Source: Macrostomum lignano (Eukaryota). Taken from it: 64,000 nucleotides of DNA. Below the pieces are notes generated by a model that saw only the letters and a program-made list of their open reading frames with translations, was not told the origin of the DNA and did not search any database. The DNA lies in the NCBI GenBank assembly GCA_002269645.1, contig NIVC01000100.1:310001-374000 (forward strand). The letters run 5' to 3'. The position numbers were made by a program, and so were the translations under genes. Within the stretch, counting starts at the first letter, position 1; every line of letters starts with the position of its first letter. This document shows, piece after piece, positions 1 to 64,000 of the stretch.

Positions 1-361
1 TCTCCTTTTTTGCTTTATTGTCGGTACCGCTTGTTATTGTCTCAGCTTTCACAGCTCTCATATCGTCTTTCGATTTGGCATTCGTATCATTTCCACGGAT
101 TCCAATGCGATTCTCGTCCACCTCCACTGCGAGAGATTCTGCCGGAATCGATGCAACATCGCTCAAGGACGATTTCTCAGCAGTGTTGTCTTCCATGTTT
201 TCGTCCAGATAGCAAATATTTATAAAATCAGTAATCAGTTTTGTAAAGATGCGCTCTGTTTGGTAAAAACTCAGATTTGAATCGCGTATTGTGTTGGCTA
301 CTGCAGGGCCGTTTATAACTTCTTGCCATAGACAGTTGTCAAATATATCAGTGAGGGACAT
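1..361 (-). CDS. Partial ORF of unknown function running off the window start (MSLTDIFDNCLWQEVINGPAVANT...MEDNTAEKSSLSDVASIPAES...)
   Basis: Hand translation: 120 open codons from ATG at 361 to the window edge. A (CT)n tract plus TTTAG acceptor lies about 45 nt upstream. No recognisable domain. Confidence 0.45.
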   Translation of the reverse strand, partial: MSLTDIFDNCLWQEVINGPAVANTIRDSNLSFYQTERIFTKLITDFINICYLDENMEDNTAEKSSLSDVASIPAESLAVEVDENRIGIRGNDTNAKSKDDMRAVKAETITSGTDNKAKKE

Positions 362-406
362 TCAGTGCCTGCCATTCATTGTTTTTAGAGCTTTGAGTGT
401 GCGATT

Positions 407-517
<111 letters not shown>

Positions 518-1254
518 ACAATCAAACGATCGAGAGCGCTTTGACAGAGTGACGACACTCAATGGGAGAGTGCTTTTTACAGAGTGACAAAGAGTCTCAA
601 AAGTAAATACATGTACTACAAAATACGGGTAGTAAAGAGATATTTTATACTGAATAAAAACATTTTTAAACCATCTTTTATAACCCCCCTTTAAAATTTT
701 GTTTTGGTTTTACAGATTTTAATTCTTCGTATGGTTAATTAAGAAGAACCTCTAACCTAGAGGTTAGAAGTGACTCCTAAGTGTTTGTAAAACACATTTA
801 CGGCTCAGTCTTAAGTTCGAAACTAAGTTGGAACTTAGGAGTCAGTCTTAAGACGCAGTTCGTAAAACAACCCCCAGTGCCTTAAAGTACATTTACATAA
901 AGTCGCAAGTCAATTGTATATAATTGACAATTGTTAATCCAACATTGGAATGGGTTTTTAATGAAGTATGAAATTACGATTACAAGTATAAAGCTCTATA
1001 TCCCTCACCAAAATATAAATATATCACTCAGGTTGATTAAAATTTAACTGCAGCCTAAAGCGGCCAATTAGCTAGATATTGGCGCACTTCCTAATACATC
1101 AATTATTGATATTACGCTCGTAAAAGTAGCTGACGGTTTGTAGGGTTGGAGTTGTCAGACCGAAAATAATGAAGTTGATTAGGGTAAGTAAGCTAGCGAT
1201 GGTTGAGCAAATATTAATTAGTGACTGTGATGTTGTGGAGAGGACAGATGGGAA

Positions 1255-1612
1255 GAGACTAGGGAGGTTGAGACTGGGAAAGGGAGGGTGAGATTGGAAA
1301 AGAGAGGGTGAGACTGGGGAAGGGAGGGTGAGTTTTTGGAAAGGGAGGGTGAGACTGGAAAAGGGAGGGTGAGACTGGGGAAGGGAGGGTGAAGCTGGGG
1401 AACAGAGGGTGAGACTGGGGAAGAGAGGGAGACTGGGATTATAGGGTGAGACTTAGGATTAGAGAGTGAGACTAGGGATTAGAGGGTGAGACTAGGGATT
1501 AGAGGGTGAGACTAGGGATTAGAGGGTGAGACTAGGGATTAGAGGGTGAGACTAGGGATTAGAGGGTGAGACTAGGGATTAGAGGGTGAGACTAGGGATT
1601 AGAGGGTGAGAC
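1255..1612. repeat. G-rich minisatellite, ~20-bp unit GAGGGTGAGACTAGGGATTA (degenerate in the 5' half)
   Basis: Directly visible tandem array. Confidence 0.92.
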
Positions 1613-2136
1613 TTGAGTTTGTAGTGGAGCAGCAATGAAATAAAGTACAGCCAGAGGATTAGCATGAAAAATCGCCTTATGCTGAAGCAACCTACATAAA
1701 TCAATTATTCCCTTTCACAAAGACCGTTGATTGTATTTGTTCATGGTACTCATAAATCAATTATTTGTCATTGTAACACGAGATTTGTTACTAGCAAAAG
1801 AAAGTCACAGAACAAAGTTGGTTGTATCGATTTACATCTGGAAAAGATCAGAACTAAGCTGGCTACGGCATTTCGGATCGAAGGATCGTTAAAGACAATT
1901 TGTTTATCTGCGAGAAACAGTTTGTGGCGTGCTTTAATGATTTATTGTGCCTATGGCAATGTACTTTACAGAGTATTACAAATGGAATTCCGAATATTTT
2001 ATAGGTACTCTGTTTATTCATTAAATAATAGGCATCACATTGAAGTTCGGCTTTGTGAATCTAAAATATAACTCCATAGTCCATAAAATTCTGCAGTTAC
2101 TCAAGGAAAATTAGGATTTTTTTTTTGAGGGCAAAA

Positions 2137-2520
2137 GCGCCAGCACCAGAGGCGCCAGCACCAGAGGCGCCAGCACCAGAGGCGCCAGCACCAGAGGCGC
2201 CAGCACCAGAGGCGCCAGCACCAGAGGCGCCAGCACCAGAGGCGCCAGCACCAGAGGCGCCAGCACCAGAGGCGCCAGCACCAGAGGCGCCAGCACCAGA
2301 GGCGCCAGCACCAGAGGCGCCAGCACCAGAGGCGCCAGCACCAGAGGCGCCAGCACCAGAGGCGCCAGCACCAGAGGCGCCAGCACCAGAGGCGCCAGCA
2401 CCAGAGGCGCCAGCACCAGAGGCGCCAGCACCAGAGGCGCCAGCACCAGAGGCGCCAGCACCAGAGGCGCCAGCACCAGAGGCGCCAGCACCAGAGGCGC
2501 CAGCACCAGAGGCGCCAGCA
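2137..2520. repeat. Perfect 15-bp minisatellite (CCAGAGGCGCCAGCA) x ~25
   Basis: Identical units; this explains the repetitive ORFs (APEAP)n, (LAPLV)n and (WRLWC)n. Confidence 0.98.
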
Positions 2521-2595
2521 TTCTTGCCTCTGATGGAGGGACACTGAGTAAAAGCAAGCGTTCCAAAACAAACTGGAAAACAAACTTTCAGTTCC

Positions 2596-3809
2596 TCAAC
2601 GCCAACTTCCCGCCAATCTCAACTTTTCTGCCAATCTTTGCCCGACGGACGGTTTTGTGTCCATGGCCGCCGCGCTGTCCTTGGCTTCGTCAGCCCAGGC
2701 TTGGCGGGGCCCCGTCGAATGCGGCCGATCGGTGGCTGATCCATCCTGACGAGTTGAGCCGCTGTTATCGCTGAAGCTTCGAACTTTTTCGCTGGATCGA
2801 CCACGGCGAAGGATTCTGCTGATGACGTTGCCGCTGCTGTTTCTGGAGCCACAACTGCTGTTGCTGCTTTCGCTTGAAGAAGCTGGCTGATTGCTTGTAC
2901 TCGTCTGGCCCCAGGCATGCTGGGTCTCCGCCGGAGGCGGGCAGCTGACGTGCCGACGAGACTGCAGTGAGAATGAAAAAATAATAGTACAACGGCTGCT
3001 GGCGTATTCATGCTCTGAGGGTGGGACTGTCCTTTCGGGAGGGTGCGACACAAAATATTTCATCATGACACTTCACGGAAGGAGTGTCTAAATCAGTGAT
3101 CATTTCCTAGAGAGTGCCTCTGAGGGAGTGACGCTTCATTCAGAGAGTGCCTCTGAGGGAGTGACGCTTCATTGAGAGAGTGCCTCTGAGGGAGTGATGC
3201 TTCATGGAAAGAGTGCCTTTGAGTGAGTGACATTTCATGGAAAGAGTGCCTTTGAGGGAGTGACGCTTCATGGAGAGAGTGCCTCTGAGGGAGTGACGCT
3301 TCATGGGAAGAGTGCCTCTGAGGGAGTGACGCTTCATGGGAAGAGTGCCTCTGAGGGAGTGACGCTTCATGGGAAGAGTGTCTCTGAGGGAGTGATGCTT
3401 CACTTTCAGTTGAAAGAGACGGATGCAGTTAATAATGAAAACTTACCTGGATAGTTTTCTCAACAGCTGACATGCTGAAACAGATTCTAAGCTTAGAAGT
3501 CGTCTTTTTAAGGCAGCTTCCAGAAAGTTTATGTAAAGGATTATTTCCTCTCTAAAATGTGATTTGCGCTTTGGGACTTTTCATTTGAACTTAAACTACA
3601 TTTAGCTGCGACAAAGCTTTCGGATTCTTTGAAAATTCTCGCGTTTGATTGGCTGCAGTGCGCCACCTCATCTCCCTTGTCTGTGTTACCTGGCAGAAAA
3701 GTGTAGACAACCCCAAGTCTGTCTCTCTTTCTGACCCACTAAAAGGCTCGTACAGAAAACCTCTAATTCTTTCTGGACTTTTTATACTGTTATTTTGCAA
3801 CTTTGGGAG
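2596..3809 (-). CDS. Candidate 3' part of an unidentified spliced gene: exons 3809-3690, 3551-3447 and 2961-2596 (terminal; Ser-rich, ends ...AEKLRLAGSWR*)
   Basis: Three minus-strand segments with AG acceptors and GTAAC/GTAAG donors. All are phase 0 and join into one open frame of 196 aa. The terminal exon is GC-rich. No homology recognised. Confidence 0.45.
3109..3401. repeat. 33-bp minisatellite (GAGAGTGCCTCTGAGGGAGTGACGCTTCATGGA-like)
   Basis: About 9 tandem units, inside the candidate intron. Confidence 0.92.
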
Positions 3810-3835
3810 CTTGTTCGATAAGAAAAGTTATCCCC

Positions 3836-4572
3836 TGTGGACAGGATTGTGTCACAGCTGTGAGACAGGATTGCGTCACCTGTGAGACAGGATTGTGTCC
3901 CCTGTGAGACAGGATTGCGTCACCTGTGAGACAGGATTGTGTCCCCTGTGAGACAGGATTGTGTCCCCTGTGAGACAGGATTGTGTCACCTGTGAGACAG
4001 GATTGTGCCACCTGTGAGACAGGATTGTGTCACAGCTGTGAGACAGGATTGTGTCCCCTGTGAGACAGGATTGCGTCACCTGTGAGACAGGATTGTGTCC
4101 CCTGTGAGACAGGATTGTTTCCCCTGTGAGACAGGATTGTGTTACCTGTGAGACAGGATTGTGCCACCTGTGAGACAGGATTGTGTCACAGCTGTGAGAC
4201 AGGATTGTGTCACCTGTGAGACAAGATTGTGCCACCTGTGAGACAGGATTGTGTCACAGCTGTGAGACAGGATTGTGTCACCTGTTAGACAGGATTGTGT
4301 CACCTGTGAGACAGGATTGTGTCACCTGTGAGACAGGATTGTGTCACCTGTTGGACAGGATTTTGTCACCTGTTGGACAGGATTTTGTCACCTGTTGGAC
4401 AGGATTTTGTCACCTGTTGGACAGGATTGTGTCACCTGTTGGACAGGATTGTGTCACCTGTTGGACAGGATTGTGCCAACTGTGAAACAGGATTGTGTCA
4501 CAGCTGTGAGACAGGACTGTGCCACCTGTGAGACAGGATTGTTTCACCTTTGAGACAGGATTGTGTCACCTG
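3836..4572. repeat. 22-bp minisatellite (CCTGTGAGACAGGATTGTGTCA)
   Basis: More than 30 tandem units with variants. Confidence 0.95.
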
Positions 4573-5849
4573 TCACCAAGAATATTTAACCTGTTAGACA
4601 GCATGCAATGTGCCACCCATTGTACAGTTCTTTCGCAGATGCTAACAATTTCTTGCAACGGATGATATTAATTTTATTGTATTTCCTCAATCAATAATGG
4701 ACATTGCAAGGACGACTCTCACTACAAAAGCCTTCTTTGCCACTAAAAGCAAAGTCTGCTGCAAGTGTGCACCTGCACTTTAAGCCCTATGCAAACATTA
4801 CAAAGCAAGTGGAAGAGCAGTTGCTACACCGAACGCCGAGAACCCGACTACTAAGCTTCGCTTTAAAAATTCTCTTCCAGTTGCTATGGTGACCGAAAAT
4901 TCCTCATTCCAATCCTTCAGCCTTAGTCGCTAAGAGAGGGTGAAGAGAGGAGGAGTTTCTCTTTTCTCTTCCCCCTAATTCTCTCTTTCTACTCTTCCCA
5001 GGGAGCCATGGACTTCTACAAATCGAGTCTGGGCTAGTCATTCAACTAAGCAGAACTTTTCCAACAGGTTTAATAATTTGTTATAGCACCAAGAAATTTT
5101 GTTTAAATTGCTACAACTTTATTCTTTATTCCTCCGGTTTATTTTGATTTATTTCTTTTTTAAAAGTTGTCTAATTTATTATAAAGTAAATTTACTTTGA
5201 ATTAGTTACAAGACTAGTTCAAAGATTTTAAAATTAAAAGGATTATCTGACTTTGAAGTTTTGTCAGTCTTGTAGATAGAGACAAGCAATACTTTGTGCA
5301 AATTTCCAAATATTGAGGCCAAAAAAGTTTACTATAGAAGTGTGTTTCCAATCCAGATCGTTTCTAGCTTTAGTCATCCACGCTCCAGTCCACACTTTCC
5401 ATCCTCTTTAAGTTGGCTATAGCAAGCATTTAAAAGCCCTCAACAACAGTCGAGAGTTCCATTACAAGAGGTTGTTGCATTGCATGCTATGATATATACT
5501 CGTAGTTCTATATGGCATCGTTTTTTGCCTGTAGCTAGCTATACGGACCTGCAATGTTGTCGATCAATATGGATCAAATACAGTGTATCTACACGTCGTG
5601 CTTAATTCATACTTCATCTACACCCACACATTTATTACGGTACAAAGCAACATAAAGCTTCTTCGAGTCTTAACGACTTAAGGAAGTAATAAGGTCAATG
5701 TAACAATGAAGGACGTACGAATTTGAAATAAAAAAATGGAACCGATTTTTATAAAATTTTTTAATTTTTTTCGCACTGCAGGAATATCTAGGCGGGAAAA
5801 GCTCGGTGGGAAAATCTGGGTGGGCGAATCTCCTCTCGGCAATTTTTTT

Positions 5850-6200
5850 GGTTCTCCCGTTTGACTTCGAGGCTGTCATGTCGCTGTATTGCGATACTTG
5901 AGCTGCTATGGTGACGGCGGACGGCATGTCTGACTTGTTCGACACGTCAACAGGAGTTCTGCAGAGTTCGACACGCTTGCGCCGTTCCTCTTCGTGCTGC
6001 TGCTGGACTGGCCGGGTGCTTCGGACCGCACTCCCCTCGGCTGACGACGGCGCATCGGTCGCCGCCACAGTAAAAAGCGCCTGAGTGTGCTTGGCTACGC
6101 CGACGACCTCGCCCTCCTGTCCTCGTCCGTTGAAGGCGCGCCTAGCGCCAGATCGACAGGCTGGTCCAGGTGGCATCGAGCGTCGGTCTGGTTGTCAACA
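5850..6200 (+). mobile_element. Degenerate non-LTR retrotransposon (LINE, RTE-like) RT fragment, 5' part
   Basis: Frameshifted translation gives GVLQ-DTLAPFLFVLLLDW and LGYADDLALLSSS, the RT motifs. Interrupted at 6200 by an LTR element. Confidence 0.85.
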
Positions 6201-6410
6201 TGTAGTGAGTTTCAAGAATGCGCTAGTCACTAGAGCGGGGTTGGGGGTTGCTATTGTACAGCATGTACGTGCTTTCCACTCACCCTCTGTCTCTATATTT
6301 TATACCCAATTATGTAACAATCGTTGTATCGTAATTAACCTGCGTATCGATCTAATAAACGCCAAGAGGCTTCGTCAACTCTCAGTCGTATCTCTCCGCC
6401 GTTGTCTACA
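6201..6410 (+). repeat. 5' LTR of the Gypsy element
   Basis: TGTAGTGAG...GTCTACA, followed by TGGTCCT, a short match to a tRNA-Tyr-type PBS. Confidence 0.9.
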
Positions 6411-6440
6411 ACTGGTCCTAGCAGAGCAAATTATTCTAGA

Positions 6441-7210
6441 ATGGCTGAGAAAAAAAGTTTGACCGCCAGTGCAGCGCTGCCCAGAGTTTCAATGTGCACA
6501 AAAGTCAACAAGTGGGACACGTGCAAAGCGGAGCGACTGGCCAAATTTTTGGACGGCGAGGCTCTGGTATATTTGAAGCTACCGGCAGGAGATCAGGTGG
6601 ACTACGACAAAGTAGTCCAGACATTGGATGATGCATTCCATCCGAACCGCGAGCACTTCGCCGTCATGGAGGCGTTGAAAGCAAGAAAGATTTTGTCAAA
6701 TAGACTCCACGCATGTATCTTTACGAGTTAAAGAAGATGCTTAAAAGCTCCTCCGTGGACAACAAAGATGTTCAAGAGGCTCTGCTGTTCCATCAGTTCG
6801 TCTGAGGCCTTCCCGAATCCGTGAGCTGGCAGATTCGCGCGGACTCCAGCGTTAAGACCTCAGAGCAAGCGCTTCAAAAGGCCCAGCTACTGATGCAGCA
6901 CAGCTCGCCAAGCATCCCAGCAGCAGCGGTGCAACCTCAGTCGAGCCAATCCAGCGAAGTTCAGGAGCTGCGGGACACTGTACAGAGTCTGCAGGCATCG
7001 GTGAGCACCCTGAGTTCCCAGCTGCAGCAGCTGGCAGCCTGTGGAGTGAGGACGAGCAGCACGACAAGACCGCAGCACCGTTCGAAGTCTGACATCATCT
7101 GCTACAACTGCCACAAGGCCGGCCACATTGCCAGAGATTGCTACAGCAGGCGACAGCCCGGAAACGCCAGAGGCTGGGGTGTGCGGGCCCGCAACCCCAG
7201 CCAGCAGTAA
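6441..7210 (+). pseudogene. gag: gag (disrupted) with zinc knuckle CYNCHKAGHIARDC
   Basis: ORF pieces 6402-6731 and 6821-7210 separated by a frameshift and a stop; CX2CX4HX4C motif. Confidence 0.88.
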
Positions 7211-7289
7211 CTGCGGGCCCAGCAGCGCCGGCTTCAAGGCCAGCGCTCTCAGTCAGTGGGATCTTCGATGGATGCAGCGTCGCGCCCGA

Positions 7290-10240
7290 CCGACTATCGC
7301 AGTGTGAGTGCAAGCTTGATGGCAGGAGTGTGAAGGCGCTGTTAGTGCTCACTAGTTGAGTCCAGCATCCTGACAAAATCTCAGCTCAGACAGGCAACTG
7401 CAGCCAGAGTGCGACTTCAGTCAGTGAACAAGCAGCCAATTAGCATAGAACGGCAAATAGAATTGCCACTCACAGTCGGGGGAGTGACAGCTCGGCAGTT
7501 GTTTTTCGTTGTGTCACGTTTGGTCTGTCCTGTCATTGTTGGAGTCGACTTCATCGGCAAGCATAATTTGCAACTGGACTTCAAAAGGATCTTCACGAGA
7601 AGCCGGTCAAGTCTGCAGCAGCACCAGATTCCAGGGTGACACCGACGATCCAGTTGACATCGAAGACGCACTTGTCCCCGAGTTCAGCTGTGAGGATTAC
7701 GAATTGCCGACTACTGACGACCCTGATGTTCAGAGGCTGCTGGTGGAGTTCAAAGACTTGCTCTAGAAAAAACCGGTACTAACTCATCTGCAACAGCACC
7801 GATTTGCTCTCTTGGATGAGTACCTGTCTGAGTGCCACCGCGCCGGATGCCTGTGCATTACCGGGAGAAGGTAGAGCAGCTGATTCAGGAACTGCTGGAG
7901 AACGATGTGATTGAGTTGAGCGAAAGTCCGTACGTGGCCCCACCGGTGTACGTGACAAAGACGGATGGCAGTCTACGCCTGACCATAGACTATCGAGAGA
8001 TCAACAAGAAGAATTCCTATTCGCTCTGCACAGGGAATTCCGTTGATGGTGGAGGCAAGAGATCGAATCGCAGGCAGTTCAGTGTTCTCCGTGTTGGATC
8101 TCAATGGAGGCTATTTTCAAATTCCGATTGCAGAAGAAGACAAGCTAAAGACGGCATTCTGTCCGGGAACAGGGATATGACGCTGTACCAATTTAAGAGA
8201 ATGCCCCAAGGTCTGTCAGGAGGCCCAAGCACATTCTGCATGCTAATGTCAAAAGTTTTCAACGGCTGCGATTTCATCTTCACGGTCTTCGATGACAGCC
8301 TGTGCTTCTCAAAGACCAAGTGGGATCATCTGCGGCAACTTCGAGAGACCTTCGAGCGACTTCGAGCAGCCGGACTGACATTAAGAGGCTCCAAGTGCAA
8401 GCTCGCGGTACCTGAAGGGACATTTCTTGGCACACGATATTCAAAGGACGGTGCCCAGCCCAGCCAGGAGAAGCTGGAGGCAATTCAGCAGTGTAAAGAG
8501 CCGAGGTCAGCCAAGGAGGTGCATCAGTTCATCGGCCTGTGTAACCAATACGACGCCATGTAGCCAACTTTGCTGCCATCGCCGCACCGCTGCACTATCT
8601 GACTGGCAAGGGCATCCCATTTGACTGGACTCCGGAATCCTAGACAGCCTTCGACGAGCTCAAAAGGTGCCTAATGAGTCCTCCGATCTTGGTGAACCCG
8701 GATTTCACTAAGGAGTTCTCTGTCTTCACGGATGCCAGTGGCAGCGGAGTCGGTGCAATTCGAGGCGGTGATCGAATTCTCAAGCCGCGCATTCAATTCA
8801 GTTGAGAAGAAATACTCTGAAACAGAAAAGGAGTGCCTGGCCATCCTGCACGCATTCAAAGTTTTTCGCCACTATCTTCTCGGCAAGCACTTCACGGTGC
8901 ACACGGATCACTGCCCGCTCACTACATCGATTCACAGAGTCGAAAGCTATGGCAGGCTAGGACGATGACGTCTGCTGCTCCAAGAGTTCGACTTCACCGT
9001 CAAGTACCGAAGAGGCGTTGAGAACACAGATACTGACGCACTGTCCAGGCTGCACGGCTCAGAGGTCGGAGCTCAGCAGCTGACTCCGGAAATCGACACC
9101 AAAGGGCTCAAAACTGCACAGCGGCAGGACCCGGAGCTCAGCCAGGTGATTCAGGCGATGGACAAGGACGCAGAAATTGCACCCAGATGGCGAGCAGGAC
9201 CACTGCAGCAACTCGGCAGAATTTGGAAGAAGCTGAAGCTGGATGACGAAGGTATTCTACTGCACAAGTTCAATGACCCGGACGGCCTGCGGGAGGTTCC
9301 AGTGGTGCCAGCACAGCTTCGACAACAGTTCTTGATCAACGCTCACGAAGGTCTGGAAGGTCATTTCGGAGCCGCACACTGAAACTGACGGTCTACTGGC
9401 CGGCCCGGCATGGCTGAAGACATTGTGCAGCACAGAGTTGTTCCGTCTGTCGGACTCGCGGACCAACGCGCCGCTCGGAGAACTGCCAATCGGCTCGCCG
9501 TGGGATTCTGTAGCTATCGACATCGTCAAAGTGGAGCCATCATCGCGCGGCAACAAATACCTGCTCGTGGCTCAGGATCAATTTTCCAAGTACCTGACGG
9601 CCGTGACGATTCCTGACCAGACTGCTGAGACTACTGCTCGCGCCTTCCTCTCCATCTGCTCCCAGGCTGAACTTCCCCGAGGCATCCACTCCGATCAAGG
9701 ACCGAATTTCGAGTCTCAGCTTTTGCAAGACACTCTGCGAGGCCTTGGAGTCACGAAGACAAGAACAACAGCTTACAAAAAAATCCAAAGGCAACAGATT
9801 AGCAGAGTCTGGAAAAAGTCAGTGCTGCAGTTACTCAGGTGTTTCACCGAGCGAGAGAGCGAGTGGGAGGACAAGCTGCCACTGATCCTGCTGTTCTACA
9901 ATTCCCGGGTGCACTGCTTAACACAGCTGCCGCCACTGAAGGTGTTCACCGGGTATGATCCGAGTCTGCCGGTCATCAGCCAGCAGTCCAGGCGATTCTA
10001 TGACGTGCGCACCTACGCCGACAAGCTCGAGGCCGACCTGCTGCGAATTCGAGAGTTTGTCGAGGAGCATCTGGTGCAGGCGGCTGGCAAGCAAAAGAGC
10101 AGCTAAGACAGATCGACCGGACAGCTGCGCAGGTTCTGTCCTGGAGACGAGGTCCTGCTGCGCATCGAGCTGAGGGGCTCCAAGCTGGCGCCGTACTGGG
10201 AGCCGGACTGGCAGGTGCTGTCGCAGCGGGTCTGGTAGTC
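7290..10240 (+). pseudogene. pol: pol (PR, RT, RNase H, integrase), disrupted
   Basis: PR remnant CPVIVGVDF; RT LRLTIDYREINK, RMPQGL, VFDD; RH FTDAS, YSETEKECLA, HTDHCPL; IN AIDI, DQFSKY, IHSDQG. Confidence 0.92.
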
Positions 10241-10570
10241 AAAATTTAAAAAATCGAGAACGGCAGGACCCGCAGGTGAATGTGAATCGTCTGCGGCCGC
10301 GGATTCTGCCAGTCCCTGACGGAGAGCGCTTCCTGCAGCCGCCATTTGCGCACGCAGCGCCCCCGAGACGCTACCCGGTGCGCAGGAGGATGCAGGTGGA
10401 TCGCTATGTGGCCGTTTGAATTTTTGATTGACTCAGTGACTTTTACTACTGTTTGGAATTATTTGAAAGCGAAAAATAATTTATACTAATATTTTTTTCA
10501 AATATTTTTCTGTCCTTTTGTTTCCTCGATTTATTAGTTCGATTGTTATTGATCTCTTTGTAGGGAGGTT

Positions 10571-10778
10571 TGTAGTGAGTTGCAAGTGTACTTGTATGCG
10601 CTAGTCGCTAGAGCGGGGTTGGGGGTTGCTATTGTACAGCATGAACGTGCTTTCCACTCACCAGCTCTGTCTCTGTATCTTTCATACCCAGTTATGTTGC
10701 AATCGTTGTATCATATTTAACCTGCGTATGGATCTAATCGATCTAATTCTCAGTCGTATCTCTCTGCCTTAGTCTACA
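10571..10778 (+). repeat. 3' LTR of the Gypsy element
   Basis: Clearly similar to 6201-6410 but with several substitutions and indels. Confidence 0.9.
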
Positions 10779-10784
10779 GACCTC

Positions 10785-11375
10785 GCTGAAGACCGAGGTG
10801 CTGACTGTGCCGGCCGACATCCCAGCGGACCTGACGTGCCGCGGCGCAGACGAGCAGACGACCAGGCTCGCACGCTGCCAGCGGTTCATCTACCTCGGCG
10901 GTCTGAAATTAAGACCAGCGGCGCAGAGGACTTTCTTGGGCGGCCTTCCGTTCGATCCGGACCGTCCTCCAGTCCGCAGCGCAATCCGACAGCCAGAGGG
11001 CAAGGCTGTGGCAGGCGGTGGTCGAAACCGTCCTGCTATGCAACGCCGAAATGTGGACGCTGACGGCTACGCTGGAATGGCAGTTGAACTCGGCGCACTC
11101 AGGGCTGCTCCGTGCGGCCTTTCGAGCTGACGAGAGCGTTGTTGAAACCGAGGCCCTGTACGATCGGGCCAAGCTGCAGCGCCCCGTCTATCATCCTGCG
11201 CTGGCGGCGACTTCAACTGGCGGGGCACGTGATCCGGACCGAGGGCTACTGCCCCCCAACCTGTTCAGGACGTTCTGCTGCTCACCTTGCAGAGCCCGTT
11301 TAGGCAGGGTCACGCTCAAACCCGTCGATACGTGGACTGCGCCTCCTATGCGACGCTGGGGCGCCATGCTCTAAC
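10785..11375 (+). mobile_element. Continuation of the interrupted LINE (RT C-terminal region)
   Basis: KTEVLTVPADIPADL, CQRFIYLGG, VETVLLCNAEMWTL and RRLQLAGHVIR resume the frame broken at GLVVN (6200). Confidence 0.85.
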
Positions 11376-11414
11376 TGTGACTTTGCATGTGGGGCTGCGT
11401 ACTTTGTTGTTGCT

Positions 11415-11570
11415 GTTGAAAAAGATTCAAAATCGGCGTCAGAGTGAGCGTAAAAAAGGGTGTTAGAAAAAGCGTCGATCAGGAAAAGCGTCAGCAACGG
11501 CGTCAAGATGAGTGGTCAGAAAGAGAGTCAGGAAGAGCAGAGCAGAACAGAGAGTCAGAAATTTTTTTAA
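11415..11570 (-). repeat. Short dispersed repeat; other copies at ~14730-14880 and ~18550-18700 on the + strand
   Basis: Shared ~150-bp sequence CTCTTTCTGACCACTCATCTTGACGCCGTTGCTGACGCTTTT...CTCACTCTGACGCCGATTTTGAA. Confidence 0.8.
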
Positions 11571-11599
11571 AGCCTCCTGAATTCTGACCCGCGTTTTGA

Positions 11600-12170
11600 C
11601 GGCTCCTCCGATGCCTTCGCCACCGCCGTCGCATCTGCCGCCACGGTGATGCCGAAACGCACCCCCCCCCCACCGGCCTAGGGGCGATGTGGAACTCCGA
11701 TCAACACGTGGAGCTGGTGAGGAGGAGGCTGCAGAAGGACATCGCCTGTTTCGGTCACGACAGTCCTGCTGCCGACGACCCGGCCAAGATAACCTCACCC
11801 GCCCCTACTCTGATCGCACGAGACACTTCGTCGAGGAGACTGTCCTGGAAATCAGGGACGCGGATGACAACCGCAGGCACAGAGCCGCCTGGAGATCGCC
11901 ATCACCTGACTGGCCGGAAACTGAGGCAGTGCAGCTGTCGTCGGCGCCGACTCTATCGAGGACAGGAAGGCTAAGCTCGTGGAGCACTACCGGCGTGTGC
12001 TCAACACCCCTGCCCCAACCTCGGCGCTCCTGCCTGTGCCTGCTGGCTTCTCCCCTGCTCGCAGTGAGGACTTCAACACCAGTAGTCCTATCAAGAACTA
12101 TGAGCTAGGTCCACAGCGCCCTCAAAAGCATGAAGCCTGCTGCTCCTGGCGTCGATGGAGTCCCTCCTAG
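11600..12170 (+). mobile_element. Probable second LINE fragment (region between endonuclease and RT)
   Basis: GC-rich, frameshifted reading (ITSPAPTLIARDTSSRR, LTGRK, GRLSSWS) resembling the linker region of the same kind of LINE. No catalytic motif. Confidence 0.5.
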
Positions 12171-12855
12171 CTAGGGTCCTCAAACTCCCAGAGCTCAACT
12201 CGACCATCACTACGCTCCTCAATAAATATTCCGTTCTGATGAGGACGCACTTTTTCCCAAATCCCGCGCTAGCACATGGGCTCGAAACTTACTAGCCTAC
12301 TAACAGTGGGCAGTGGGCATTTTTATCCTTTTTCTGCGAATAGTCATAGAATCTATACTAGATATAATGTCTGGCCATACTAGTGGTCATAATTACATAG
12401 GCATTGCTTTTTGGGTCATAGGTCATTGCTTTCGAAGCTGGTCTGACAGCCACCTGCGCCTCACTCAGTGTTGAAGCGGGCGCCAGATGGTCTGAGAGGA
12501 TGCGGGCGGTAGCTTTTTTTTCTCATCATTTTGACAGGCCATCAAGATTTATGAGGTCAGAGCCCATTGTTCGGATTCACTCAAGCGTGTGACAGCTTTC
12601 ACAGCTATGCGTTTTACCCCTAAAAGTACTTTGGGATTAGCGATTAGCAGTTTCTCTTCATTATCTTCACTTTCTATTTAATAAGAGCTTTCTAATGTAT
12701 ATTTTTTCATTAATTTCTGTCAATCCTACGCGAAAAGTCATAAATCATTTTGTTGCGAACTTGAGTGATTTATGGCCGCACCTGTCATCTTTTTACGACC
12801 CTGTGGGAACTGATAGGATCTCTCGGTCACGTGATTCTGGTAGCAACAAGCTTAG

Positions 12856-12957
12856 CCAATCAGAAAATTCGGCGCTCATTTTAACAAAACGGCTCAGCCA
12901 ATCAGAATCGACGTGTTCCGTTATAACAAACTGCGGTCTAGTTGGCGGCTATTTAAA
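12856..12957 (+). promoter_or_regulatory. Pol II promoter-like module: two CCAAT boxes and TATTTAAA
   Basis: AGCCAATCAG at 12856 and 12898; TATTTAAA at 12950. May belong to an unrecognised solo-LTR-like repeat. Confidence 0.4.
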
Positions 12958-12967
12958 CCGGAGTTTT

Positions 12968-15900
12968 TGGCCCGCTCGGACTGCAAACTGGTTAGGACCT
13001 TGCGCTCACCTCCTGGGACCTTAGCCTAGCTGAGACATCCCGGAGCGCGACCGTCGTTTCTTGATCCCCGGATTGCGACTTCTCCCATCATCATCAAGGA
13101 GCGAACATCAAGCGAAGATCATCACCTGCTAGCTATCAGCGAAGACTGTGACGGCATCATCCCGAGTCTACAGCTACAGAGCATCAAGCCGATTCGGTCA
13201 CTGTGGATTACCTGGTCTCCGGCTGTTGAGTTTCTGATTGGTTGGGTGAGAGGCTACCTAGACTTGCTTGATTGGGTGATCCCCTATCTGTCCCCTGTTT
13301 CAGTAGCTGGATTAGGCGCACACTTTTGCTCATTTTGTTCAGTAGTGCTGTTGCTGAGGCAGAAATCACTTAGTAATACTACTAGTAGTCTGAAACTCCA
13401 ATTCAATCTGAGGTGTGAAGTGATCTAAGGAGAAGGTTAAATCTAACAGTTATTTTTATCGGTTTTGTTTCTTTGTTCGCCGATGGCTCAGATGAGTAGC
13501 TAAGCTAGTAGGCGCCGGTCACAGTGGACCAATGGCAAGGCGGTTCTCAGTCGATCAATCTATATATCAAACCAGTGAGCAAAACTGCCAGAAGTGCAGA
13601 ATCGGCGCCAGAGATGTACTTTGTGCACTCTAGGTTAGCCAAGCGGCTCGGGTAATGAATCATGCGGTCTCTGAAGTTCGAGTTAGTCTATCATCAGCGC
13701 TATGAGAGGCTAGTTGGCGCGTTGAAGGCCAAAAGAACATATCTTCGTATTTAGCAATGTAATAGTACATGTAGCTACCCCATAGACTCGCCACTGCAAG
13801 AATCCCCTGCACAAGTCCCCTCTGTACCTGCATGGCCAATGCGATCTAGTCCCAGCAGTGTCCCTTATCATCGGCTATGACTTCGAGATTGACAGCAAAA
13901 AGACACTAGTTGGCAGGTAAGTGCAAAGCCCCTTCTAGTCGGAAGCCCGATTTCGAGAGTCCCGGTGTGGTGAGCCAGGACGCACGGGCTGGTGGCAGCG
14001 AGTTAGCTTATTCTGCGGATTAGCTGATTTCTACCTTCAAAATTCTCCCTGCTTGTCTCTCGCTGTCCCTCTCTTAGCTATAGGACCTAGACTGCTCGCC
14101 ACACGATCAAGCTACCATGGGGCTGACCATCTGACAGGAGTGGGGGGCCAGGACTCTAATTGATTTATTTCTGAGGCCTGAGGCCCGAAGGCTTCCTCAC
14201 AAGGGGCCTGAAAGGTCGAAACCCATCAGTTCTTTGGAGGCGAGATGTCGCGGTGCCGAAGCGGCCCATCCACCTAGCGCACCAGGAATCTCGCAACCAG
14301 GCTCTCGACGCTACCTTCAGAGCTTTGCTGCGGTTTGCTCTCGGATCTCCGCTACCCTGAAAGGCTGTCAAACCGCGCGCTCGCTGATCGATCGCTCCGG
14401 CGTCCCGCCGTGAACTCCATCCTCAGAACGCGGAGACAGCGACTTCTCGGCCATGACGCAGTTATGGACGCAGGAAAATGAACCCCTTGCAGTCATCGTG
14501 CTCAATCCTCCTTGCGACCCATGTTCGGGTCTTTTTGAATGACTGGCTATGAAGAATCGGATCGTCGGGGACTTGCGCTCACTGAAACGCTTAGACCTTT
14601 TTTTTGCTAGTGATCGACTTTCAGGCCATCCACCTTGCTTGAGGCCACTTCCTGCCCCTCTGAGCTTTTTCGCGAGCGTGTATAAAGCGCTAAGCGTCTC
14701 TGACTCTTCAGCGTCTTTCTATCTACATGTATCTGAATTTCTGACTCTCTTTTCTGCTCTGCTCTTCTTGACTCTCTTTCTGACCACTCATCTTGACGCC
14801 GTTGCTGACGCTTTTCATGGTCGACGCTTTTCTAACACCCTTTCTTACGCTCACTCTGACGCCGATTTTGAAGCTTTTTGTCTCCTAAACTAGAGGCCGG
14901 GATATGCGTGCGATTAAGTTGTAATGATTGAAATAGCAATAGCCAGGAAGAAAGTGAAAAATGGTGCAAAGTTAGGCTGCTAAGCAGTCAAAAATTCAAT
15001 AAAAATAATTAGTTTTACTATTTTTTCGGAAGACCGGGTTTTAGATTGGCATCGTGATCCAAAGGCCCGTTGAGAAAGTTATAACTAAGTACTATAACAA
15101 ACTTTGCTTTTAGACAGATACATGTATTTGATTTTTTAAACTTTAACGTCATAATCAGCGCGCTGTTGCTGTTTTTTAGTAGTATATAAAATAATATTTT
15201 ATTTTATTTTTAAGCACGAGGGATAAATGGTTTTGTTTTAAAACAAAAAATCTGCGGAAATTTTCTCATATGCGCTTGATGTCATGTCGATGCTACGCTA
15301 CTTGGGAGATTTTGTTGGGTAGGTGAATTAGCTGAAGTGAAAGCGTGACATCTAAACATCAGTCTTTGTTGCAGTGACATAGGGAAGGCGATTAACCCAT
15401 ATAGGGCTTATTAGTGAGTTTTAATCTCTCTAGTCTTATGCCATGGCTTTCCATTTATTATTTTATATAATTCTTCGGCTAGGTGAAAGTGAAACTGGAA
15501 CGGAAGTAAAAATCTTGAAAATAATCTGATGATTCATGATTGTTAGACCTATCTCTAGATGCTTGTTTAATGCTTAAAACTTGCATATTTTTTTGATCAA
15601 ATGATGGCCTCATGAGGTAGGAATTGGACGATATTTTCGAGACTTCTTTCCTATATACTAAAATTGAGATCTATGTATGTGTAGGCCTAGGCTATGCTTT
15701 CGAAATATAGGCTTTTCATATTACCGATTCTGAGAATCGGTTTGAAGCTTCTCATATTGTCCATTCTATTTTCAGAATTGGTTCCAGAACCATGTTATGG
15801 TTTGGAAAGCTTTTTTGATATGTATCAAAAAATTAATTCTTTTTCAGTAGCTAAGCTACATATATAATTGGGGCTGCACTTTAAGATTTCGTGTTAAATT

Positions 15901-16759
15901 TCAAATTAAAAAACTCGAACTTTTTGATTGATCAATATTTTCATCTGATCAATAATTATATACATAGTAGGGCCTAGGGCCTAGCCTAGCCATGCCTATA
16001 TGCTCCAATATTGCCTATGCATATATTAGAGGTCAGACGGGATTGAAATCTTTGGGCAGGATCGGGAATAATTTTTTTCTCGGGATTGGGATCGGGATCA
16101 GGATTCGGGAATCGGGATCAAGTCTTTTAGTGTATTGTAGCTTGTAGGTCCATATAAAGTTAAACAAAATTGAGCTAAAAATATCAAGATCAAAAAGTAG
16201 AATACAACAAAATTGATGCAAAGTTTTGTAACCAACAAATTAATAATGTAATGAGTACAAGGTAAAACAAAATACATTCAAGTAATCACTAATTCTATAA
16301 ATTTTTAAACAAAAGACCTGTTCCTGTTTCTCATTTTTTTAGGTTCGGGATTCTAGTCTTATGGGAATCCAATTTTCCTTGGGATCCCAAGATTTTGGGA
16401 TCGGGATTGGGATCCCGTCCGACCTCTAGCATATATTGCCTATGCCTATATGGCCACTCATTGTGTCTCTAGGCCCCTAAATGTGAGCCCATTCAATATT
16501 AACAACATGGCCACCTACCATGTCTCTGAGTGTGAACCCATTCAATATTAACAACACAGCTGCCATGCAAGTTTCATTGACATGGTGGCCATGTCTATAA
16601 GTATGGACCTAGTCACTATTAGAAACATGGCCATAGTGTCTATAATGGCAGTGCTTATCCCCACGGTACCGTAGGAATAATTTCTGTCTTATTCCAACCA
16701 TGCTTGGGCGCAACCTTGGGATTCACTCGGCCATTTCTATTGGCAACATACACATGTAA
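12968..16759 (+). repeat. Tandem segmental duplication, copy 1 (~3.8 kb)
   Basis: Near-identical to 16787-20579 (offset 3819-3821; e.g. ORFs 13246/17065 and 16033/19853 identical). Confidence 0.97.
16027..16428. mobile_element. hAT-type MITE (402 bp)
   Basis: 17-bp TIR TAGAGGTCAGACGGGAT / ATCCCGTCCGACCTCTA (1 mismatch); 8-bp TSD GCATATAT; subterminal GGGATC repeats. Confidence 0.88.
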
Positions 16760-16786
16760 CACAATGTAACACATGCAACATACACA

Positions 16787-19700
16787 TGGCCCGCTCGGAC
16801 TGCAAACTGGTTAGGACCTTGCGCTCACCTCCTGGGACCTTAGCCTAGCTGAGACATCCCGGAGCGCGACCGTCGTTTCTTGATCCCCGGATTGCGACTT
16901 CTCCCATCATCATCAAGGAGCGAACATCAAGCGAAGATCATCACCTGCTAGCTATCAGCGAAGACTGTGACGGCATCATCCCGAGTCTACAGCTACAGAG
17001 CATCAAGCCGATTCGGTCACTGTGGATTACCTGGTCTCCGGCTGTTGAGTTTCTGATTGGTTGGGTGAGAGGCTACCTAGACTTGCTTGATTGGGTGATC
17101 CCCTATCTGTCCCCTGTTTCAGTAGCTGGATTAGGCGCACACTTTTGCTCATTTTGTTCAGTAGTGCTGTTGCTGAGGCAGAAATCACTTAGTAATACTA
17201 CTAGTAGTCTGAAACTCCAATTCAATCTGAGGTGTGAAGTGATCTAAGGAGAAGGTTAAATCTAACAGTTATTTTTATCGGTTTTGTTTCTTTGTTCGCC
17301 GATGGCTCAGATGAGTAGCTAAGCTAGTAGGCGCCGGTCACAGTGGACCAATGGCAAGGCGGTTCTCAGTCGATCAATCTATATATCAAACCAGTGAGCA
17401 AAACTGCCAGAAGTGCAGAATCGGCGCCAGAGATGTACTTTGTGCACTCTAGGTTAGCCAAGCGGCTCGGGTAATGAATCATGCGGTCTCTGAAGTTCGA
17501 GTTAGTCTATCATCAGCGCTATGAGAGGCTAGTTGGCGCGTTGAAGGCCAAAAGAACATATCTTCGTATTTAGCAATGTAATAGTACATGTAGCTACCCC
17601 ATAGACTCGCCACTGCAAGAATCCCCTGCACAAGTCCCCTCTGTACCTGCATGGCCAATGCGATCTAGTCCCAGCAGTGTCCCTTATCATCGGCTATGAC
17701 TTCGAGATTGACAGCAAAAAGACACTAGTTGGCAGGTAAGTGCAAAGCCCCTTCTAGTCGGAAGCCCGATTTCGAGAGTCCCGGTGTGGTGAGCCAGGAC
17801 GCACGGGCTGGTATGGCAGCGAGTTAGCTTATTCTGCGGATTAGCTGATTTCTACCTTCAAAATTCTCCCTGCTTGTCTCTCGCTGTCCCTCTCTTAGCT
17901 ATAGGACCTAGACTGCTCGCCACACGATCAAGCTACCATGGGGCTGACCATCTGACAGGAGTGGGGGGCCAGGACTCTAATTGATTTATTTCTGAGGCCT
18001 GAGGCCCGAAGGCTTCCTCACAAGGGGCCTGAAAGGTCGAAACCCATCAGTTCTTTGGAGGCGAGATGTCGCGGTGCCGAAGCGGCCCATCCACCTAGCG
18101 CACCAGGAATCTCGCAACCAGGCTCTCGACGCTACCTTCAGAGCTTTGCTGCGGTTTGCTCTCGGATCTCCGCTACCCTGAAAGGCTGTCAAACCGCGCG
18201 CTCGCTGATCGATCGCTCCGGCGTCCCGCCGTGAACTCCATCCTCAGAACGCGGAGACAGCGACTTCTCGGCCATGACGCAGTTATGGACGCAGGAAAAT
18301 GAACCCCTTGCAGTCATCGTGCTCAATCCTCCTTGCGACCCATGTTCGGGTCTTTTTGAATGACTGGCTATGAAGAATCGGATCGTCGGGGACTTGCGCT
18401 CACTGAAACGCTTAGACCTTTTTTTGCTAGTGATCGACTTTCAGGCCATCCACCTTGCTTGAGGCCACTTCCTGCCCCTCTGAGCTTTTTCGCGAGCGTG
18501 TATAAAGCGCTAAGCGTCTCTGACTCTTCAGCGTCTTTCTATCTACATGTATCTGAATTTCTGACTCTCTTTTCTGCTCTGCTCTTCTTGACTCTCTTTC
18601 TGACCACTCATCTTGACGCCGTTGCTGACGCTTTTCATGGTCGACGCTTTTCTAACACCCTTTCTTACGCTCACTCTGACGCCGATTTTGAAGCTTTTTG
18701 TCTCCTAAACTAGAGGCCGGGATATGCGTGCGATTAAGTTGTAATGATTGAAATAGCAATAGCCAGGAAGAAAGTGAAAAATGGTGCAAAGTTAGGCTGC
18801 TAAGCAGTCAAAAATTCAATAAAAATAATTAGTTTTACTATTTTTTCGGAAGACCGGGTTTTAGATTGGCATCGTGATCCAAAGGCCCGTTGAGAAAGTT
18901 ATAACTAAGTACTATAACAAACTTTGCTTTTAGACAGATACATGTATTTGATTTTTTAAACTTTAACGTCATAATCAGCGCGCTGTTGCTGTTTTTTAGT
19001 AGTATATAAAATAATATTTTATTTTATTTTTAAGCACGAGGGATAAATGGTTTTGTTTTAAAACAAAAAATCTGCGGAAATTTTCTCATATGCGCTTGAT
19101 GTCATGTCGATGCTACGCTACTTGGGAGATTTTGTTGGGTAGGTGAATTAGCTGAAGTGAAAGCGTGACATCTAAACATCAGTCTTTGTTGCAGTGACAT
19201 AGGGAAGGCGATTAACCCATATAGGGCTTATTAGTGAGTTTTAATCTCTCTAGTCTTATGCCATGGCTTTCCATTTATTATTTTATATAATTCTTCGGCT
19301 AGGTGAAAGTGAAACTGGAACGGAAGTAAAAATCTTGAAAATAATCTGATGATTCATGATTGTTAGACCTATCTCTAGATGCTTGTTTAATGCTTAAAAC
19401 TTGCATATTTTTTTGATCAAATGATGGCCTCATGAGGTAGGAATTGGACGATATTTTCGAGACTTCTTTCCTATATACTAAAATTGAGATCTATGTATGT
19501 GTAGGCCTAGGCTATGCTTTCGAAATATAGGCTTTTCATATTACCGATTCTGAGAATCGGTTTGAAGCTTCTCATATTGTCCATTCTATTTTCAGAATTG
19601 GTTCCAGAACCATGTTATGGTTTGGAAAGCTTTTTTGATATGTATCAAAAAATTAATTCTTTTTCAGTAGCTAAGCTACATATATAATTGGGGCTGCACT

Positions 19701-20579
19701 TTAAGATTTCGTGTTAAATTTCAAATTAAAAAACTCGAACTTTTTGATTGATCAATATTTTCATCTGATCAATAATTATATACATAGTAGGGCCTAGGGC
19801 CTAGCCTAGCCATGCCTATATGCTCCAATATTGCCTATGCATATATTAGAGGTCAGACGGGATTGAAATCTTTGGGCAGGATCGGGAATAATTTTTTTCT
19901 CGGGATTGGGATCGGGATCAGGATTCGGGAATCGGGATCAAGTCTTTTAGTGTATTGTAGCTTGTAGGTCCATATAAAGTTAAACAAAATTGAGCTAAAA
20001 ATATCAAGATCAAAAAGTAGAATACAACAAAATTGATGCAAAGTTTTGTAACCAACAAATTAATAATGTAATGAGTACAAGGTAAAACAAAATACATTCA
20101 AGTAATCACTAATTCTATAAATTTTTAAACAAAAGACCTGTTCCTGTTTCTCATTTTTTTAGGTTCGGGATTCTAGTCTTATGGGAATCCAATTTTCCTT
20201 GGGATCCCAAGATTTTGGGATCGGGATTGGGATCCCGTCCGACCTCTAGCATATATTGCCTATGCCTATATGGCCACTCATTGTGTCTCTAGGCCCCTAA
20301 ATGTGAGCCCATTCAATATTAACAACATGGCCACCTACCATGTCTCTGAGTGTGAACCCATTCAATATTAACAACACAGCTGCCATGCAAGTTTCATTGA
20401 CATGGTGGCCATGTCTATAAGTATGGACCTAGTCACTATTAGAAACATGGCCATAGTGTCTATAATGGCAGTGCTTATCCCCACGGTACCGTAGGAATAA
20501 TTTCTGTCTTATTCCAACCATGCTTGGGCGCAACCTTGGGATTCACTCGGCCGTTTCTATTGGCAACATACACATGTAA
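16787..20579 (+). repeat. Tandem segmental duplication, copy 2
   Basis: See copy 1; differs by a few SNPs and small indels. Confidence 0.97.
19847..20248. mobile_element. hAT-type MITE, duplicated copy
   Basis: Same TIRs and GCATATAT TSD as 16027-16428. Confidence 0.88.
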
Positions 20580-21492
20580 GTCGCTATTGGATGGAATAGT
20601 AGTCACGTGACTGCCCTCAGCCAATAGCGACTTACATTTGTGTGTTGCCAATAGAAACGGCTGGGTGATTCCCAAAGTTGCGCATGTATGATTCCAACGG
20701 TACCGTGCGAATAATTTTCTGCTTATCCGCATGGCACACTGACAAGATAGCTGCCCTATCTTCTACATATGCCGTGCGAATAATTTTCTGCTTATCTGCA
20801 TGGCACACTGACGAGATAGCTGCCCTATCTTCTACATATGCCGTGCGAATAATTTTCTGCTTATCCGCACGGCACATTGACGAGATAGCTGCCCTACACG
20901 TCCTCCTGCCCTACAGTAGTAAAATTCTACGGAAGCGGCAATGGACTATATAAATCACGGCGAGATCAGATTAGACTTTGCTAAAAATTTAAATAATAAA
21001 CAATTCTTAGAGTTAATTTAATTTAAATCATTTGTTACTACACAAAAAAATTCTTTCTCATAGAAAAGTCGTTAAATCTTTATTTCTTTAGAACAAATGT
21101 TCAAGCCAAGTTATGTTGTTATACTGCACTCAAATCGTATGTACTAAACTTCCCACACGGCATATGTAGAAGATAGGGCAGCTATCTCGTCAGTGTGCCA
21201 TGCGGATAAGCAGAAAATTATTCGCATGGCATATGTAGAAGATAGGGCAGCTATCTCGTCAGTGTGCCGTGCGGATAAGTAGAAAATTATTTGCACGGCA
21301 TATGTAGAAGATAGGGCAGCTATCTCGTCAGTGTGCCATGCGGATAAGTAGAAAATTATTCGCATGGCATATGTAGAAGATAGGGCAGCTATCTCGTCAG
21401 TGTGCCGTGCGGATAAGCAGAAAATTATTCGCACGGTACCGTTGGAATAAGACAGAAATTATTCCTACGGTACCGTGGGGATAAGCACTGCC
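20467..21492. mobile_element. Mutator-like foldback non-autonomous element (1026 bp)
   Basis: ~50-bp TIR starting GGCAGTGCTTATCCCCACGG; 9-bp TSD GTCTATAAT; inverted arrays of a 69-bp unit in both arms. Confidence 0.85.
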
Positions 21493-22363
21493 GTCTATAA
21501 TTTTATGCATTATAGACACGGTTGCCATGTCTCTAAGTGTGGTGTAATCCTAGGATCCTAGACTAATGTTTAGGGCTTTTTCTAGGATCCTAGTATTCTA
21601 AGATTCATAGAGTCAAGGTTAATCAATCTTAAAAAGCTAATGCCTTTGACTTGGACTTTGTAAAATCTTTAATGTTATAGAGTCTTGTTTAAATAATTTA
21701 ACATTGATTTTAAATTTTGAACTAATCAATGCATATTGTGACAACCTAACAATGTGAATGCCCATGCCCCATTGCCTAGGCAATAGAGGATTGTAAATAT
21801 AATATATATGCTATAATATGCATTCATATTGCTTTGTATAATAATCAATCATGACAATAATATATAATATATAGGCCTATTAAATAATCTAATATATGTT
21901 ATGTAAAATATGAATTACCAGACTAGCATTATCCTTTTAGCTCCTATTATAAGTGTATATGTTATAAAATATCATTTGTAGCATTGTTATAACATTATAA
22001 CAATGTTTCAAGAAGGATAGCACTAGAAAATATCAATCTTAGGATCTTGGGATTGATAGAATATGGGATTTTGTGACCCCTAAAGCAAAGTGCAAAATTT
22101 TTCACCAAAGCTTAGATCAATTTTAATAAATTATTTCCCAAAATAGTTAGCTTTAGACAAAATGGTAATTGCAGAAGTATTATTTGCCATCATTGACTTT
22201 CATCTTTCATTGAAAATTCCTTTGCCAAAGTGGGTTGAAACCCTAGGATATTTTTGTTTTTTTTGTTCATTCAATTTAGGTCTTATAAAATTATTATTAT
22301 TAGTGATTGCTTTTATTATAATTATTAAACTACTGTAACATTTTTTCAGGTATACAACACAAA

Positions 22364-22593
22364 ATGTTGGCAAAAACTAGTAGGCCTAATCATTTTTGGA
22401 GCTGGACTATGCTGATTTTTAGCTGCATATTGTGTACAAGGGCAAGTTCAATATGCTCTAAATTCTCTCTTGTTATTCACAATGGTCATTGTGCCAATTT
22501 GAGCTCTACATTGCCTTATTTTGTCAATTTCTGCTCTTCTCACAATGGAACTATGGATGAGAGGTGCTGTTTAAATGCTGACTCTCTTGTAGG
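22364..22593 (+). CDS. ATRAID: ATRAID/APR3 coding exon 1 (signal-peptide-like segment + Cys-rich region)
   Basis: ...ERCCLNADSLVG splices (GG|gtaagt, phase 2) to A-CTC-GAT-TTG, giving RCCLNADSLVGLDLSSCNL, which matches ATRAID RCCLNQKGTILGLDLQNCSL. Confidence 0.85.
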
Positions 22594-23020
22594 GTAAGTA
22601 GTTTTCTATTTTTTAGCTCAGTAGTTTATTTGTTTATTTTTCCAAATTGGTCATAATATTGTTCATGGAATTTTTTATGTTAAATTATTTGACTGTTTGA
22701 GAGTGAATTCATTAGAGAAGTGATTAGGGTAGGTATTAGTAATAGAAGTGAATGGGATAATTATTGGTCATAAAAGTGATTAGGGTAATTTTTTGTTAGT
22801 TATAAAGGTGATTGGGTAATTATAGGTTATGGAAATGATTCTGGTAAATATTGATCATAAAAGTGATAATACTAACTATGGGTCATAGAATTGATTGGGA
22901 AATTATTGGTCATAGAAGTAATTAGGCAATTATTGGTCGTAGAAGTGATTGGGAAATTGGGTAATTATTAGCCATATAAGTGATCGGGTAATTATTGGTC
23001 ATGAAGGGACTGGGTAATTA

Positions 23021-24967
<1,947 letters not shown>

Positions 24968-25151
24968 TTGGTCATAGAAGGGACTGGGTAATTATTGGTC
25001 ATAGAAGTGATCGGGTAATTATTGGTTATATAAGGGACTGGGTAATTATTGGTCATAGAAGAGAAATATGAGTGAATTGTGAAAGAATTTTATTTCTTGA
25101 AAGTTGTCTGATAATTATAAATACATAAAAGCTTTCTGATGATCACCACAG

Positions 25152-25722
25152 ACTCGATTTGTCATCCTGCAATCTGCAAAACTTCACATCCGCTACCATA
25201 TCTGGCCAGAATTCCAATCTAACAGTTAATATTGTTCTCCTAGCATTGGCTCCTAATAATCCGAAATTGAAGCTGCCATCTCCGGAAGCATTCATTGGCC
25301 AAATTAATTTGCAACAATTATTAATGCCAAAATTAATTGGCTGTCCGACTGGCTGGAGTGAGCAAACTACTAGCATAGCCTTTGACAATGATTTTGATGC
25401 AATGAACAATGATACTGAAGAGTTCATCAGGTGTCTATCGCCGCCAAATCCTTGCCTATCAGACGACGCCTGTCCAGTTAATACTAGTTCTCAGTGTACT
25501 TTAACTGGCCCGGGTCTGTTTGCCTGTCCATGCCAATCGGGCTGGACTGGTTACAAGTGTCTGCGAAGTAGTCAGCCGTTTCCTTATCCAATATTTGGCA
25601 TCGGATGGGCTGGCAGCGCCCTGGCTGCCTGTCTGATTGGTTGGCTACTGGAGCGACGCGGCATTGTTAAGGTCAACAGTGCTAGGATGGTAGCTACCGT
25701 GCAAGACGATCATAGCGATTAA
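25152..25722 (+). CDS. ATRAID: ATRAID/APR3 coding exon 2 (EGF-like domain, TM helix, short tail); spliced protein 266 aa
   Basis: CPVNTSSQCTLTGPGLFACPCQSGWTGYKCLR resembles ATRAID CPENGSCVPDGPGLLQCVCADGFHGYKCMR; TM PIFGIGWAGSALAACLIGWLL; acceptor CACAG at 25151. Confidence 0.88.
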
Positions 25723-26469
25723 CCAAGGACTACTCAAATACAAGGACGGGAAATTAACATAGAGTCCTAATTTTCTGAACGAAAAGCCTTAGGAATATCA
25801 ATAGAGCTAAAGGAAAGGCAAAATGTATCAAAAAATAAACACTGGATCTGCCTCCTATCTAAAGCAAAAACAATATTTGTGCTTAAAAATGAAATCCTCT
25901 TAAAATGTTCCAAGAAACGAGATTTCCCGACCTACATAAGTAGTCCTTGAGCAATTAAGTTTAGATGAAGTTTTATTGTTACATTTCTTTAGAAAGTTGA
26001 ACTTGCAAGAGGAATTTTATCCTTCAGTATATGAAAACCATTTTACGTCATTTATTAAAATCAATATTATCCTGGTCGATTTGTTCCAATTTTAATTCGC
26101 GTCCTTTATTGATTGCTTGCAACCTGTACTTTTAAATGCAAACTTTTCATTGCTTGTACAAGTGAATGAATCTTTTAAACAAAGATTGAGATTGTACACA
26201 GTGCGTTGAGTTTTATTTATTTTTTGCGATTTTACTTGTATGTTGGGTGAGTGAAAGTATTACATATGTATAAATGAATGCGTTAAAATATATCAACAAA
26301 TACCTGCTTATATTAATCAGTGTATTTTCTTGTTAATTATTTTTTTTAAATGAGCATAGCTAAATTTCTAGGTCATTGTATAGGGCTGAGATAAGGATAT
26401 GCTCGTGGGTGACAGTTTGAGCGAATTGAGATTGAATCGTTCTTTCGAGGGAGGTAATAGATAGGGAAG

Positions 26470-27440
26470 GAAGGTGAGAGAAGGAAAGGTGAGAGGATGG
26501 AAGGTGAGAGGAGGAAAGGTGAGATGAGGAAAGGTGAGAGGATGGAAGGTGAGAGAAGGAAAGGTGAGAGGATGGAAGGTGAGAGGAGGAAAGGTGAGAG
26601 GAGGAAAGGTGAGAGGATGGAAGGTGAGAGGAGGAAAGGTGAGAGGATGGAAGGTGAGAGGATGGAAGGTGAGAGGAGGAAAGGTGAGATGAGGAAAGGT
26701 GAGAGGAGGAAAGGTGAGATGAGGAAAGGTGAGAGGATGGAAGGTGAGAGAAGGAAAGGTGAGAGGATGGAAGGTGAGAGAAGGAAAGGTGAGAGGATGG
26801 AAGGTGAGAGAAGGAAAGGTGAGAGGATGGAAGGTGAGAGGAGGAAAGGTGAGATGAGGAAAGGTGAGAGGATGGAAGGTGAGAGAAGGAAAGGTGAGAG
26901 GATGGAAGGTGAGAGAAGGAAAGGTGAGAGGAGGAAAGGTGAGAGGAGGAAAGGTGAGAGGATGGAAGGTGAGAGGAGGAAAGGTGAGAGGAGGAAAGGT
27001 GAGATGAGGAAAGGTGAGAGGATGGAAGGTGAGAGAAGGAAAGGTGAGAGGATGGAAGGTGAGAGAAGGAAAGGTGAGAGGATGGAAGGTGAGAGGAGGA
27101 AAGGTGAGATGAGGAAAGGTGGGAGGATGGAAGGTGAGAGGAGGAAAGGTGAGATGAGGAAAGGTGAGAGGATGGAAGGTGAGAGAAGGAAAGGTGAGAG
27201 GATGGAAGGTGAGAGAAGGAAAGGTGAGAGGATTGAAGGTGAGAGGAGGAAAGGTAAGATGAGGAAAGGTGAGAGGATGGAAGGTGAGAGAAGGAAAGGT
27301 GAGAGGATGGAAGGTGAGAGAAGGAAAGGTGAGAGGAGGAAAGGTGAGAGGATGGAAGGTGAGAGGAGGAAAGGTGAGAGGATGGAAGGTGAGAGGATGG
27401 AAGGTGAGAGGAGGAAAGGTGAGAGGAGGTAAGGTGAGGA
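26470..27440. repeat. 15-bp purine-rich minisatellite (AGGTGAGAGGATGGA / AGGTGAGAGGAGGAA)
   Basis: About 65 units; source of the repetitive ORFs. Confidence 0.97.
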
Positions 27441-28361
27441 AGGTTGAATGTTGACAATGGAGGGAAAGTGAGACTGAGAGAGGGAGGGAGAGAGAAGACG
27501 GAATGCCGAGGAATGTAGTTGGTAAAAAAACGAGGCAAAAATAGATAGCTTAGAATGTTCCAAAGCCACGTAGCTCGTAGAGAGTGCCAAAGCAAAGTTT
27601 GGAAATGGTAGAAAAATATCGAAGTCGAAGCCGAGCGAAGTCAGAATGGGTCAAAGTTCAATTAGATTAGATATTTCCAGTAGGTGAGGGCGTTAAAAGC
27701 CTTAAGTCTGAACTGGGTGCGATTAATATTCATGCATAGCTATGGAGGTATAAAGGTCTGACGGTGAAAGTGTTGGACAGTGCTGGATACTTGTCAAAGT
27801 TCAGTAGAGAAGATCATATTGCTCACGCATTTGCCGCTAGACTCTCCACTAGGAGTATTTAATCTATCCTTATCTGAAAAGTCCTTTTAAATAAGCTAAT
27901 AGATAATTATTTTTCTTTTTTTATTTCTCTTATCGAAGTCAAATATTAACAAACATATAAAAGTTCAAGATCACGTGGCAATCTATTTATCTGGCAAACC
28001 TTACAATGAGTCAGCGGTTAGATTCAGACGCGGGCATACATACATACGGAGAGAGAGAGAAAGGTAAAGAAATGAATTGACAGATTTAGAAATAGTGACT
28101 GTGCTTTAGTGTTAGTAGCTCGCTCTGTCTGTGTGTGTATTGGGCCAACCAGTACTAACCGGGTTACAATTTTAGAAGCCGCATTATACGTACGTGCGAG
28201 CTTCAGTGAGTTGCTGCATTGTAAGCATTGGCACTGTGTCATGGAGATCTAGAACCATAGAATCTGGAATTGGAATTCCAACTCTTGGCCCACCTTCCTA
28301 CTCGTATGCTATGTACGAGTATTAAGGAATGTTGAGGCTACAAGCGAACAATATTTGAAGT

Positions 28362-28654
28362 CAGGGAACGGCAAACTCCGACCCACAAGCCATATGCGGC
28401 CCGAGAAGCCCCTCTATCCGGCCCTCGGGTCCTTGGAAACTTCACAAAATAGCAATCTGGCCCGCTCACGGAATCTCTTTTCAGCTCTCTTCTCCCCTCT
28501 CCCTCTCCTTTCCCTCTCCTCGCCGTCATTCCTCTTCTCGCCTTTCCTCTCTTCTCTCATCTCTCATCTTCCATTTTTTCTCCTTTCCACTCTCATCTGA
28601 CCTGCAGCCATGAGCTGGATTCTGGATCTGGGAAATTTTTTTTGCCAATCCCTG
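28362..28654. mobile_element. hAT-type MITE (293 bp)
   Basis: TIR CAGGGAACGGCAAA / TTTGCCAATCCCTG (12/14); 8-bp TSD TTTGAAGT / TTTGAAGG; internal CGGCCC motifs. Confidence 0.72.
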
Positions 28655-29183
28655 TTTGAAGGGAATAACAAGCAATCAACCAAAATAGCAAAACTCAGCT
28701 CTACTTATAATAATTTTCAATAAATGCGCCGTCTTCAACCTCACTTGAATCTTAGGCCTCCTTGGCTCTGGCTGACCTCACGGCACAGCACGGCCCCGCC
28801 CCCTGTCTACCCCCCATTTCTCTCTCCTCTCTCCAACCGTCTCTGCAAGTTGTTAGCTCTGTACGGTTTTACTGTAATCGCTGTATATATATATATATAT
28901 TTCATGCAGAGACTTAACTACACATAGTCTACCTGATACGGCTTGCTTGCATTTAAAGAAATAAGCCTTAGCTATTGACAAACAACGGTTGGCAGTAATT
29001 GCTAAGATATTCCATTTTCTTCCAGTGTTTACTTTACTGACCACCTGAAGAGGTAGGCAGAGAAAGAAAAGAAGAAGAAAAAAACCCGACGCGTCTGGCA
29101 AATGCTGCACGAAAAGATCGGCCAGATCTGCAACTCCGTTTAATTGAAGTGTGTTTTTCGATTTTCTTTTCTGAATCGTTCCC

Positions 29184-30212
29184 ATGGCGACAGCGGCTTT
29201 ACACTCGCACCAGACTGGCGGCGGAGACCACGATCCCAATGAATTATTAGATAATGAAGATTTAGACTCGGATCTGTCTAGCGACGGAGAACGTTTGCCA
29301 GTTGTGCAGGGCACGCTGAGCAAGTGGACAAACTACATCACCGGATGGCAGAGTCGATTCTTTGTACTAAAAGACGGCACTTTGAGTTATTTTAAAAGTC
29401 CGGAAGAGTCCGCTTTCGGCTGTCGGGGCGCTATTTCTCTTAGCAGAGCGTTGGTCACTCCGCACACTTTAGACGAGAATAGATTCGACGTTTGCGTTGG
29501 CGAGCATATTTGGTATCTGCGCTGCGACAGTCGCGACTTGCGCACCACTTGGATACGCGCTTTAGAAAGTCATCGCACCTGTCAGGAGTCCGGCATCGGC
29601 TCCGAGTCCAGTTTAAAACGGCACAATAGCTTGTTAAGCCTAACATCTGGCACGCAGAGCATAGCTAGCCAAGGTAGTTTCCGTCGAGGCCACGGTGTTA
29701 AAGAGAAACTTGCCGAAATTGACACGTTTAGAGAGATGCTAATTAGACAGGTGGATACTTTGCAAGGCTACTTTGATTTATGCAGCCAATTAGCCGCCTC
29801 ATCTCCGGCTGCCGCGGTAAAAGCCGGTTCTATCGACATCGAAGACGATGTGGTAGTTAATGGCGCCGCTCGTGGCGACTCGTCGGGGCTTAAGACTGCC
29901 GAGGACGAAGTTAGCAACAATGCTGACGATGGCGACGATGAGGAGGACGAATACGAAGATCCTGCTGCCACTACGATCACCGCTGCCACTATGACAGCAT
30001 CGCAGTCAGCTGGCAGCGGCGGTGGTACTTCGCTATTCTCGTTTTTCAGTCGTCGAAGTGCCGCTCCCAGTGCCTCACCCGCTGCCACTGCCGCCGCCGC
30101 CACGGCGCCACCTCCAGCTAAATCCTTGGTGGATTACGACAGCTACATGAGGCTGTTGCGACAGCACGGCGGGCACGCTGTGGATTTCAAAGGCGAAGCT
30201 AACACTTTTCGT
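29184..30212 (+). CDS. CERT1: Ceramide transfer protein exon 1 (PH domain, serine-rich motif, coiled coil)
   Basis: GTLSKWTNYITGWQSRFFVLKDGTLSYFKS PH domain; SLKRHNSLLSLTS serine-rich motif; DFKGEANTFR then donor GTGAGA at 30213. Confidence 0.95.
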
Positions 30213-30249
30213 GTGAGAATGCTGAGAAATTCAAAATGTTTTTGGAGCC

Positions 30250-30620
30250 CAAGCTCCTTCCCTACCTCCTGTGTCCCTGCCCTTCTCCCTCCCTCCATAC
30301 CCACAGTGTCCCAGCCCTTTTACCTCCCTCCCTACCTTTTGTGTCCCAGCCCTTCTCCCTCCCTCCCCTACCCCCTGAGTCCCAGCCCTTTTACCTCCCC
30401 CCCCCCTATATCCTGTGTCCCAGCCCTTCTCCCTCCTTCCCTATCACCTGTGTCCCAGCCCTTTTACCTCCCTCCCTACCCTTTGTGTCCCAGTGTCCCA
30501 GCCCTTCTCCCTCCCTCTCTACCCCCCCCCCCTGTATCCCAGCCCTTCTACTTCCCTCCCTCCCTACCCCATGTGACCCCACTCTTCTCCCTCCCTACTC
30601 TTCAGCCTCTCCTCTACCCC
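30250..30620. repeat. C/T-rich intronic minisatellite (TGTCCCAGCCCTT...CTCCCTCCC)
   Basis: Repeated units inside CERT1 intron 1. Confidence 0.85.
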
Positions 30621-30641
30621 CGTCACGCGCTGCAATTTCAG

Positions 30642-31107
30642 GCAACCACAGCCGGCATAATTCATCAAATGTCCAGCTGCCTGGAGCTGATGACCCAACG
30701 CGAAGAGCAATGGAAGAAACGCCTTGATCGCGAAATGGAACGCCGCCGCAAAGTGGAAGATGTAGTTCGACAGCTTAGACAGAAGCTCGAACTAGCAGAG
30801 AAACGTGTTGGCGATCCCATGGGCCCAGATTTTGAAGAGGGCCCCTGCTGTCAACTTGATGAAGAAGAGTTTTTCGACGCAATCGACGCCCAATTAGACA
30901 AGATGGACATGGACGCCAGCAATATGAGCCGATTAAGACAGGCCCGACTGCCCAATCACAGCTTAGATCCAAACCATCCGCTCACTGATGAAATTATGCG
31001 CGTCTGCCAATCGCACTGGGACAATTGGGGCGCCTCGTGCGCCGGGATGGAACTATTAGAAAAAGATGGAGAATTGGCTGTGTATAGAAAGCAACTGGAA
31101 GAAGAGG
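30642..31107 (+). CDS. CERT1: CERT1 exon 2 (FFAT motif, start of START domain)
   Basis: ATTAGIIHQMSSCLELM; EEEFFDAID FFAT motif; acceptor TTTCAG at 30641; phase-1 donor GTGAGT at 31108. Confidence 0.95.
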
Positions 31108-31264
31108 GTGAGTGAAATTTAATTACTGAGGGGGTCTATTAATTTACTTATCTAGACCATTCTGACTGTTATTTACTGATTTCTCTACTAACAGTAGCTT
31201 AATGGTGCGCATATTATAAAATTGTACGATTCTCGCAAATTACAACTGCAACCTACCTACTAAC

Positions 31265-32430
31265 TAGAAACTACAAACTGCCTACAAACTTTAAGCTACA
31301 AACTGCATATAAACTATAAGCTACAAACTACCTATAAACTATAAGCTACAAACTACCTATAAACTATAAGCTACAAACTACCTACAAACTTTAAGCTACA
31401 AACTGCATATAAACTATAAGCTACAAACTACCTATATATAAACTATAAGCTACAAACTACCTATAAACTATAAGCTACAAACTACCTATAAACTATAAGC
31501 TACAAACTGCCTATAAACTATAAGCTACAAACTGCCTATAAAACTATAAGCTACAAACTGCCTATAAACTATAAGCTACAAACTACCTATAAACTATAAG
31601 CTACAAACTGCCTATAAACTATAAGCTACAAACTACCTATAAACTATAAGCTACAAACTACCTATAAACTATAAGCTACAAACTACCTATAAACTATAAG
31701 CTACAAACTACCTACAAACTTTAAGCTACAAACTGCATATAAACTATAAGCTACAAACTACCTATAAACTATAAGCTACAAACTACCTATAAACTATAAG
31801 CTACAAACTACCTATAAACTATAAGCTACAAACTACCTACAAACTTTAAGCTACAAACTGCATATAAACTATAAGCTACAAACTACCTATAAACTATAAG
31901 CTACAAACTACCTACAAACTTTAAGCTACAAACTGCATATAAACTATAAGCTACAAACTACCTATAAACTATAAGCTACAAACTGCCTATAAACTATAAG
32001 CTACAAACTACCTATAAACTATAAGCTACAAACTGCCTATAAACTATAAGCTACAAACTACCTATAAACTATAAGCTACAAACTGCCTATAAACTATAAG
32101 CTACAAACTGCATATAAACTATAAGCTACAAACTACCTATAAACTATAAGCTACAAACTACCTATAAACTATAAGCTACAAACTGCCTATAAACTATAAG
32201 CTACAAACTACCTATAAACTATAAGCTACAAACTGCATATAAACTATAAGCTACAAACTACCTATAAACTATAAGCTACAAACTACCTATAAACTATAAG
32301 CTACACACTACCTACAAACTTTAAGCTACAAACTGCATATAAACTATAAGCTACAAACTACCTATAAACTATAAGCTACAAACTACCTACAAACTTTAAG
32401 CTACAAACTGCGTATAAACTACAAGCTACC
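31265..32430. repeat. 25-bp intronic minisatellite (CCTATAAACTATAAGCTACAAACTA)
   Basis: About 46 tandem units. Confidence 0.97.
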
Positions 32431-33023
32431 AAACTACAAAAAACCTTTCCCTAATTAAATTTACAGCCAGTGGTATGTTAGTCAACAATTTTATTAAGTT
32501 GACTATTGAATTTTTTAACTGGCAAATTTTTACAGTGATGTAAATTAATCAGCGCATTAATTGTTTTCATAATGAAGCTTCTATTCTAAAGAGTAATTGC
32601 TCACTGTGTGAGTACCAGTAGTTTTTTTTCGCTTGCGGTTAATGCGTTCTAACACATTTCAGATTCTATACTTTGACTACGTTTGTTTAAATGGAGCGCT
32701 AAAAATTCGCTTATTTAAACCGAGACAGCAGTCTGGATTTTCCATTTCTTGCATTAAAAGTGAATTCACGCCACTAAAAAGGTCACGTGTACTTTTAGAG
32801 AACACGTGCAAAATATAATATTTACTTTAGAAAGTGCGTGTGCACTTCATAAAGTACGCGTGTACTTCGAAAGTGCGCATGTACTCTAAAAGTACCAGTA
32901 CATGTACTTTAATTATGTACACAATGTTTTAGCAGCTTCCGCCAAAGTACGCGTCTTTAATGTGCATCTGTACTTTTGTATCTAAAAAAATATTTATTCC
33001 TTTTATCCCTTTCATTTCCACAG

Positions 33024-33559
33024 GCATGATTATCGATCCAATATTGGCTACGTACACTGTCTCGGGCGTGTCAGCCAGAGAAGTGGCCGAATACTTCTGG
33101 GATTTGCACTACCGCCTTGACTGGGAGCACACTCTCGACTCCGCTCCAGTCGTAGTCGATACGTTAGCTGCGGACACTGTCCTGCTGCATCAAATCTATC
33201 GCCGGGTCTGGCCGACAGCTCAACGCGATGCGGTCTTTTGGTCGCACATTCGACACGACGAACGGCGCACAATGGTAGTGAATTATAGCACCGATTATAA
33301 GGCTCCGCCACTCATTAATAGTCGCCAGCGTATGCGATTGAATGTCAGCATGATCTGCGAGACCGAGCTGCCGCCCGAGCTGCCGGCGGACCGTCGGCAT
33401 ATTCGCTGCCGAATTCAGTACGCGGCTAACATTAATCCAGGCGGCTGGGCTCCCGCCACCGTCCTCAGGCAGGTGGCGAAACGGGAATATCCGAAATTTC
33501 TACGCCGTTTCACCGCCTATTGCATCGACAAGGTTAAGAATAGGCCTGTGCAGCTGTGA
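33024..33559 (+). CDS. CERT1: CERT1 exon 3 (START domain); spliced protein 676 aa
   Basis: GMIIDPILAT, RRVWPTAQRD, NINPGGWAPATVLRQVAKREYPKFLRRFT match the CERT START domain; acceptor CACAG at 33023. Confidence 0.95.
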
Positions 33560-34587
33560 TTTTTATTTGCGTGTTCATTTATTGTTGTCTCAGTAAACTG
33601 TCAATTGACACGCGTGTGTTTTAACTGATACATTGTTTCTTTATTAGTCAACTAAATATTTCAATATTGCTTACTTGTTATTGATCTGCCGGAAGTTATA
33701 TAATTCTTATAGTTCTTGGTGTACTTAGAAGTGCAAATTTGCTATAAAAGTACTTTAGTAATTTAAGTACACATGTACCTTTACTAAGAAATATTTAAGT
33801 TCTTGAAGAGTACGTAAGTACTTAAGGAGTACTTAAGCACTTGAAAAGTACCTAAGCACTTGCATATTTCGTATAAAAATTTAAGAAAAGTTAAAAATAG
33901 TTTGCAATTATAAAGTACATAACAATTAAATGGAAATCGGCCTTTAAAACCCCAGTTCTCGCTCATTAAAATTTTAGCTCTTACCATTATATTTCAGATT
34001 ACTAATGTCAAGCAAAGATATTTTTGTTCTCATAAATCAATATTTCTATTCTGTTTATATTTAACTCTAATTTAAATGTTTCCACTGTAAATCAATCGCA
34101 TCTTGTTGTTGTGAGAGATTCATTTATCTTTAAGTCTTTGCTTGGGGCCATTTGTGCGTCTGTTTATTTTCATAACTTGGAGATTTTCTGCTCACTCAAT
34201 ATAACTTCAAACTACGATTGAGATTCACAAACTGCCAGTTATATAATAATACTGCAATGTCAATTGAGATACTGTTGTCAAAATGCCTGTTTTTATATTC
34301 TATACAACTAAACCGCCAGTGCAATCACTAAGGACTCGGTTAAGCCTATTATTCGAACTTTCTTCTCTGTTTGCCACCACAATCCACGCTTTTGTTCGTA
34401 AAACTAAGGAAATCAAAAATCAAATCTCTGCTGCAATTGTATCTATCTTTCGTGTTTCCTGTTTTTGCTCCTGAATTTACCAAAACCAAAAAGTTATTTG
34501 ACTTTAACTACCAGACATTTGGTTCTTGTGTTGTTGTTCTCTTTAACCTGGCTTAGTAGCCTCTTCTATCTCTCTGTTGTCCTTATG

Positions 34588-34589
34588 TA

Positions 34590-34633
<44 letters not shown>

Positions 34634-34651
34634 GGTCCGTCTCAGTGTCTG

Positions 34652-34703
<52 letters not shown>

Positions 34704-34715
34704 GGTCCGTCTCAG

Positions 34716-34752
<37 letters not shown>

Positions 34753-34760
34753 GACTGTTT
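34588..34760. repeat. (GTCT)n microsatellite
   Basis: Tetranucleotide run with interruptions. Confidence 0.95.
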
Positions 34761-36539
34761 TTCTGACTGTCTATGTGTTTGTCTGTCTTTCTTAGTGTCT
34801 GTCTTTTTGTATGTCTGTCTCACCCTCAATTTTCCTCAGTAAAAGCCCGTCGGTTTATATTTAACTAATAGCAGTCTCTGTCTCAGCAGCGCAGTGCGCA
34901 CAGTACTCATTGCACATTGCATGCTCTCAGTACTCAGCATCTGTTTAGCCTGTCTATATCTTATCCGGACCCCCAGACTCAGAGAAGAGATTTAACATTG
35001 CTCTGACCAGCGGAATAAAATGGCATGTGATGCTACGAGTAATTTGCATAAAAATATTATTTATACAGGCACACACTTGCCTTGCCGATCTCTGTAGTAT
35101 ATATCTGGCAATATTTTTTAAATTGTCATAAAAGTTTAAACTAAGCTATAATAACACTTGTATCCGATTTATCTATCCATTAACATCAGTTGCAGCCTGC
35201 TTGCTTTTATAAATCTCTTTTTGCCTAACCTTAATGCTATCCGTTCCGTCTTGTTGCAGTCGACACAACTGTACAATCATCGAAGTCAAAGTGCACTAAT
35301 AAGTTTCAAATAATAAATTTATACTTATGATTTCCTATTCATTATTTTATATACATGTGCATGTGTGCCATTTATTGTTGTCTTGTGTCAACGTGTAATG
35401 ATTTCTATAATTCGATACAAGAACTCGTAAATTGTCGATTTTTGTTGGAGATAATTTTTTTCGGTGGTTTTTTCATTTAATTATAAAAATCTAATAATAA
35501 CAATAACAATATAATTTATAATCAATAAATTTAGAGATTTAATCTGTCCACGGATTATTTATATATAAACAAAGTAATTTTAGTTATAACAAAAATTGTA
35601 TAAAAATCGTGCGATGAAACTCTTATCTCGTAATTGTTATTTAGACAGATTTGTTGTTATGCCTCTTTAATTTTCGGGTCGGATCGGCTGTTATACAGGG
35701 ATTTTATTATATGGGCGTTGCCCTCGCACAGTATAGCCATTGCATTTTAACCGACGCATCTATTGATTCCGACTATGCGCACCTCCTGTAGCTCCGAGCT
35801 GTAGGTACTGAAGTGATTATACGTTCAAAAATACGCTTACACTACTGAATTGTCAGTAGTCAAACAGAAACTAACTAATAGCTTTCTTGTTTTGTGCATG
35901 TTATACACGTATAGCAATTGAACGGTTATGTTGCCAAATCATACTTTAGCATTTCATTAAGACACACAGCTTCATAGCCCTGTGAGTGGAGTAGTCGGTC
36001 GGAAATCACTGATCCGGCTTATGTATTGTGTCTAATCGTTGTTAACTTACTTTTCTTGTTTCCATTTTCTATACTGTTTTCTTAAAAAGTTAAATTTAAT
36101 TCTAACATCTGGTTTAAAAGTAAACAAGCAATTGTTTTAGTACGGATTTCTAAGTTTTTATGAACGCTTGTTTTTGAACTAATTTGCTAAATAATCTTTC
36201 CAAGAAATATGCGAGTAACTGCACACTTTCTGCGTTGTAATTACTGGGTGTGGTTTGTAGTTTGTTAAGCGTTGACTAGTGATTCTATTCTGTCTAGGCC
36301 CTACTTGAAAATTGCGACACTAGCATTTTTTGTATTTTATTTTGTAACCGTAAGAAAATTAAAAATCGAAGGATTTATACAAACTTTTAAATTTAATAAT
36401 CCAAGTGGTAAATACGCGAGAATTCGTGACGACGCAAGTCTCAGAAGACTCTGTTTGTGTTTCTAGACATCCACTTAAAAACCAATTACGCTTGTAATAC
36501 TTTTTCCTGTTTTCCGTCTCTAAAGATCTATATTCTATA

Positions 36540-36548
36540 ATGTCAGAG
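36540..36548 (+). CDS. Candidate first coding exon of PSMC3 (ATG TCA GAG | gtaagc)
   Basis: ATG in A-rich context followed by a strong phase-0 donor, compatible with the phase-0 acceptor at 59748. No other candidate start exon was seen. Confidence 0.35.
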
Positions 36549-38089
36549 GTAAGCTCATTTAAAAAAATCACTGACTGTTTATGCTGTACTATGAGCTAGG
36601 CTAGACCTACCTAACCTTTGGCATTTTGCATATCGTGTATTGTCGAGATGCAATACAAGAAGATTTTCAGTTGGAGTCAAAACATTTCTTTTTTAATCTA
36701 TGCCATAGTCTAGATTATGCTAGGCCTAGGCTAGGTGCATACCCAAACAAAAATTGAGGAGTTACAAATGTATGCAAAAAATTAGTACACACTTGCACTC
36801 TCAAATCTAGGATTAATTTAGGCAAAATTAAATATAGGCCTAGATTAAATGTAGGCAAATAAAAGACCTTTTTTGTATTGCCACAGTGACTTTTTTGTAT
36901 TGTATAAAGGGACCTTTTTGGCTGATTATTTTGTTGATTGTTTATCTTTCTTGTCTAGGAGGCCTATACTAATATTTATAGTGGAAAATTGATCTGACTA
37001 AACTTTTGTCTGAATGCATGATTAACAAGCTTAAAACCTAGAAAGTTTAAAATTTTTGCTATGATATAAATATTTTCAAGCTTTTTTCCATTTAATACCT
37101 ATAGTTTAGATTATATATTAATATTAATATAGGCTATGCCAAGTCTAATGGGGGAAAAGTACAGGACCACATTTGTACACCAGGACTAAAAATGTTTTCA
37201 ACTATGTACACCAAATTTGTATACTTTTTTTTCATTCTTAGAATTTATTATTCTGATTCATACAGAGAAACAAACTTAAAAATATGCACTTTAGCAATGT
37301 GCACTAAAATAGACAACTATAAAAGAAGTACTCTAAATACTTTTTATGTGCTAAAAAATAAGGAAAATGTTTTTGACGGTATAAGGGCAATTCCATGAGT
37401 GTGATGGTCGTAGCTTGATGACTTTGAACTTTAATTCTGACATGAAAAAAATACTTATACCAGAGTTTTTTGTCTCAAAAGAATAATTCTGTAATGGAGT
37501 CTAGGGAAAACAAACATTTCTGCACACAGAAATTTATTTTAAACAAATGGGACACGATTTAGTGGGCGTGACAATTGTAGCCACAGAATTGAGCACAGGT
37601 GCAGTTGGAAAAAAAGAATTTTAAATCCTGAGAATTACAACTGCTTAGGTATCTAAATTGGTCTGTTTCTGATAAAAAACACTAGCACCTTGAAAAAAGA
37701 GACAAAGCTAGGCATAGTACTCTTTTTTATTAATTTTTATGATTATTTTTTGTTGTGACGGTTGTAGCGTGACAGTTGTAGCCTTCAATTTACCCACTCT
37801 AACCAACTCGGAAAAATTGAAAACTGCATGTAACACAAACAAAAAAGACTACTAAAGGTCATAATTCAAATTGTACACCAATGTTACGTATTTCAACAGT
37901 AATTATAAGTGACTAAAATCATTATTATGGGGGTCATCGTTGGAGCTTCCGATGGAAGGCTGCTGGACAATGACCCCAGTTGGCTATCCCATCAAGCGAC
38001 CCCTGGCATCCATCTGGTAAATGGCGCTAATCCAACGTTAAAACATGTGTGCAATTTAACTATAAAATGAGTTAGAAAATGCATTTGAA

Positions 38090-38470
38090 TTAGAAAATGG
38101 TAAATGCTGCACGATGTCTGACAGTGCATAATAAATGCAGTCCTGCTTCTTTGGTCAGCGGTAGGTGTTTGGCCCACACTCAGCCATGACACTGACCTTG
38201 GCCTCTGGCTCGCCATTCTTTGTGCAGACTTTCACTACCTAGCTAGCGTACAGCTTCCCGTCATAAGTGACAGCCACCCATTGGCCTTTGGCTAGCTGGC
38301 TGGCACTGCTAGCGTCTTCCATCACACCAGTGACACCACCAGAAGGCTGATCACCATCAGGCCGAACAAGCTGCATAATAGACACGCCAATGGTAGACAG
38401 GGTGGCAGAGCAGTCCACTCTGTCAGGCTTGGCTGCCCAATAGTGTAGGCGCATGATGCCGACAGTCTGG
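38090..38470 (-). pseudogene. Decayed ORF fragment with a Tudor/SH3-like barrel motif, probably transposon-derived
   Basis: GQWVAVTYDGKLYAS*VVKVCTKNGEPEAKVSVMAECGPNTYR*PKKQDCIYY, with two in-frame stops (TAG, TGA). Confidence 0.4.
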
Positions 38471-39357
38471 TAAAAAAGGGGTTGGTTTATGGAATTCAAA
38501 ATATACGCTTGAACATATTTTTTTCTCTAAAGCCTGTTGTTGTTTAATTACTTTAAGTAAACTGTGTTGTTTTTAAAAGTATTTTTGCCTTCTGTCTTAA
38601 CTTTTTTACTTACACTTCTGAAACCGAATGCATGCCTGGCGGTTCTGATCCCTCACCTGCGTTGGTGATCGCAAAGCTCGGCGCTGCTCACTCCTCAGCC
38701 GCTCTTTTTCTCGAAGGACAACAATTTTTTAATTTTTGTCCTAGTGGTAACCCATTCGTGGAATTGCCCATAAGATAAATTTTTATTATTATTTAATGTC
38801 TATGTTGACAATGTTATATATAGAGTAGGCCCCTATTTTATATAAAGTTGCTTTAATTAATTCTAAATTGTATGCAGGAATGCCATAGATGTAAGCCAAA
38901 AATTTTCCTTTGTGTTATGTACACTTGGGTGTATGCTGATGTATGCTGAAAAATGACAAATACCCTTGTTGTACACTGGGAAATCCCAGTGTACATGTTG
39001 CCTCCCAAACTATGGCTTAATACTAACTCTTCTGTATGATTATATGAAGTACATACGAGGTGTATACTTATACTATTTTCTTAAGAGTCATGCATATCAA
39101 CTTTGCACGCCTAAGTTTATATGCAAAGCCAATGCATGCCTAAATTTTCAGGTATATACTTATATGATCTAGAGTATGGCCCAGTCATAATTTCTAATTT
39201 AGTTATGGGTTAAGTATAACTTTAGTATAAGACTGAGAGTTCTAGATTAAATTAAAATTTTTCTAAGGCTTCTAGATTCATTTTTTCACTATAACATCAA
39301 AGCTACTATTTTTGAAAATTGACAATTGAGCTTATCAGGCCCCTAAACTGCAATAAC

Positions 39358-42300
39358 ACTACTATATGAACCCGTATCCGTTGATTTTGGAGGTGGGGTG
39401 GGTGTCAACCCTCCTTGCCTCTCATTGGCTGGCGCCCCGATCACTAGGTGATCGATACCCGTATCGATATCGGCGCTCGGCACGCGCGCGCGCCGCAGGC
39501 GCGTGGCGCCAAGCGCCGCAGGCGCACCCTCCCGATATTAGATCCCAATAAATCAATCAGATCCCAAATCAATCAGATCCCAAGCGCACCCTCCAGAGCA
39601 GCAGGCGTCCATGCAGCAGGCGCCCCTCCCCGCCGCACGCGCCCTCCCCGACATGTATGCCGCAGGCACCCTCCCCGCCTCAGGCGCCCCTCCCGATATG
39701 TATGCGCACTCTCCCTATATGTACACCGATATGTATGCAGCAGGCGCCCCGAGTGTACACTCTCCCGATATGTGTGTACACCGATATGTAGTCATCGATA
39801 CGGGCCTCTTCCCCTCTCTCACCTACATCTCAACTAGCGAAATCGAACCCAGGTCGCGCCCATACTAGGACACTACACGGTTGTGGGGTATAGGGAGCGA
39901 GAAGTTTCAACCCTAACGCTGACGCAGCCCTGTACAATGAGCGTGTACGGGCAGAAAGGGGGGGTGGACAGAGAGACGGCCACTAGGTTATTATACTGTT
40001 GAAGCATAGAGAGCGAGAAGTTTTAACCCCGATGCTGACGCAGCCCTGTACACTGAGCGTGTACGGGCAGAGGGTGGGTGGAAAGAGATGTGAATAACAC
40101 AGCCTGCTGCAGGAGCCGGATAGAGAGGCGCATGCTAGGACAGAGAGGTAGTGTGAGTCACACACACTCCACAGAGAAAGCCATACAGAGGATAGAGAGC
40201 TCCCTCCCCAGTTGCAGGGGACAGAGAGGCAGGCAGGGTATGCAGGGGCATGCGAACCGTCAAGGGGCCACGCGAGGATAGAGTGGAGGAGCAGAGATGT
40301 GTTTGGACAGAGAGCCAGCCACGTGTGCGTAGTGTGAGGGAACAGAAACATATGGAGCAGGAGGGAGATAGGAAGCAAACGCGCAGGGTAAGGGAGCCAC
40401 ACAGGGCGGTACAGTGAGACACGGGCAGGGGTGGAGCCGTGCGTGGACAGAGCTGAACGGCACGGTCAGCTGCAGGAATAGGATGATAGAGAGGCGCGGA
40501 GGGGGACAGAGAGCAGTGTGCAGGGGTAGGCAGCCACGCAGGCTGGGGAACAGAGAGGCGCGTGTCAGCCAGTTGCAGCCCGGGACAGAGAAGTATGAAG
40601 GGGGGCCTGGGACAGAGTTCGAGCAAGGCACAGAGGTAGGGTCCTGTAGCTATGTATAGGCAGGGAGCCACGCGAGGGCAGGACAGGGGAGCAGACATGC
40701 AAGTTGCATGCAAGGCCAGAGAGGTGTGCGCGGAGGGAGACAGAGAGCAGTGTGTAGGGGTAGGTAACAGCAAACTTTAGTAGCGGCGCGTGCGGGGACG
40801 GAGAAACCAGTCAGAGCATACAGAGACGTTACAGAGAGGTACACAAGCAGAGACCAAAGCGAGCAGAGCACATGTGTAGGGACAGAGACGTGAGGGAGAA
40901 TCGACCAAAACACGCTATGTATTTTCAAAAGTTGGTTTTAGTGCAACATGTTTAATAGTGGGTAGTATAATAGTATGTACATAGTAGGTATAATAGTAGT
41001 AATAATAGTAAGCATATTAGCCCAAAAGGTAGACTAAAACAGGCTAAACTGTGTGTACGCATCCTCATCACCCCACAAGCCCCCTCTCCCGCCAGACTCA
41101 CTCTACCAAACCCTCCTGTATTGCTGCATGAAGGAAAATATAGTGTAAAAATACAGATCTTAACCGTCAGACCGCTGAAATCAGGGCACACTAGAGGGGG
41201 TTTCGGGGTCTGCATGCTCTATGTAAGCTGCTTGAGGAGGTTCCAAGGGCGTTGTGAGGGTTTCCATTATGTTTTGAAAAAAAAAACTAGGGGCTTAAAT
41301 ACAACGTTTTATTCAAAAGTAGGTTATTTTAATGAAATAGCTGACACAATCATTGTCGAGAGTAGAAATTTTTATAAGAAACCAGGCATTTTAGCAAAAA
41401 TAAACCTTCAAACCACATAAAATTGAATAAAAAGCAGACATTTTCAATTATAAACCGCAAGTATTTTAATAGAAAAGTAAGCAAACAAGGCACAAAACCA
41501 GCAAATTTTACCTTTTTATTTTAATGTTACTGATAAGGTAGAGAGTAGAAACTTGTGAGCTGTACGGAGTTAGAAAGTATTAACCATTATGTATCGTATG
41601 AATTATTAGTTCAGTACCAGCCATTGGTCAAGCGAGCATTTATGAAGTTATTACGAGTGATGAAGGGATAGAGAGCTATATACAGGAAGACAGTATCCTT
41701 CTAAACCACCACGAACAGATTGCTAATAGAGATAAGCTTTGTCTGTGTGCAGTATGAGTAAGCGAAGGCGGGGCAAATACTTTTCCACATGCCGGACAGA
41801 ACAGTATTGTGCTAGGATTTCTCTCGAAATCGCGGTACGTTACTAGTTTTTATCACACCATCCAGATGCGTCAACTAGTCAGCAGTAGTCATTTATATGT
41901 TATTAGAACTTACAAACCCAGGTCAAGTAAATATTACAAAGAGTATATTACGTACACACGCCAACTCCGAATACCAAGCCATACTAGTCTACTTGCAGTG
42001 CTCCTGGAGGGAAGGGACGGCGGGGTGTACATCCGGCAGGGTGGGCGTCCAGCGAGTGTACATCTGACAGGATGGGTGTTCAGCAAGTGTACATCTGACA
42101 GGGTGGGCGTTCAGCAAGTGTACCTTCAGCGTCGAGTAGGTGTACACCCGTCAGTGGGAACTCAGCCCCTCCCACCAATGTCGTGTGCATGCGGTTAGTC
42201 AGTATAGTGGTGGGGTAGACGGTGCAGGAAGGAAACCCAGATGCTGACGCTACCCTGTACAGCGAGCAACCAACCCTCCTGTAGCAGGAGGGGGACAGAG

Positions 42301-42429
42301 AGTGCGTGGAGGCAGTAGGAGATAGAGGACGCTACCCGGCATGTCGCAGCACGCGGCGCGGGACAGAGAGGCAGTGTGTAAGTCACCCCCGCGGAGGGAC
42401 AGAGAGCTACCCTGGCAGGAGGCGCGGGA
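39358..42429 (+). repeat. Left arm of the foldback element
   Basis: Reverse complement of the right arm; mirrored ORF pairs, e.g. 41809-42198(+) and 43179-43568(-). Confidence 0.97.
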
Positions 42430-42947
42430 CAGAGAGGCGGTGAATCACACCCCACGGAGAGAGCCGTACAACGAGCTTCCCCACCCGAGTCCGGTAAATA
42501 TTACAGAGTATTACGTGCACACGCCAGCCCTGAATACCAAGCCATACTAGTCTACCTGCAGTGCTCCCAGAGGGAAGGGATGGTCAGGAGTTACACACCA
42601 AGAATGCATTCATACAAAGAGTACACAACTCGAGCCCAGACACCAAGTCACAGTCTACTTACAGTAGAGATGGTAGATTAATAGCAAGATTATATTACAA
42701 TTAGACCTCCCTAGCACATGAGGAGTGAAATTCAATAATAATTGAATTCAATAATAATACAACATTTAGACGTAGTAATTTAATTACAAAATACCACTAA
42801 CACTGAGCCAACGAATTGTAGGTTACAAAGGAGTTGCCACTCATATGGAAAGCCAGTATAATGCAGGTGTATATTATTAAAACATAGACAAAAACGATGC
42901 AGACGTATATACACACTATTGATTTTGTACATGTACATTTCGGCATA

Positions 42948-45900
42948 TCCCGCGCCTCCTGCCAGGGTAGCTCTCTGTCCCTCCGCGGGGGTGACTTACA
43001 CACTGCCTCTCTGTCCCGCGCCGCGTGCTGCGACATGCCGGGTAGCGTCCTCTATCTCCTACTGCCTCCACGCACTCTCTGTCCCCCTCCTGCTACAGGA
43101 GGGTTGGTTGCTCGCTGTACAGGGTAGCGTCAGCATCTGGGTTTCCTTCCTGCACCGTCTACCCCACCACTATACTGACTAACCGCATGCACACGACATT
43201 GGTGGGAGGGGCTGAGTTCCCACTGACGGGTGTACACCTACTCGACGCTGAAGGTACACTTGCTGAACGCCCACCCTGTCAGATGTACACTTGCTGAACA
43301 CCCATCCTGTCAGATGTACACTCGCTGGACGCCCACCCTGCCGGATGTACACCCCGCCGTCCCTTCCCTCCAGGAGCACTGCAAGTAGACTAGTATGGCT
43401 TGGTATTCGGAGTTGGCGTGTGTACGTAATATACTCTTTGTAATATTTACTTGACCTGGGTTTGTAAGTTCTAATAACATATAAATGACTACTGCTGACT
43501 AGTTGACGCATCTGGATGGTGTGATAAAAACTAGTAACGTACCGCGATTTCGAGAGAAATCCTAGCACAATACTGTTCTGTCCGGCATGTGGAAAAGTAT
43601 TTGCCCCGCCTTCGCTTACTCATACTGCACACAGACAAAGCTTATCTCTATTAGCAATCTGTTCGTGGTGGTTCAGAAGGACACTGTCTTCCTGTATATA
43701 GCTCTCTATCCCTTCATCACTCGTAATAACTTCATAAATGCTCGCTTGACCAATGGCTGGTACTGAACTAATAATTCATACGATACATAATGGTTAATAC
43801 TTTCTAACTCCGTACAGCTCACAAGTTTCTACTCTCTACCTTATCAGTAACATTAAAATAAAAAGGTAAAATTTGCTGGTTTTGTGCCTTGTTTGCTTAC
43901 TTTTCTATTAAAATACTTGCGGTTTATAATTGAAAATGTCTGCTTTTTATTCAATTTTATGTGGTTTGAAGGTTTATTTTTGCTAAAATGCCTGGTTTCT
44001 TATAAAAATTTCTACTCTCGACAATGATTGTGTCAGCTATTTCATTAAAATAACCTACTTTTGAATAAAACGTTGTATTTAAGCCCTAGTTTTTTTTTTC
44101 AAAACATAATGGAAACCCTCACAACGCCCTTGGAACCTCCTCAAGCAGCTTACATAGAGCATGCAGACCCCGAAACCCCCTCTAGTGTGCCCTGATTTCA
44201 GCGGTCTGACGGTTAAGATCTGTATTTTTACACTATATTTTCCTTCATGCAGCAATACAGGAGGGTTTGGTAGAGTGAGTCTGGCGGGAGAGGGGGCTTG
44301 TGGGGTGATGAGGATGCGTACACACAGTTTAGCCTGTTTTAGTCTACCTTTTGGGCTAATATGCTTACTATTATTACTACTATTATACCTACTATGTACA
44401 TACTATTATACTACCCACTATTAAACATGTTGCACTAAAACCAACTTTTGAAAATACATAGCGTGTTTTGGTCGATTCTCCCTCACGTCTCTGTCCCTAC
44501 ACATGTGCTCTGCTCGCTTTGGTCTCTGCTTGTGTACCTCTCTGTAACGTCTCTGTATGCTCTGACTGGTTTCTCCGTCCCCGCACGCGCCGCTACTAAA
44601 GTTTGCTGTTACCTACCCCTACACACTGCTCTCTGTCTCCCTCCGCGCACACCTCTCTGGCCTTGCATGCAACTTGCATGTCTGCTCCCCTGTCCTGCCC
44701 TCGCGTGGCTCCCTGCCTATACATAGCTACAGGACCCTACCTCTGTGCCTTGCTCGGAACTCTGTCCCAGGCCCCCCTTCATACTTCTCTGTCCCGGGCT
44801 GCAACTGGCTGACACGCGCCTCTCTGTTCCCCAGCCTGCGTGGCTGCCTACCCCTGCACACTGCTCTCTGTCCCCCTCCGCGCCTCTCTATCATCCTATT
44901 CCTGCAGCTGACCGTGCCGTTCAGCTCTGTCCACGCACGGCTCCACCCCTGCCCGTGTCTCACTGTACCGCCCTGTGTGGCTCCCTTACCCTGCGCGTTT
45001 GCTTCCTATCTCCCTCCTGCTCCATATGTTTCTGTTCCCTCACACTACGCACACGTGGCTGGCTCTCTGTCCAAACACATCTCTGCTCCTCCACTCTATC
45101 CTCGCGTGGCCCCTTGACGGTTCGCATGCCCCTGCATACCCTGCCTGCCTCTCTGTCCCCTGCAACTGGGGAGGGAGCTCTCTATCCTCTGTATGGCTTT
45201 CTCTGTGGAGTGTGTGTGACTCACACTACCTCTCTGTCCTAGCATGCGCCTCTCTATCCGGCTCCTGCAGCAGGCTGTGTTATTCACATCTCTTTCCACC
45301 CACCCTCTGCCCGTACACGCTCAGTGTACAGGGCTGCGTCAGCATCGGGGTTAAAACTTCTCGCTCTCTATGCTTCAACAGTATAATAACCTAGTGGCCG
45401 TCTCTCTGTCCACCCCCCTTTCTGCCCGTACACGCTCATTGTACAGGGCTGCGTCAGCGTTAGGGTTGAAACTTCTCGCTCCCTATACCCCACAACCGTG
45501 TAGTGTCCTAGTATGGGCGCGACCTGGGTTCGATTTCGCTAGTTGAGATGTAGGTGAGAGAGGGGAAGAGGCCCGTATCGATGACTACATATCGGTGTAC
45601 ACACATATCGGGAGAGTGTACACTCGGGGCGCCTGCTGCATACATATCGGTGTACATATAGGGAGAGTGCGCATACATATCGGGAGGGGCGCCTGAGGCG
45701 GGGAGGGTGCCTGCGGCATACATGTCGGGGGAGGGCGCGTGCGGCGGGGAGGGGCGCCTGCTGCATGGACGCCTGCTGCTCTGGAGGGTGCGCTTGGGAT
45801 CTGATTGATTTGGGATCTGATTGATTTGGGATCTGATTGATTTGGGATCTGATTGATTTATTGGGATCTAATATCGGGAGGGTGCGCCTGCGGCGCTTGG

Positions 45901-46051
45901 CGCCACGCGCCTGCGGCGCGCGCGCGTGCCGAGCGCCGATATCGATACGGGTATCGATCACCTAGTGATCGGGGCGCCAGCCAATGAGAGGCGAGGAGGG
46001 TTGACACCCACCCCACCTCCAAAATCAACGGATACGGGTTCATATAGTAGT
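42948..46051 (-). repeat. Right arm of the foldback element
   Basis: Differs from the left arm by a few SNPs and two extra copies of a 16-bp unit (TGGGATCTGATTGATT). Confidence 0.97.
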
Positions 46052-46188
46052 AATAACAAGCTTTTCCAACTCTTGCTTTAAGTCTAGAGTGTCAGTTTTG
46101 ACTAATGCCAAGTGTATTTTAGTTTAAATTTAGAATTTAGAGTACATTGACAGTTAAACAAAATCAAATAGAATGTAAATAAACATGT

Positions 46189-48391
46189 TGATGTAACCGC
46201 CCTTGTCGCCGGTCCGCTCCGTAGAGAGACGAACGCATGACTAGAGGGGGCAATGACCGTAGGCTGCCTATGACCGGGCAATGGCCTGACGGACCTCCAG
46301 CACCAGACTGTCCCGCCCACATGATTGATAGCTTTGGTAGCGCTTCGTGACCAGAGGGCCAAGGACCCACATGGACCCCACCTGTAGCCAAGGTGCAATA
46401 GTTGGTCACTCGGTCATAGTATGACCGAGTGGCTGCCACCACTCTATGTGACCTGGCGCACCTGGATCTTTCTACCAGACCTCTCGAGGCTAGAGCCCCG
46501 CCTGGGATGGTTACCAGGAGATTTAGGCTAACAGGGGAGACACATGCAGCCGAGTACAGGGACTCTGCTTGGGGCATGATCGGGAACTCTGGGCTCAATC
46601 TGGAGGATTTCTCAGCAGGGGATCCTTTGTGGCTGTGAGCGAGGCTAACTTGCGACTTTGATTACTAAGAGTAGTATGAGGCGAACATGTACTGTCTATA
46701 GTTTAGATTGCTCAGGGCGAAGGGACGCGTCAGCATGGGGTTGCAACCTTCCTACTGCCATTCTGTGCCAAGACTCGCTAATCCCTCTACTGCACGCACA
46801 CGCGGCCCCGCAGCACGCACTCACAGGCGGGCTGTGCACGGGGAGAGGCCATTAGCTTACCCAAACTTCCTTATGCTTTGCCACCCCGGGAGAAAGGCTT
46901 AGCAAGCCATGAGAGAAATGATGGTGAAAGAGTAAATAATGATGGAGTTAGTTAATAGTTAATAATTAGGCCCTTAGGCGAATAATCAGGCAATTAGGCA
47001 GCTTCACTATTGAGTAAAATACAGCAAAAGGTTACGGTATCACAATTGGCTCAGCTCTCTAATCAGACAATGGAAAAATAGGCAAACCCCGGATAAGCAA
47101 GGCGATTAGAGCACAAATTAGTAATAGGAACTTACCGGCAGCTGCACAGAGAGAGAGAGAGGCGGAGTGACCGAGGGCGGCTGTAGGCTGCAGTCAGGCA
47201 GACGGTGAAGCGGCGATGCGCTGAAGCGACGAGGCGCTGATGTAGATCAGGCGATGCTGATGATGCTGGGCGGTATCAGACCGCTGGCCGATAGGCGAGC
47301 TCACTTGGGGAGCTAAGGATAACTTGGCGGTAACAGACCGCGGACCGGCAGGGATTCGTCTTATAGACGAATGGGTCAGAACTCAATCTGACAGCAAGTC
47401 CAAAGAAGGACGAGGAGAGGAAAAGTTGAGGATTCTCATGCCGAAATCGCTTCCTTTTATAAACCTCACAGCCGCCTCCTCAAGGTCGTTACCATGGCTC
47501 CCTCTCTCTGATTGGCTGCCGGCAGAATGACGTCAGAATGAGTCATGATGAGAAGCATGATACCGGCATAGCAACATGAGAAATCGGGAAATTGCGCAAT
47601 CCGGAGGTGGGGTGGGGGATAATTGGCGCAGCGGGTGGTCGCGAAAGTGTTGCGCAAGCAAACATTGAGAACAATAGGGCTGGGGTCGAGAACAAAGGAA
47701 TTGGAAATTGGGGATAATTGGAGAGAACTGAGAACAATGGAAAAGTAAACATTGGGGAAAAGGTGATAATTAGGTGCGAAAACGAGAACAAAAGAAAGAG
47801 AAAATCGGAGAAAATGTGATAATTGGTGGGGGTTGAGAGAACAAAAGAATCAAAAACGAGAACAATAGAAGCGGAGGTGGGGTGGGTGTCGCATGAGAAA
47901 TTTGGGAAGGAGAACAATGGCGTGAGAAAAGGTTGCGCAAGAGAGGGGGATGAGTCATCGATGAGTCACCGAGGGGGGGAAGGGGTCACACGACTTGCGT
48001 CACCGTTTGGGAGTTTTGGAGGGGATGGGGAGACGGTGAGCACACAAAATACTGTAAGTAGACACAGGGAAAGAGGGGACAGCGCAGGAAAAGAGTGCAG
48101 AGGGAGACAAAAAGAGGGGGGATAGGGAAAGTACAGGAAGAATAGGGCGAAAAACAGAAGAGATAGGGTAGAGGGGGAGGTACAGAGAGGGTAGGGAGCT
48201 CCGGAAAGGCAGGTGTGGCGGCAGGGGAGACGGAACCAAGGCAGCAGGAGGGGTGCAGCAGAGCGGGAGTCTCCAGGCCTGGTCGGAGACCTGGCCGAGT
48301 CTCGACGGCTCTGTGCAGGGGGTGCACAGGATAGGAGGCACTTTCAAAAAGTTCCCATGCCCTATCCCGCGACCAGAGCGTGGTTACATCA
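46189..48391 (-). repeat. 3' LTR (2203 bp)
   Basis: Differs from the 5' LTR by about 6-8 substitutions and 3 small indels that I could see. Confidence 0.97.
47455..47970 (-). promoter_or_regulatory. LTR promoter/enhancer: TATAAAA, CCAAT, CRE, AP-1, C/EBP sites and GAGAACAA repeats (also in the 5' LTR at ~58290-58810)
   Basis: TATA 47455-47461; ATTGG 47511; TGACGTCA 47528; TGAGTCA 47539, 47951, 47962; ATTGCGCAAT 47591; TTGCGCAA 47650, 47933. Confidence 0.7.
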
Positions 48392-48408
48392 TACCCCCAC
48401 TGCCTTTT
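48392..48408 (-). other. Polypurine tract AAAAGGCAGTGGGGGTA
   Basis: Directly abuts the 3' LTR on the element sense strand. Confidence 0.8.
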
Positions 48409-49446
48409 GTGATGGAACTGGTTCCGTCATCACCACTGCCCAACATGGAACCACACAGACGGGAGCAGGATCTCAACCAAACTGGAAACTACAGAATTAA
48501 CAAACCGCGAACGGGGAGTGGGGGAAAAGACGATATAATAGAGGAGATAGCAATAAATTCACTGAATGAAATACATAGGTTGAAGTACAATACAGAATTT
48601 CAAAAATTTCAACTGTTGCTGTGGCTAAAGTGGGAAGGGGGAAACACAGGCAGCGCAATAATAGGGAGAAAAATATCGGATTGTCAATAATAAATTATCA
48701 TAATTGGATAGAAGCGCAGCTGGGGGAGAGAGGAAACGGGGAAGGGTGAGGGAGGTAGGGAAAAAAAGAAGGGGTTGTTGCTAGCACACAGCCAAGGGCA
48801 GAGCCTCGGGGAGAATGACAATTACACCGGGGGGAAAATAGCGCAGTAAATTAATAAACTAATTTCGCCGGGAGTTCAACCGCACGGAGGCCTAGCATCC
48901 TCGAAGGCTCGGACCCCCCTTCAGCCAGTCAGGGAGCTTCGGGGCGATCGGTTGTAGGCTGGGAGGCGCCGCGCCGGGTGCTGGCCACTGTATAAAAGGC
49001 GCCACTGATGACGGGAGCCGGCTGCCTGCAATCTGCACCGAGTCGCAGTTCCTAACCAAGGCCCTCAGCGCGATCTTCCAAACTATACAACTACTCGGTA
49101 AGTCCCATCACCAATCTGATTTCTTTTCACCTATACGTTAAACGATATCTACCCACTTGCCATGCCTTTCATATTAAACTGAGCCAACTGTAGTAGTACA
49201 ATATGTCTTTTCTTACGGTAATAAGAGTGAGAGGCCAACACAGACTTATTTTTATGAATTTGAGTGACGCACAACAAATACTCATATATTATTAGTAAAG
49301 GTGGCATATTAGAAAACAAGTTATTATTAGAAAAATAGTAAAATATTATAAAATTAGGGGCATACACAGACACACACACAAGCCAAAGGGTGAGAATGCC
49401 ATCCGGGCCGGCCGGCAGGTGCCACTCCGCGGGGCGTGCAGCGGCC

Positions 49447-50799
49447 TCACTCGAGGTCGGCCTCGCGGTTGAGCTGATAGGGGCCATAGGCGGCGACTTG
49501 AGCCATGGCACGGGCCCATGCTTCCACATATCGCTGGGCGGCCGCCGCCGTCAAGACGACGCGGTGGCAGCTACTGGGCAGGATATCATTAGGCAAGACA
49601 CCCCTCAGCTGCGGCAGAGTGGGAATGCCTAAAGCTTGGCACTGCACCACGAACGCGGCGTTGCGCGCTTGCTGCAGACGAGTGAGCGTCGGGGCGGAGA
49701 GCGGCGGCTGGGCGATGGCGAAATATTGCATCGAGCCGCGCGGCACCTCAGCCAGGCCCGCGTAGCCAGGCTCCACGTCGCCCAGGGCCGCCAACACCCA
49801 GCCGCAGCGCCTGTTGAATTGACTCGACAGGATGGCCGCCCACGCCACCGTGGCAAATGGGGCGTAGAGCAGTGGCGCGGCTGCAGGGGCTGAGGCTGCG
49901 AGGATGCCATCATGGAGAATGAGGGTGTCTTCCCACTCGGCGCCTGCGCATAGGAAAGTCCACAGCAGGCCCGGCAGGTCCGCCGGCAACATTCCCCAGA
50001 GGCTGGCCATGCTGGTCAGGCCGAGCAGCAGCCGGGCGCGTTGCGTCGAGGAGAGCTGCCGGCTCATCAGCGAGGAGGCCGCACAGCTCACGACCACCTT
50101 TTTGTACACAGGACGCTCGTTAGGATTGAAAATGGTCTTGAGAGCCGCGCACGACGGTGGCCGGGCCGTTAGATGGGACGGCTCGTCCTCCACCACATGC
50201 CGCAGGAATTTGGAGGCCTGTCGCACGAGGTCGCTGATGGCGTACTTGTACGGATGCTGCGCCGCCACCTCCACGTACATCAGGAGCGTGCTGTCCACCA
50301 GACCTTGCAGGGCCGCCTTGGACAGGATAAGCAGGCAGGGCCTGTCCAGATTGTCCCGCATTTGTCGTTCTAGCGTTGAATGCCGATCCTCAGCCTGCAT
50401 GGGGCCATAGTAGGGCTCGGGCCCCACCCAGTGGATCAGATCTCTAGCTGTAGTCGAGAGTCCGCCAGCCGTTTGACCCCAATCTACTTCATCTCGTTGT
50501 AGGGCGATGTCGACACTCCGCCGGCTGCTGGGCAGGACGTCCCGCAGGCGGCCGGCAGCCTCGCTGAATTCGGCCACCACATCCGAGAGGTCGTCATCTT
50601 CGGTGCTGGCAGAGCTGTCTGTCTCGGCGTCGTCATCGAGAGGGGCGACCCGGGCGGCTGACGCTACCGGTGACGCGGGGTCATCTTCCGCCTCCTGGCT
50701 GCCGTCCCATGGCCGCTTCCGACTGACCGGACTGGCAGGCCGCTCTGACGGTGAGTCTGGGCGCAGCCGAATGCGATTGACGCTGGGTTTGTTGTCCAT
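49447..50799 (-). CDS. 450-aa orphan accessory ORF of the LTR element; N-terminal NLS-like RKRP and acidic tract
   Basis: Uninterrupted GC-rich ORF; TATAAGA at 50891-50897 and CCAAT at 50918 and 51005 upstream. No recognised domain, signal peptide or clear TM segment. Confidence 0.8.
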   Translation of the reverse strand: MDNKPSVNRIRLRPDSPSERPASPVSRKRPWDGSQEAEDDPASPVASAARVAPLDDDAETDSSASTEDDDLSDVVAEFSEAAGRLRDVLPSSRRSVDIALQRDEVDWGQTAGGLSTTARDLIHWVGPEPYYGPMQAEDRHSTLERQMRDNLDRPCLLILSKAALQGLVDSTLLMYVEVAAQHPYKYAISDLVRQASKFLRHVVEDEPSHLTARPPSCAALKTIFNPNERPVYKKVVVSCAASSLMSRQLSSTQRARLLLGLTSMASLWGMLPADLPGLLWTFLCAGAEWEDTLILHDGILAASAPAAAPLLYAPFATVAWAAILSSQFNRRCGWVLAALGDVEPGYAGLAEVPRGSMQYFAIAQPPLSAPTLTRLQQARNAAFVVQCQALGIPTLPQLRGVLPNDILPSSCHRVVLTAAAAQRYVEAWARAMAQVAAYGPYQLNREADLE

Positions 50800-51376
50800 A
50801 AATAGCCGAATAACTTTCCGGGCACTTGGCTGGTCGAATGGAGGAATTGTTTCTCAAATTGACGGTCTCTACTCCGGTAGGTGCGGGTCCTCTTATAACG
50901 TTGGAGGCTGACTCCTCATTGGTTGAGCACGTTGGGAGACACACAGGCTGAGGCCGGGGTCACCGTTGGCTTGGGACCGCTCTTTCCAGTCTCCGTGTGT
51001 GCTGATTGGCTGGTTCCGCCGCTCCCTGTGTTCCTCACCCTTGAGCAGGGGGCAGATCCGAGACCGCTTCCGTTCGCGCCCGCGGCGGATCCGTACTCCG
51101 GCCGACCGAGATCGCACTCCCATCTCACATACACACATTCAGATCAGGCACACCAGTTAATTTGGTTAGTAGGAGTAGCAGAAGGATTTGGGAGATTAGA
51201 CTCCAGAAGATGAATGATGAAGCGGCCCAACTCTTTTCCATTTCTTCCCTCAACGCCACACACACACGCAGCCCTCATTCACGTCTCCGAAACCCTCATA
51301 AACTTAATAGCCGAAAGAGTTTGAAAGAAGAATTAATCATTAATTTGACGAACTACCATAGCAGAGAAAGGGGAAA

Positions 51377-51612
51377 CTACCACCATCTTGATGCATTACT
51401 AAAGAGGAGAAAAAGAAAGAAGAATTGCCACCATTTTGGGAGGGGTTACTAGGGAAAACTGCCACCATTTGCACTTTCATCAGAGAAGAGAAAACGAAAG
51501 ACTACCACCATTTTGGGTGTACTGTTAAAAAAGAAGGCGGGGAGGAAAACTGCCACCACTTTGAGTGTTTTATTAAAGGGAGGGGGAGAAAAAAGCTACC
51601 ACTACTTGACCA
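51377..51612 (-). repeat. Array of six PBS/LTR-junction-like motifs (consensus CAAAATGGTGGCAG on the element strand)
   Basis: CT(G/A)CCACCAT(T/C)TTG-like copies at 51377, 51425, 51459, 51502, 51550 and 51596, matching 57018-57031. Confidence 0.75.
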
Positions 51613-51753
51613 CCTCGAGCCCAAGAGAGGGAGAAAGAATGAAGAAATCCCCAAGAAGGTCACTACCACACGCCGTAAAATCCCCATCTATCTACATCCT
51701 AACACCCGGCTAGTTCCCCACTCCTATTTCATCCCTTAAACTCTCGCTTTCAG

Positions 51754-52160
51754 GATTCCGGCCGTTAGTAGCTGAGCCCATCCTCGAAGAAGAGTCTGAT
51801 TACGAAGCGCCCGAGGACAGCCATTCGGAGCCAGACGCCCCCTCTGGTTTAGGGCCGGCCGCGCCATCAGGCAACGTCGGCGCCGCGGCTCCAGAGCCCT
51901 GCGACCGCCGAGCCGCCAGCGAAACAGCGTCCGGGGACGGTTGGCATCCGGCGCCACCGCCACTGTCAGCCCGCGCGCACTCTCAGCCGCCGGTCGCCGC
52001 GGTGGCGCCCGTGGCTGCCGCTCCACAGCCCTCGCCAGCCCCTGTGGTGGAGACCGACGGCTCCTGGCACTGGGTCGTGCTGGCGACGGCCCTGATAGCC
52101 GGTCTCACCATGCACTGGCTGCTGCTCTTGGAGCTGTTTCTGCGGCTTCCCAACTGCTGA
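51754..52160 (+). CDS. Antisense terminal exon encoding an acidic/Pro-Ala-rich segment and a C-terminal TM helix
   Basis: Acceptor CTCTCGCTTTCAG; 135 open codons ending ...GSWHWVVLATALIAGLTMHWLLLLELFLRLPNC*; AATAAA at 52268. Not in the ORF track because there is no early ATG. Confidence 0.5.
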
Positions 52161-52744
52161 TGCTAGATGCTCTAGCGCTAACTTTTCCTACTAATTCTAA
52201 GCTATCGGCTCTCATAACTAACTCCAATTACTGGTTACTCATTAAATCTATGCTTAGCCCACTCTAAAATAAACATTGCTCCCCATCTGCCTGATAAACT
52301 TAATTACATTAAATGTCCCCCCTATTGCCTCATCGAAACCAATTAAAGGTTTCCCAAAATCTGACTTTCACAAGGTGTGAACAAACACACGAAATCGGAC
52401 CTAAAGGTGCTAATTTCTACGGTCCCAGAATTCTATTGTCCCAGAAAATCTTGAACAGCGGGGCAGGACCTCCTGTGGGGCAGACCCAGAGAAATTATTC
52501 TAGTTTCCGAGATAATATTTACTGAAAGGGAATTAACGCATACCGTACGGGCCTAATTTTCGAGCTAAAATCTTGGAAATTTAAACAACACCAACGAGCA
52601 CGAGGTCACAACATACATTCGGATAATAGAGGGCATACGTAAATACGCGAAAAGCGGTTCCAACGGGGCAAAACGAGCAAAATTTCGACACGCGAATCGG
52701 GGGGGGGGGATTAAGCAATCACTGGCTAGCTACCAATCTGTCAC

Positions 52745-53269
52745 TCAGCGGGGGTCGAATGGGAGACTCACACCTAGCAAGTAAACCTTTTCTGTTCGAT
52801 AGTCTATGATAGCATGCGTACTGGCTAGAAAAGCACTACCCAGGAGGGAAACTGCTGCTGAATTGCCAACGACTAGAAAGAGGATTCTCACCTCTTCTAG
52901 CCCAATAACTGCTGTGGGGGTGGCCTGGCCTAGCATCTCTAATTCATTGCCCGTGTAGGACACGGCCTTCACACATGGGGGCTCCAAGGCCTCCACACTC
53001 TGTCCGGTAATTTTAGTAAAGTCTTTGACTGTTAGCAAAGACAGCGCACTGCCCCCATCCACCAGGAGGCGGGTGGGAACATTCTCAATTGGCAACTCTA
53101 CAACAATATCTCTCCCGCGTTGTCCTCTAGCTGGTCTTGGCTGATAGAAATCGGGTACCTTCTCAAATCTAAACTTCTTGCTGGGCGGACTTGGCAGGTT
53201 AATCTGGGCCCTAGAGAGGGAACGGGGCTGAGTTCGGGCCGGGCCATTCAGCCCTCCCACGGGTTTCCC
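52745..53269 (-). CDS. pro: Retropepsin-type protease ORF, -1 frame relative to gag, ending in a stop right after PR
   Basis: RLLVDGGSALSLL (D-G-G at the catalytic D-T/S-G position); SLLGSAFL second motif; overlaps the gag end. Confidence 0.85.
   Translation of the reverse strand, partial: GKPVGGLNGPARTQPRSLSRAQINLPSPPSKKFRFEKVPDFYQPRPARGQRGRDIVVELPIENVPTRLLVDGGSALSLLTVKDFTKITGQSVEALEPPCVKAVSYTGNELEMLGQATPTAVIGLEEVRILFLVVGNSAAVSLLGSAFLASTHAIIDYRTEKVYLLGVSLPFDPR
53225..53269 (-). promoter_or_regulatory. -1 ribosomal frameshift signal: G GGA AAC plus downstream GGGCTGA/TCAGCCC stem
   Basis: Slippery heptamer at 53263-53269 in the correct gag phase; 7-bp stem 53225-53231/53248-53254; possible pseudoknot via GGCCC/GGGCC. 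Confidence 0.75.
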
Positions 53270-54687
53270 GAACCCGGAGGCTCTTCAGGCGTGGGAGGAG
53301 GGGGCATCAGGGCTTGCGCGCGCAGCTGGGCGAGCCTCTCCTGCCTCTCCCTGGTAGCCTCGTCTAACATCTCCCTGCCCCAATCCTCTAAATCTTGCCT
53401 ATGGCGATCGGGTGGCGCACGAAGCTGCAACTGCTGCTGCTGCACACCCGGCGCCGGCGGCGTGGGCGCCTCCTGAATTGCAAGCGGCGGGGGCTGGGAT
53501 TGGCGCCAGTTGCTATTAGAGCCGCCCTGCCCCCGTCTCCAGTTCCTGTTGGGAGTGGCGGGGCGAGGGGGCCTCATCTGCTGGGGCAGCTGGGCAACAG
53601 ACTCTGCTGTCACCCTCATGGTTTCATTGAGCTGCACCAGCTGGTTGCGCAGGTCCTTTTGCGTTTGCTCTAGCGCGCCCAACCTCTCCTGCATCTCTGA
53701 TAGGCCGTCACCGTCCTCCTCCGTCTCGTCAGCTTCCTGGTTCACCATCCTGACCCACTTGCGAGGGGGCCTGGGCGGCTGCTGAGGTTGCAGACGGACT
53801 TCAGCGCGGGACTCAGACTTGGGTGGGCCACCACTATCCCATTTCCCAGCCAAGTCGGCGGCCTCTAACAGGGCTTGCTGCTGTTCTAGAACCTGCTCGA
53901 TCGTCTGCCAGCGTCGGCTCAACAGATCTTGTCTGACCTGGCGGGGGAGCCTGGCGTGTTCCAAATAGGTATACACGATCTCCTGTTCTCTCTGCTCACC
54001 CTGAATCTGAGGAAACATGGCCGTTATCTGAGATCTGATCATAGCGGCAAAAGCACTATGTGATTGGCCTGGTTTCTGACTCAGATTCTTCAGCTTATTT
54101 CTCTTAGCCAGGTCAGTGTTGGCCTCGCCTAACTGTTCTCCTAATCTCGCTACGAACTGCTCAAATGGCAATTGCCCGTCCAATCCTAAGGCTAGGTTCT
54201 GAAATTCACCTGGAAGGTGGGAGATAAGTACTTGCTTCCTAGCCTGATCTCCTACAGTTCTCTCTGCGTCCAGCTTGTAGACTATTCTCTCTACCCATTG
54301 CACAAAACAGTGTTCGCCGGGAGAGAACTTCTCTACGTAGATTTTCGGCCTCTGAGCCTCTTGGCCCATGTTCAGCTGGTTAAACGCATTGGCTATAGCA
54401 GCAACTAAGTCTCCTAGCTGCGGGACTGCCTGAGGAGGATTCTGGGCTGCGTCCGGGGGAGCAGCGGCGGCTGCTGCCTCACCCTGATTGGGAGCGGGAG
54501 CTGCTACTCCTTCATCTGGTTCCTCAACTACTACTGCTTCTGGAGGCTGAGGGACCTGGTTACCAGCGGCTGCGGCCATTGCGGCTGCGGGGGCGGCAAC
54601 TGCTGGGGTGTCAACGGCCGAGGGTGGTTGGCCAGGGGCGTCTGCGCACACAGCTTCTACGACCCTATCTCCACGCGCCCGTGACAT
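53248..54687 (-). CDS. gag: Gag (479 aa, Ty3/Gypsy-type capsid, no zinc knuckle)
   Basis: KIYVEKFSPGEHCFVQWVERI...LISHLPG and MHR-like LKNLSQKPGQSHSAFAAMI; coiled coil; position between PBS and protease. Confidence 0.85.
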   Translation of the reverse strand: MSRARGDRVVEAVCADAPGQPPSAVDTPAVAAPAAAMAAAAGNQVPQPPEAVVVEEPDEGVAAPAPNQGEAAAAAAPPDAAQNPPQAVPQLGDLVAAIANAFNQLNMGQEAQRPKIYVEKFSPGEHCFVQWVERIVYKLDAERTVGDQARKQVLISHLPGEFQNLALGLDGQLPFEQFVARLGEQLGEANTDLAKRNKLKNLSQKPGQSHSAFAAMIRSQITAMFPQIQGEQREQEIVYTYLEHARLPRQVRQDLLSRRWQTIEQVLEQQQALLEAADLAGKWDSGGPPKSESRAEVRLQPQQPPRPPRKWVRMVNQEADETEEDGDGLSEMQERLGALEQTQKDLRNQLVQLNETMRVTAESVAQLPQQMRPPRPATPNRNWRRGQGGSNSNWRQSQPPPLAIQEAPTPPAPGVQQQQLQLRAPPDRHRQDLEDWGREMLDEATRERQERLAQLRAQALMPPPPTPEEPPGSGNPWEG

Positions 54688-57007
54688 GTGAATGCCGGAT
54701 AGCTGGGGGAGTACCCACTACCGGGAAGGAAAAGAAAAGGAAACCGGGGCAACTACAGGTAAAAACCGAATAAGTTGACCCGAAACACACGCACTCACAC
54801 ACACAAATACAGACAAAACTCACACACTTGCGGCGTCGAAGAAAACAAATTGAAAAACGGGTGTCTCCACATAATTTCATTTAGGCAGTCCTAACGGCTT
54901 CACTCGGCAAAGCACACAAACTCAAACTGCGGCTACCACTACCAATTGTCTATGGCACATCCTGACAGGGAAAATTGGCTATTCAGAGAGACTTGACCTT
55001 CATTCTGCGGCCATGCTAGGGAACCCAAATGCCGACCGTAAACGGACTTACGGCACCTGTACAAATTCTCCCCTAGGGTTGCGCGCCGGACCCCATTTCC
55101 TTAAGAAAGCCACTACGAAGAAGCGTTGGCGCCTGGACCCAAAACTCAAGTGGCGGGAGCAATCCCCATGGAGGTCCTCCCACTTTATTGCCCTTGCACA
55201 ACCGGAAAACCGTCGGCGCCCAGAGGGGCTTCCACTCTCAGGACTACCAATCTTGTACACGCGGCTTCACAAAAGGTGGGAATCCAACTCCCCTACGTCT
55301 AGCAGAATCCACAAAAACCAAAATCTCCCCTTTCTGTTCAGAGCGAAGGCGCGCAGCGGGAGTCCAGACTAAACTCTCCCCGAAGTTTTCAGGTTAGGTG
55401 GATTACAAGCCTGAAACTCTCGCCCGCTTCCCTAAGATAAACAGACCTAAGTGAGTATCTTCCTGAAATGCTTGTCCCTCCGATACTCCACCTTTGCTGC
55501 AGCTCGAAATAGCATACTTGGGACCTTTATCTGATGGCGGAGAAAGTCCTACAGTTGTCAGCCTCTCCACTTTACTGTACTTGAACGCCCGGTTCTACCA
55601 GGAGACAGCGGTACCTCCATCTAGGTTATTCCAAGTTGCCAGAGACGTCAACCCGTCTTATTGACCTTGCGGGGCACTGGGGTGGCACTCAATGTACCGG
55701 GGCCTTACATTAGGGGACTGCATGCAACCCTGCGTCTAAGCGCTTAGTGGGCTGCAGTGGCCAGAGGGGAAAGAGTTGCGCAATAGCGCCTTCCTGGGCC
55801 AGGCTGACAAGTCGGGCAGGAGCGCCGTTCTACCGGGTCGGGCTGATTGGCACACCCACCTCCCCTATCAGACTGACGGCAGGGGAAGAAATTACTAAAG
55901 GAGGAGAATGCAGCAGGAAAAATTACGAGATCACTGGGGACCACCAGACTTCCAGTACACCATTCCAATACTCACTGAACTCCACTACCAATAGGAGACT
56001 ATGGGATCTACTATTTCCAGCCACTACACCAGCCCAAATGCAACCAAAGCAGTTACTACCGGGTCTGCAATGCAGTGGGGAGAGCCAGCAGACACGTTGG
56101 GATCGAATCCCAGCCATAAGGGCACCAGGGGTTACCGCAGAATTCAGGTCCGGGCTGATCGCAGGTATTCCATAGGAGGTGACACTTTTTTAGCCCGAGA
56201 TTTTTGAGTCACACTAATACCCTACAGAGATACAATCACACCGCTATTCCCATTCCTGCGAGACTTTGATATCTCCCAATGTTTCCAAGGCCATGACTAC
56301 TGCTTCCCTTACTTTGCATATATAGCGAATTCTCCATAGCCCTTGATAGCTGTTCATTCTAATGGACAAACAAAACACGCTCCGGTCTCTACGCATTTCT
56401 AGGATTAACTGTTACACTCCCCCGAGTAAAAGAAAGAGGTAGGACAATGGAAAGAAATGCTTTGCTTCCAGCTTCCCTGTGCTTGCGTGATGAGGCTTCC
56501 GTACCTGGCTGGCTGTCCACCTCAACACTCACACAGTTCCGCTGTAGGCTAGGCGAGAGAAAGAAAGGGAGGGGAAATAAATCATATTACCGTGGAATAG
56601 AAAGTGAGTCCGGAAATTCACTTTCGCAGTTCTTCACACACTCCGTTACCAGGTAGCTATTCTGATTGTAATCAAATCCGCTCGTCTACCACTTCACACT
56701 TGCTAGCGCTGAAACTCATCGGCTAAATTAATTTTAAATTGAATCAGGGGCTTTTTGCGAATGAATGAATTTTGAACTTGAATGAATTGAATGAATTCGC
56801 AGCCCGAAAAATTTGAAAAATTACATTAATATTTTTGGATTTTTGTTGCCTCACGCCATGGGAGAAGAGAATGACGCTCGGCGATTTTTATAATTGGTAG
56901 ATCTAGACATGGCACACTTTGCGCTTCGGCCACCATTCTGAGGGATGCCACAGGTGCGCTTGTCACATCTAAACCACCAGTCCGAAACTCAGCGCTGTTT
57001 GCACCAG

Positions 57008-57025
57008 ATCCCACCGCTGCCACCA
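57008..57025 (-). other. Primer-binding site TGGTGGCAGCGGTGGGAT, complementary to the 3' end of tRNA-Leu
   Basis: 18-nt match to ...ATCCCACCGCTGCCA-CCA (metazoan tRNA-Leu AAG/TAG type), 3 nt inside the 5' LTR boundary. Confidence 0.9.
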
Positions 57026-57028
57026 TTT

Positions 57029-59226
57029 TGATGTAACCGCCCTTGTCGCCGGTCCGCTCCGTAGAGAGACGAACGCATGACTAGAGGGGGCAATGACCGT
57101 AGGCTGCCTATGACCGGGCAATGGCCTGACGGACCTCCAGCACCAGACTGTCCCGCCCACATGATTGATAGCTTTGGTAGCGCTTCGTGACCAGAGGGCC
57201 AAGGACCCACATGGACCCCACCTGTAGCCAAGGTGCAATAGTTGGTCACTCGGTCATAGTATGACCGAGTGGCTGCCACCACTCTATGTGACCTGGCGCA
57301 CCTGGATCTTTCTACCAGACCTCTCGAGGCTAGAGCCCCGCCTGGGATGGTTACCAGATTTAGGCTAACAGGGGAGACACATGCAGCCGAGTACAGGGAC
57401 TCTGCTTGGGGCATGATCGGGAACTCTGGGCTCAATCTGGAGGATTTCTCAGCAGGGGATCCTTTGTGGCTGTGAGCGAGGCTAACTTGCGACTTTGATT
57501 ACTAAGAGTAGTATGAGGCGAACATGTACTGTCTATAGTTTAGATTGCTCAGGGCGAAGGGACGCGTCAGCATGGGGTTGCAACCTTCCTACTGCCATTC
57601 TGTGCCAAGACTCGCTAATCCCTCTACTGCACGCACACGCGGCCCCGCAGCACGCACTCACAGGCGGGCTGTGCACGGGGAGAGGCCATTAGCTTACCCA
57701 AACTTCCTTATGCTTTGCCACCCCGGGAGAAAGGCTTAGCAAGCCATGAGAGAAATGATGGTGAAAGAGTAAATAATGATGGAGTTAGTTAATAGTTAAT
57801 AATTAGGCCCTTAGGCGAATAATCAGGCAATTAGGCAGCTTCACTATTGAGTAAAATACAGCAAAAGGTTACGGTATCACAATTGGCTCAGCTCTCTAAT
57901 CAGACAATGGAAAAATAGGCAAACCCCGGATAAGCAAGGCGATTAGAGCACAAATTAGTAATAGGAACTTACCGGCAGCTGCACAGAGAGAGAGAGAGGC
58001 GGAGTGACCGAGGGCGGCTGTAGGCTGCAGTCAGGCAGACGGTGAAGCGGCGATGCGCTGAAGCGACGAGGCGCTGATGTAGATCAGGCGATGCTGATGA
58101 TGCTGGGCGGTATCAGACCGCTGGCCGATAGGCGAGCTCACTTGGGGAGCTAAGGATAACTTGGCGGTAACAGACCGCGGACCGGCAGGGATTCGTCTTA
58201 TAGACGAATGGGTCAGAACTCAATCTGACAGCAAGTCCAAAGAAGGACGAGGAGAGGAAAAGTTGAGGATTCTCATGCCGAAATCGCTTCCTTTTATAGA
58301 CCTCACAGCCGCCTCCTCAAGGTCGTTACCATGGCTCCCTCTCTCTGATTGGCTGCCGGCAGAATGACGTCAGAATGAGTCATGATGAGAAGCATGATAC
58401 CGGCATAGCAACATGAGAAATCGGGAAATTGCGCAATCCGGAGGTGGGGTGGGGGATAATTGGCGCAGCGGGTGGTCGCGAAAGTGTTGCGCAAGCAAAC
58501 ATTGAGAACAATAGGGCTGGGGTCGAGAACAAAGGAATTGGAAATCGGGGATAATTGGGGAGAACTGAGAACAATGGAAAAGTAAACATTGGGGAAAAGG
58601 TGATAATTAGGTGCGAAAACGAGAACAAAAGAAAGAGAAAATCGGAGAAAATGTGATAATTGGTGGGGGTTGAAAGAACAAAAGAATCAAAAACGAGAAC
58701 AATAGAAGCGGAGGTGGGGTGGGTGTCGCATGAGAAATTTGGGAAGGAGAACAATGGCGTGAGAAAAGGTTGCGCAAGAGAGGGGGATGAGTCATCGATG
58801 AGTCACCGAGGGGGGAAGGGGTCACACGACTTGCGTCACCGTTTGGGAGTTTGAGAGGGGATGGGGAGACGGTGAGCACACAAAATACTGTAAGTAGACA
58901 CAGGGAAAGAGGGGACAGCGCAGGAAAAGAGTGCAGAGGGAGACAAAAAGAGGGGGATAGGGAAAGTACAGGAAGAATAGGGCGAAAAACAGAAGAGATA
59001 GGGTAGAGGGGGAGGTACAGAGAGGGTAGGGAGCTCCGGAAAGGCAGGTGTGGCGGCAGGGGAGACGGAACCAAGGCAGCAGGAGGGGTGCAGCAGAGCG
59101 GGAGTCTCCAGGCCTGGTCGGAGACCTGGCCGAGTCTCGACGGCTCTGTGCAGGGGGTGCACGGGATAGGAGGCACTTTCAAAAAGTTCCCATGCCCTAT
59201 CCCGCGACCAGAGCGTGGTTACATCA
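57029..59226 (-). repeat. 5' LTR (2198 bp)
   Basis: Direct repeat of 46189-48391; adjacent to the PBS. Confidence 0.97.
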
Positions 59227-59747
59227 ATGTATGATAATCTTTAGCTCAATGTTCACAAAGTTCTGAAAATAAATGAAAAGTAGTTAGACTTAGAGTAGGC
59301 TATTCTAAGTACTATTTGGCAGTATACTAAAAAACTATGCAAACTATTTAGGCTATAGAAACTACCAATATCACAAAACGTTACAGAGATATATCTCAAA
59401 AAGCTGTATAGCAATATAATTTTCCATTTTCTATCAGTAAAGAAATTAAAAGTCAAATAAAATACCAATATCATTACCTTATTGGCTTAGCTTTTACATT
59501 GCCAAGCCTCTGAGTCATAGAATTTGCTGAAGTGTGTAGACTATGTTTTGAGTTTGTAAAATAATTGAAATATCAATTGAAACCAAAAGTACAAAAAGTG
59601 TAGAACTTAAATTAAATTACATCTAGGTAAGAAAAAAACAGGGTGCCAATTTGGCATATGGGTCCAAATCCAGAATACCAAATTAAAGTAAACATTTCAT
59701 GATATGCACTATTAAGCCTATTTCTTCTTAAACTACCTTAATCACAG

Positions 59748-60012
59748 GACATAGAAGTTTTACGAATGTCCAATGATGAAATCGTTCGGCGAACTCGTCT
59801 CCTTGACAATGAGATTCGAATTATTCGATCAGAATTGACCAGAGTGAATCATGAGACCAGCATGCAAAAGGAGAAGATCAAAGAAAATGCTGAAAAGATA
59901 AAAGTCAACAAGCAGCTACCTTATCTGATTTCAAATGTTATCGAACTGTTAGACATTGATCCAGAGGGCGAGGATGAGGGAGCCAATGTGGATCTTGACT
60001 CGCAGCGCAAAG
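59748..60012 (+). CDS. PSMC3: 26S proteasome regulatory subunit 6A (Rpt5) N-terminal coiled-coil exon
   Basis: [25 protein letters not shown]...[20 protein letters not shown]...[10 protein letters not shown] matches PSMC3; acceptor CACAG at 59747; donor GTTAGT at 60013. Confidence 0.95.
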
Positions 60013-60091
60013 GTTAGTTTTTGTTTCAACTTTGCAGATTGTTCTCACATATGTAAATCCCGTCCACTATTCCCAGAATCCAATGGTTAAT

Positions 60092-60195
60092 ACTTAGAAT
60101 CCTGATACCTATTCTTAGAATCCTGATACCTATTCTTAGAATCTCGATATCTATTCTTAGAATCCTGATACCTATTCTTAGAATCTCGATATCTA
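60092..60195. repeat. 21-bp minisatellite (ATTCTTAGAATCCTGATACCT)
   Basis: About 5 tandem units. Confidence 0.85.
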
Positions 60196-60197
60196 CA

Positions 60198-60630
60198 CAT
60201 CTGTTAGACTTTATCTGTTAGACGTCTGTTAGACAGCTGTTAGACATACTGTTAGACGTCTGTTAGACAGCTGTTACAAATTTGTTTGTCTTTATCTGTT
60301 AGACGTCTGTTAAACATCTGTTAGACATCTGTTAGACATCTGTCAGACATCTGTTAGACAGCTGTTACGAATTTGTTAGACTTTATCTGTTAGACAGCTG
60401 TCACACATCTGTTAGACATATGTTAAATATCTGTTAGACACCTGTTAGACACCTGTTAGACAGCTGTTACACATCTGTTAGACACATCTGTTTGACATCT
60501 GTTATATATCTTTTAGAGATCTGTTAAAGACCTGTTAGACATCTGTTATACATCTGTTAGATGTCTGTTAGAGATCTATTAGACATCTATTAGACATTAT
60601 TCATGCATCCACTCAGATACATGTTAGACA
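60198..60630. repeat. 11-bp satellite (CTGTTAGACAT)
   Basis: Degenerate tandem array; same family as 61915-62500. Confidence 0.9.
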
Positions 60631-61104
60631 AACAGAGGTTATGAGAAGTTTAGCAAAACACATGAAGCAATTCTGATGTGACTGAACACTGAATATCAGG
60701 AATTTAGGCTTCAGTGAAGAGTAAAAGAGACAGCTAGGTCGAGGCCAGGGCTAGCGGAGGCTGGGGTACAGATGAAGAGGAAAAGCGGTCGCGAGCCCCT
60801 GTGCACCAGCAGTCGATGCAGCTTTAGGGACCCATCACTGGAGCCCATCAGGAGGCTGGGAGTCTGTGGGCGATGAAGAATGATGATAATCCAGATCTGC
60901 AGCGTTTGGGGGGGGGGGAAGAGAGGGGAGGCAGCCAGAGTTATAAATGTGGGACCAGATGCACACACAGGGTAGGACAGGACAATATCTCAGCTGCATC
61001 GGCAACACAGTTGGAGAGAGAAAGTTTTATTCTGAACTGCACTTTTAATACTGGCAACAGCGGCCTGCAGACTGCTGCGTTGCAGCACATTTGGCTGTAG
61101 GGTG

Positions 61105-61560
61105 AGTTTGTTAAACCAGTGAGATTCAGTGAGTGAATGGCACAAAAAGTGAGTGAATGGCACAAAAAGTGAGTGAATGGCAGACAAAGTGAGTGAATGG
61201 CTCATTGTGAATGAATGGCACAAAAAGTGAGTGAATGACACAAATAGTGAGTGAATGACACAAATTGAGAGTGAATGACACAAAAAGTGAGTGAATGGCA
61301 CAAATTGTGAGTGAATGACACAAATAGTGAGTGAATGACACAAATAGTGAGTGAATGACACAAATAGTGAGTGAATGACACAAATAGTGAGTGAATGACA
61401 CAAATAGTGAGTGAATGACACAAATAGTGAGTGAATGACACAAATAGTGAGTGAATGACACAAATAGTGAGTGAATGACACAAATTGTGAGTGAATGGCA
61501 CAAATTTTAAGTGAATGGCACAAATTTTGAGTGATTGTAACCGAATGACACTGAGAGTGA
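61105..61560. repeat. 20-bp minisatellite (GTGAGTGAATGACACAAATA)
   Basis: About 20 units. Confidence 0.95.
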
Positions 61561-61914
61561 ATCAATAAATGGTAAATGGCAAAGTACAGTAATAGTAACT
61601 TTAAAAGAAATTTTTATGGATTTCGTCATGACTTACTTGAGTTCATGTTGGCTGTGATTACATAATTATCCAATAATGTGAGTGGATTTGCATAGCTTTG
61701 CATTAATTATCTTTATGAAAAGCCATTGGCAGGAGAATTACGTGAAATGCATTCGTAATGAGGTCATCAGGGGTTAACCCAGAGGGTCTGTGCCTGCTGC
61801 AACTCGACACTAGGTGGGACTGAACCTAAAATGTGATGCAGTTCTGCTTGGCAACCGCTTGTGTCTGAAGGAAAAGAAAATTTTTATCGGAGAAATGTGT
61901 GTTTCTGTCAACTA

Positions 61915-62500
61915 TATTTGTTAGATATCTGTTAGATATCTGTTAGATATCTGTAAGACATCTGTTAGATATCTGTTAGACATCTGTTATATATCCGTTA
62001 TACATCTGTTAGATATCTGTTAGATATCTGTTAGATATCTTTTAGATATCTGTTAGTCATCTACTAGACAGCTGTTAGATATTTGTTTAGACATCTGTTA
62101 GATATCTGTAAGACATCTGTTATATATCTGTTAGATATCTGTTAGATATCTGCTTGAAATATGTTAAACATGTGTTAGGTACCTTAGACAAGTGTTAGTC
62201 ATCTGTTAGACAGCTGTTAGATATTTGTTTAGACATCTGTTAGATATCTGTAAGATATCTGTTATATATCTGTTAGATATCTGTTAGATATCTGCTTGAA
62301 ATATTTTGAACATGTGTTAGGTACCTTAGACAAGTGTTAGTCATCTGTTAGACAGCTGTTAGATATTTGTTTAGACATCTTTTAGATATCTGTAAGACAT
62401 CTGTTATATATCTGTTATATATCTGTTAGATATCTGCTTGAAATATGTTAAACATGTGTTAGGTACCTTTAGACAAGTGTTAGTCATCTGTTAGACAGCT
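61915..62500. repeat. 11-bp satellite (CTGTTAGATAT) with a ~135-bp higher-order repeat
   Basis: The block ending ...GGTACCTTAGACAAGTGTTAGTC recurs three times. Confidence 0.9.
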
Positions 62501-62859
62501 GTACGGCGCAGTTCTGTCAGCAGGGGCAAAGTTTGATGTACATTAGATGAGCACCATGCACTGTGCGTAATCATGCAATTATTTAGCGAGCTGGCAATGC
62601 AAGAGAAGCTCATATAAAGCAAACCAATTTCTTGTGTTGGAATTGCAAACGATTGCCAACAAGACCGAGAAACACACTTTATAAGCACTCTGTGAACTGC
62701 ACCTCTCTATTCACTTTTCTTTCACATTTCCTCTTGACACTTTCCTTAGACGACTCGAGTGCAAACACTGTTCGGATTCGGCTATGAGAGCGGAGAGAGG
62801 GCTGCACCGAAAAAAGAACTTGTGCCAAAAGTTTAGGTGCAGGGTAGGCCAACTCTTTT

Positions 62860-63330
62860 GGGGAATTCTGTGATTCCATGGCTCTCATAGAGGGGAATTC
62901 TGAGATGCCATGGCTCATAGAGGGGAATTCTGAGATGCCATGGCTCATAGAGGCAAGCTCTAAGATGCCATGGCTCAAGAGCTAGGGAATTCTGAGATGC
63001 CAAGGCTCACGGAGGGGACTTCTGAGATGCCAAGGCTCACGGAGGGGACTTCTGAGATGCCAAGGCTCACTGAGGGGAGTTCTGAGATGCGATGGCTCAT
63101 AGAGGGGAATTATGAGATGCTATGGCTCTTAGAGGGGAATTATGAGATGCCATGGCTCAAAGAGGGGAATTCTGAGATGCCATGGCTCAAAGAGGGGAAT
63201 TCTGAGATGCCAAGGCTCACAAAGGGGAATTCTAAGATGCCAGGGCTCACCGAGAGGAATTCTGACATTCCATGGCTCACGAAGGGGTATTCTGAGATGC
63301 TATGGCTCAAAGAGGGGAATTCTGAGATGA
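62860..63330. repeat. 30-bp minisatellite (GAGGGGAATTCTGAGATGCCATGGCTCATA)
   Basis: About 15 units; source of the 10-aa-periodic ORFs. Confidence 0.93.
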
Positions 63331-64000
63331 CCCCAGTGAAAAATGATTCATGGATTCCACGTGGGTTCCACGTGGCCATGTGGAATTTAAATGTTTCTTT
63401 AATTTTTGCAAATTAATGACTTAAAGATGACATAATGGTATGCAAAGTATTTTTATGCACTATTTTTTAATTTTTACTGTCCCAATGTTGATGTGGATTT
63501 TACAAGGAATTCATGAGAAATAAGCGTATATTGATTCAACATGGAATCCACTTCGATAAAAAAACTGTGATACACCACATTCAGACGTTTTTATGAAATT
63601 ACTATAATTAATTATTATATTTATATGCTTTTAAGTAGAAATTAATATCTTAAAGCTAAATTATAATCAGAAAATAAGATACTGTTTGTTAAAATAGACA
63701 AAATAGAAGTGAACAATAAAAAACGTTTCGTGCTTTTTAAAATTAAATTTATTTTATTTTATATTCGCGCGTCAATGTCTTGGTTCAAGGCCTTAAAAGA
63801 TAAATTGCCTTGTTTATGGCTATTTAAGCACCTTAAAAATTTTAGTAGACGTAGCCTATAGGCAATAACTTATAAGGCCATGGCCTCCATGGGATTAGAA
63901 ATTAGATAAATCAGTATTTCATCATAGATAGGCCTAATACTTTTGGTAAAATCCATCCATGATAAATTTATTTAGGCTTATCCAATTTCTAGGAATCCCA

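Follow-up and report, generated by a model that had tools for sequence, protein, structure and literature searches.

Polintons, or Mavericks (adintoviruses), are among the described systems closest in structure to the flatworm DNA reported here. Intact vertebrate Mavericks possess terminal inverted repeats (TIRs), target-site duplications (TSDs) of 6 bp and the tandem end motifs (AGT)2, (AG)3 or (AC)3A, which are tied to jump-back priming, and the TIR lengths reported for them in the survey are 46-1,447 bp (PMC8097293). For Polintons in general, TIRs of 100-1,500 bp and a total length of 13-25 kb have been given in an account in which their replication is described as inferred mainly in silico (PMC10748475). 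In addition, an inward extension of the TIRs to about 2 kb is considered possible, and Polintons without polB seem to be still mobile (bioRxiv 10.1101/2025.02.07.637071), and an element named Polinton-1N1_DR is on record (PMC9341505). Copies of Galileo, a foldback element of the P superfamily, consist of TIRs and a spacer, the TIRs being lengthened by tandem repeats and internal sequence, and have TSDs of 7-8 bp (PMC4168063). Among groups with 6-bp TSDs and TIRs, IS3EU/GingerRoot and Ginger2 end in TA..TA or TG..CA (PMC10045372, PMC6839031). The repeats of Macrostomum have so far no detailed catalogue (PMC10468722), and our literature search found no paper placing Polintons in this genus.

The window, that is, the whole 64-kb stretch of Macrostomum lignano DNA that was analysed, contains a 6,694-bp element at 39358-46051, which gives one inverted self-match in self-BLAST (39358-42429 against 46051-42948, 98.7% over 3,106 columns). 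Self-BLAST and arm alignment resolve it into a left arm of 3,072 bp (39358..42429, forward strand), a spacer of 518 bp (42430..42947, forward strand) and a right arm of 3,104 bp (42948..46051, reverse strand), the last being an inverted copy of the left arm; the palindrome with arms of about 3.1 kb and a spacer of about 518 bp reported in a preliminary description of this DNA is reproduced. By self-BLAST and boundary scan, the duplication AATAAC lies at 39352..39357 on the left and at 46052..46057 on the right, and the end motifs (ACT)2 and (AGT)2 lie at 39358..39363 and 46046..46051, respectively (all read on the forward strand; the left motif also in a terminal 22-mer search). Among the 81 boundary combinations scanned, the 6-bp reading alone combines symmetry, full complementarity of the ends and a duplication without mismatch, which upholds the earlier reading of the TSD and of the ends 5'-ACTACT...AGTAGT-3', and a 6-mer match in the left flank would occur by chance at a frequency of 5e-4. 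Readings with 4-, 5-, 7- or 8-bp duplications are obtained only if a terminal base has mutated, been lost or stayed unpaired, or if the duplication contains a mismatch. FB/MULE foldbacks have 9-bp TSDs, and no such duplication is seen here. Since an element with inverted ends reads identically from both sides, ACTACT is a different end motif and not a flipped AGTAGT, so that the expression "complementary-sense termini" used previously is misleading. The terminal 22-mer has two matches within the window against none expected, both being the element ends, and it has no match among 185,579 prokaryotic genomes, a result of little weight for an animal element. Neither a second copy nor an empty-site paralogue (best score 42 against a shuffled maximum of 46) was found in the 64-kb window. 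The flanks beyond the arms are not mirrored and carry the direct 6-bp duplication on both sides. The mirror-image 6.7-kb DNA is thereby confirmed, and it is an inserted element that reached the flatworm genome recently.

The arms differ by three substitutions, all of which are transitions (0.1% per site), by 32 bp in length and by four single-base indels, each a change in the run length of C or G. The 32 bp correspond to a 16-mer array, with 2.1 copies in the left arm (39550-39583) and 4.1 copies in the right arm (45794-45859). From its outer end inward, the left half comprises, on the forward strand, a subterminal zone rich in GC and CpG, in which short, degenerate direct repeats occur, the 16-mer array among them (39433..39800); module A, in two copies of about 85 bp that are 88% identical (39880..40088), with a partial third copy at 42207-42267; a first array of the motif GGA(C/T)AGAG, which holds 12 of the 17 left-half copies (39966..40887); an AT-rich and mostly non-repetitive arm core without protein match (40900..41900); module C (41916-42020) with a 31-bp tandem array (42025-42123) after it, together 41916..42123; and a second GGA(C/T)AGAG array (42293..42434), the last copy of which (42427-42434) spans the arm/spacer boundary. 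All 17 motif copies have a single orientation, with none on the opposite strand, and the 57 kb of the window beyond the element hold three copies.

The first 250 bp or so of the spacer are left-arm modules in left-arm orientation, including a copy of module C (42483-42583, 84% identical), and the remainder is AT-rich and unique. When the spacer was tiled against the left arm, the first three tiles scored z 11-36 in direct orientation, and none of the seven exceeded z 1.0 in inverted orientation. By spacer tiling and motif scan, the inner junction between spacer and right arm falls at 42947..42948, with no complementarity beyond it, and the motif copy at 42427-42434 is cut in the right arm. What is new here is that the spacer is the continuation of the left-arm repeat modules and that the right arm ends within a repeated motif; consequently, the inner arm boundary is a rearrangement breakpoint from copy-back or one-sided deletion and not a natural TIR end, and 3.07 kb need not equal the TIR length of the parent. 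The phrase "reduced almost entirely to TIR" in the preliminary description has to be amended accordingly. The spacer end and the terminus share a 9-bp match, which is about the chance expectation. As single-stranded DNA or RNA, the element is predicted to form the 3-kb hairpin anticipated earlier, as follows trivially from its sequence; the fold was computed for the inner 778 nt.

The coding set of Polintons/Mavericks comprises pPolB, retroviral-like integrase, ATPase, protease and capsids; the element yielded no remnant of pPolB, of an integrase or ATPase, or of a capsid. A Pfam search of all six read-through frames of 39358-42947 gave nothing better than E 0.3, Pfam and PHROGs searches covering 29 out of 45 stop-to-stop frames with a length of at least 45 aa gave no match (best E 0.02), and phmmer with one read-through frame of 41353-42024 gave no match among 1.84 billion proteins, in accordance with the earlier statement that transposase, polymerase and integrase are absent. 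Word-based homologue searches found nothing for a 51-aa frame (among longer targets only) or for a 213-aa frame (among targets of similar length only), and the best ESM Atlas score for a 148-aa frame, 0.79, is at chance level. ATG open reading frames in the element are not longer than those in shuffles. In a codon-usage test, which is a weak one, z was 2.3 or higher for 13 of the 17 tiles known to be coding, for 2 of the 9 from intergenic DNA and for 1 of the 11 from the element, and this last tile contains seven stops. Rfam gave two chance matches at E 1.9 and none at the gathering threshold, and ARAGORN found nothing in the element. The region 41602-41754 was considered as a captured exon, the two arm substitutions in that frame being conservative and silent, but homologue, phmmer and codon-usage tests did not support it. 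Within the limits of these searches, the element, including its non-coding left arm, has no protein or RNA gene.

The end signatures, namely the 6-bp TSD, the tandem end motif beginning with 5'-A and the long TIRs, are the sole basis of our best single guess and suggest a Polinton-type origin; we regard the element, with modest confidence, as a young, gene-free and non-autonomous Polinton/Maverick-type derivative mobilised in trans. Of the earlier proposal of a non-autonomous derivative of a Polinton-like or other 6-bp-TSD integrase system, insertion, non-autonomy and the 6-bp duplication are supported; the Polinton part comes from these signatures only. The perfect TSD, the symmetric ends and the asymmetry between spacer and arms, in direct orientation only, are in favour of it, as are the inward extension of TIRs and the apparent mobility without polB described for Polintons, and the existence of Polinton-1N1_DR. 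In addition, (ACT)2 is a trinucleotide pair like (AGT)2 and starts with AC like (AC)3A, with a chance of 1.5-3.6%; Maverick-type tandem 6-mers (XYZXYZ or XYXYXY) make up 3-4% of all 6-mers, or 1.5% when the first base is A. Against it, (ACT)2 is outside the three motif types in the text of the survey, which covers vertebrates only, and at least 14 of the 712 rows of its supplement have ACTACT, as the 3' motif in all 14 listed (PMC8097293). Moreover, the element lacks genes and measures 6.7 kb against the reported 13-25 kb, its arms and the 3.6 kb that are gene-free from the end exceed the reported TIR lengths, the protein searches gave no sequence link to any Polinton, and the window yields one copy only. 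Cut-and-paste foldbacks such as Galileo, too, typically have arrays of oriented motifs in their long arms.

The main rival, to which we allow a smaller but appreciable chance, is that the element is a non-autonomous foldback copy from a still unclassified family of cut-and-paste DDE transposons that has AC...GT ends and makes 6-bp TSDs; the GGA(C/T)AGAG arrays would then be putative transposase-binding sites and the long arms would have arisen, as in Galileo, by gap repair and recruitment of internal sequence to the TIR. The uniform orientation of the motifs, the excess of the motif 8-mer (13 observed against a shuffle maximum of 2), the absence of Polinton gene remnants and the Galileo-like build, mostly TIR with a short spacer, internal direct repeats and arms extended inward, speak for it. 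However, Galileo has TSDs of 7-8 bp, whereas the 7-bp reading here is asymmetric and the 8-bp one mismatched, and the ends of the described 6-bp-TSD groups differ from AC..GT; GingerRoot, in addition, has TIRs of 100-150 bp against about 3 kb here (PMC10045372, PMC6839031). Trimming the element to TA ends leaves no duplication of 3 bp or more. Furthermore, the motif arrays start 600 bp inward of the element end and not at it, no transposase remnant was found in the element, and the tandem end motif would become a coincidence at the chance level given above. It is possible that an unclassified superfamily with 6-bp TSDs and AC...GT ends is seen here for the first time.

The boundary might also be off by one base. 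CACTA, Chapaev and Transib elements have CAC...GTG termini and 2-5-bp TSDs, and with the last base of the left duplication the left end reads CACTA, leaving a duplication of 4 bp (ATAA) or 5 bp (AATAA); the ends can also be read with an asymmetric 7-bp duplication or with one of 8 bp that has a single mismatch, and the arms do carry single-base indels. Nevertheless, an element of these types or with a 7-8-bp TSD is improbable, because the right end has no matching terminal G and a base would have to be changed, lost or unpaired right at the terminus or within the duplication, in an element with arms differing at 0.1% of their sites, whereas the 6-bp reading requires no such base. An assembly artefact, in which the palindrome was created, or its interior shortened, by a fold-back read or by the collapsing of a longer element, is slightly less probable again. 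Four of the eight arm differences are run-length changes such as long-read consensus error also gives, and the same window contains a 3.8-kb tandem duplication that is 99.9% identical. The arms do differ, as had been pointed out, but single-base run-length differences alone do not exclude an artefact; it is chiefly the lack of mirroring between the flanks, the direct duplication of 6 bp and the difference of 32 bp in copy number that weaken this reading, together with the three transitions and a spacer of 518 bp of element-like sequence, and a collapse may change the interior but would not generate the ends. Penelope-like elements and retrozymes have an RT/endonuclease or the hammerhead ribozyme as a feature. 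The least probable explanation is a retroelement product, either two 5'-truncated copies primed on opposite strands at one staggered cut and joined (Penelope-like inverted pLTRs or a twin insertion) or DIRS-like inverted ends. Two unequal inverted copies with a common outer end would suit the geometry, but no reverse transcriptase or endonuclease remnant was found by Pfam in the six read-through frames, the hammerhead core pattern is absent on both strands, Rfam gave no significant match, and the ends have no A-tail. Inverted pLTRs and DIRS ITRs are on record, but DIRS elements are described as having no TSDs and an internal complementary region (PMC8969392), and here a TSD is present and the spacer is not complementary to the left arm.

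Returning to the Polinton/Maverick-type derivative, the 6,694-bp unit was inserted whole into AT-rich intergenic DNA, where the target had been cut with a stagger of 6 bp, and because it appears to encode nothing, its enzymes would have to be supplied in trans. Copy-back (snap-back) defective viral genomes carry one genome end twice, inverted, with a unique loop in between and an abrupt breakpoint. The element has the same layout, its left arm and spacer forming a single continuous stretch and its right arm a near-identical inverted copy broken inside a repeat, but it is chromosomally integrated with a TSD. It may derive from an ancestor in which the template was switched while a strand was being copied by displacement (copy-back), or from one that lost its interior together with part of one long TIR by deletion; a single copy does not distinguish the two. 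Jump-back might allow the protein-primed polymerase of a helper to initiate on the (ACT)2 end, the strand displaced might fold to a panhandle, by which a double-stranded origin is re-created and the arms are kept alike, and a helper retroviral-like integrase might insert the product, giving the 6-bp duplication. Tentatively, and with doubt, the element could be the defective copy-back genome, now integrated, of a Polinton lineage of flatworms whose end type, (ACT)2, has not been described before, that is, a gene-free, near-palindromic satellite replicated and integrated in trans. In the name Polinton-1N1_DR, "N1" presumably stands for non-autonomous.

A 3-kb perfect inverted repeat could give double-stranded RNA or promote rearrangement, and in Caenorhabditis elegans rearrangement at the eri-6/7 locus is described as promoted by Polinton TIRs (bioRxiv 10.1101/2024.01.15.575659). 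A link between the C. elegans PALTTTAAA palindromes and Polintons had no support in the literature searched and was dropped. If the partner is an ordinary transposase, the element is one more unclassified foldback in Macrostomum. If it is a copy-back satellite, the strand-displacement, panhandle replication that has been proposed for Polintons would have left in it a fossil within a chromosome, and it would delimit the sequence that a helper requires in cis. Being young, free of genes and intact at its ends, the copy can readily serve as a probe for the autonomous partner and the family, and for whether there is a fourth end motif and whether near-palindromic defectives spread in trans.

Self-comparison of the window gave a single long inverted match, in which 39358-42429 is paired with 46051-42948 around a spacer of 518 bp, and the duplication AATAAC immediately flanks the element at either end. 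Because an A follows the duplication at either end, target duplications of 4, 5, 7 and 8 bp can also be read, but among the 81 boundary pairs tested only the 6-bp reading gave a perfect duplication with symmetric and fully complementary ends. A 6-mer would match by chance in the left flank with a frequency of 5e-4. From the duplication it follows that the element was inserted at a staggered cut of 6 bp. The palindrome of about 6.7 kb with a 6-bp target duplication and (ACT)2 termini, as the preliminary description had it, was thus borne out by the self-comparison and the boundary test, and the element is a real foldback insertion, young and non-autonomous, whose end signature is unusual. Within the window, its terminal 22-mer does not recur beyond the element ends, and nothing clearly related to its terminal 120 bp was seen. 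As DNA, the first 150 nt fold at -32 kcal/mol against -24 +/- 3 kcal/mol for mononucleotide shuffles, and two small segments capable of forming stem-loops lie near the terminus (39390-39470).

In the left half (39358-42947, that is, left arm and spacer), a subterminal zone rich in GC is accompanied by two full copies and one partial copy of an 85-bp module, a 105-bp module present twice, a 31-bp array and an AT-rich core; the direct repeats of this half share one orientation throughout. The motif GGA(C/T)AGAG occurs there 17 times on one strand and never on the opposite strand, and three times in the 57 kb outside the element. The first ~250 bp of the spacer extend the arm modules in the left-arm orientation, with z values of 25, 36 and 11 in tiles one to three, while in the inverted orientation none of the seven spacer tiles exceeds a z of 1.0. 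The right arm ends within a motif copy which the left side completes. Since the spacer continues the modules and the right arm stops in mid-motif, left arm and spacer are one continuous 3.6-kb end, which the right arm repeats in inverted and truncated form. This layout is expected from a copy-back template switch and equally from a deletion that removed the interior together with some of one longer terminal inverted repeat (TIR), the two being inseparable because there is one copy only.

All the tests applied indicate that the left half is non-coding: in its six read-through frames Pfam gave nothing, Pfam and PHROGs gave nothing in 29 of 45 open frames, and coding was supported neither by phmmer with one frame of the core, nor by three further searches with its frames (two word-based, one in the Atlas), nor by ORF length against shuffles and a weak codon-usage test. 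Rfam and ARAGORN found no RNA gene in the element, and the genes that define Polintons were not found in it, so that by this test it is not itself a Polinton.

The element lies 5.8 kb beyond a host ceramide transfer protein (CERT-like) gene (29175-33559), in AT-rich DNA (GC 0.33 to the left, 0.27 to the right), and the six frames of the intervening DNA gave no Pfam match. The START-domain exon of this gene (33023-33556) matches M. lignano and CERT proteins; among the best 120 of 1,358 matches, Macrostomum lignano proteins are 69-70% identical to it, whereas the other near-full-length matches listed reach 52% at most, and the host is accordingly a Macrostomum-like flatworm. A PH-domain exon upstream was recognised by eye, and the introns are full of minisatellites. 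To the right, after 137 bp, begins a Gypsy-like LTR retrotransposon (46189-59226) with 2.2-kb LTRs (99.7% identical by substitutions), an ATGT target duplication, and minus-strand ORFs resembling gag and protease. A 468-aa ORF on that strand (49447-50853) has no Pfam match; the retrotransposon is probably non-autonomous, because reverse transcriptase and integrase were undetected in its six read-through frames. The arm divergence of 0.1%, against 0.32% for this LTR pair, together with the intact duplication, suggests that the element inserted recently. Elsewhere in the window are an older Gypsy-type element (6201-10778; LTR-like direct repeats ~80% identical, reverse transcriptase and integrase fragments with E 1e-15 and 2e-13), a 3.8-kb tandem duplication (12968-20579) whose copies differ by one substitution and two small gaps and which is either very recent or an assembly artefact, a short hairpin-like inverted repeat directly past it (20578-20636), and a small foldback/MITE-like element (20685-21454) with an AT-rich centre, each of its inverted arms consisting of tandem copies of a 69-bp unit (2.8 in one, 4.0 in the other).

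Few groups are known to insert with a 6-bp staggered cut. IS3EU/GingerRoot and Ginger2, DNA transposons of this kind, end in TA..TA or TG..CA in the available portions of PMC10045372 and PMC6839031, and do not fit the element, whose ends lack both. Mavericks (Polintons), virus-like transposons, combine long TIRs and target duplications of 6 bp with a tandem motif at the ends, which is (AGT)2, (AG)3 or (AC)3A; the authors tie these motifs to protein-primed replication that is primed by jump-back (PMC8097293, in part). The (ACT)2 of the element has the tandem form and first A of these motifs and is outside the three reported there for vertebrates; 1.5-3.6% of 6-mers would be such a tandem motif by chance. 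ACTACT occurs 712 times in that paper's supplementary table, being the 3' motif in 14 of the 14 occurrences examined. A gene-free end of 3.6 kb would be unusual for a Polinton-type element, because TIRs reported in the accessible portions of the sources are shorter (46-1,447 bp, PMC8097293; 100-1,500 bp, PMC10748475) or gene-bearing (~2 kb, bioRxiv 10.1101/2025.02.07.637071). It also speaks against a Polinton-like derivative that the searches of the element found no homology to a Polinton. As a 6-bp duplication is combined with a tandem end motif and the other 6-bp groups considered do not fit, such a derivative is nevertheless favoured, and the end signatures make it somewhat more likely than not that the element is a gene-free Polinton/Maverick-type derivative for which an autonomous helper would supply polymerase and integrase and whose displaced strand would fold as a panhandle, keeping the arms alike. 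Its mode of working would most likely resemble that of a Polinton passenger.

An unclassified cut-and-paste foldback family is a less likely but viable rival, because long arms with repeats in one orientation, such as the element has, and arms extended inward are well documented for Galileo, a cut-and-paste foldback element of the P superfamily (PMC4168063, in part). A CACTA/Transib-type element with the boundary shifted by one base fits worse and is improbable. The preliminary description had excluded a read fold-back artefact by the differences between the arms; these exist (three transitions, a 32-bp copy-number change in a 16-mer array and four single-base run-length indels), but the argument is weak because half of them are what long-read consensus error would give. 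An assembly artefact, such as a wrong interior, is nevertheless very improbable, given flanks without mirroring around a direct AATAAC, arms unequal by an entire tandem-unit pair and a spacer made of element-like sequence. Least probable is a retroelement origin (compare PMC8969392, in part), another worse fit, neither a hammerhead core nor an A-tail being found in the element.

Literature searches on ACTACT with Polinton gave no title on animal Polinton end motifs, and those on Macrostomum with Polinton nothing beyond Tc1/mariner work, which does not show that such elements are unpublished; neither ACTACT nor Macrostomum was found as a term in the supplement of PMC10748475. In the accessible text of the sources, Tlr1 is mentioned as viewed as non-autonomous polintons (PMC5499653) and Polinton-1N1_DR is named (PMC9341505). 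Gene-free TIR derivatives are an already known kind of object. The element is new in its (ACT)2 end, in the great length of its arms and in the layout of its breakpoint, and its significance would be greater should it prove linked to Polintons and should the palindromic form itself have spread.

Follow-up and report, generated by a model that had tools for sequence, protein, structure and literature searches.

A 13,038-bp LTR element on the minus strand of the Macrostomum lignano genome carries gag and a frameshifted protease and lacks RT, RNase H and integrase, as the initial annotation of this DNA had observed and as is confirmed here. It occupies positions 46189..59226 of the window, i.e. 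the 64,000-nt stretch analysed (contig NIVC01000100.1, 310,001-374,000, assembly GCA_002269645.1), to which all positions refer. The missing enzymes are found on a second element, P, which has no protease, and the two (the window element and its family are called A) are best read as an obligate two-component Ty3/Gypsy retrotransposon, a mutual dependence that we infer from their complementary sequences.

Results

The element has the terminal features expected of Ty3/Gypsy LTR retrotransposons, i.e. TG...CA LTRs, a tRNA primer-binding site (PBS), a polypurine tract (PPT) and a short target site duplication (TSD). The 5' LTR (57029..59226, minus strand, 2198 bp) and 3' LTR (46189..48391, minus strand, 2203 bp) have the termini TGATGTAACC...GGTTACATCA (TG...CA type), enclose an interior of 8637 bp and are 99.45% identical, with 7 substitutions and 5 gap columns in 2203, in agreement with the earlier estimate by eye of about 99.5%. 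The TSD first noted, ATGT, is present on both flanks (46185..46188 and 59227-59230), and the borders of the element are confirmed because contig C4128 holds a solo LTR with identical flanks and an identical ATGT. The 18-nt PBS (57008..57025, minus strand) was correctly assigned to tRNA-Leu, matching the 3' end of genomic tRNA-Leu(AAG/TAG) genes; its pattern has 12 matches in the genome, and all four tested are tRNA-Leu. The PPT, also reported before, is present at 48392..48408 (minus strand) and, like the 2.3-kb 5' leader (54688..57007, minus strand), is common to the window element and P. The leader likely contains packaging and translation signals.

Gag (53248..54687, minus strand) is a stop-free frame of 479 aa, as had been claimed, with a capsid region at about aa 95-290 and no CCHC knuckle; its first codons (down to about 54497) are common to A and P, and its dN/dS is 0.09 between the window copy and three other copies. 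The aspartic protease frame (52745..53284, minus strand), also borne out, contains a DGGS motif with its Asp codon at 53057-53059 and has its stop codon where the protease domain ends. The motif is DGG in family A rather than D[TS]G, while the homologue in a sister family, B, has DSGS, and protease dN/dS is 0.12, a value that is not significant (p 0.06). A -1 frameshift into the protease is predicted at the slippery heptamer G GGA AAC (53263..53269, minus strand), and family B has a similar heptamer, G GAA AAC, at the corresponding position. The frameshift signal had been described as intact; the heptamer is indeed present, but the putative stimulatory hairpin 3' of it does not exceed shuffled sequences in stability (z 0.24).

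Pfam searches with 14 ORFs of the window element returned no RT, RNase H or integrase and only sub-threshold matches to PNMA (E 0.028) and gag-asp_protease (E 0.026). Six-frame profiles for RT-RNase H and integrase, built from the genome's own Gypsy elements, gave the interior -6.4 and -3.8 bits and P 601 and 308 bits, and the RT and integrase profiles were negative in both A and B, so the earlier statement that the interior holds none of these domains stands.

The window element is a member of a young family: 46 of 57 LTR-PBS junctions lead into gag-pro (A), nine into P and two were not assigned. A one-off deletion was rejected, since no pol frame lies within the element at any of the 18 retrieved loci that contain family sequence. 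Both A and P have inserted recently, with distinct 4-bp TSDs. The earlier view of a pol-less element that was mobile until recently, is present in multiple copies and makes its own capsid is upheld. The assembly contains some duplicated or misjoined loci: C2925 and C3880 have flanks in common, and C2436 carries those of two other loci.

Beyond the leader and PPT, P shares LTRs, PBS and the start of gag with A. Identity between P and window positions 54497-59226 is 95.5%, and the LTRs of P are about 97.5% identical to those of the window copy and 99.2-100% identical between other A and P copies; LTR identity from P to A equals identity within the groups, and P copies do not form a clade of their own in the LTR tree. 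P encodes capsid, RT, RNase H and integrase as one fused frame, without a frameshift or a CCHC region, and its Pfam order (RVT_1, RT_RNaseH, Integrase_H2C2, rve) is Gypsy-type, an order that the window element does not have. The single frame is unbroken in the assembly in 2/9 P copies and in neither of the two copies of PB, the corresponding partner of family B. P is not an assembly artefact, because an independent 4578-bp contig from run X15 (DNA-like, kind not on record) spans its interior with nine differences; depth in this run was 162 on the P contig versus 1261 on the shared leader. P-specific sequence is thin in the contigs of run X1 and nearly absent from those of X2 and X6, runs whose RNA status is guessed, and this is weak evidence either way. 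Against mutual dependence, the capsid region that P has of its own could in principle allow it to assemble alone. A broken Gypsy pol at 7832-10106 of the window was rejected as a partner, its RT and integrase being 34% and 27% identical to those of P. The initial annotation had postulated a helper with the same LTR ends and PBS that supplies RT and integrase; such an element exists as P, but it is not complete.

The absence of protease from P was assessed with a profile from 14 ordinary Gypsy elements of the genome, for which three of four positive controls are probably close kin of the training sequences and only L123 (88 bits) is independent. The profile scored 38.6 and 42.0 bits with A and 51.6 bits with B, no higher than -1.0 bits in 9/9 P copies (the tenth P locus, C1114, runs off its contig and was left out) and found no match in 2/2 PB copies. 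A D[TSG]G motif lies 428-448 aa before YxDD in 14/14 ordinary Gypsy elements, and none is found upstream of RT in P or PB. Meanwhile, a profile of the post-protease spacer matches P and PB at 10-19 bits but neither A nor B, placing the split point between the protease and the spacer domain that normally comes next. Genome matches to the A protease, among the 150 of 159 listed, all lie in frames of 229 aa or less, none of pol length, and a search with P-type RT, with the best candidates scored, yielded 10 P and 2 PB (72%) loci before identity dropped to 49%. No complete element with both protease and RT was found in the A/P or B/PB lineage among the best candidates scored in this fragmented assembly. 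Neither A nor P carries the autonomous gene set by itself, A lacking RT and integrase and P and PB lacking protease, while the gene sets of A and P add up to one full set, an arrangement repeated in B and PB. Against a need of P for A, protease could in principle also be lent by many ordinary Gypsy families with a tRNA-Leu PBS (534 further PBS matches).

Family B has a Gag about 40% identical to that of A, the same split and, in PB, its own protease-less partner (2/2); 16 of 20 B junctions lead to B or PB and the other four are truncated. In trees of sequences from this genome only, where the nearest ordinary RTs are 49% identical, the capsid topology is ((A,B),(P,PB)), which receives 100/100 support when set against 10 ordinary Gags, P groups with PB by RT and A with B by protease. 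The split is old, because the four capsids form one clade, and A is not a simple deletion of P, because the two share only about 25% identity in the capsid region.

Two accessory genes lie in the interior of the window element, in keeping with the initial annotation, and both are real and under purifying selection. The 450-aa orphan ORF (ORF450; 49447..50799, minus strand), with its own predicted CCAAT/TATA promoter at about 50890-50922, sits in an optional cassette (49380-51260) that is deleted in many copies, and has a dN/dS of 0.11 between alleles. It has a homologue in family B with 23% identity and another, P0003, with 32%, and the orphan pair of family B differs by only 7 changes, too few for dN/dS. 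Pfam has no family match for ORF450, a set of 5.8 billion proteins contained no homologues of ORF450, protease or Gag, an ESM Atlas homologue search gave no usable match and the best hit of a PDB sequence search had an E of 0.37. A first structure model of ORF450 was poor (pLDDT 48), and for a second (pLDDT 70, pTM 0.72) Foldseek at E 0.001 returned nothing from the PDB or a viral library. The protein has a basic N-terminal patch, and the likeliest role that may tentatively be suggested is that of a dispensable nuclear helper or counter-defence protein, provided in trans by cassette-bearing copies. An RT adjoining an isolated orphan copy on C201 was rejected as a helper since it belongs to a LINE.

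The second accessory gene is a predicted spliced membrane-protein gene on the plus strand, with a putative 216-aa product. Its non-coding exon 1 and TATA box (48991..49097) lie within a 3' tail common to A and P, exon 2 (50503..50750, ATG at 50507) overlaps ORF450 on the opposite strand, exon 3 (51754..52160), the antisense exon first reported, encodes an acidic/Pro-rich stretch and a C-terminal hydrophobic helix, and an AATAAA follows at 52268. The GT..AG joint 49097-50503 is read across in run X2, the exon 2-3 joint was not seen, and loose ends of the gene occur in X2 and X6 (RNA status of both guessed). The exon 2 donor keeps its phase in both alleles; a longer version of exon 2 (370 nt) was discarded, since in the second allele a stop precedes the donor that this version would use. 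Exon 3 has a dN/dS of 0.20 (p 1.4e-6 in three of four comparisons). An env-like fusogen, a trait of complex retroviruses and errantiviruses, is not indicated: the 14 ORFs have no env family match, ORF450 has no fold match and the only hydrophobic helix of the antisense product is its C-terminal one.

Discussion

Judged from the gene content of the two elements, A is the capsid and protease half and the protease-less P carries RT, RNase H and integrase, and there is a good likelihood that they complement each other in one particle. The common LTR would ensure that both RNAs are made in the same cells, with A giving rise to Gag and, via the -1 frameshift, Gag-protease, and P to a single capsid-RT-RNase H-integrase polyprotein, which would enter A-Gag particles by way of the capsid domain it retains. 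The protease of A would then free RT and integrase from the P polyprotein, and the RNAs of both would be packaged, primed by tRNA-Leu, copied and integrated, while template switching would keep the LTRs of A and P as one pool. An A:P ratio of about 5-7 to 1 may stand in for the frameshift that normally sets Gag:Pol. With somewhat less confidence, we favour a segmented lineage that arose by capsid duplication and a split at the protease|RT border, and that now comprises mutually dependent genomes with one LTR pool, Gag:Pol set by copy number, diversification as pairs and an orphan family of unrecognised fold.

The initial annotation had instead proposed a satellite on a helper, of which the supply of RT and integrase in trans is plausible, but the relation looks reciprocal. 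A similar one-way dependence, in which P is autonomous without its own protease (by a host protease or an uncut polyprotein) and A, as a satellite or partial mutualist, uses its protease only to mature its own Gag, as in wheat Sabrina_SA, would be consistent with the capsid region that P retains in frame with pol, with Sabrina_SA keeping gag-pro beside a complete partner and with the existence of protease-less reverse-transcribing elements such as DIRS. It is nevertheless unlikely: protease is absent exactly and only on the P-type half in both pairs and has been kept on the A/B half although the sequences have diverged by about 60%, P lacks both a frameshift and a CCHC region that could give excess Gag, and protease is required for transposition in Ty1 and Ty3.

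Less likely again is that A and P are both non-autonomous and rely on a third, complete element. This could be absent from the assembly, or it could be an unrelated ordinary Gypsy from which P obtains protease and A obtains RT/integrase. Many contigs of the fragmented assembly do end in these repeats and the genome is rich in ordinary Gypsy elements that have the same PBS, but 55/57 junctions are A or P, those of family B are likewise B or PB unless truncated, no RT falls between 72% and 49% identity among the best candidates scored, ordinary elements whose PBS was read have different LTR ends, and protease is not seen on the DNA-like contig that spans P. That A and P arose recently from one ordinary element, by deletion or as chimeras made in the assembly, is largely refuted and very improbable; the duplicated or misjoined loci would fit such an origin, whereas the capsid divergence (each capsid being closer to its sister-pair counterpart), the distinct TSDs of both elements and the independent contig across P argue against it.

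If neither member is complete, the two-component retrotransposon would be an example, resident in a host genome, of genome segmentation. This step in virus evolution has long been debated and in this group is otherwise described only for putative bipartite florendoviruses. The A/P pair makes both the replacement of frameshifting by copy number for Gag:Pol and the co-packaging of two RNAs testable. Furthermore, mining tools that start from RT would log only the rarer P, miss the commoner A and not flag the absent protease.

Gag-only LTR elements mobilised in trans by complete helpers include plant TR-GAG, mammalian MaLR and zebrafish Bhikhari, and because such animal elements are known, a pol-less half alone is not the novelty; unlike them, A carries a frameshifted protease that its partner is without. 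Among the closest parallels is the wheat 'semi-autonomous' gag-pro element RLG_Sabrina_SA, whose partner RLG_Wilma has a complete protein set (PMC9744471): both cases involve Gypsy elements with intact gag-pro and no RT/integrase, orphan ORFs in variants, a PBS and LTR termini in common with the partner and long co-evolution. A fits the semi-autonomous description in its selected gag(-pro), its lack of RT/integrase and its sharing of the partner's PBS, LTR termini and activity period, but not in having a fully autonomous partner; moreover, Wilma has almost no sequence in common with Sabrina (PMC9744471), whereas P shares whole LTRs, leader and gag start with A. RLG_Quinta, described as 'partially mutualistic' with RLG_Cereba, similarly supplies Gag and has an unknown extra domain, a diverged GAG and partly shared LTRs, but Cereba encodes all proteins including protease, so dependence is one-way (PMC11302176). 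Barley BARE2, like P, bears pol and borrows one function in trans, but that function is Gag, the donor BARE1 is complete and both belong to the Copia superfamily (PMC9744471). Additional ORFs also occur in bdelloid LTR retrotransposons, but, as described, these have gag and pol and a recognisable ORF3 (env, GDSL esterase or DEDDy exonuclease), unlike ORF450 (PMC5408684).

The LTR-retrotransposon partnerships found in print are thus one-way, a complete element carrying an incomplete one, and an obligate two-part LTR retrotransposon was not found in the openly accessible full-text literature searched; nor were the LTR ends or Gag start found in five supplements of PMC12801592, where long sequences may be hidden. 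Multipartite genomes are, according to a review, otherwise not found in Ortervirales (PMC10377300). The bipartite florendoviruses treated there (e.g. Vitis vinifera B virus) resemble A and P in dividing complementary, partly redundant ORFs between two components, named A and B, and in being inferred from genome sequence only, but they are plant caulimovirids without LTRs or integrase (PMC10377300).

Results

The element at window 46189-59226, delimited by LTR and TSD comparison, is in minus-strand orientation. Its two LTRs show 7 substitutions and 5 gap columns across 2203, both ends carry ATGT and the PBS matches tRNA-Leu; LTR alignment, flanks and tRNA comparison thus confirmed the ~99.5% LTR identity, ATGT TSD and tRNA-Leu PBS of the initial annotation. 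A solo LTR on contig C4128 has the same ATGT in identical flanking DNA. After Gag (479 aa) comes a protease frame that is entered via G GGA AAC; this part of the proposed frameshift signal is present, but the hairpin 3' of it is no more stable than shuffles. RT, RNase H and integrase, said to be missing from the interior, were all absent from Pfam searches of the element's 14 ORFs, and profiles from Gypsy elements of the same genome scored below 0 in all six frames.

A long inverted repeat (39358-46051), with a 518-nt spacer between ~3-kb arms that are 99-100% complementary, stops ~140 bp short of the element; it is either a foldback or a feature of the assembly. The window also holds a disrupted pol from a different Gypsy family, matching RT and integrase (7832-10106), an identical direct repeat within a longer duplication (14599-14898 and 18419-18718, 3820 bp apart) and a ceramide-transfer-protein-like host gene that encodes PH and START domains and is broken up by tandem repeats (29175-33559).

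The element belongs to a family, A, counted as assembly loci with duplicated contigs included: at least 40 copies of the gag-pro region at 93-96% identity or better (best 40 of 149 candidates) and a protease at 58 loci. The suggestion that other members might carry pol was not borne out, as none of the 18 fetched loci holding A sequence has a pol frame inside the element. Two forms exist, one of 13 kb with an orphan cassette and one of 11.3 kb lacking window 49380-51260; the deletion ends fall at two short AC repeats (junction read in two of four copies checked), and 32 of the 58 protease loci have an orphan match on the same contig. The window copy represents a sub-lineage, ~97.5% identical to other LTRs and with a diverged orphan allele (~76% DNA identity), and the 14 fetched LTR loci nearest its own LTR are solo LTRs, ten with exact 4-bp TSDs. 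Tandem A copies apparently with a common LTR occur on C546, C254, C4958 and C3414. Separately, a 3-kb repeat bounded by short inverted sequences (L059:8312-9947 with L060:1-1416 on C93; also C2239, C566 and C94), with dozens of matches, carries an internally deleted, 75-84% identical copy of the A protease and the DNA behind it, as though a non-autonomous DNA transposon had captured them.

Exact matches to the LTR-end/PBS junction number 57: 46 are on A-protease contigs, nine lead into another interior, termed P, and two are unassigned. The nine P copies match window 59226-54497 (5' LTR, PBS, leader and first gag codons) at 95.5% identity, and also window 49220-46189 (3' tail, PPT and 3' LTR). 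Between these common ends lies a single 1553-codon frame for a capsid-like region, spacer, RT, RNase H and integrase, unbroken in two copies and broken in the others. A partner with the same PBS and LTR ends, as predicted in the initial annotation, thus exists, but it is not a complete helper. A protease profile built on 14 ordinary Gypsy elements of this genome gave -1.0 bits at most on all nine P copies, against 38.6 and 42.0 for A and 88-140 for four controls, three of them probably kin of the training set. The catalytic motif position of all 14 ordinary elements falls inside P's capsid region, and by profile their post-protease spacer is present in P and absent from A. Since A has the protease and P the spacer that follows it, the halves meet at the protease/spacer border.

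Eleven elements with both LTRs read (seven A, four P) show 1-9 substitutions between LTRs per ~2200. Their 4-bp TSDs match in six and a 5-bp TSD in none; the five with mismatched flanks include two tandem arrangements and one probable misjoin, and two further P copies have matching 4-bp flanks. P-to-A LTR identity (97.8-100%, means 99.4-99.6) resembles within-group values, and P requires five changes on an LTR tree with few well-supported branches. Judged by sequence, both halves are recent and belong to one LTR pool.

A distant sister pair, B and PB, has the same division. B encodes gag and a frameshifted protease with DSGS (Gag 36-46%, protease 39-40% identical to A), gave no match to RT or integrase profiles, and has 2.0-kb LTRs unalignable to A's save at the PBS end. 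Its 20 junctions comprise 14 on B-gag contigs, two into PB and four truncated. PB, at 56-65% identity to P, codes for capsid, spacer, RT, RNase H and integrase; the protease profile found no match in it, and both of its copies shift frame inside the capsid region. Four of five B/PB elements have 4-bp TSDs. LINE-like insertions lie within the 3' LTRs of two B copies (L047:821-3996, L053:1276-6360). With sequences of this genome, the capsid tree is ((A,B),(P,PB)), with 100/100 support against ten ordinary Gags, while RT joins P with PB and protease A with B. The capsid duplication thus predates the A/B divergence, and the split reads as old and repeated, with some caution for long branches. The final 39 codons of the B orphan gene are also found in PB, as expected if halves recombine.

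The 450-aa orphan ORF and the antisense exon noted at the outset are both present, with dN/dS of 0.11 between alleles (core 0.07) and 0.20 in three of four comparisons, respectively; gag gave 0.09 and protease 0.12 (p 0.06). ORF450 matched no families, solved sequences or folds; two unnamed homologue clusters were found among 1.84 billion representatives (one member full length, 32% identical), and two B copies carry a 23% identical homologue at the corresponding place. An isolated broken cassette copy, ~72% identical, with LTR and gag absent nearby (L017:2393-4144, C201), begins at the border used by the cassette deletion. Three exons are predicted for the antisense gene, together with a TATA box at 48991: exon 1, non-coding and ending at 49097, exon 2 (50503-50750) and exon 3 (51754-52160). 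Its predicted 216-aa product has a C-terminal hydrophobic helix, and the frame is intact in three of seven other copies. Run X2 supports the first joint with a GT..AG skip whose short side measures 28 nt, and loose ends at this joint occur in both X2 and X6, which come from two studies; no second joint was seen in the runs examined. By eye the predicted protein start (50507-50560), Arg/Ser/Leu-rich and acid-free, resembles an organelle-targeting peptide; this stretch overlaps ORF450 codons, so the likeness may be incidental. Contigs of four presumed-RNA runs cover gag-pro, whereas coverage of P-specific sequence is patchy in X1 and almost nil in X2 and X6; the runs are read as contigs and give no measure of expression levels.

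Discussion

A and P are probably complementary: A would supply Gag and protease, P a capsid-tagged polyprotein with RT, RNase H and integrase, and the two RNAs would be packaged and copied together. By analogy with Ty1 and Ty3, the particles would need protease processing, and it is unlikely that P is autonomous with no protease of its own. A V-R/N-x-hydrophobic motif, which may mark cleavage sites, follows the capsid in Gag of A and of B and precedes RT in P, PB and a single ordinary element; the motif is short, and it was not found at that position in two other ordinary elements.

Less probable still is a third element serving both A and P. An RT search (best 147 of 4435 candidates) gave ten P, two PB at 72% and then ordinary elements at no more than 49%, and the protease motif was present in all 18 fetched ordinary elements of that search and one other. 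Tandem PBS-like tRNA-Leu motifs, two or three at 40-90 bp spacing, occur in several ordinary Gypsy families (L110, L121, L122 and L124). An artefact or recent deletion is very improbable: in X15, a DNA-like run of unrecorded kind, a single 4578-bp contig spans the P interior, and its depth of 162 against 1261 on the common leader, rough as contig depth is, agrees with 9 of 57. Complementation remains our preferred reading, and we lean towards a truly segmented Ty3/Gypsy lineage.

Among the papers listed by full-text literature searches there was no obligate two-part LTR retrotransposon. A flatworm LTR survey takes RT as its starting point, and a word search of it found neither protease, gag nor non-autonomous (PMC12801592). 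Wheat Sabrina_SA is gag-pro like A (PMC9744471) and Quinta supplies Gag, as A would (PMC11302176), but their partners, Wilma and Cereba respectively, are described as complete, unlike P. The nearest parallel for complementary components is the bipartite florendoviruses (PMC10377300).

Follow-up and report, generated by a model that had tools for sequence, protein, structure and literature searches.

Structure and gene content of the element

The window, a stretch of 64,000 nucleotides of the Macrostomum lignano contig NIVC01000100.1 (positions 310,001 to 374,000), carries on its minus strand a 13-kb LTR retrotransposon (46189-59226), with two TG...CA LTRs, a primer site, a polypurine tract and a short target-site duplication. 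The 5' LTR (57029-59226, minus strand; about 2.2 kb, TGATG...CATCA) and the 3' LTR (46189-48391, minus strand) are 99.4% identical (8 mismatches and 3 gaps in 2208 columns). The 18-nt primer-binding site (57008-57025, minus strand), which we take to be that of tRNA-Leu, begins 3 nt after the LTR and is the same in the partner elements and in family B, both described below; the polypurine tract (48392-48408, minus strand) adjoins the 3' LTR, and the duplication ATGT lies at 46185-46188 and 59227-59230 (plus strand). In two sequencing runs (X13 and X15) the empty site is present, 46184 being joined to 59227 with 4 letters in common, so the insertion is young and has not reached fixation.

The element encodes Gag (479 aa; 53248-54687, minus strand), with a weak PNMA match (E 0.026) and a dN/dS of about 0.1 relative to other copies (dS 0.165), and an aspartic protease (LVDGGS; 52745-53284, minus strand), the frame of which overlaps the end of gag and stops without a reverse transcriptase (RT) after it. 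The protease matched gag-asp_proteas at E 0.026, and its family B homologue did so at E 0.001. There is no frame for RT, RNase H or integrase between the protease and the next gene, an ORF of 450 aa, and the element, which encodes none of the three, is not autonomous. We rejected AATAAA (51574-51569) as the gag-protease poly(A) signal, as it is missing at that place in three other copies.

Other repeats occupy parts of the window. About 140 nt from the 3' LTR lies a 3.1-kb inverted repeat pair (39358-42429 and 42948-46051, 98.7% alike), and minisatellite arrays with periods of 8-69 nt lie at 348-4600, 23500-35000 and 60200-63400, including a 30-nt array near 62970-63416 that gives a repetitive 148-aa frame.

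The 450-aa ORF (49447-50799, minus strand) lies in a stop-free frame of 468 codons, compared to a longest stop-free frame of 358 codons (mean 175) in 200 shuffles of 49400-51000; thus, the long open frame reported in the initial annotation is borne out. That annotation also placed the ORF where env would sit, implying a location 3' of pol, which has to be corrected: the element has no pol gene that the ORF could follow. The N-terminus is polar by inspection; its first 70 aa look disordered and hold both an SP-RKRP motif (RKRP, residues 27-30) and an acidic tract (17 D/E compared to 1 K/R in residues 31-80); the conserved body that follows is 28% Leu and Ala, with HDG, YAP..WAA and ALGD motifs. 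The basic motif, acidic tract and Leu/Ala-rich body had all been claimed, and all are present. Within the N-terminus, which is 53% identical overall, there is an identical run of 14 residues, PSERPASPVSRKRP (permutation P = 0.0012).

Upstream of the ORF is a candidate internal promoter (50857-51011, minus strand), consisting, by motif match, of two NF-Y-type CCAAT boxes (51011-51002 and 50924-50915), TATAAGA (50897-50891) and an Inr-like TCAAT (50862-50857). The distance between TATAAGA and the ATG is 91 nt, in agreement with the roughly 92 nt first reported along with the CCAAT boxes. Among 20,000 shuffles of the 301 upstream nt, none contained two such boxes together with a TATA, the patterns having been chosen once the sequence was known. 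The TATA and both CCAAT boxes keep their positions in a subfamily that is 77% identical over the ORF, and the motifs occur at 18 other loci; since these 18 are all near-identical copies, the conservation amounts to two independent sequences, and the footprint is weakened because the whole region upstream of the ORF is 78-89% identical between subfamilies. The CCAAT/TATA layout is absent from family B. Contigs that cover the ORF are present in four sequencing runs that we guessed to be RNA, two of which also hold the empty site, such that DNA may be present; contigs of this kind give neither strand nor expression level. We consider it likely that the ORF is transcribed from its own CCAAT/TATA promoter, as its upstream motifs suggest.

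The ORF itself sits within the predicted intron of a gene on the opposite strand. The 5' part of this antisense gene (48991-49103, plus strand) consists of a candidate promoter (TATAAAAG, 48991-48998), a short first exon and a splice donor (G/GTAAGT, 49097/49098), and is kept in the Pol-bearing partners. The acceptor, a polypyrimidine tract followed by CAG/G (51753/51754, plus strand), precedes a predicted second exon (51754-52160, plus strand) with a low-complexity frame that ends in a hydrophobic stretch and has a dN/dS of 0.20 over 134 codons; no AUG start of the gene was found. The gene is also present at two other loci (L038, 6204-6728; L060, 5861-6385), and family B has a matching donor and acceptor with a different frame of 171 codons at that position (dN/dS 0.17), which means that this gene, like the ORF, is under purifying selection in both families. 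One contig of run X13 joins the donor at 49097/49098 to another acceptor, at 50502, and one contig of run X12 ends at 51753, each being a single contig from a run whose RNA status is a guess. At one locus of a third ORF subfamily (L059, 468-2229), glutamine-rich repetitive frames lie upstream of the ORF, where family B has the antisense exon.

Homologues of the accessory ORF and copies that lack it

A genome search with the ORF returned 72 matches, of which 16 are full-length and stop-free; the other 15 of these are 77-78% identical to the window. The window ORF and this 77% subfamily differ at a dN/dS of 0.10 (dS 1.43) over 449 codons, falling to 0.026 in the last 120 codons, and values of about 0.1 were obtained in three comparisons (Fisher P < 1e-32). 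Stop-free homologues thus exist, and their dN/dS is far from neutral. Many genome copies are otherwise near-identical and are broken by single-base frameshifts at differing places; these frameshifts may reflect errors of assembly and not decay. Turnover of the ORF region between subfamilies is about nine times that of gag. Nucleotide identity is about 97% in gag and protease, 62-78% over the ORF, and recovers after it, from which we infer that recombination with an old subfamily replaced the ORF module. The window's own ORF subfamily is a single copy in the assembly; as a contig of run X15 is 96% identical to it, further ORF variants exist in other individuals.

A second family of elements, family B, has different LTRs, a gag and a protease that are 39% and 40% identical to those of the window element (family A), and the same 13-kb size. 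In the same place it carries an ORF of 388 aa, 23% identical to the window ORF (profile comparison: E 6e-5, probability 64%) with a dN/dS of 0.096, and of 0.10 relative to the third subfamily. The family B ORF lacks both RKRP and the acidic tract, and starts with IKEE.[HY]SP in three subfamilies, presumably a phospho-dependent SUMO-type motif. Outside this genome, we searched 1.84 billion representatives exhaustively and obtained 2 proteins, one of which groups with a full-length protein of 437 aa (P0007), 34% identical over 326 residues, which has no close match in this assembly and has no RKRP. The motifs HDG, YAP..WA and G[DE] are common to the outside relatives and both families, with neither the H nor the D of HDG invariant (NDG and HHG occur).

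All homologues for which surroundings were fetched lie within this element type or its remnants; as far as these copies go, the homologues are element-borne, a point raised at the outset. We considered that the ORF might move among unrelated Gypsy clades and rejected this, because the homologues in question (L059, L061, L062, L066, L042 and L043) lie next to LTR or 3' sequence of family B, which makes them look like remnants or nested insertions. Beside a family B ORF remnant, two near-identical copies (L043, 6521-7753; L042, 3553-4857) have frames that by eye look like a tyrosine recombinase, which we assume to be Crypton-like. With purifying selection and the element context of its homologues both supporting the accessory gene proposed in the initial annotation, the ORF is almost certainly a functional gene borne by the element.

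Copies without the ORF are nevertheless common. Family A has 26 gag loci with no ORF match; among the 20 that we fetched, 16 have a clean deletion of the cassette, 2 are at a contig end and 2 break off inside gag. The deletion breakpoints fall near 51260/49380 (12 loci), near 51165/49310 (2 loci) and at 51426/49491 (2 loci), in all 16 cases between the antisense donor and acceptor; the deletions in family B remove the antisense exon too. Of 13 fetched family B loci, 6 have the ORF and 5 are without it; the remaining two are a locus with an internal deletion and one that breaks off. ORF-less copies have thus multiplied several times, and because copies with the ORF deleted also multiply, the ORF is dispensable in cis. 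At three loci (C4958, C546 and C3414), two LTR/primer-site junctions lie about 9 kb apart, in tandem ORF-less elements with apparently one shared LTR.

Pol-bearing partner elements

A second kind of element in the genome is about 90-97% identical to the window element in the LTR, primer site, leader and 3' region (49220 downward), the LTRs and leader being common to both at about 95-96%, and carries the genes that the window element lacks. Its single frame of 1553 aa starts like the window Gag, falls to 27% identity with it over the capsid and, after a spacer, encodes RT, RNase H and integrase, in the order of Gypsy-type elements; our RT tree included no named reference RT. Family B has a corresponding partner, with B-type LTRs and an RT 72% identical to that of family A. 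Both polyproteins (1553 aa and 1432 aa) matched RT, RNase H and integrase and gave no protease match in Pfam at E 10, and neither contains a D[STG]G[ASC] motif. We also built a protease HMM from six proteases of this genome. None of 12 partner loci matched it, 11 of which span the interval between gag and RT. All 7 related Gypsy elements did match, including five that are distant from the proteases used for training; one further locus in this survey was flank only. The protease-less, Pol-bearing loci of the two families are L050, L052, L053, L069, L100-L104, L063 and L065, and over the stretch from gag to RT nine copies are 99-100% identical to the partner. We had labelled this partner autonomous, and dropped the label once no protease motif was found in it.

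The protease-less RTs of the two families group together (97/99), as do the proteases of their partners (93/90, below the support bar of the tree tool), both trees carrying long-branch warnings. Among 57 exact LTR/primer-site junctions, assigned to types by hand from coordinates, 46 are of the Gag-protease type and 9 of the Pol type (about 5 to 1), with 1 at a contig end and 1 that breaks off after about 130 nt. None of these 57 junctions, a lower bound from one fragmented assembly, belongs to a complete element with the window LTR, and a complete element may be missed because the genome search scores only the best candidates. Likewise, the 121 protease matches listed from the best 150 of 756 candidates scored are all in frames of 229 aa or less. 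The window-type protease is 97-99% identical across copies. There are also dozens of dispersed short protease matches; the three of them that we fetched (L106, 4502-5174; L107, 4419-5101; L108, 4084-4765) are pieces of about 670 nt of protease and downstream sequence, 76-85% identical, with an internal deletion and no LTR match.

Just before the RT, both partners have a V-N-R motif, where complete relatives have V-N-Q, and this could by inference be a cleavage site. The family A Pol element carries the first 60-78 codons of its partner's gag, and its family B counterpart retains the final 39 codons of the family B ORF, a sign that the two genomes have recombined. The shared cis signals, together with junctions inside genes, lead us to infer that both elements are packaged together.

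We therefore think it probable that the two elements need each other, forming a complementary pair; their dependence is likely to be mutual because the Pol element itself lacks a protease. In this pair, one element would express Gag and protease from its LTR and the other would express a Gag-Pol that lacks the protease, the RNAs of both would enter mixed particles by way of the shared leader, and the partner's protease would mature RT and integrase in trans, three steps that we hold jointly with the same good confidence as the pair itself. The Pol element could also use the protease of another family, or need none. The initial annotation was right about the accessory gene, and overlooked the absence of pol, which makes the element look like half of a pair split between protease and polymerase.

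Possible roles of the ORF product and comparison with known systems

On balance, and with a modest lean, we read these elements as an old, obligately two-part Gypsy lineage with two accessory genes, in which ORF-less copies would exploit a shared regulator. By this reading, the sense ORF, representing a new protein family, is nested head to tail within the intron of the antisense gene, and the two genomes share their LTRs through repeated recombination and have split together into at least two pairs. A fuller reading, in which the ORF is carried by the Gag-protease half of a complementing Gypsy pair, has its own promoter and encodes a trans-acting nuclear regulator, is one we hold at slightly less than even confidence. 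Since the ORF probably has its own promoter, it can be made apart from the genomic RNA, and would be expressed separately from it; since ORF-less copies still spread, its product likely acts in trans. The protein would then act in the nucleus, raising expression of the pair or shielding the pair from silencing.

That the product is a nuclear regulator is our best guess, offered tentatively and favoured because of the 14-residue SP-RKRP run, the acidic tract and the IKEE..SP start in family B. Several observations count against it: family B has neither RKRP nor the acidic tract nor the promoter layout, RKRP is missing from P0007, and it is not obvious how selection would keep a purely trans-acting gene while ORF-less copies spread. 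The body of the ORF also has no conserved Cys/His or basic DNA-binding pattern, and its most conserved part, a predicted alpha/beta C-terminal region, may have an enzymatic or a structural role. Thus, of the nuclear accessory factor first proposed, the accessory gene under selection stands, while the simple analogy to foamy virus Tas is weakened by family B, where those three features are missing.

We considered that the product might instead be cytoplasmic or particle-associated, either an adaptor for RNA export or packaging or a Gag partner that sets the ratio of the two genomes, and that of the two Gag proteins, in mixed particles. The restriction of the ORF to the Gag-protease element in both families, the need of a two-part system for balancing and the lack of nuclear-type motifs common to the families would all fit, and Cer1 CERV is described as an element-encoded export factor for genomic RNA (PMC10309623). 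However, if the gene helped packaging, its carriers should have been favoured, and instead copies without it have multiplied time and again; Pfam searches found no RNA-binding motif in the ORF. We regard such a factor as rather unlikely.

Less probable still is that the window element is a semi-autonomous parasite of a Pol element that is self-sufficient or served by other Gypsy proteases, with the ORF acting as an antagonist of the helper or of host defence. The 5 to 1 excess of Gag-protease copies, the Gag-like domain that the Pol element retains and the ninefold turnover of the ORF region are what a parasite might produce, and the wheat GAG-Pro elements are described as dependent on a complete partner (PMC9744471). 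In contrast, the Pol element is without protease in both families while its relatives keep theirs, the protease of its partner is conserved across copies, and selection on the ORF is purifying, not positive.

We place at about the same low level, or just below, the idea that the C-terminal region is a remote and possibly inactive captured enzyme domain, SGNH/GDSL-like or of another flavodoxin-like alpha/beta type. Alternating strands and helices are predicted in the C-terminal half, the HDG and G[DE] motifs are conserved, an SGNH esterase (3hp4) aligned with the model (Z 5.0, rmsd 4.2, 142 residues), and bdelloid LTR elements are described with a GDSL esterase as ORF3 (PMC5408684). However, that alignment ranked 22nd, with its Z under the tool's stated background of 7-8, for a model with a pLDDT of 44; the GDS serine is absent, both the H and the D of HDG vary, and no member of the ORF family has a Pfam match. 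The AlphaFold2 models proposed as a check were made and were poor (mean pLDDT 41.5 and 44.0), and fold searches with them named no function (best Z 7.3 and 6.2, to small helical bundles). Sequence searches, which covered proteins near the query's length, gave no useful match in PHROGs (best E 0.45), PDB sequences (best E 0.098) or the ESM Atlas (best 0.83), nor in metagenome and viral contigs searched with a single protein. In a set of 5.8 billion proteins, there was no useful match with a single protein or with one alignment (A3), and another (A9) returned only the protein P0005. Thus the initial suggestion of a captured host or viral gene gained nothing, as Pfam, protein and structure searches found no donor.

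An atypical Env or a cell-transfer protein is very improbable. The 3' position and sense orientation of the ORF would suit an Env, but a motif scan of the 450 aa found neither an R-x-K/R-R furin site nor an N-x-S/T sequon; the best 19-residue hydropathy window (1.64) lies at a different position in the 77% subfamily, with no hydrophobic segment common to the two and no C-terminal membrane anchor, and predicted viral structures (BFVD) gave no match at E 0.001 or better, with a weak query model. The earlier claim that furin site and anchor are lacking therefore holds, and extends to the sequon and to any conserved hydrophobic segment. Finally, a neutrally carried host fragment or chance frame, as the deleted and frameshifted ORFs of many copies might suggest, is hardly credible given the dN/dS values, the intact full-length relative at 34% identity and the failure to find any host-type copy.

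If the split at the protease is real, and stable across 28% RT divergence, the pair would be a natural segmented reverse-transcribing genome, in which one could test the origin of segmentation, the control of protease timing and of the ratio of Gag to Pol through copy number in place of frameshifting, and the survival of a shared accessory gene amid copies without it. The ORF is the founding member of a protein family to which databases assign no function, and annotation pipelines would call both elements dead.

In foamy viruses, an internal promoter drives the 3' accessory gene tas. HTLV-1 HBZ is a spliced antisense gene expressed from the 3' end (PMC11963269), and the layout in the window, with a 3' accessory gene behind a candidate internal promoter plus an antisense gene predicted to be spliced, resembles the two together; unlike those elements, the window element has no env, its partner has a Gypsy-type RT, and we found no sequence similarity. 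Among plant elements, maize Grande carries the antisense accessory gene gene23, which has a promoter of its own and encodes a nuclear protein for which the accounts give no function (PMC7264820, PMC11963269). Like the window ORF with its candidate promoter, gene23 and the Retand aORFs are accessory genes in the 3' internal region with their own promoter; they are described as antisense genes with TRP28 or other domains, whereas the window ORF is sense, has no Pfam match and is flanked by a separate antisense gene (PMC7264820, PMC11963269). In animals, CERV of C. elegans Cer1 is likewise a novel accessory protein of a Gypsy-type element, with a regulatory role, but is described as made from a spliced mRNA of a complete element (PMC10309623); the database searches with the ORF showed no similarity to it. 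Bdelloid LTR elements also have non-Env ORF3s, a GDSL esterase and a DEDDy nuclease with recognisable catalytic motifs, of which the window ORF has none (PMC5408684).

For the pair, the closest case is wheat RLG_Sabrina_SA, like the window element a Gypsy element with GAG-Pro only, which relies on RLG_Wilma for RT and integrase and is reported to have co-evolved with it over long times, with many derivatives (PMC9744471). However, Wilma is described there as having a complete protein set, whereas the Pol element here has no protease, and the pair here, unlike Sabrina and Wilma as described, shares its whole LTRs and leader at about 95-96% (PMC9744471). RLG_Quinta, which supplies Gag to the autonomous RLG_Cereba (PMC11302176), and BARE-2, which borrows Gag from a complete element (cited in PMC9744471), resemble our pair in sharing cis signals with a partner, one member supplying or borrowing Gag, but in these accounts neither is described as a protease/polymerase split. 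We found no description of a split, bipartite or protease-less retrotransposon pair in the open literature searched, subscription papers and repeat databases being mostly outside it, and one may be recorded elsewhere. In these precedents a defective element leans on a complete one; here both are incomplete. An accessory gene with its own promoter would be of a known kind, and what appears to be new, judged from sequence, is the family to which the ORF product belongs and, for the pair, a split at the protease that seems to be mutual.
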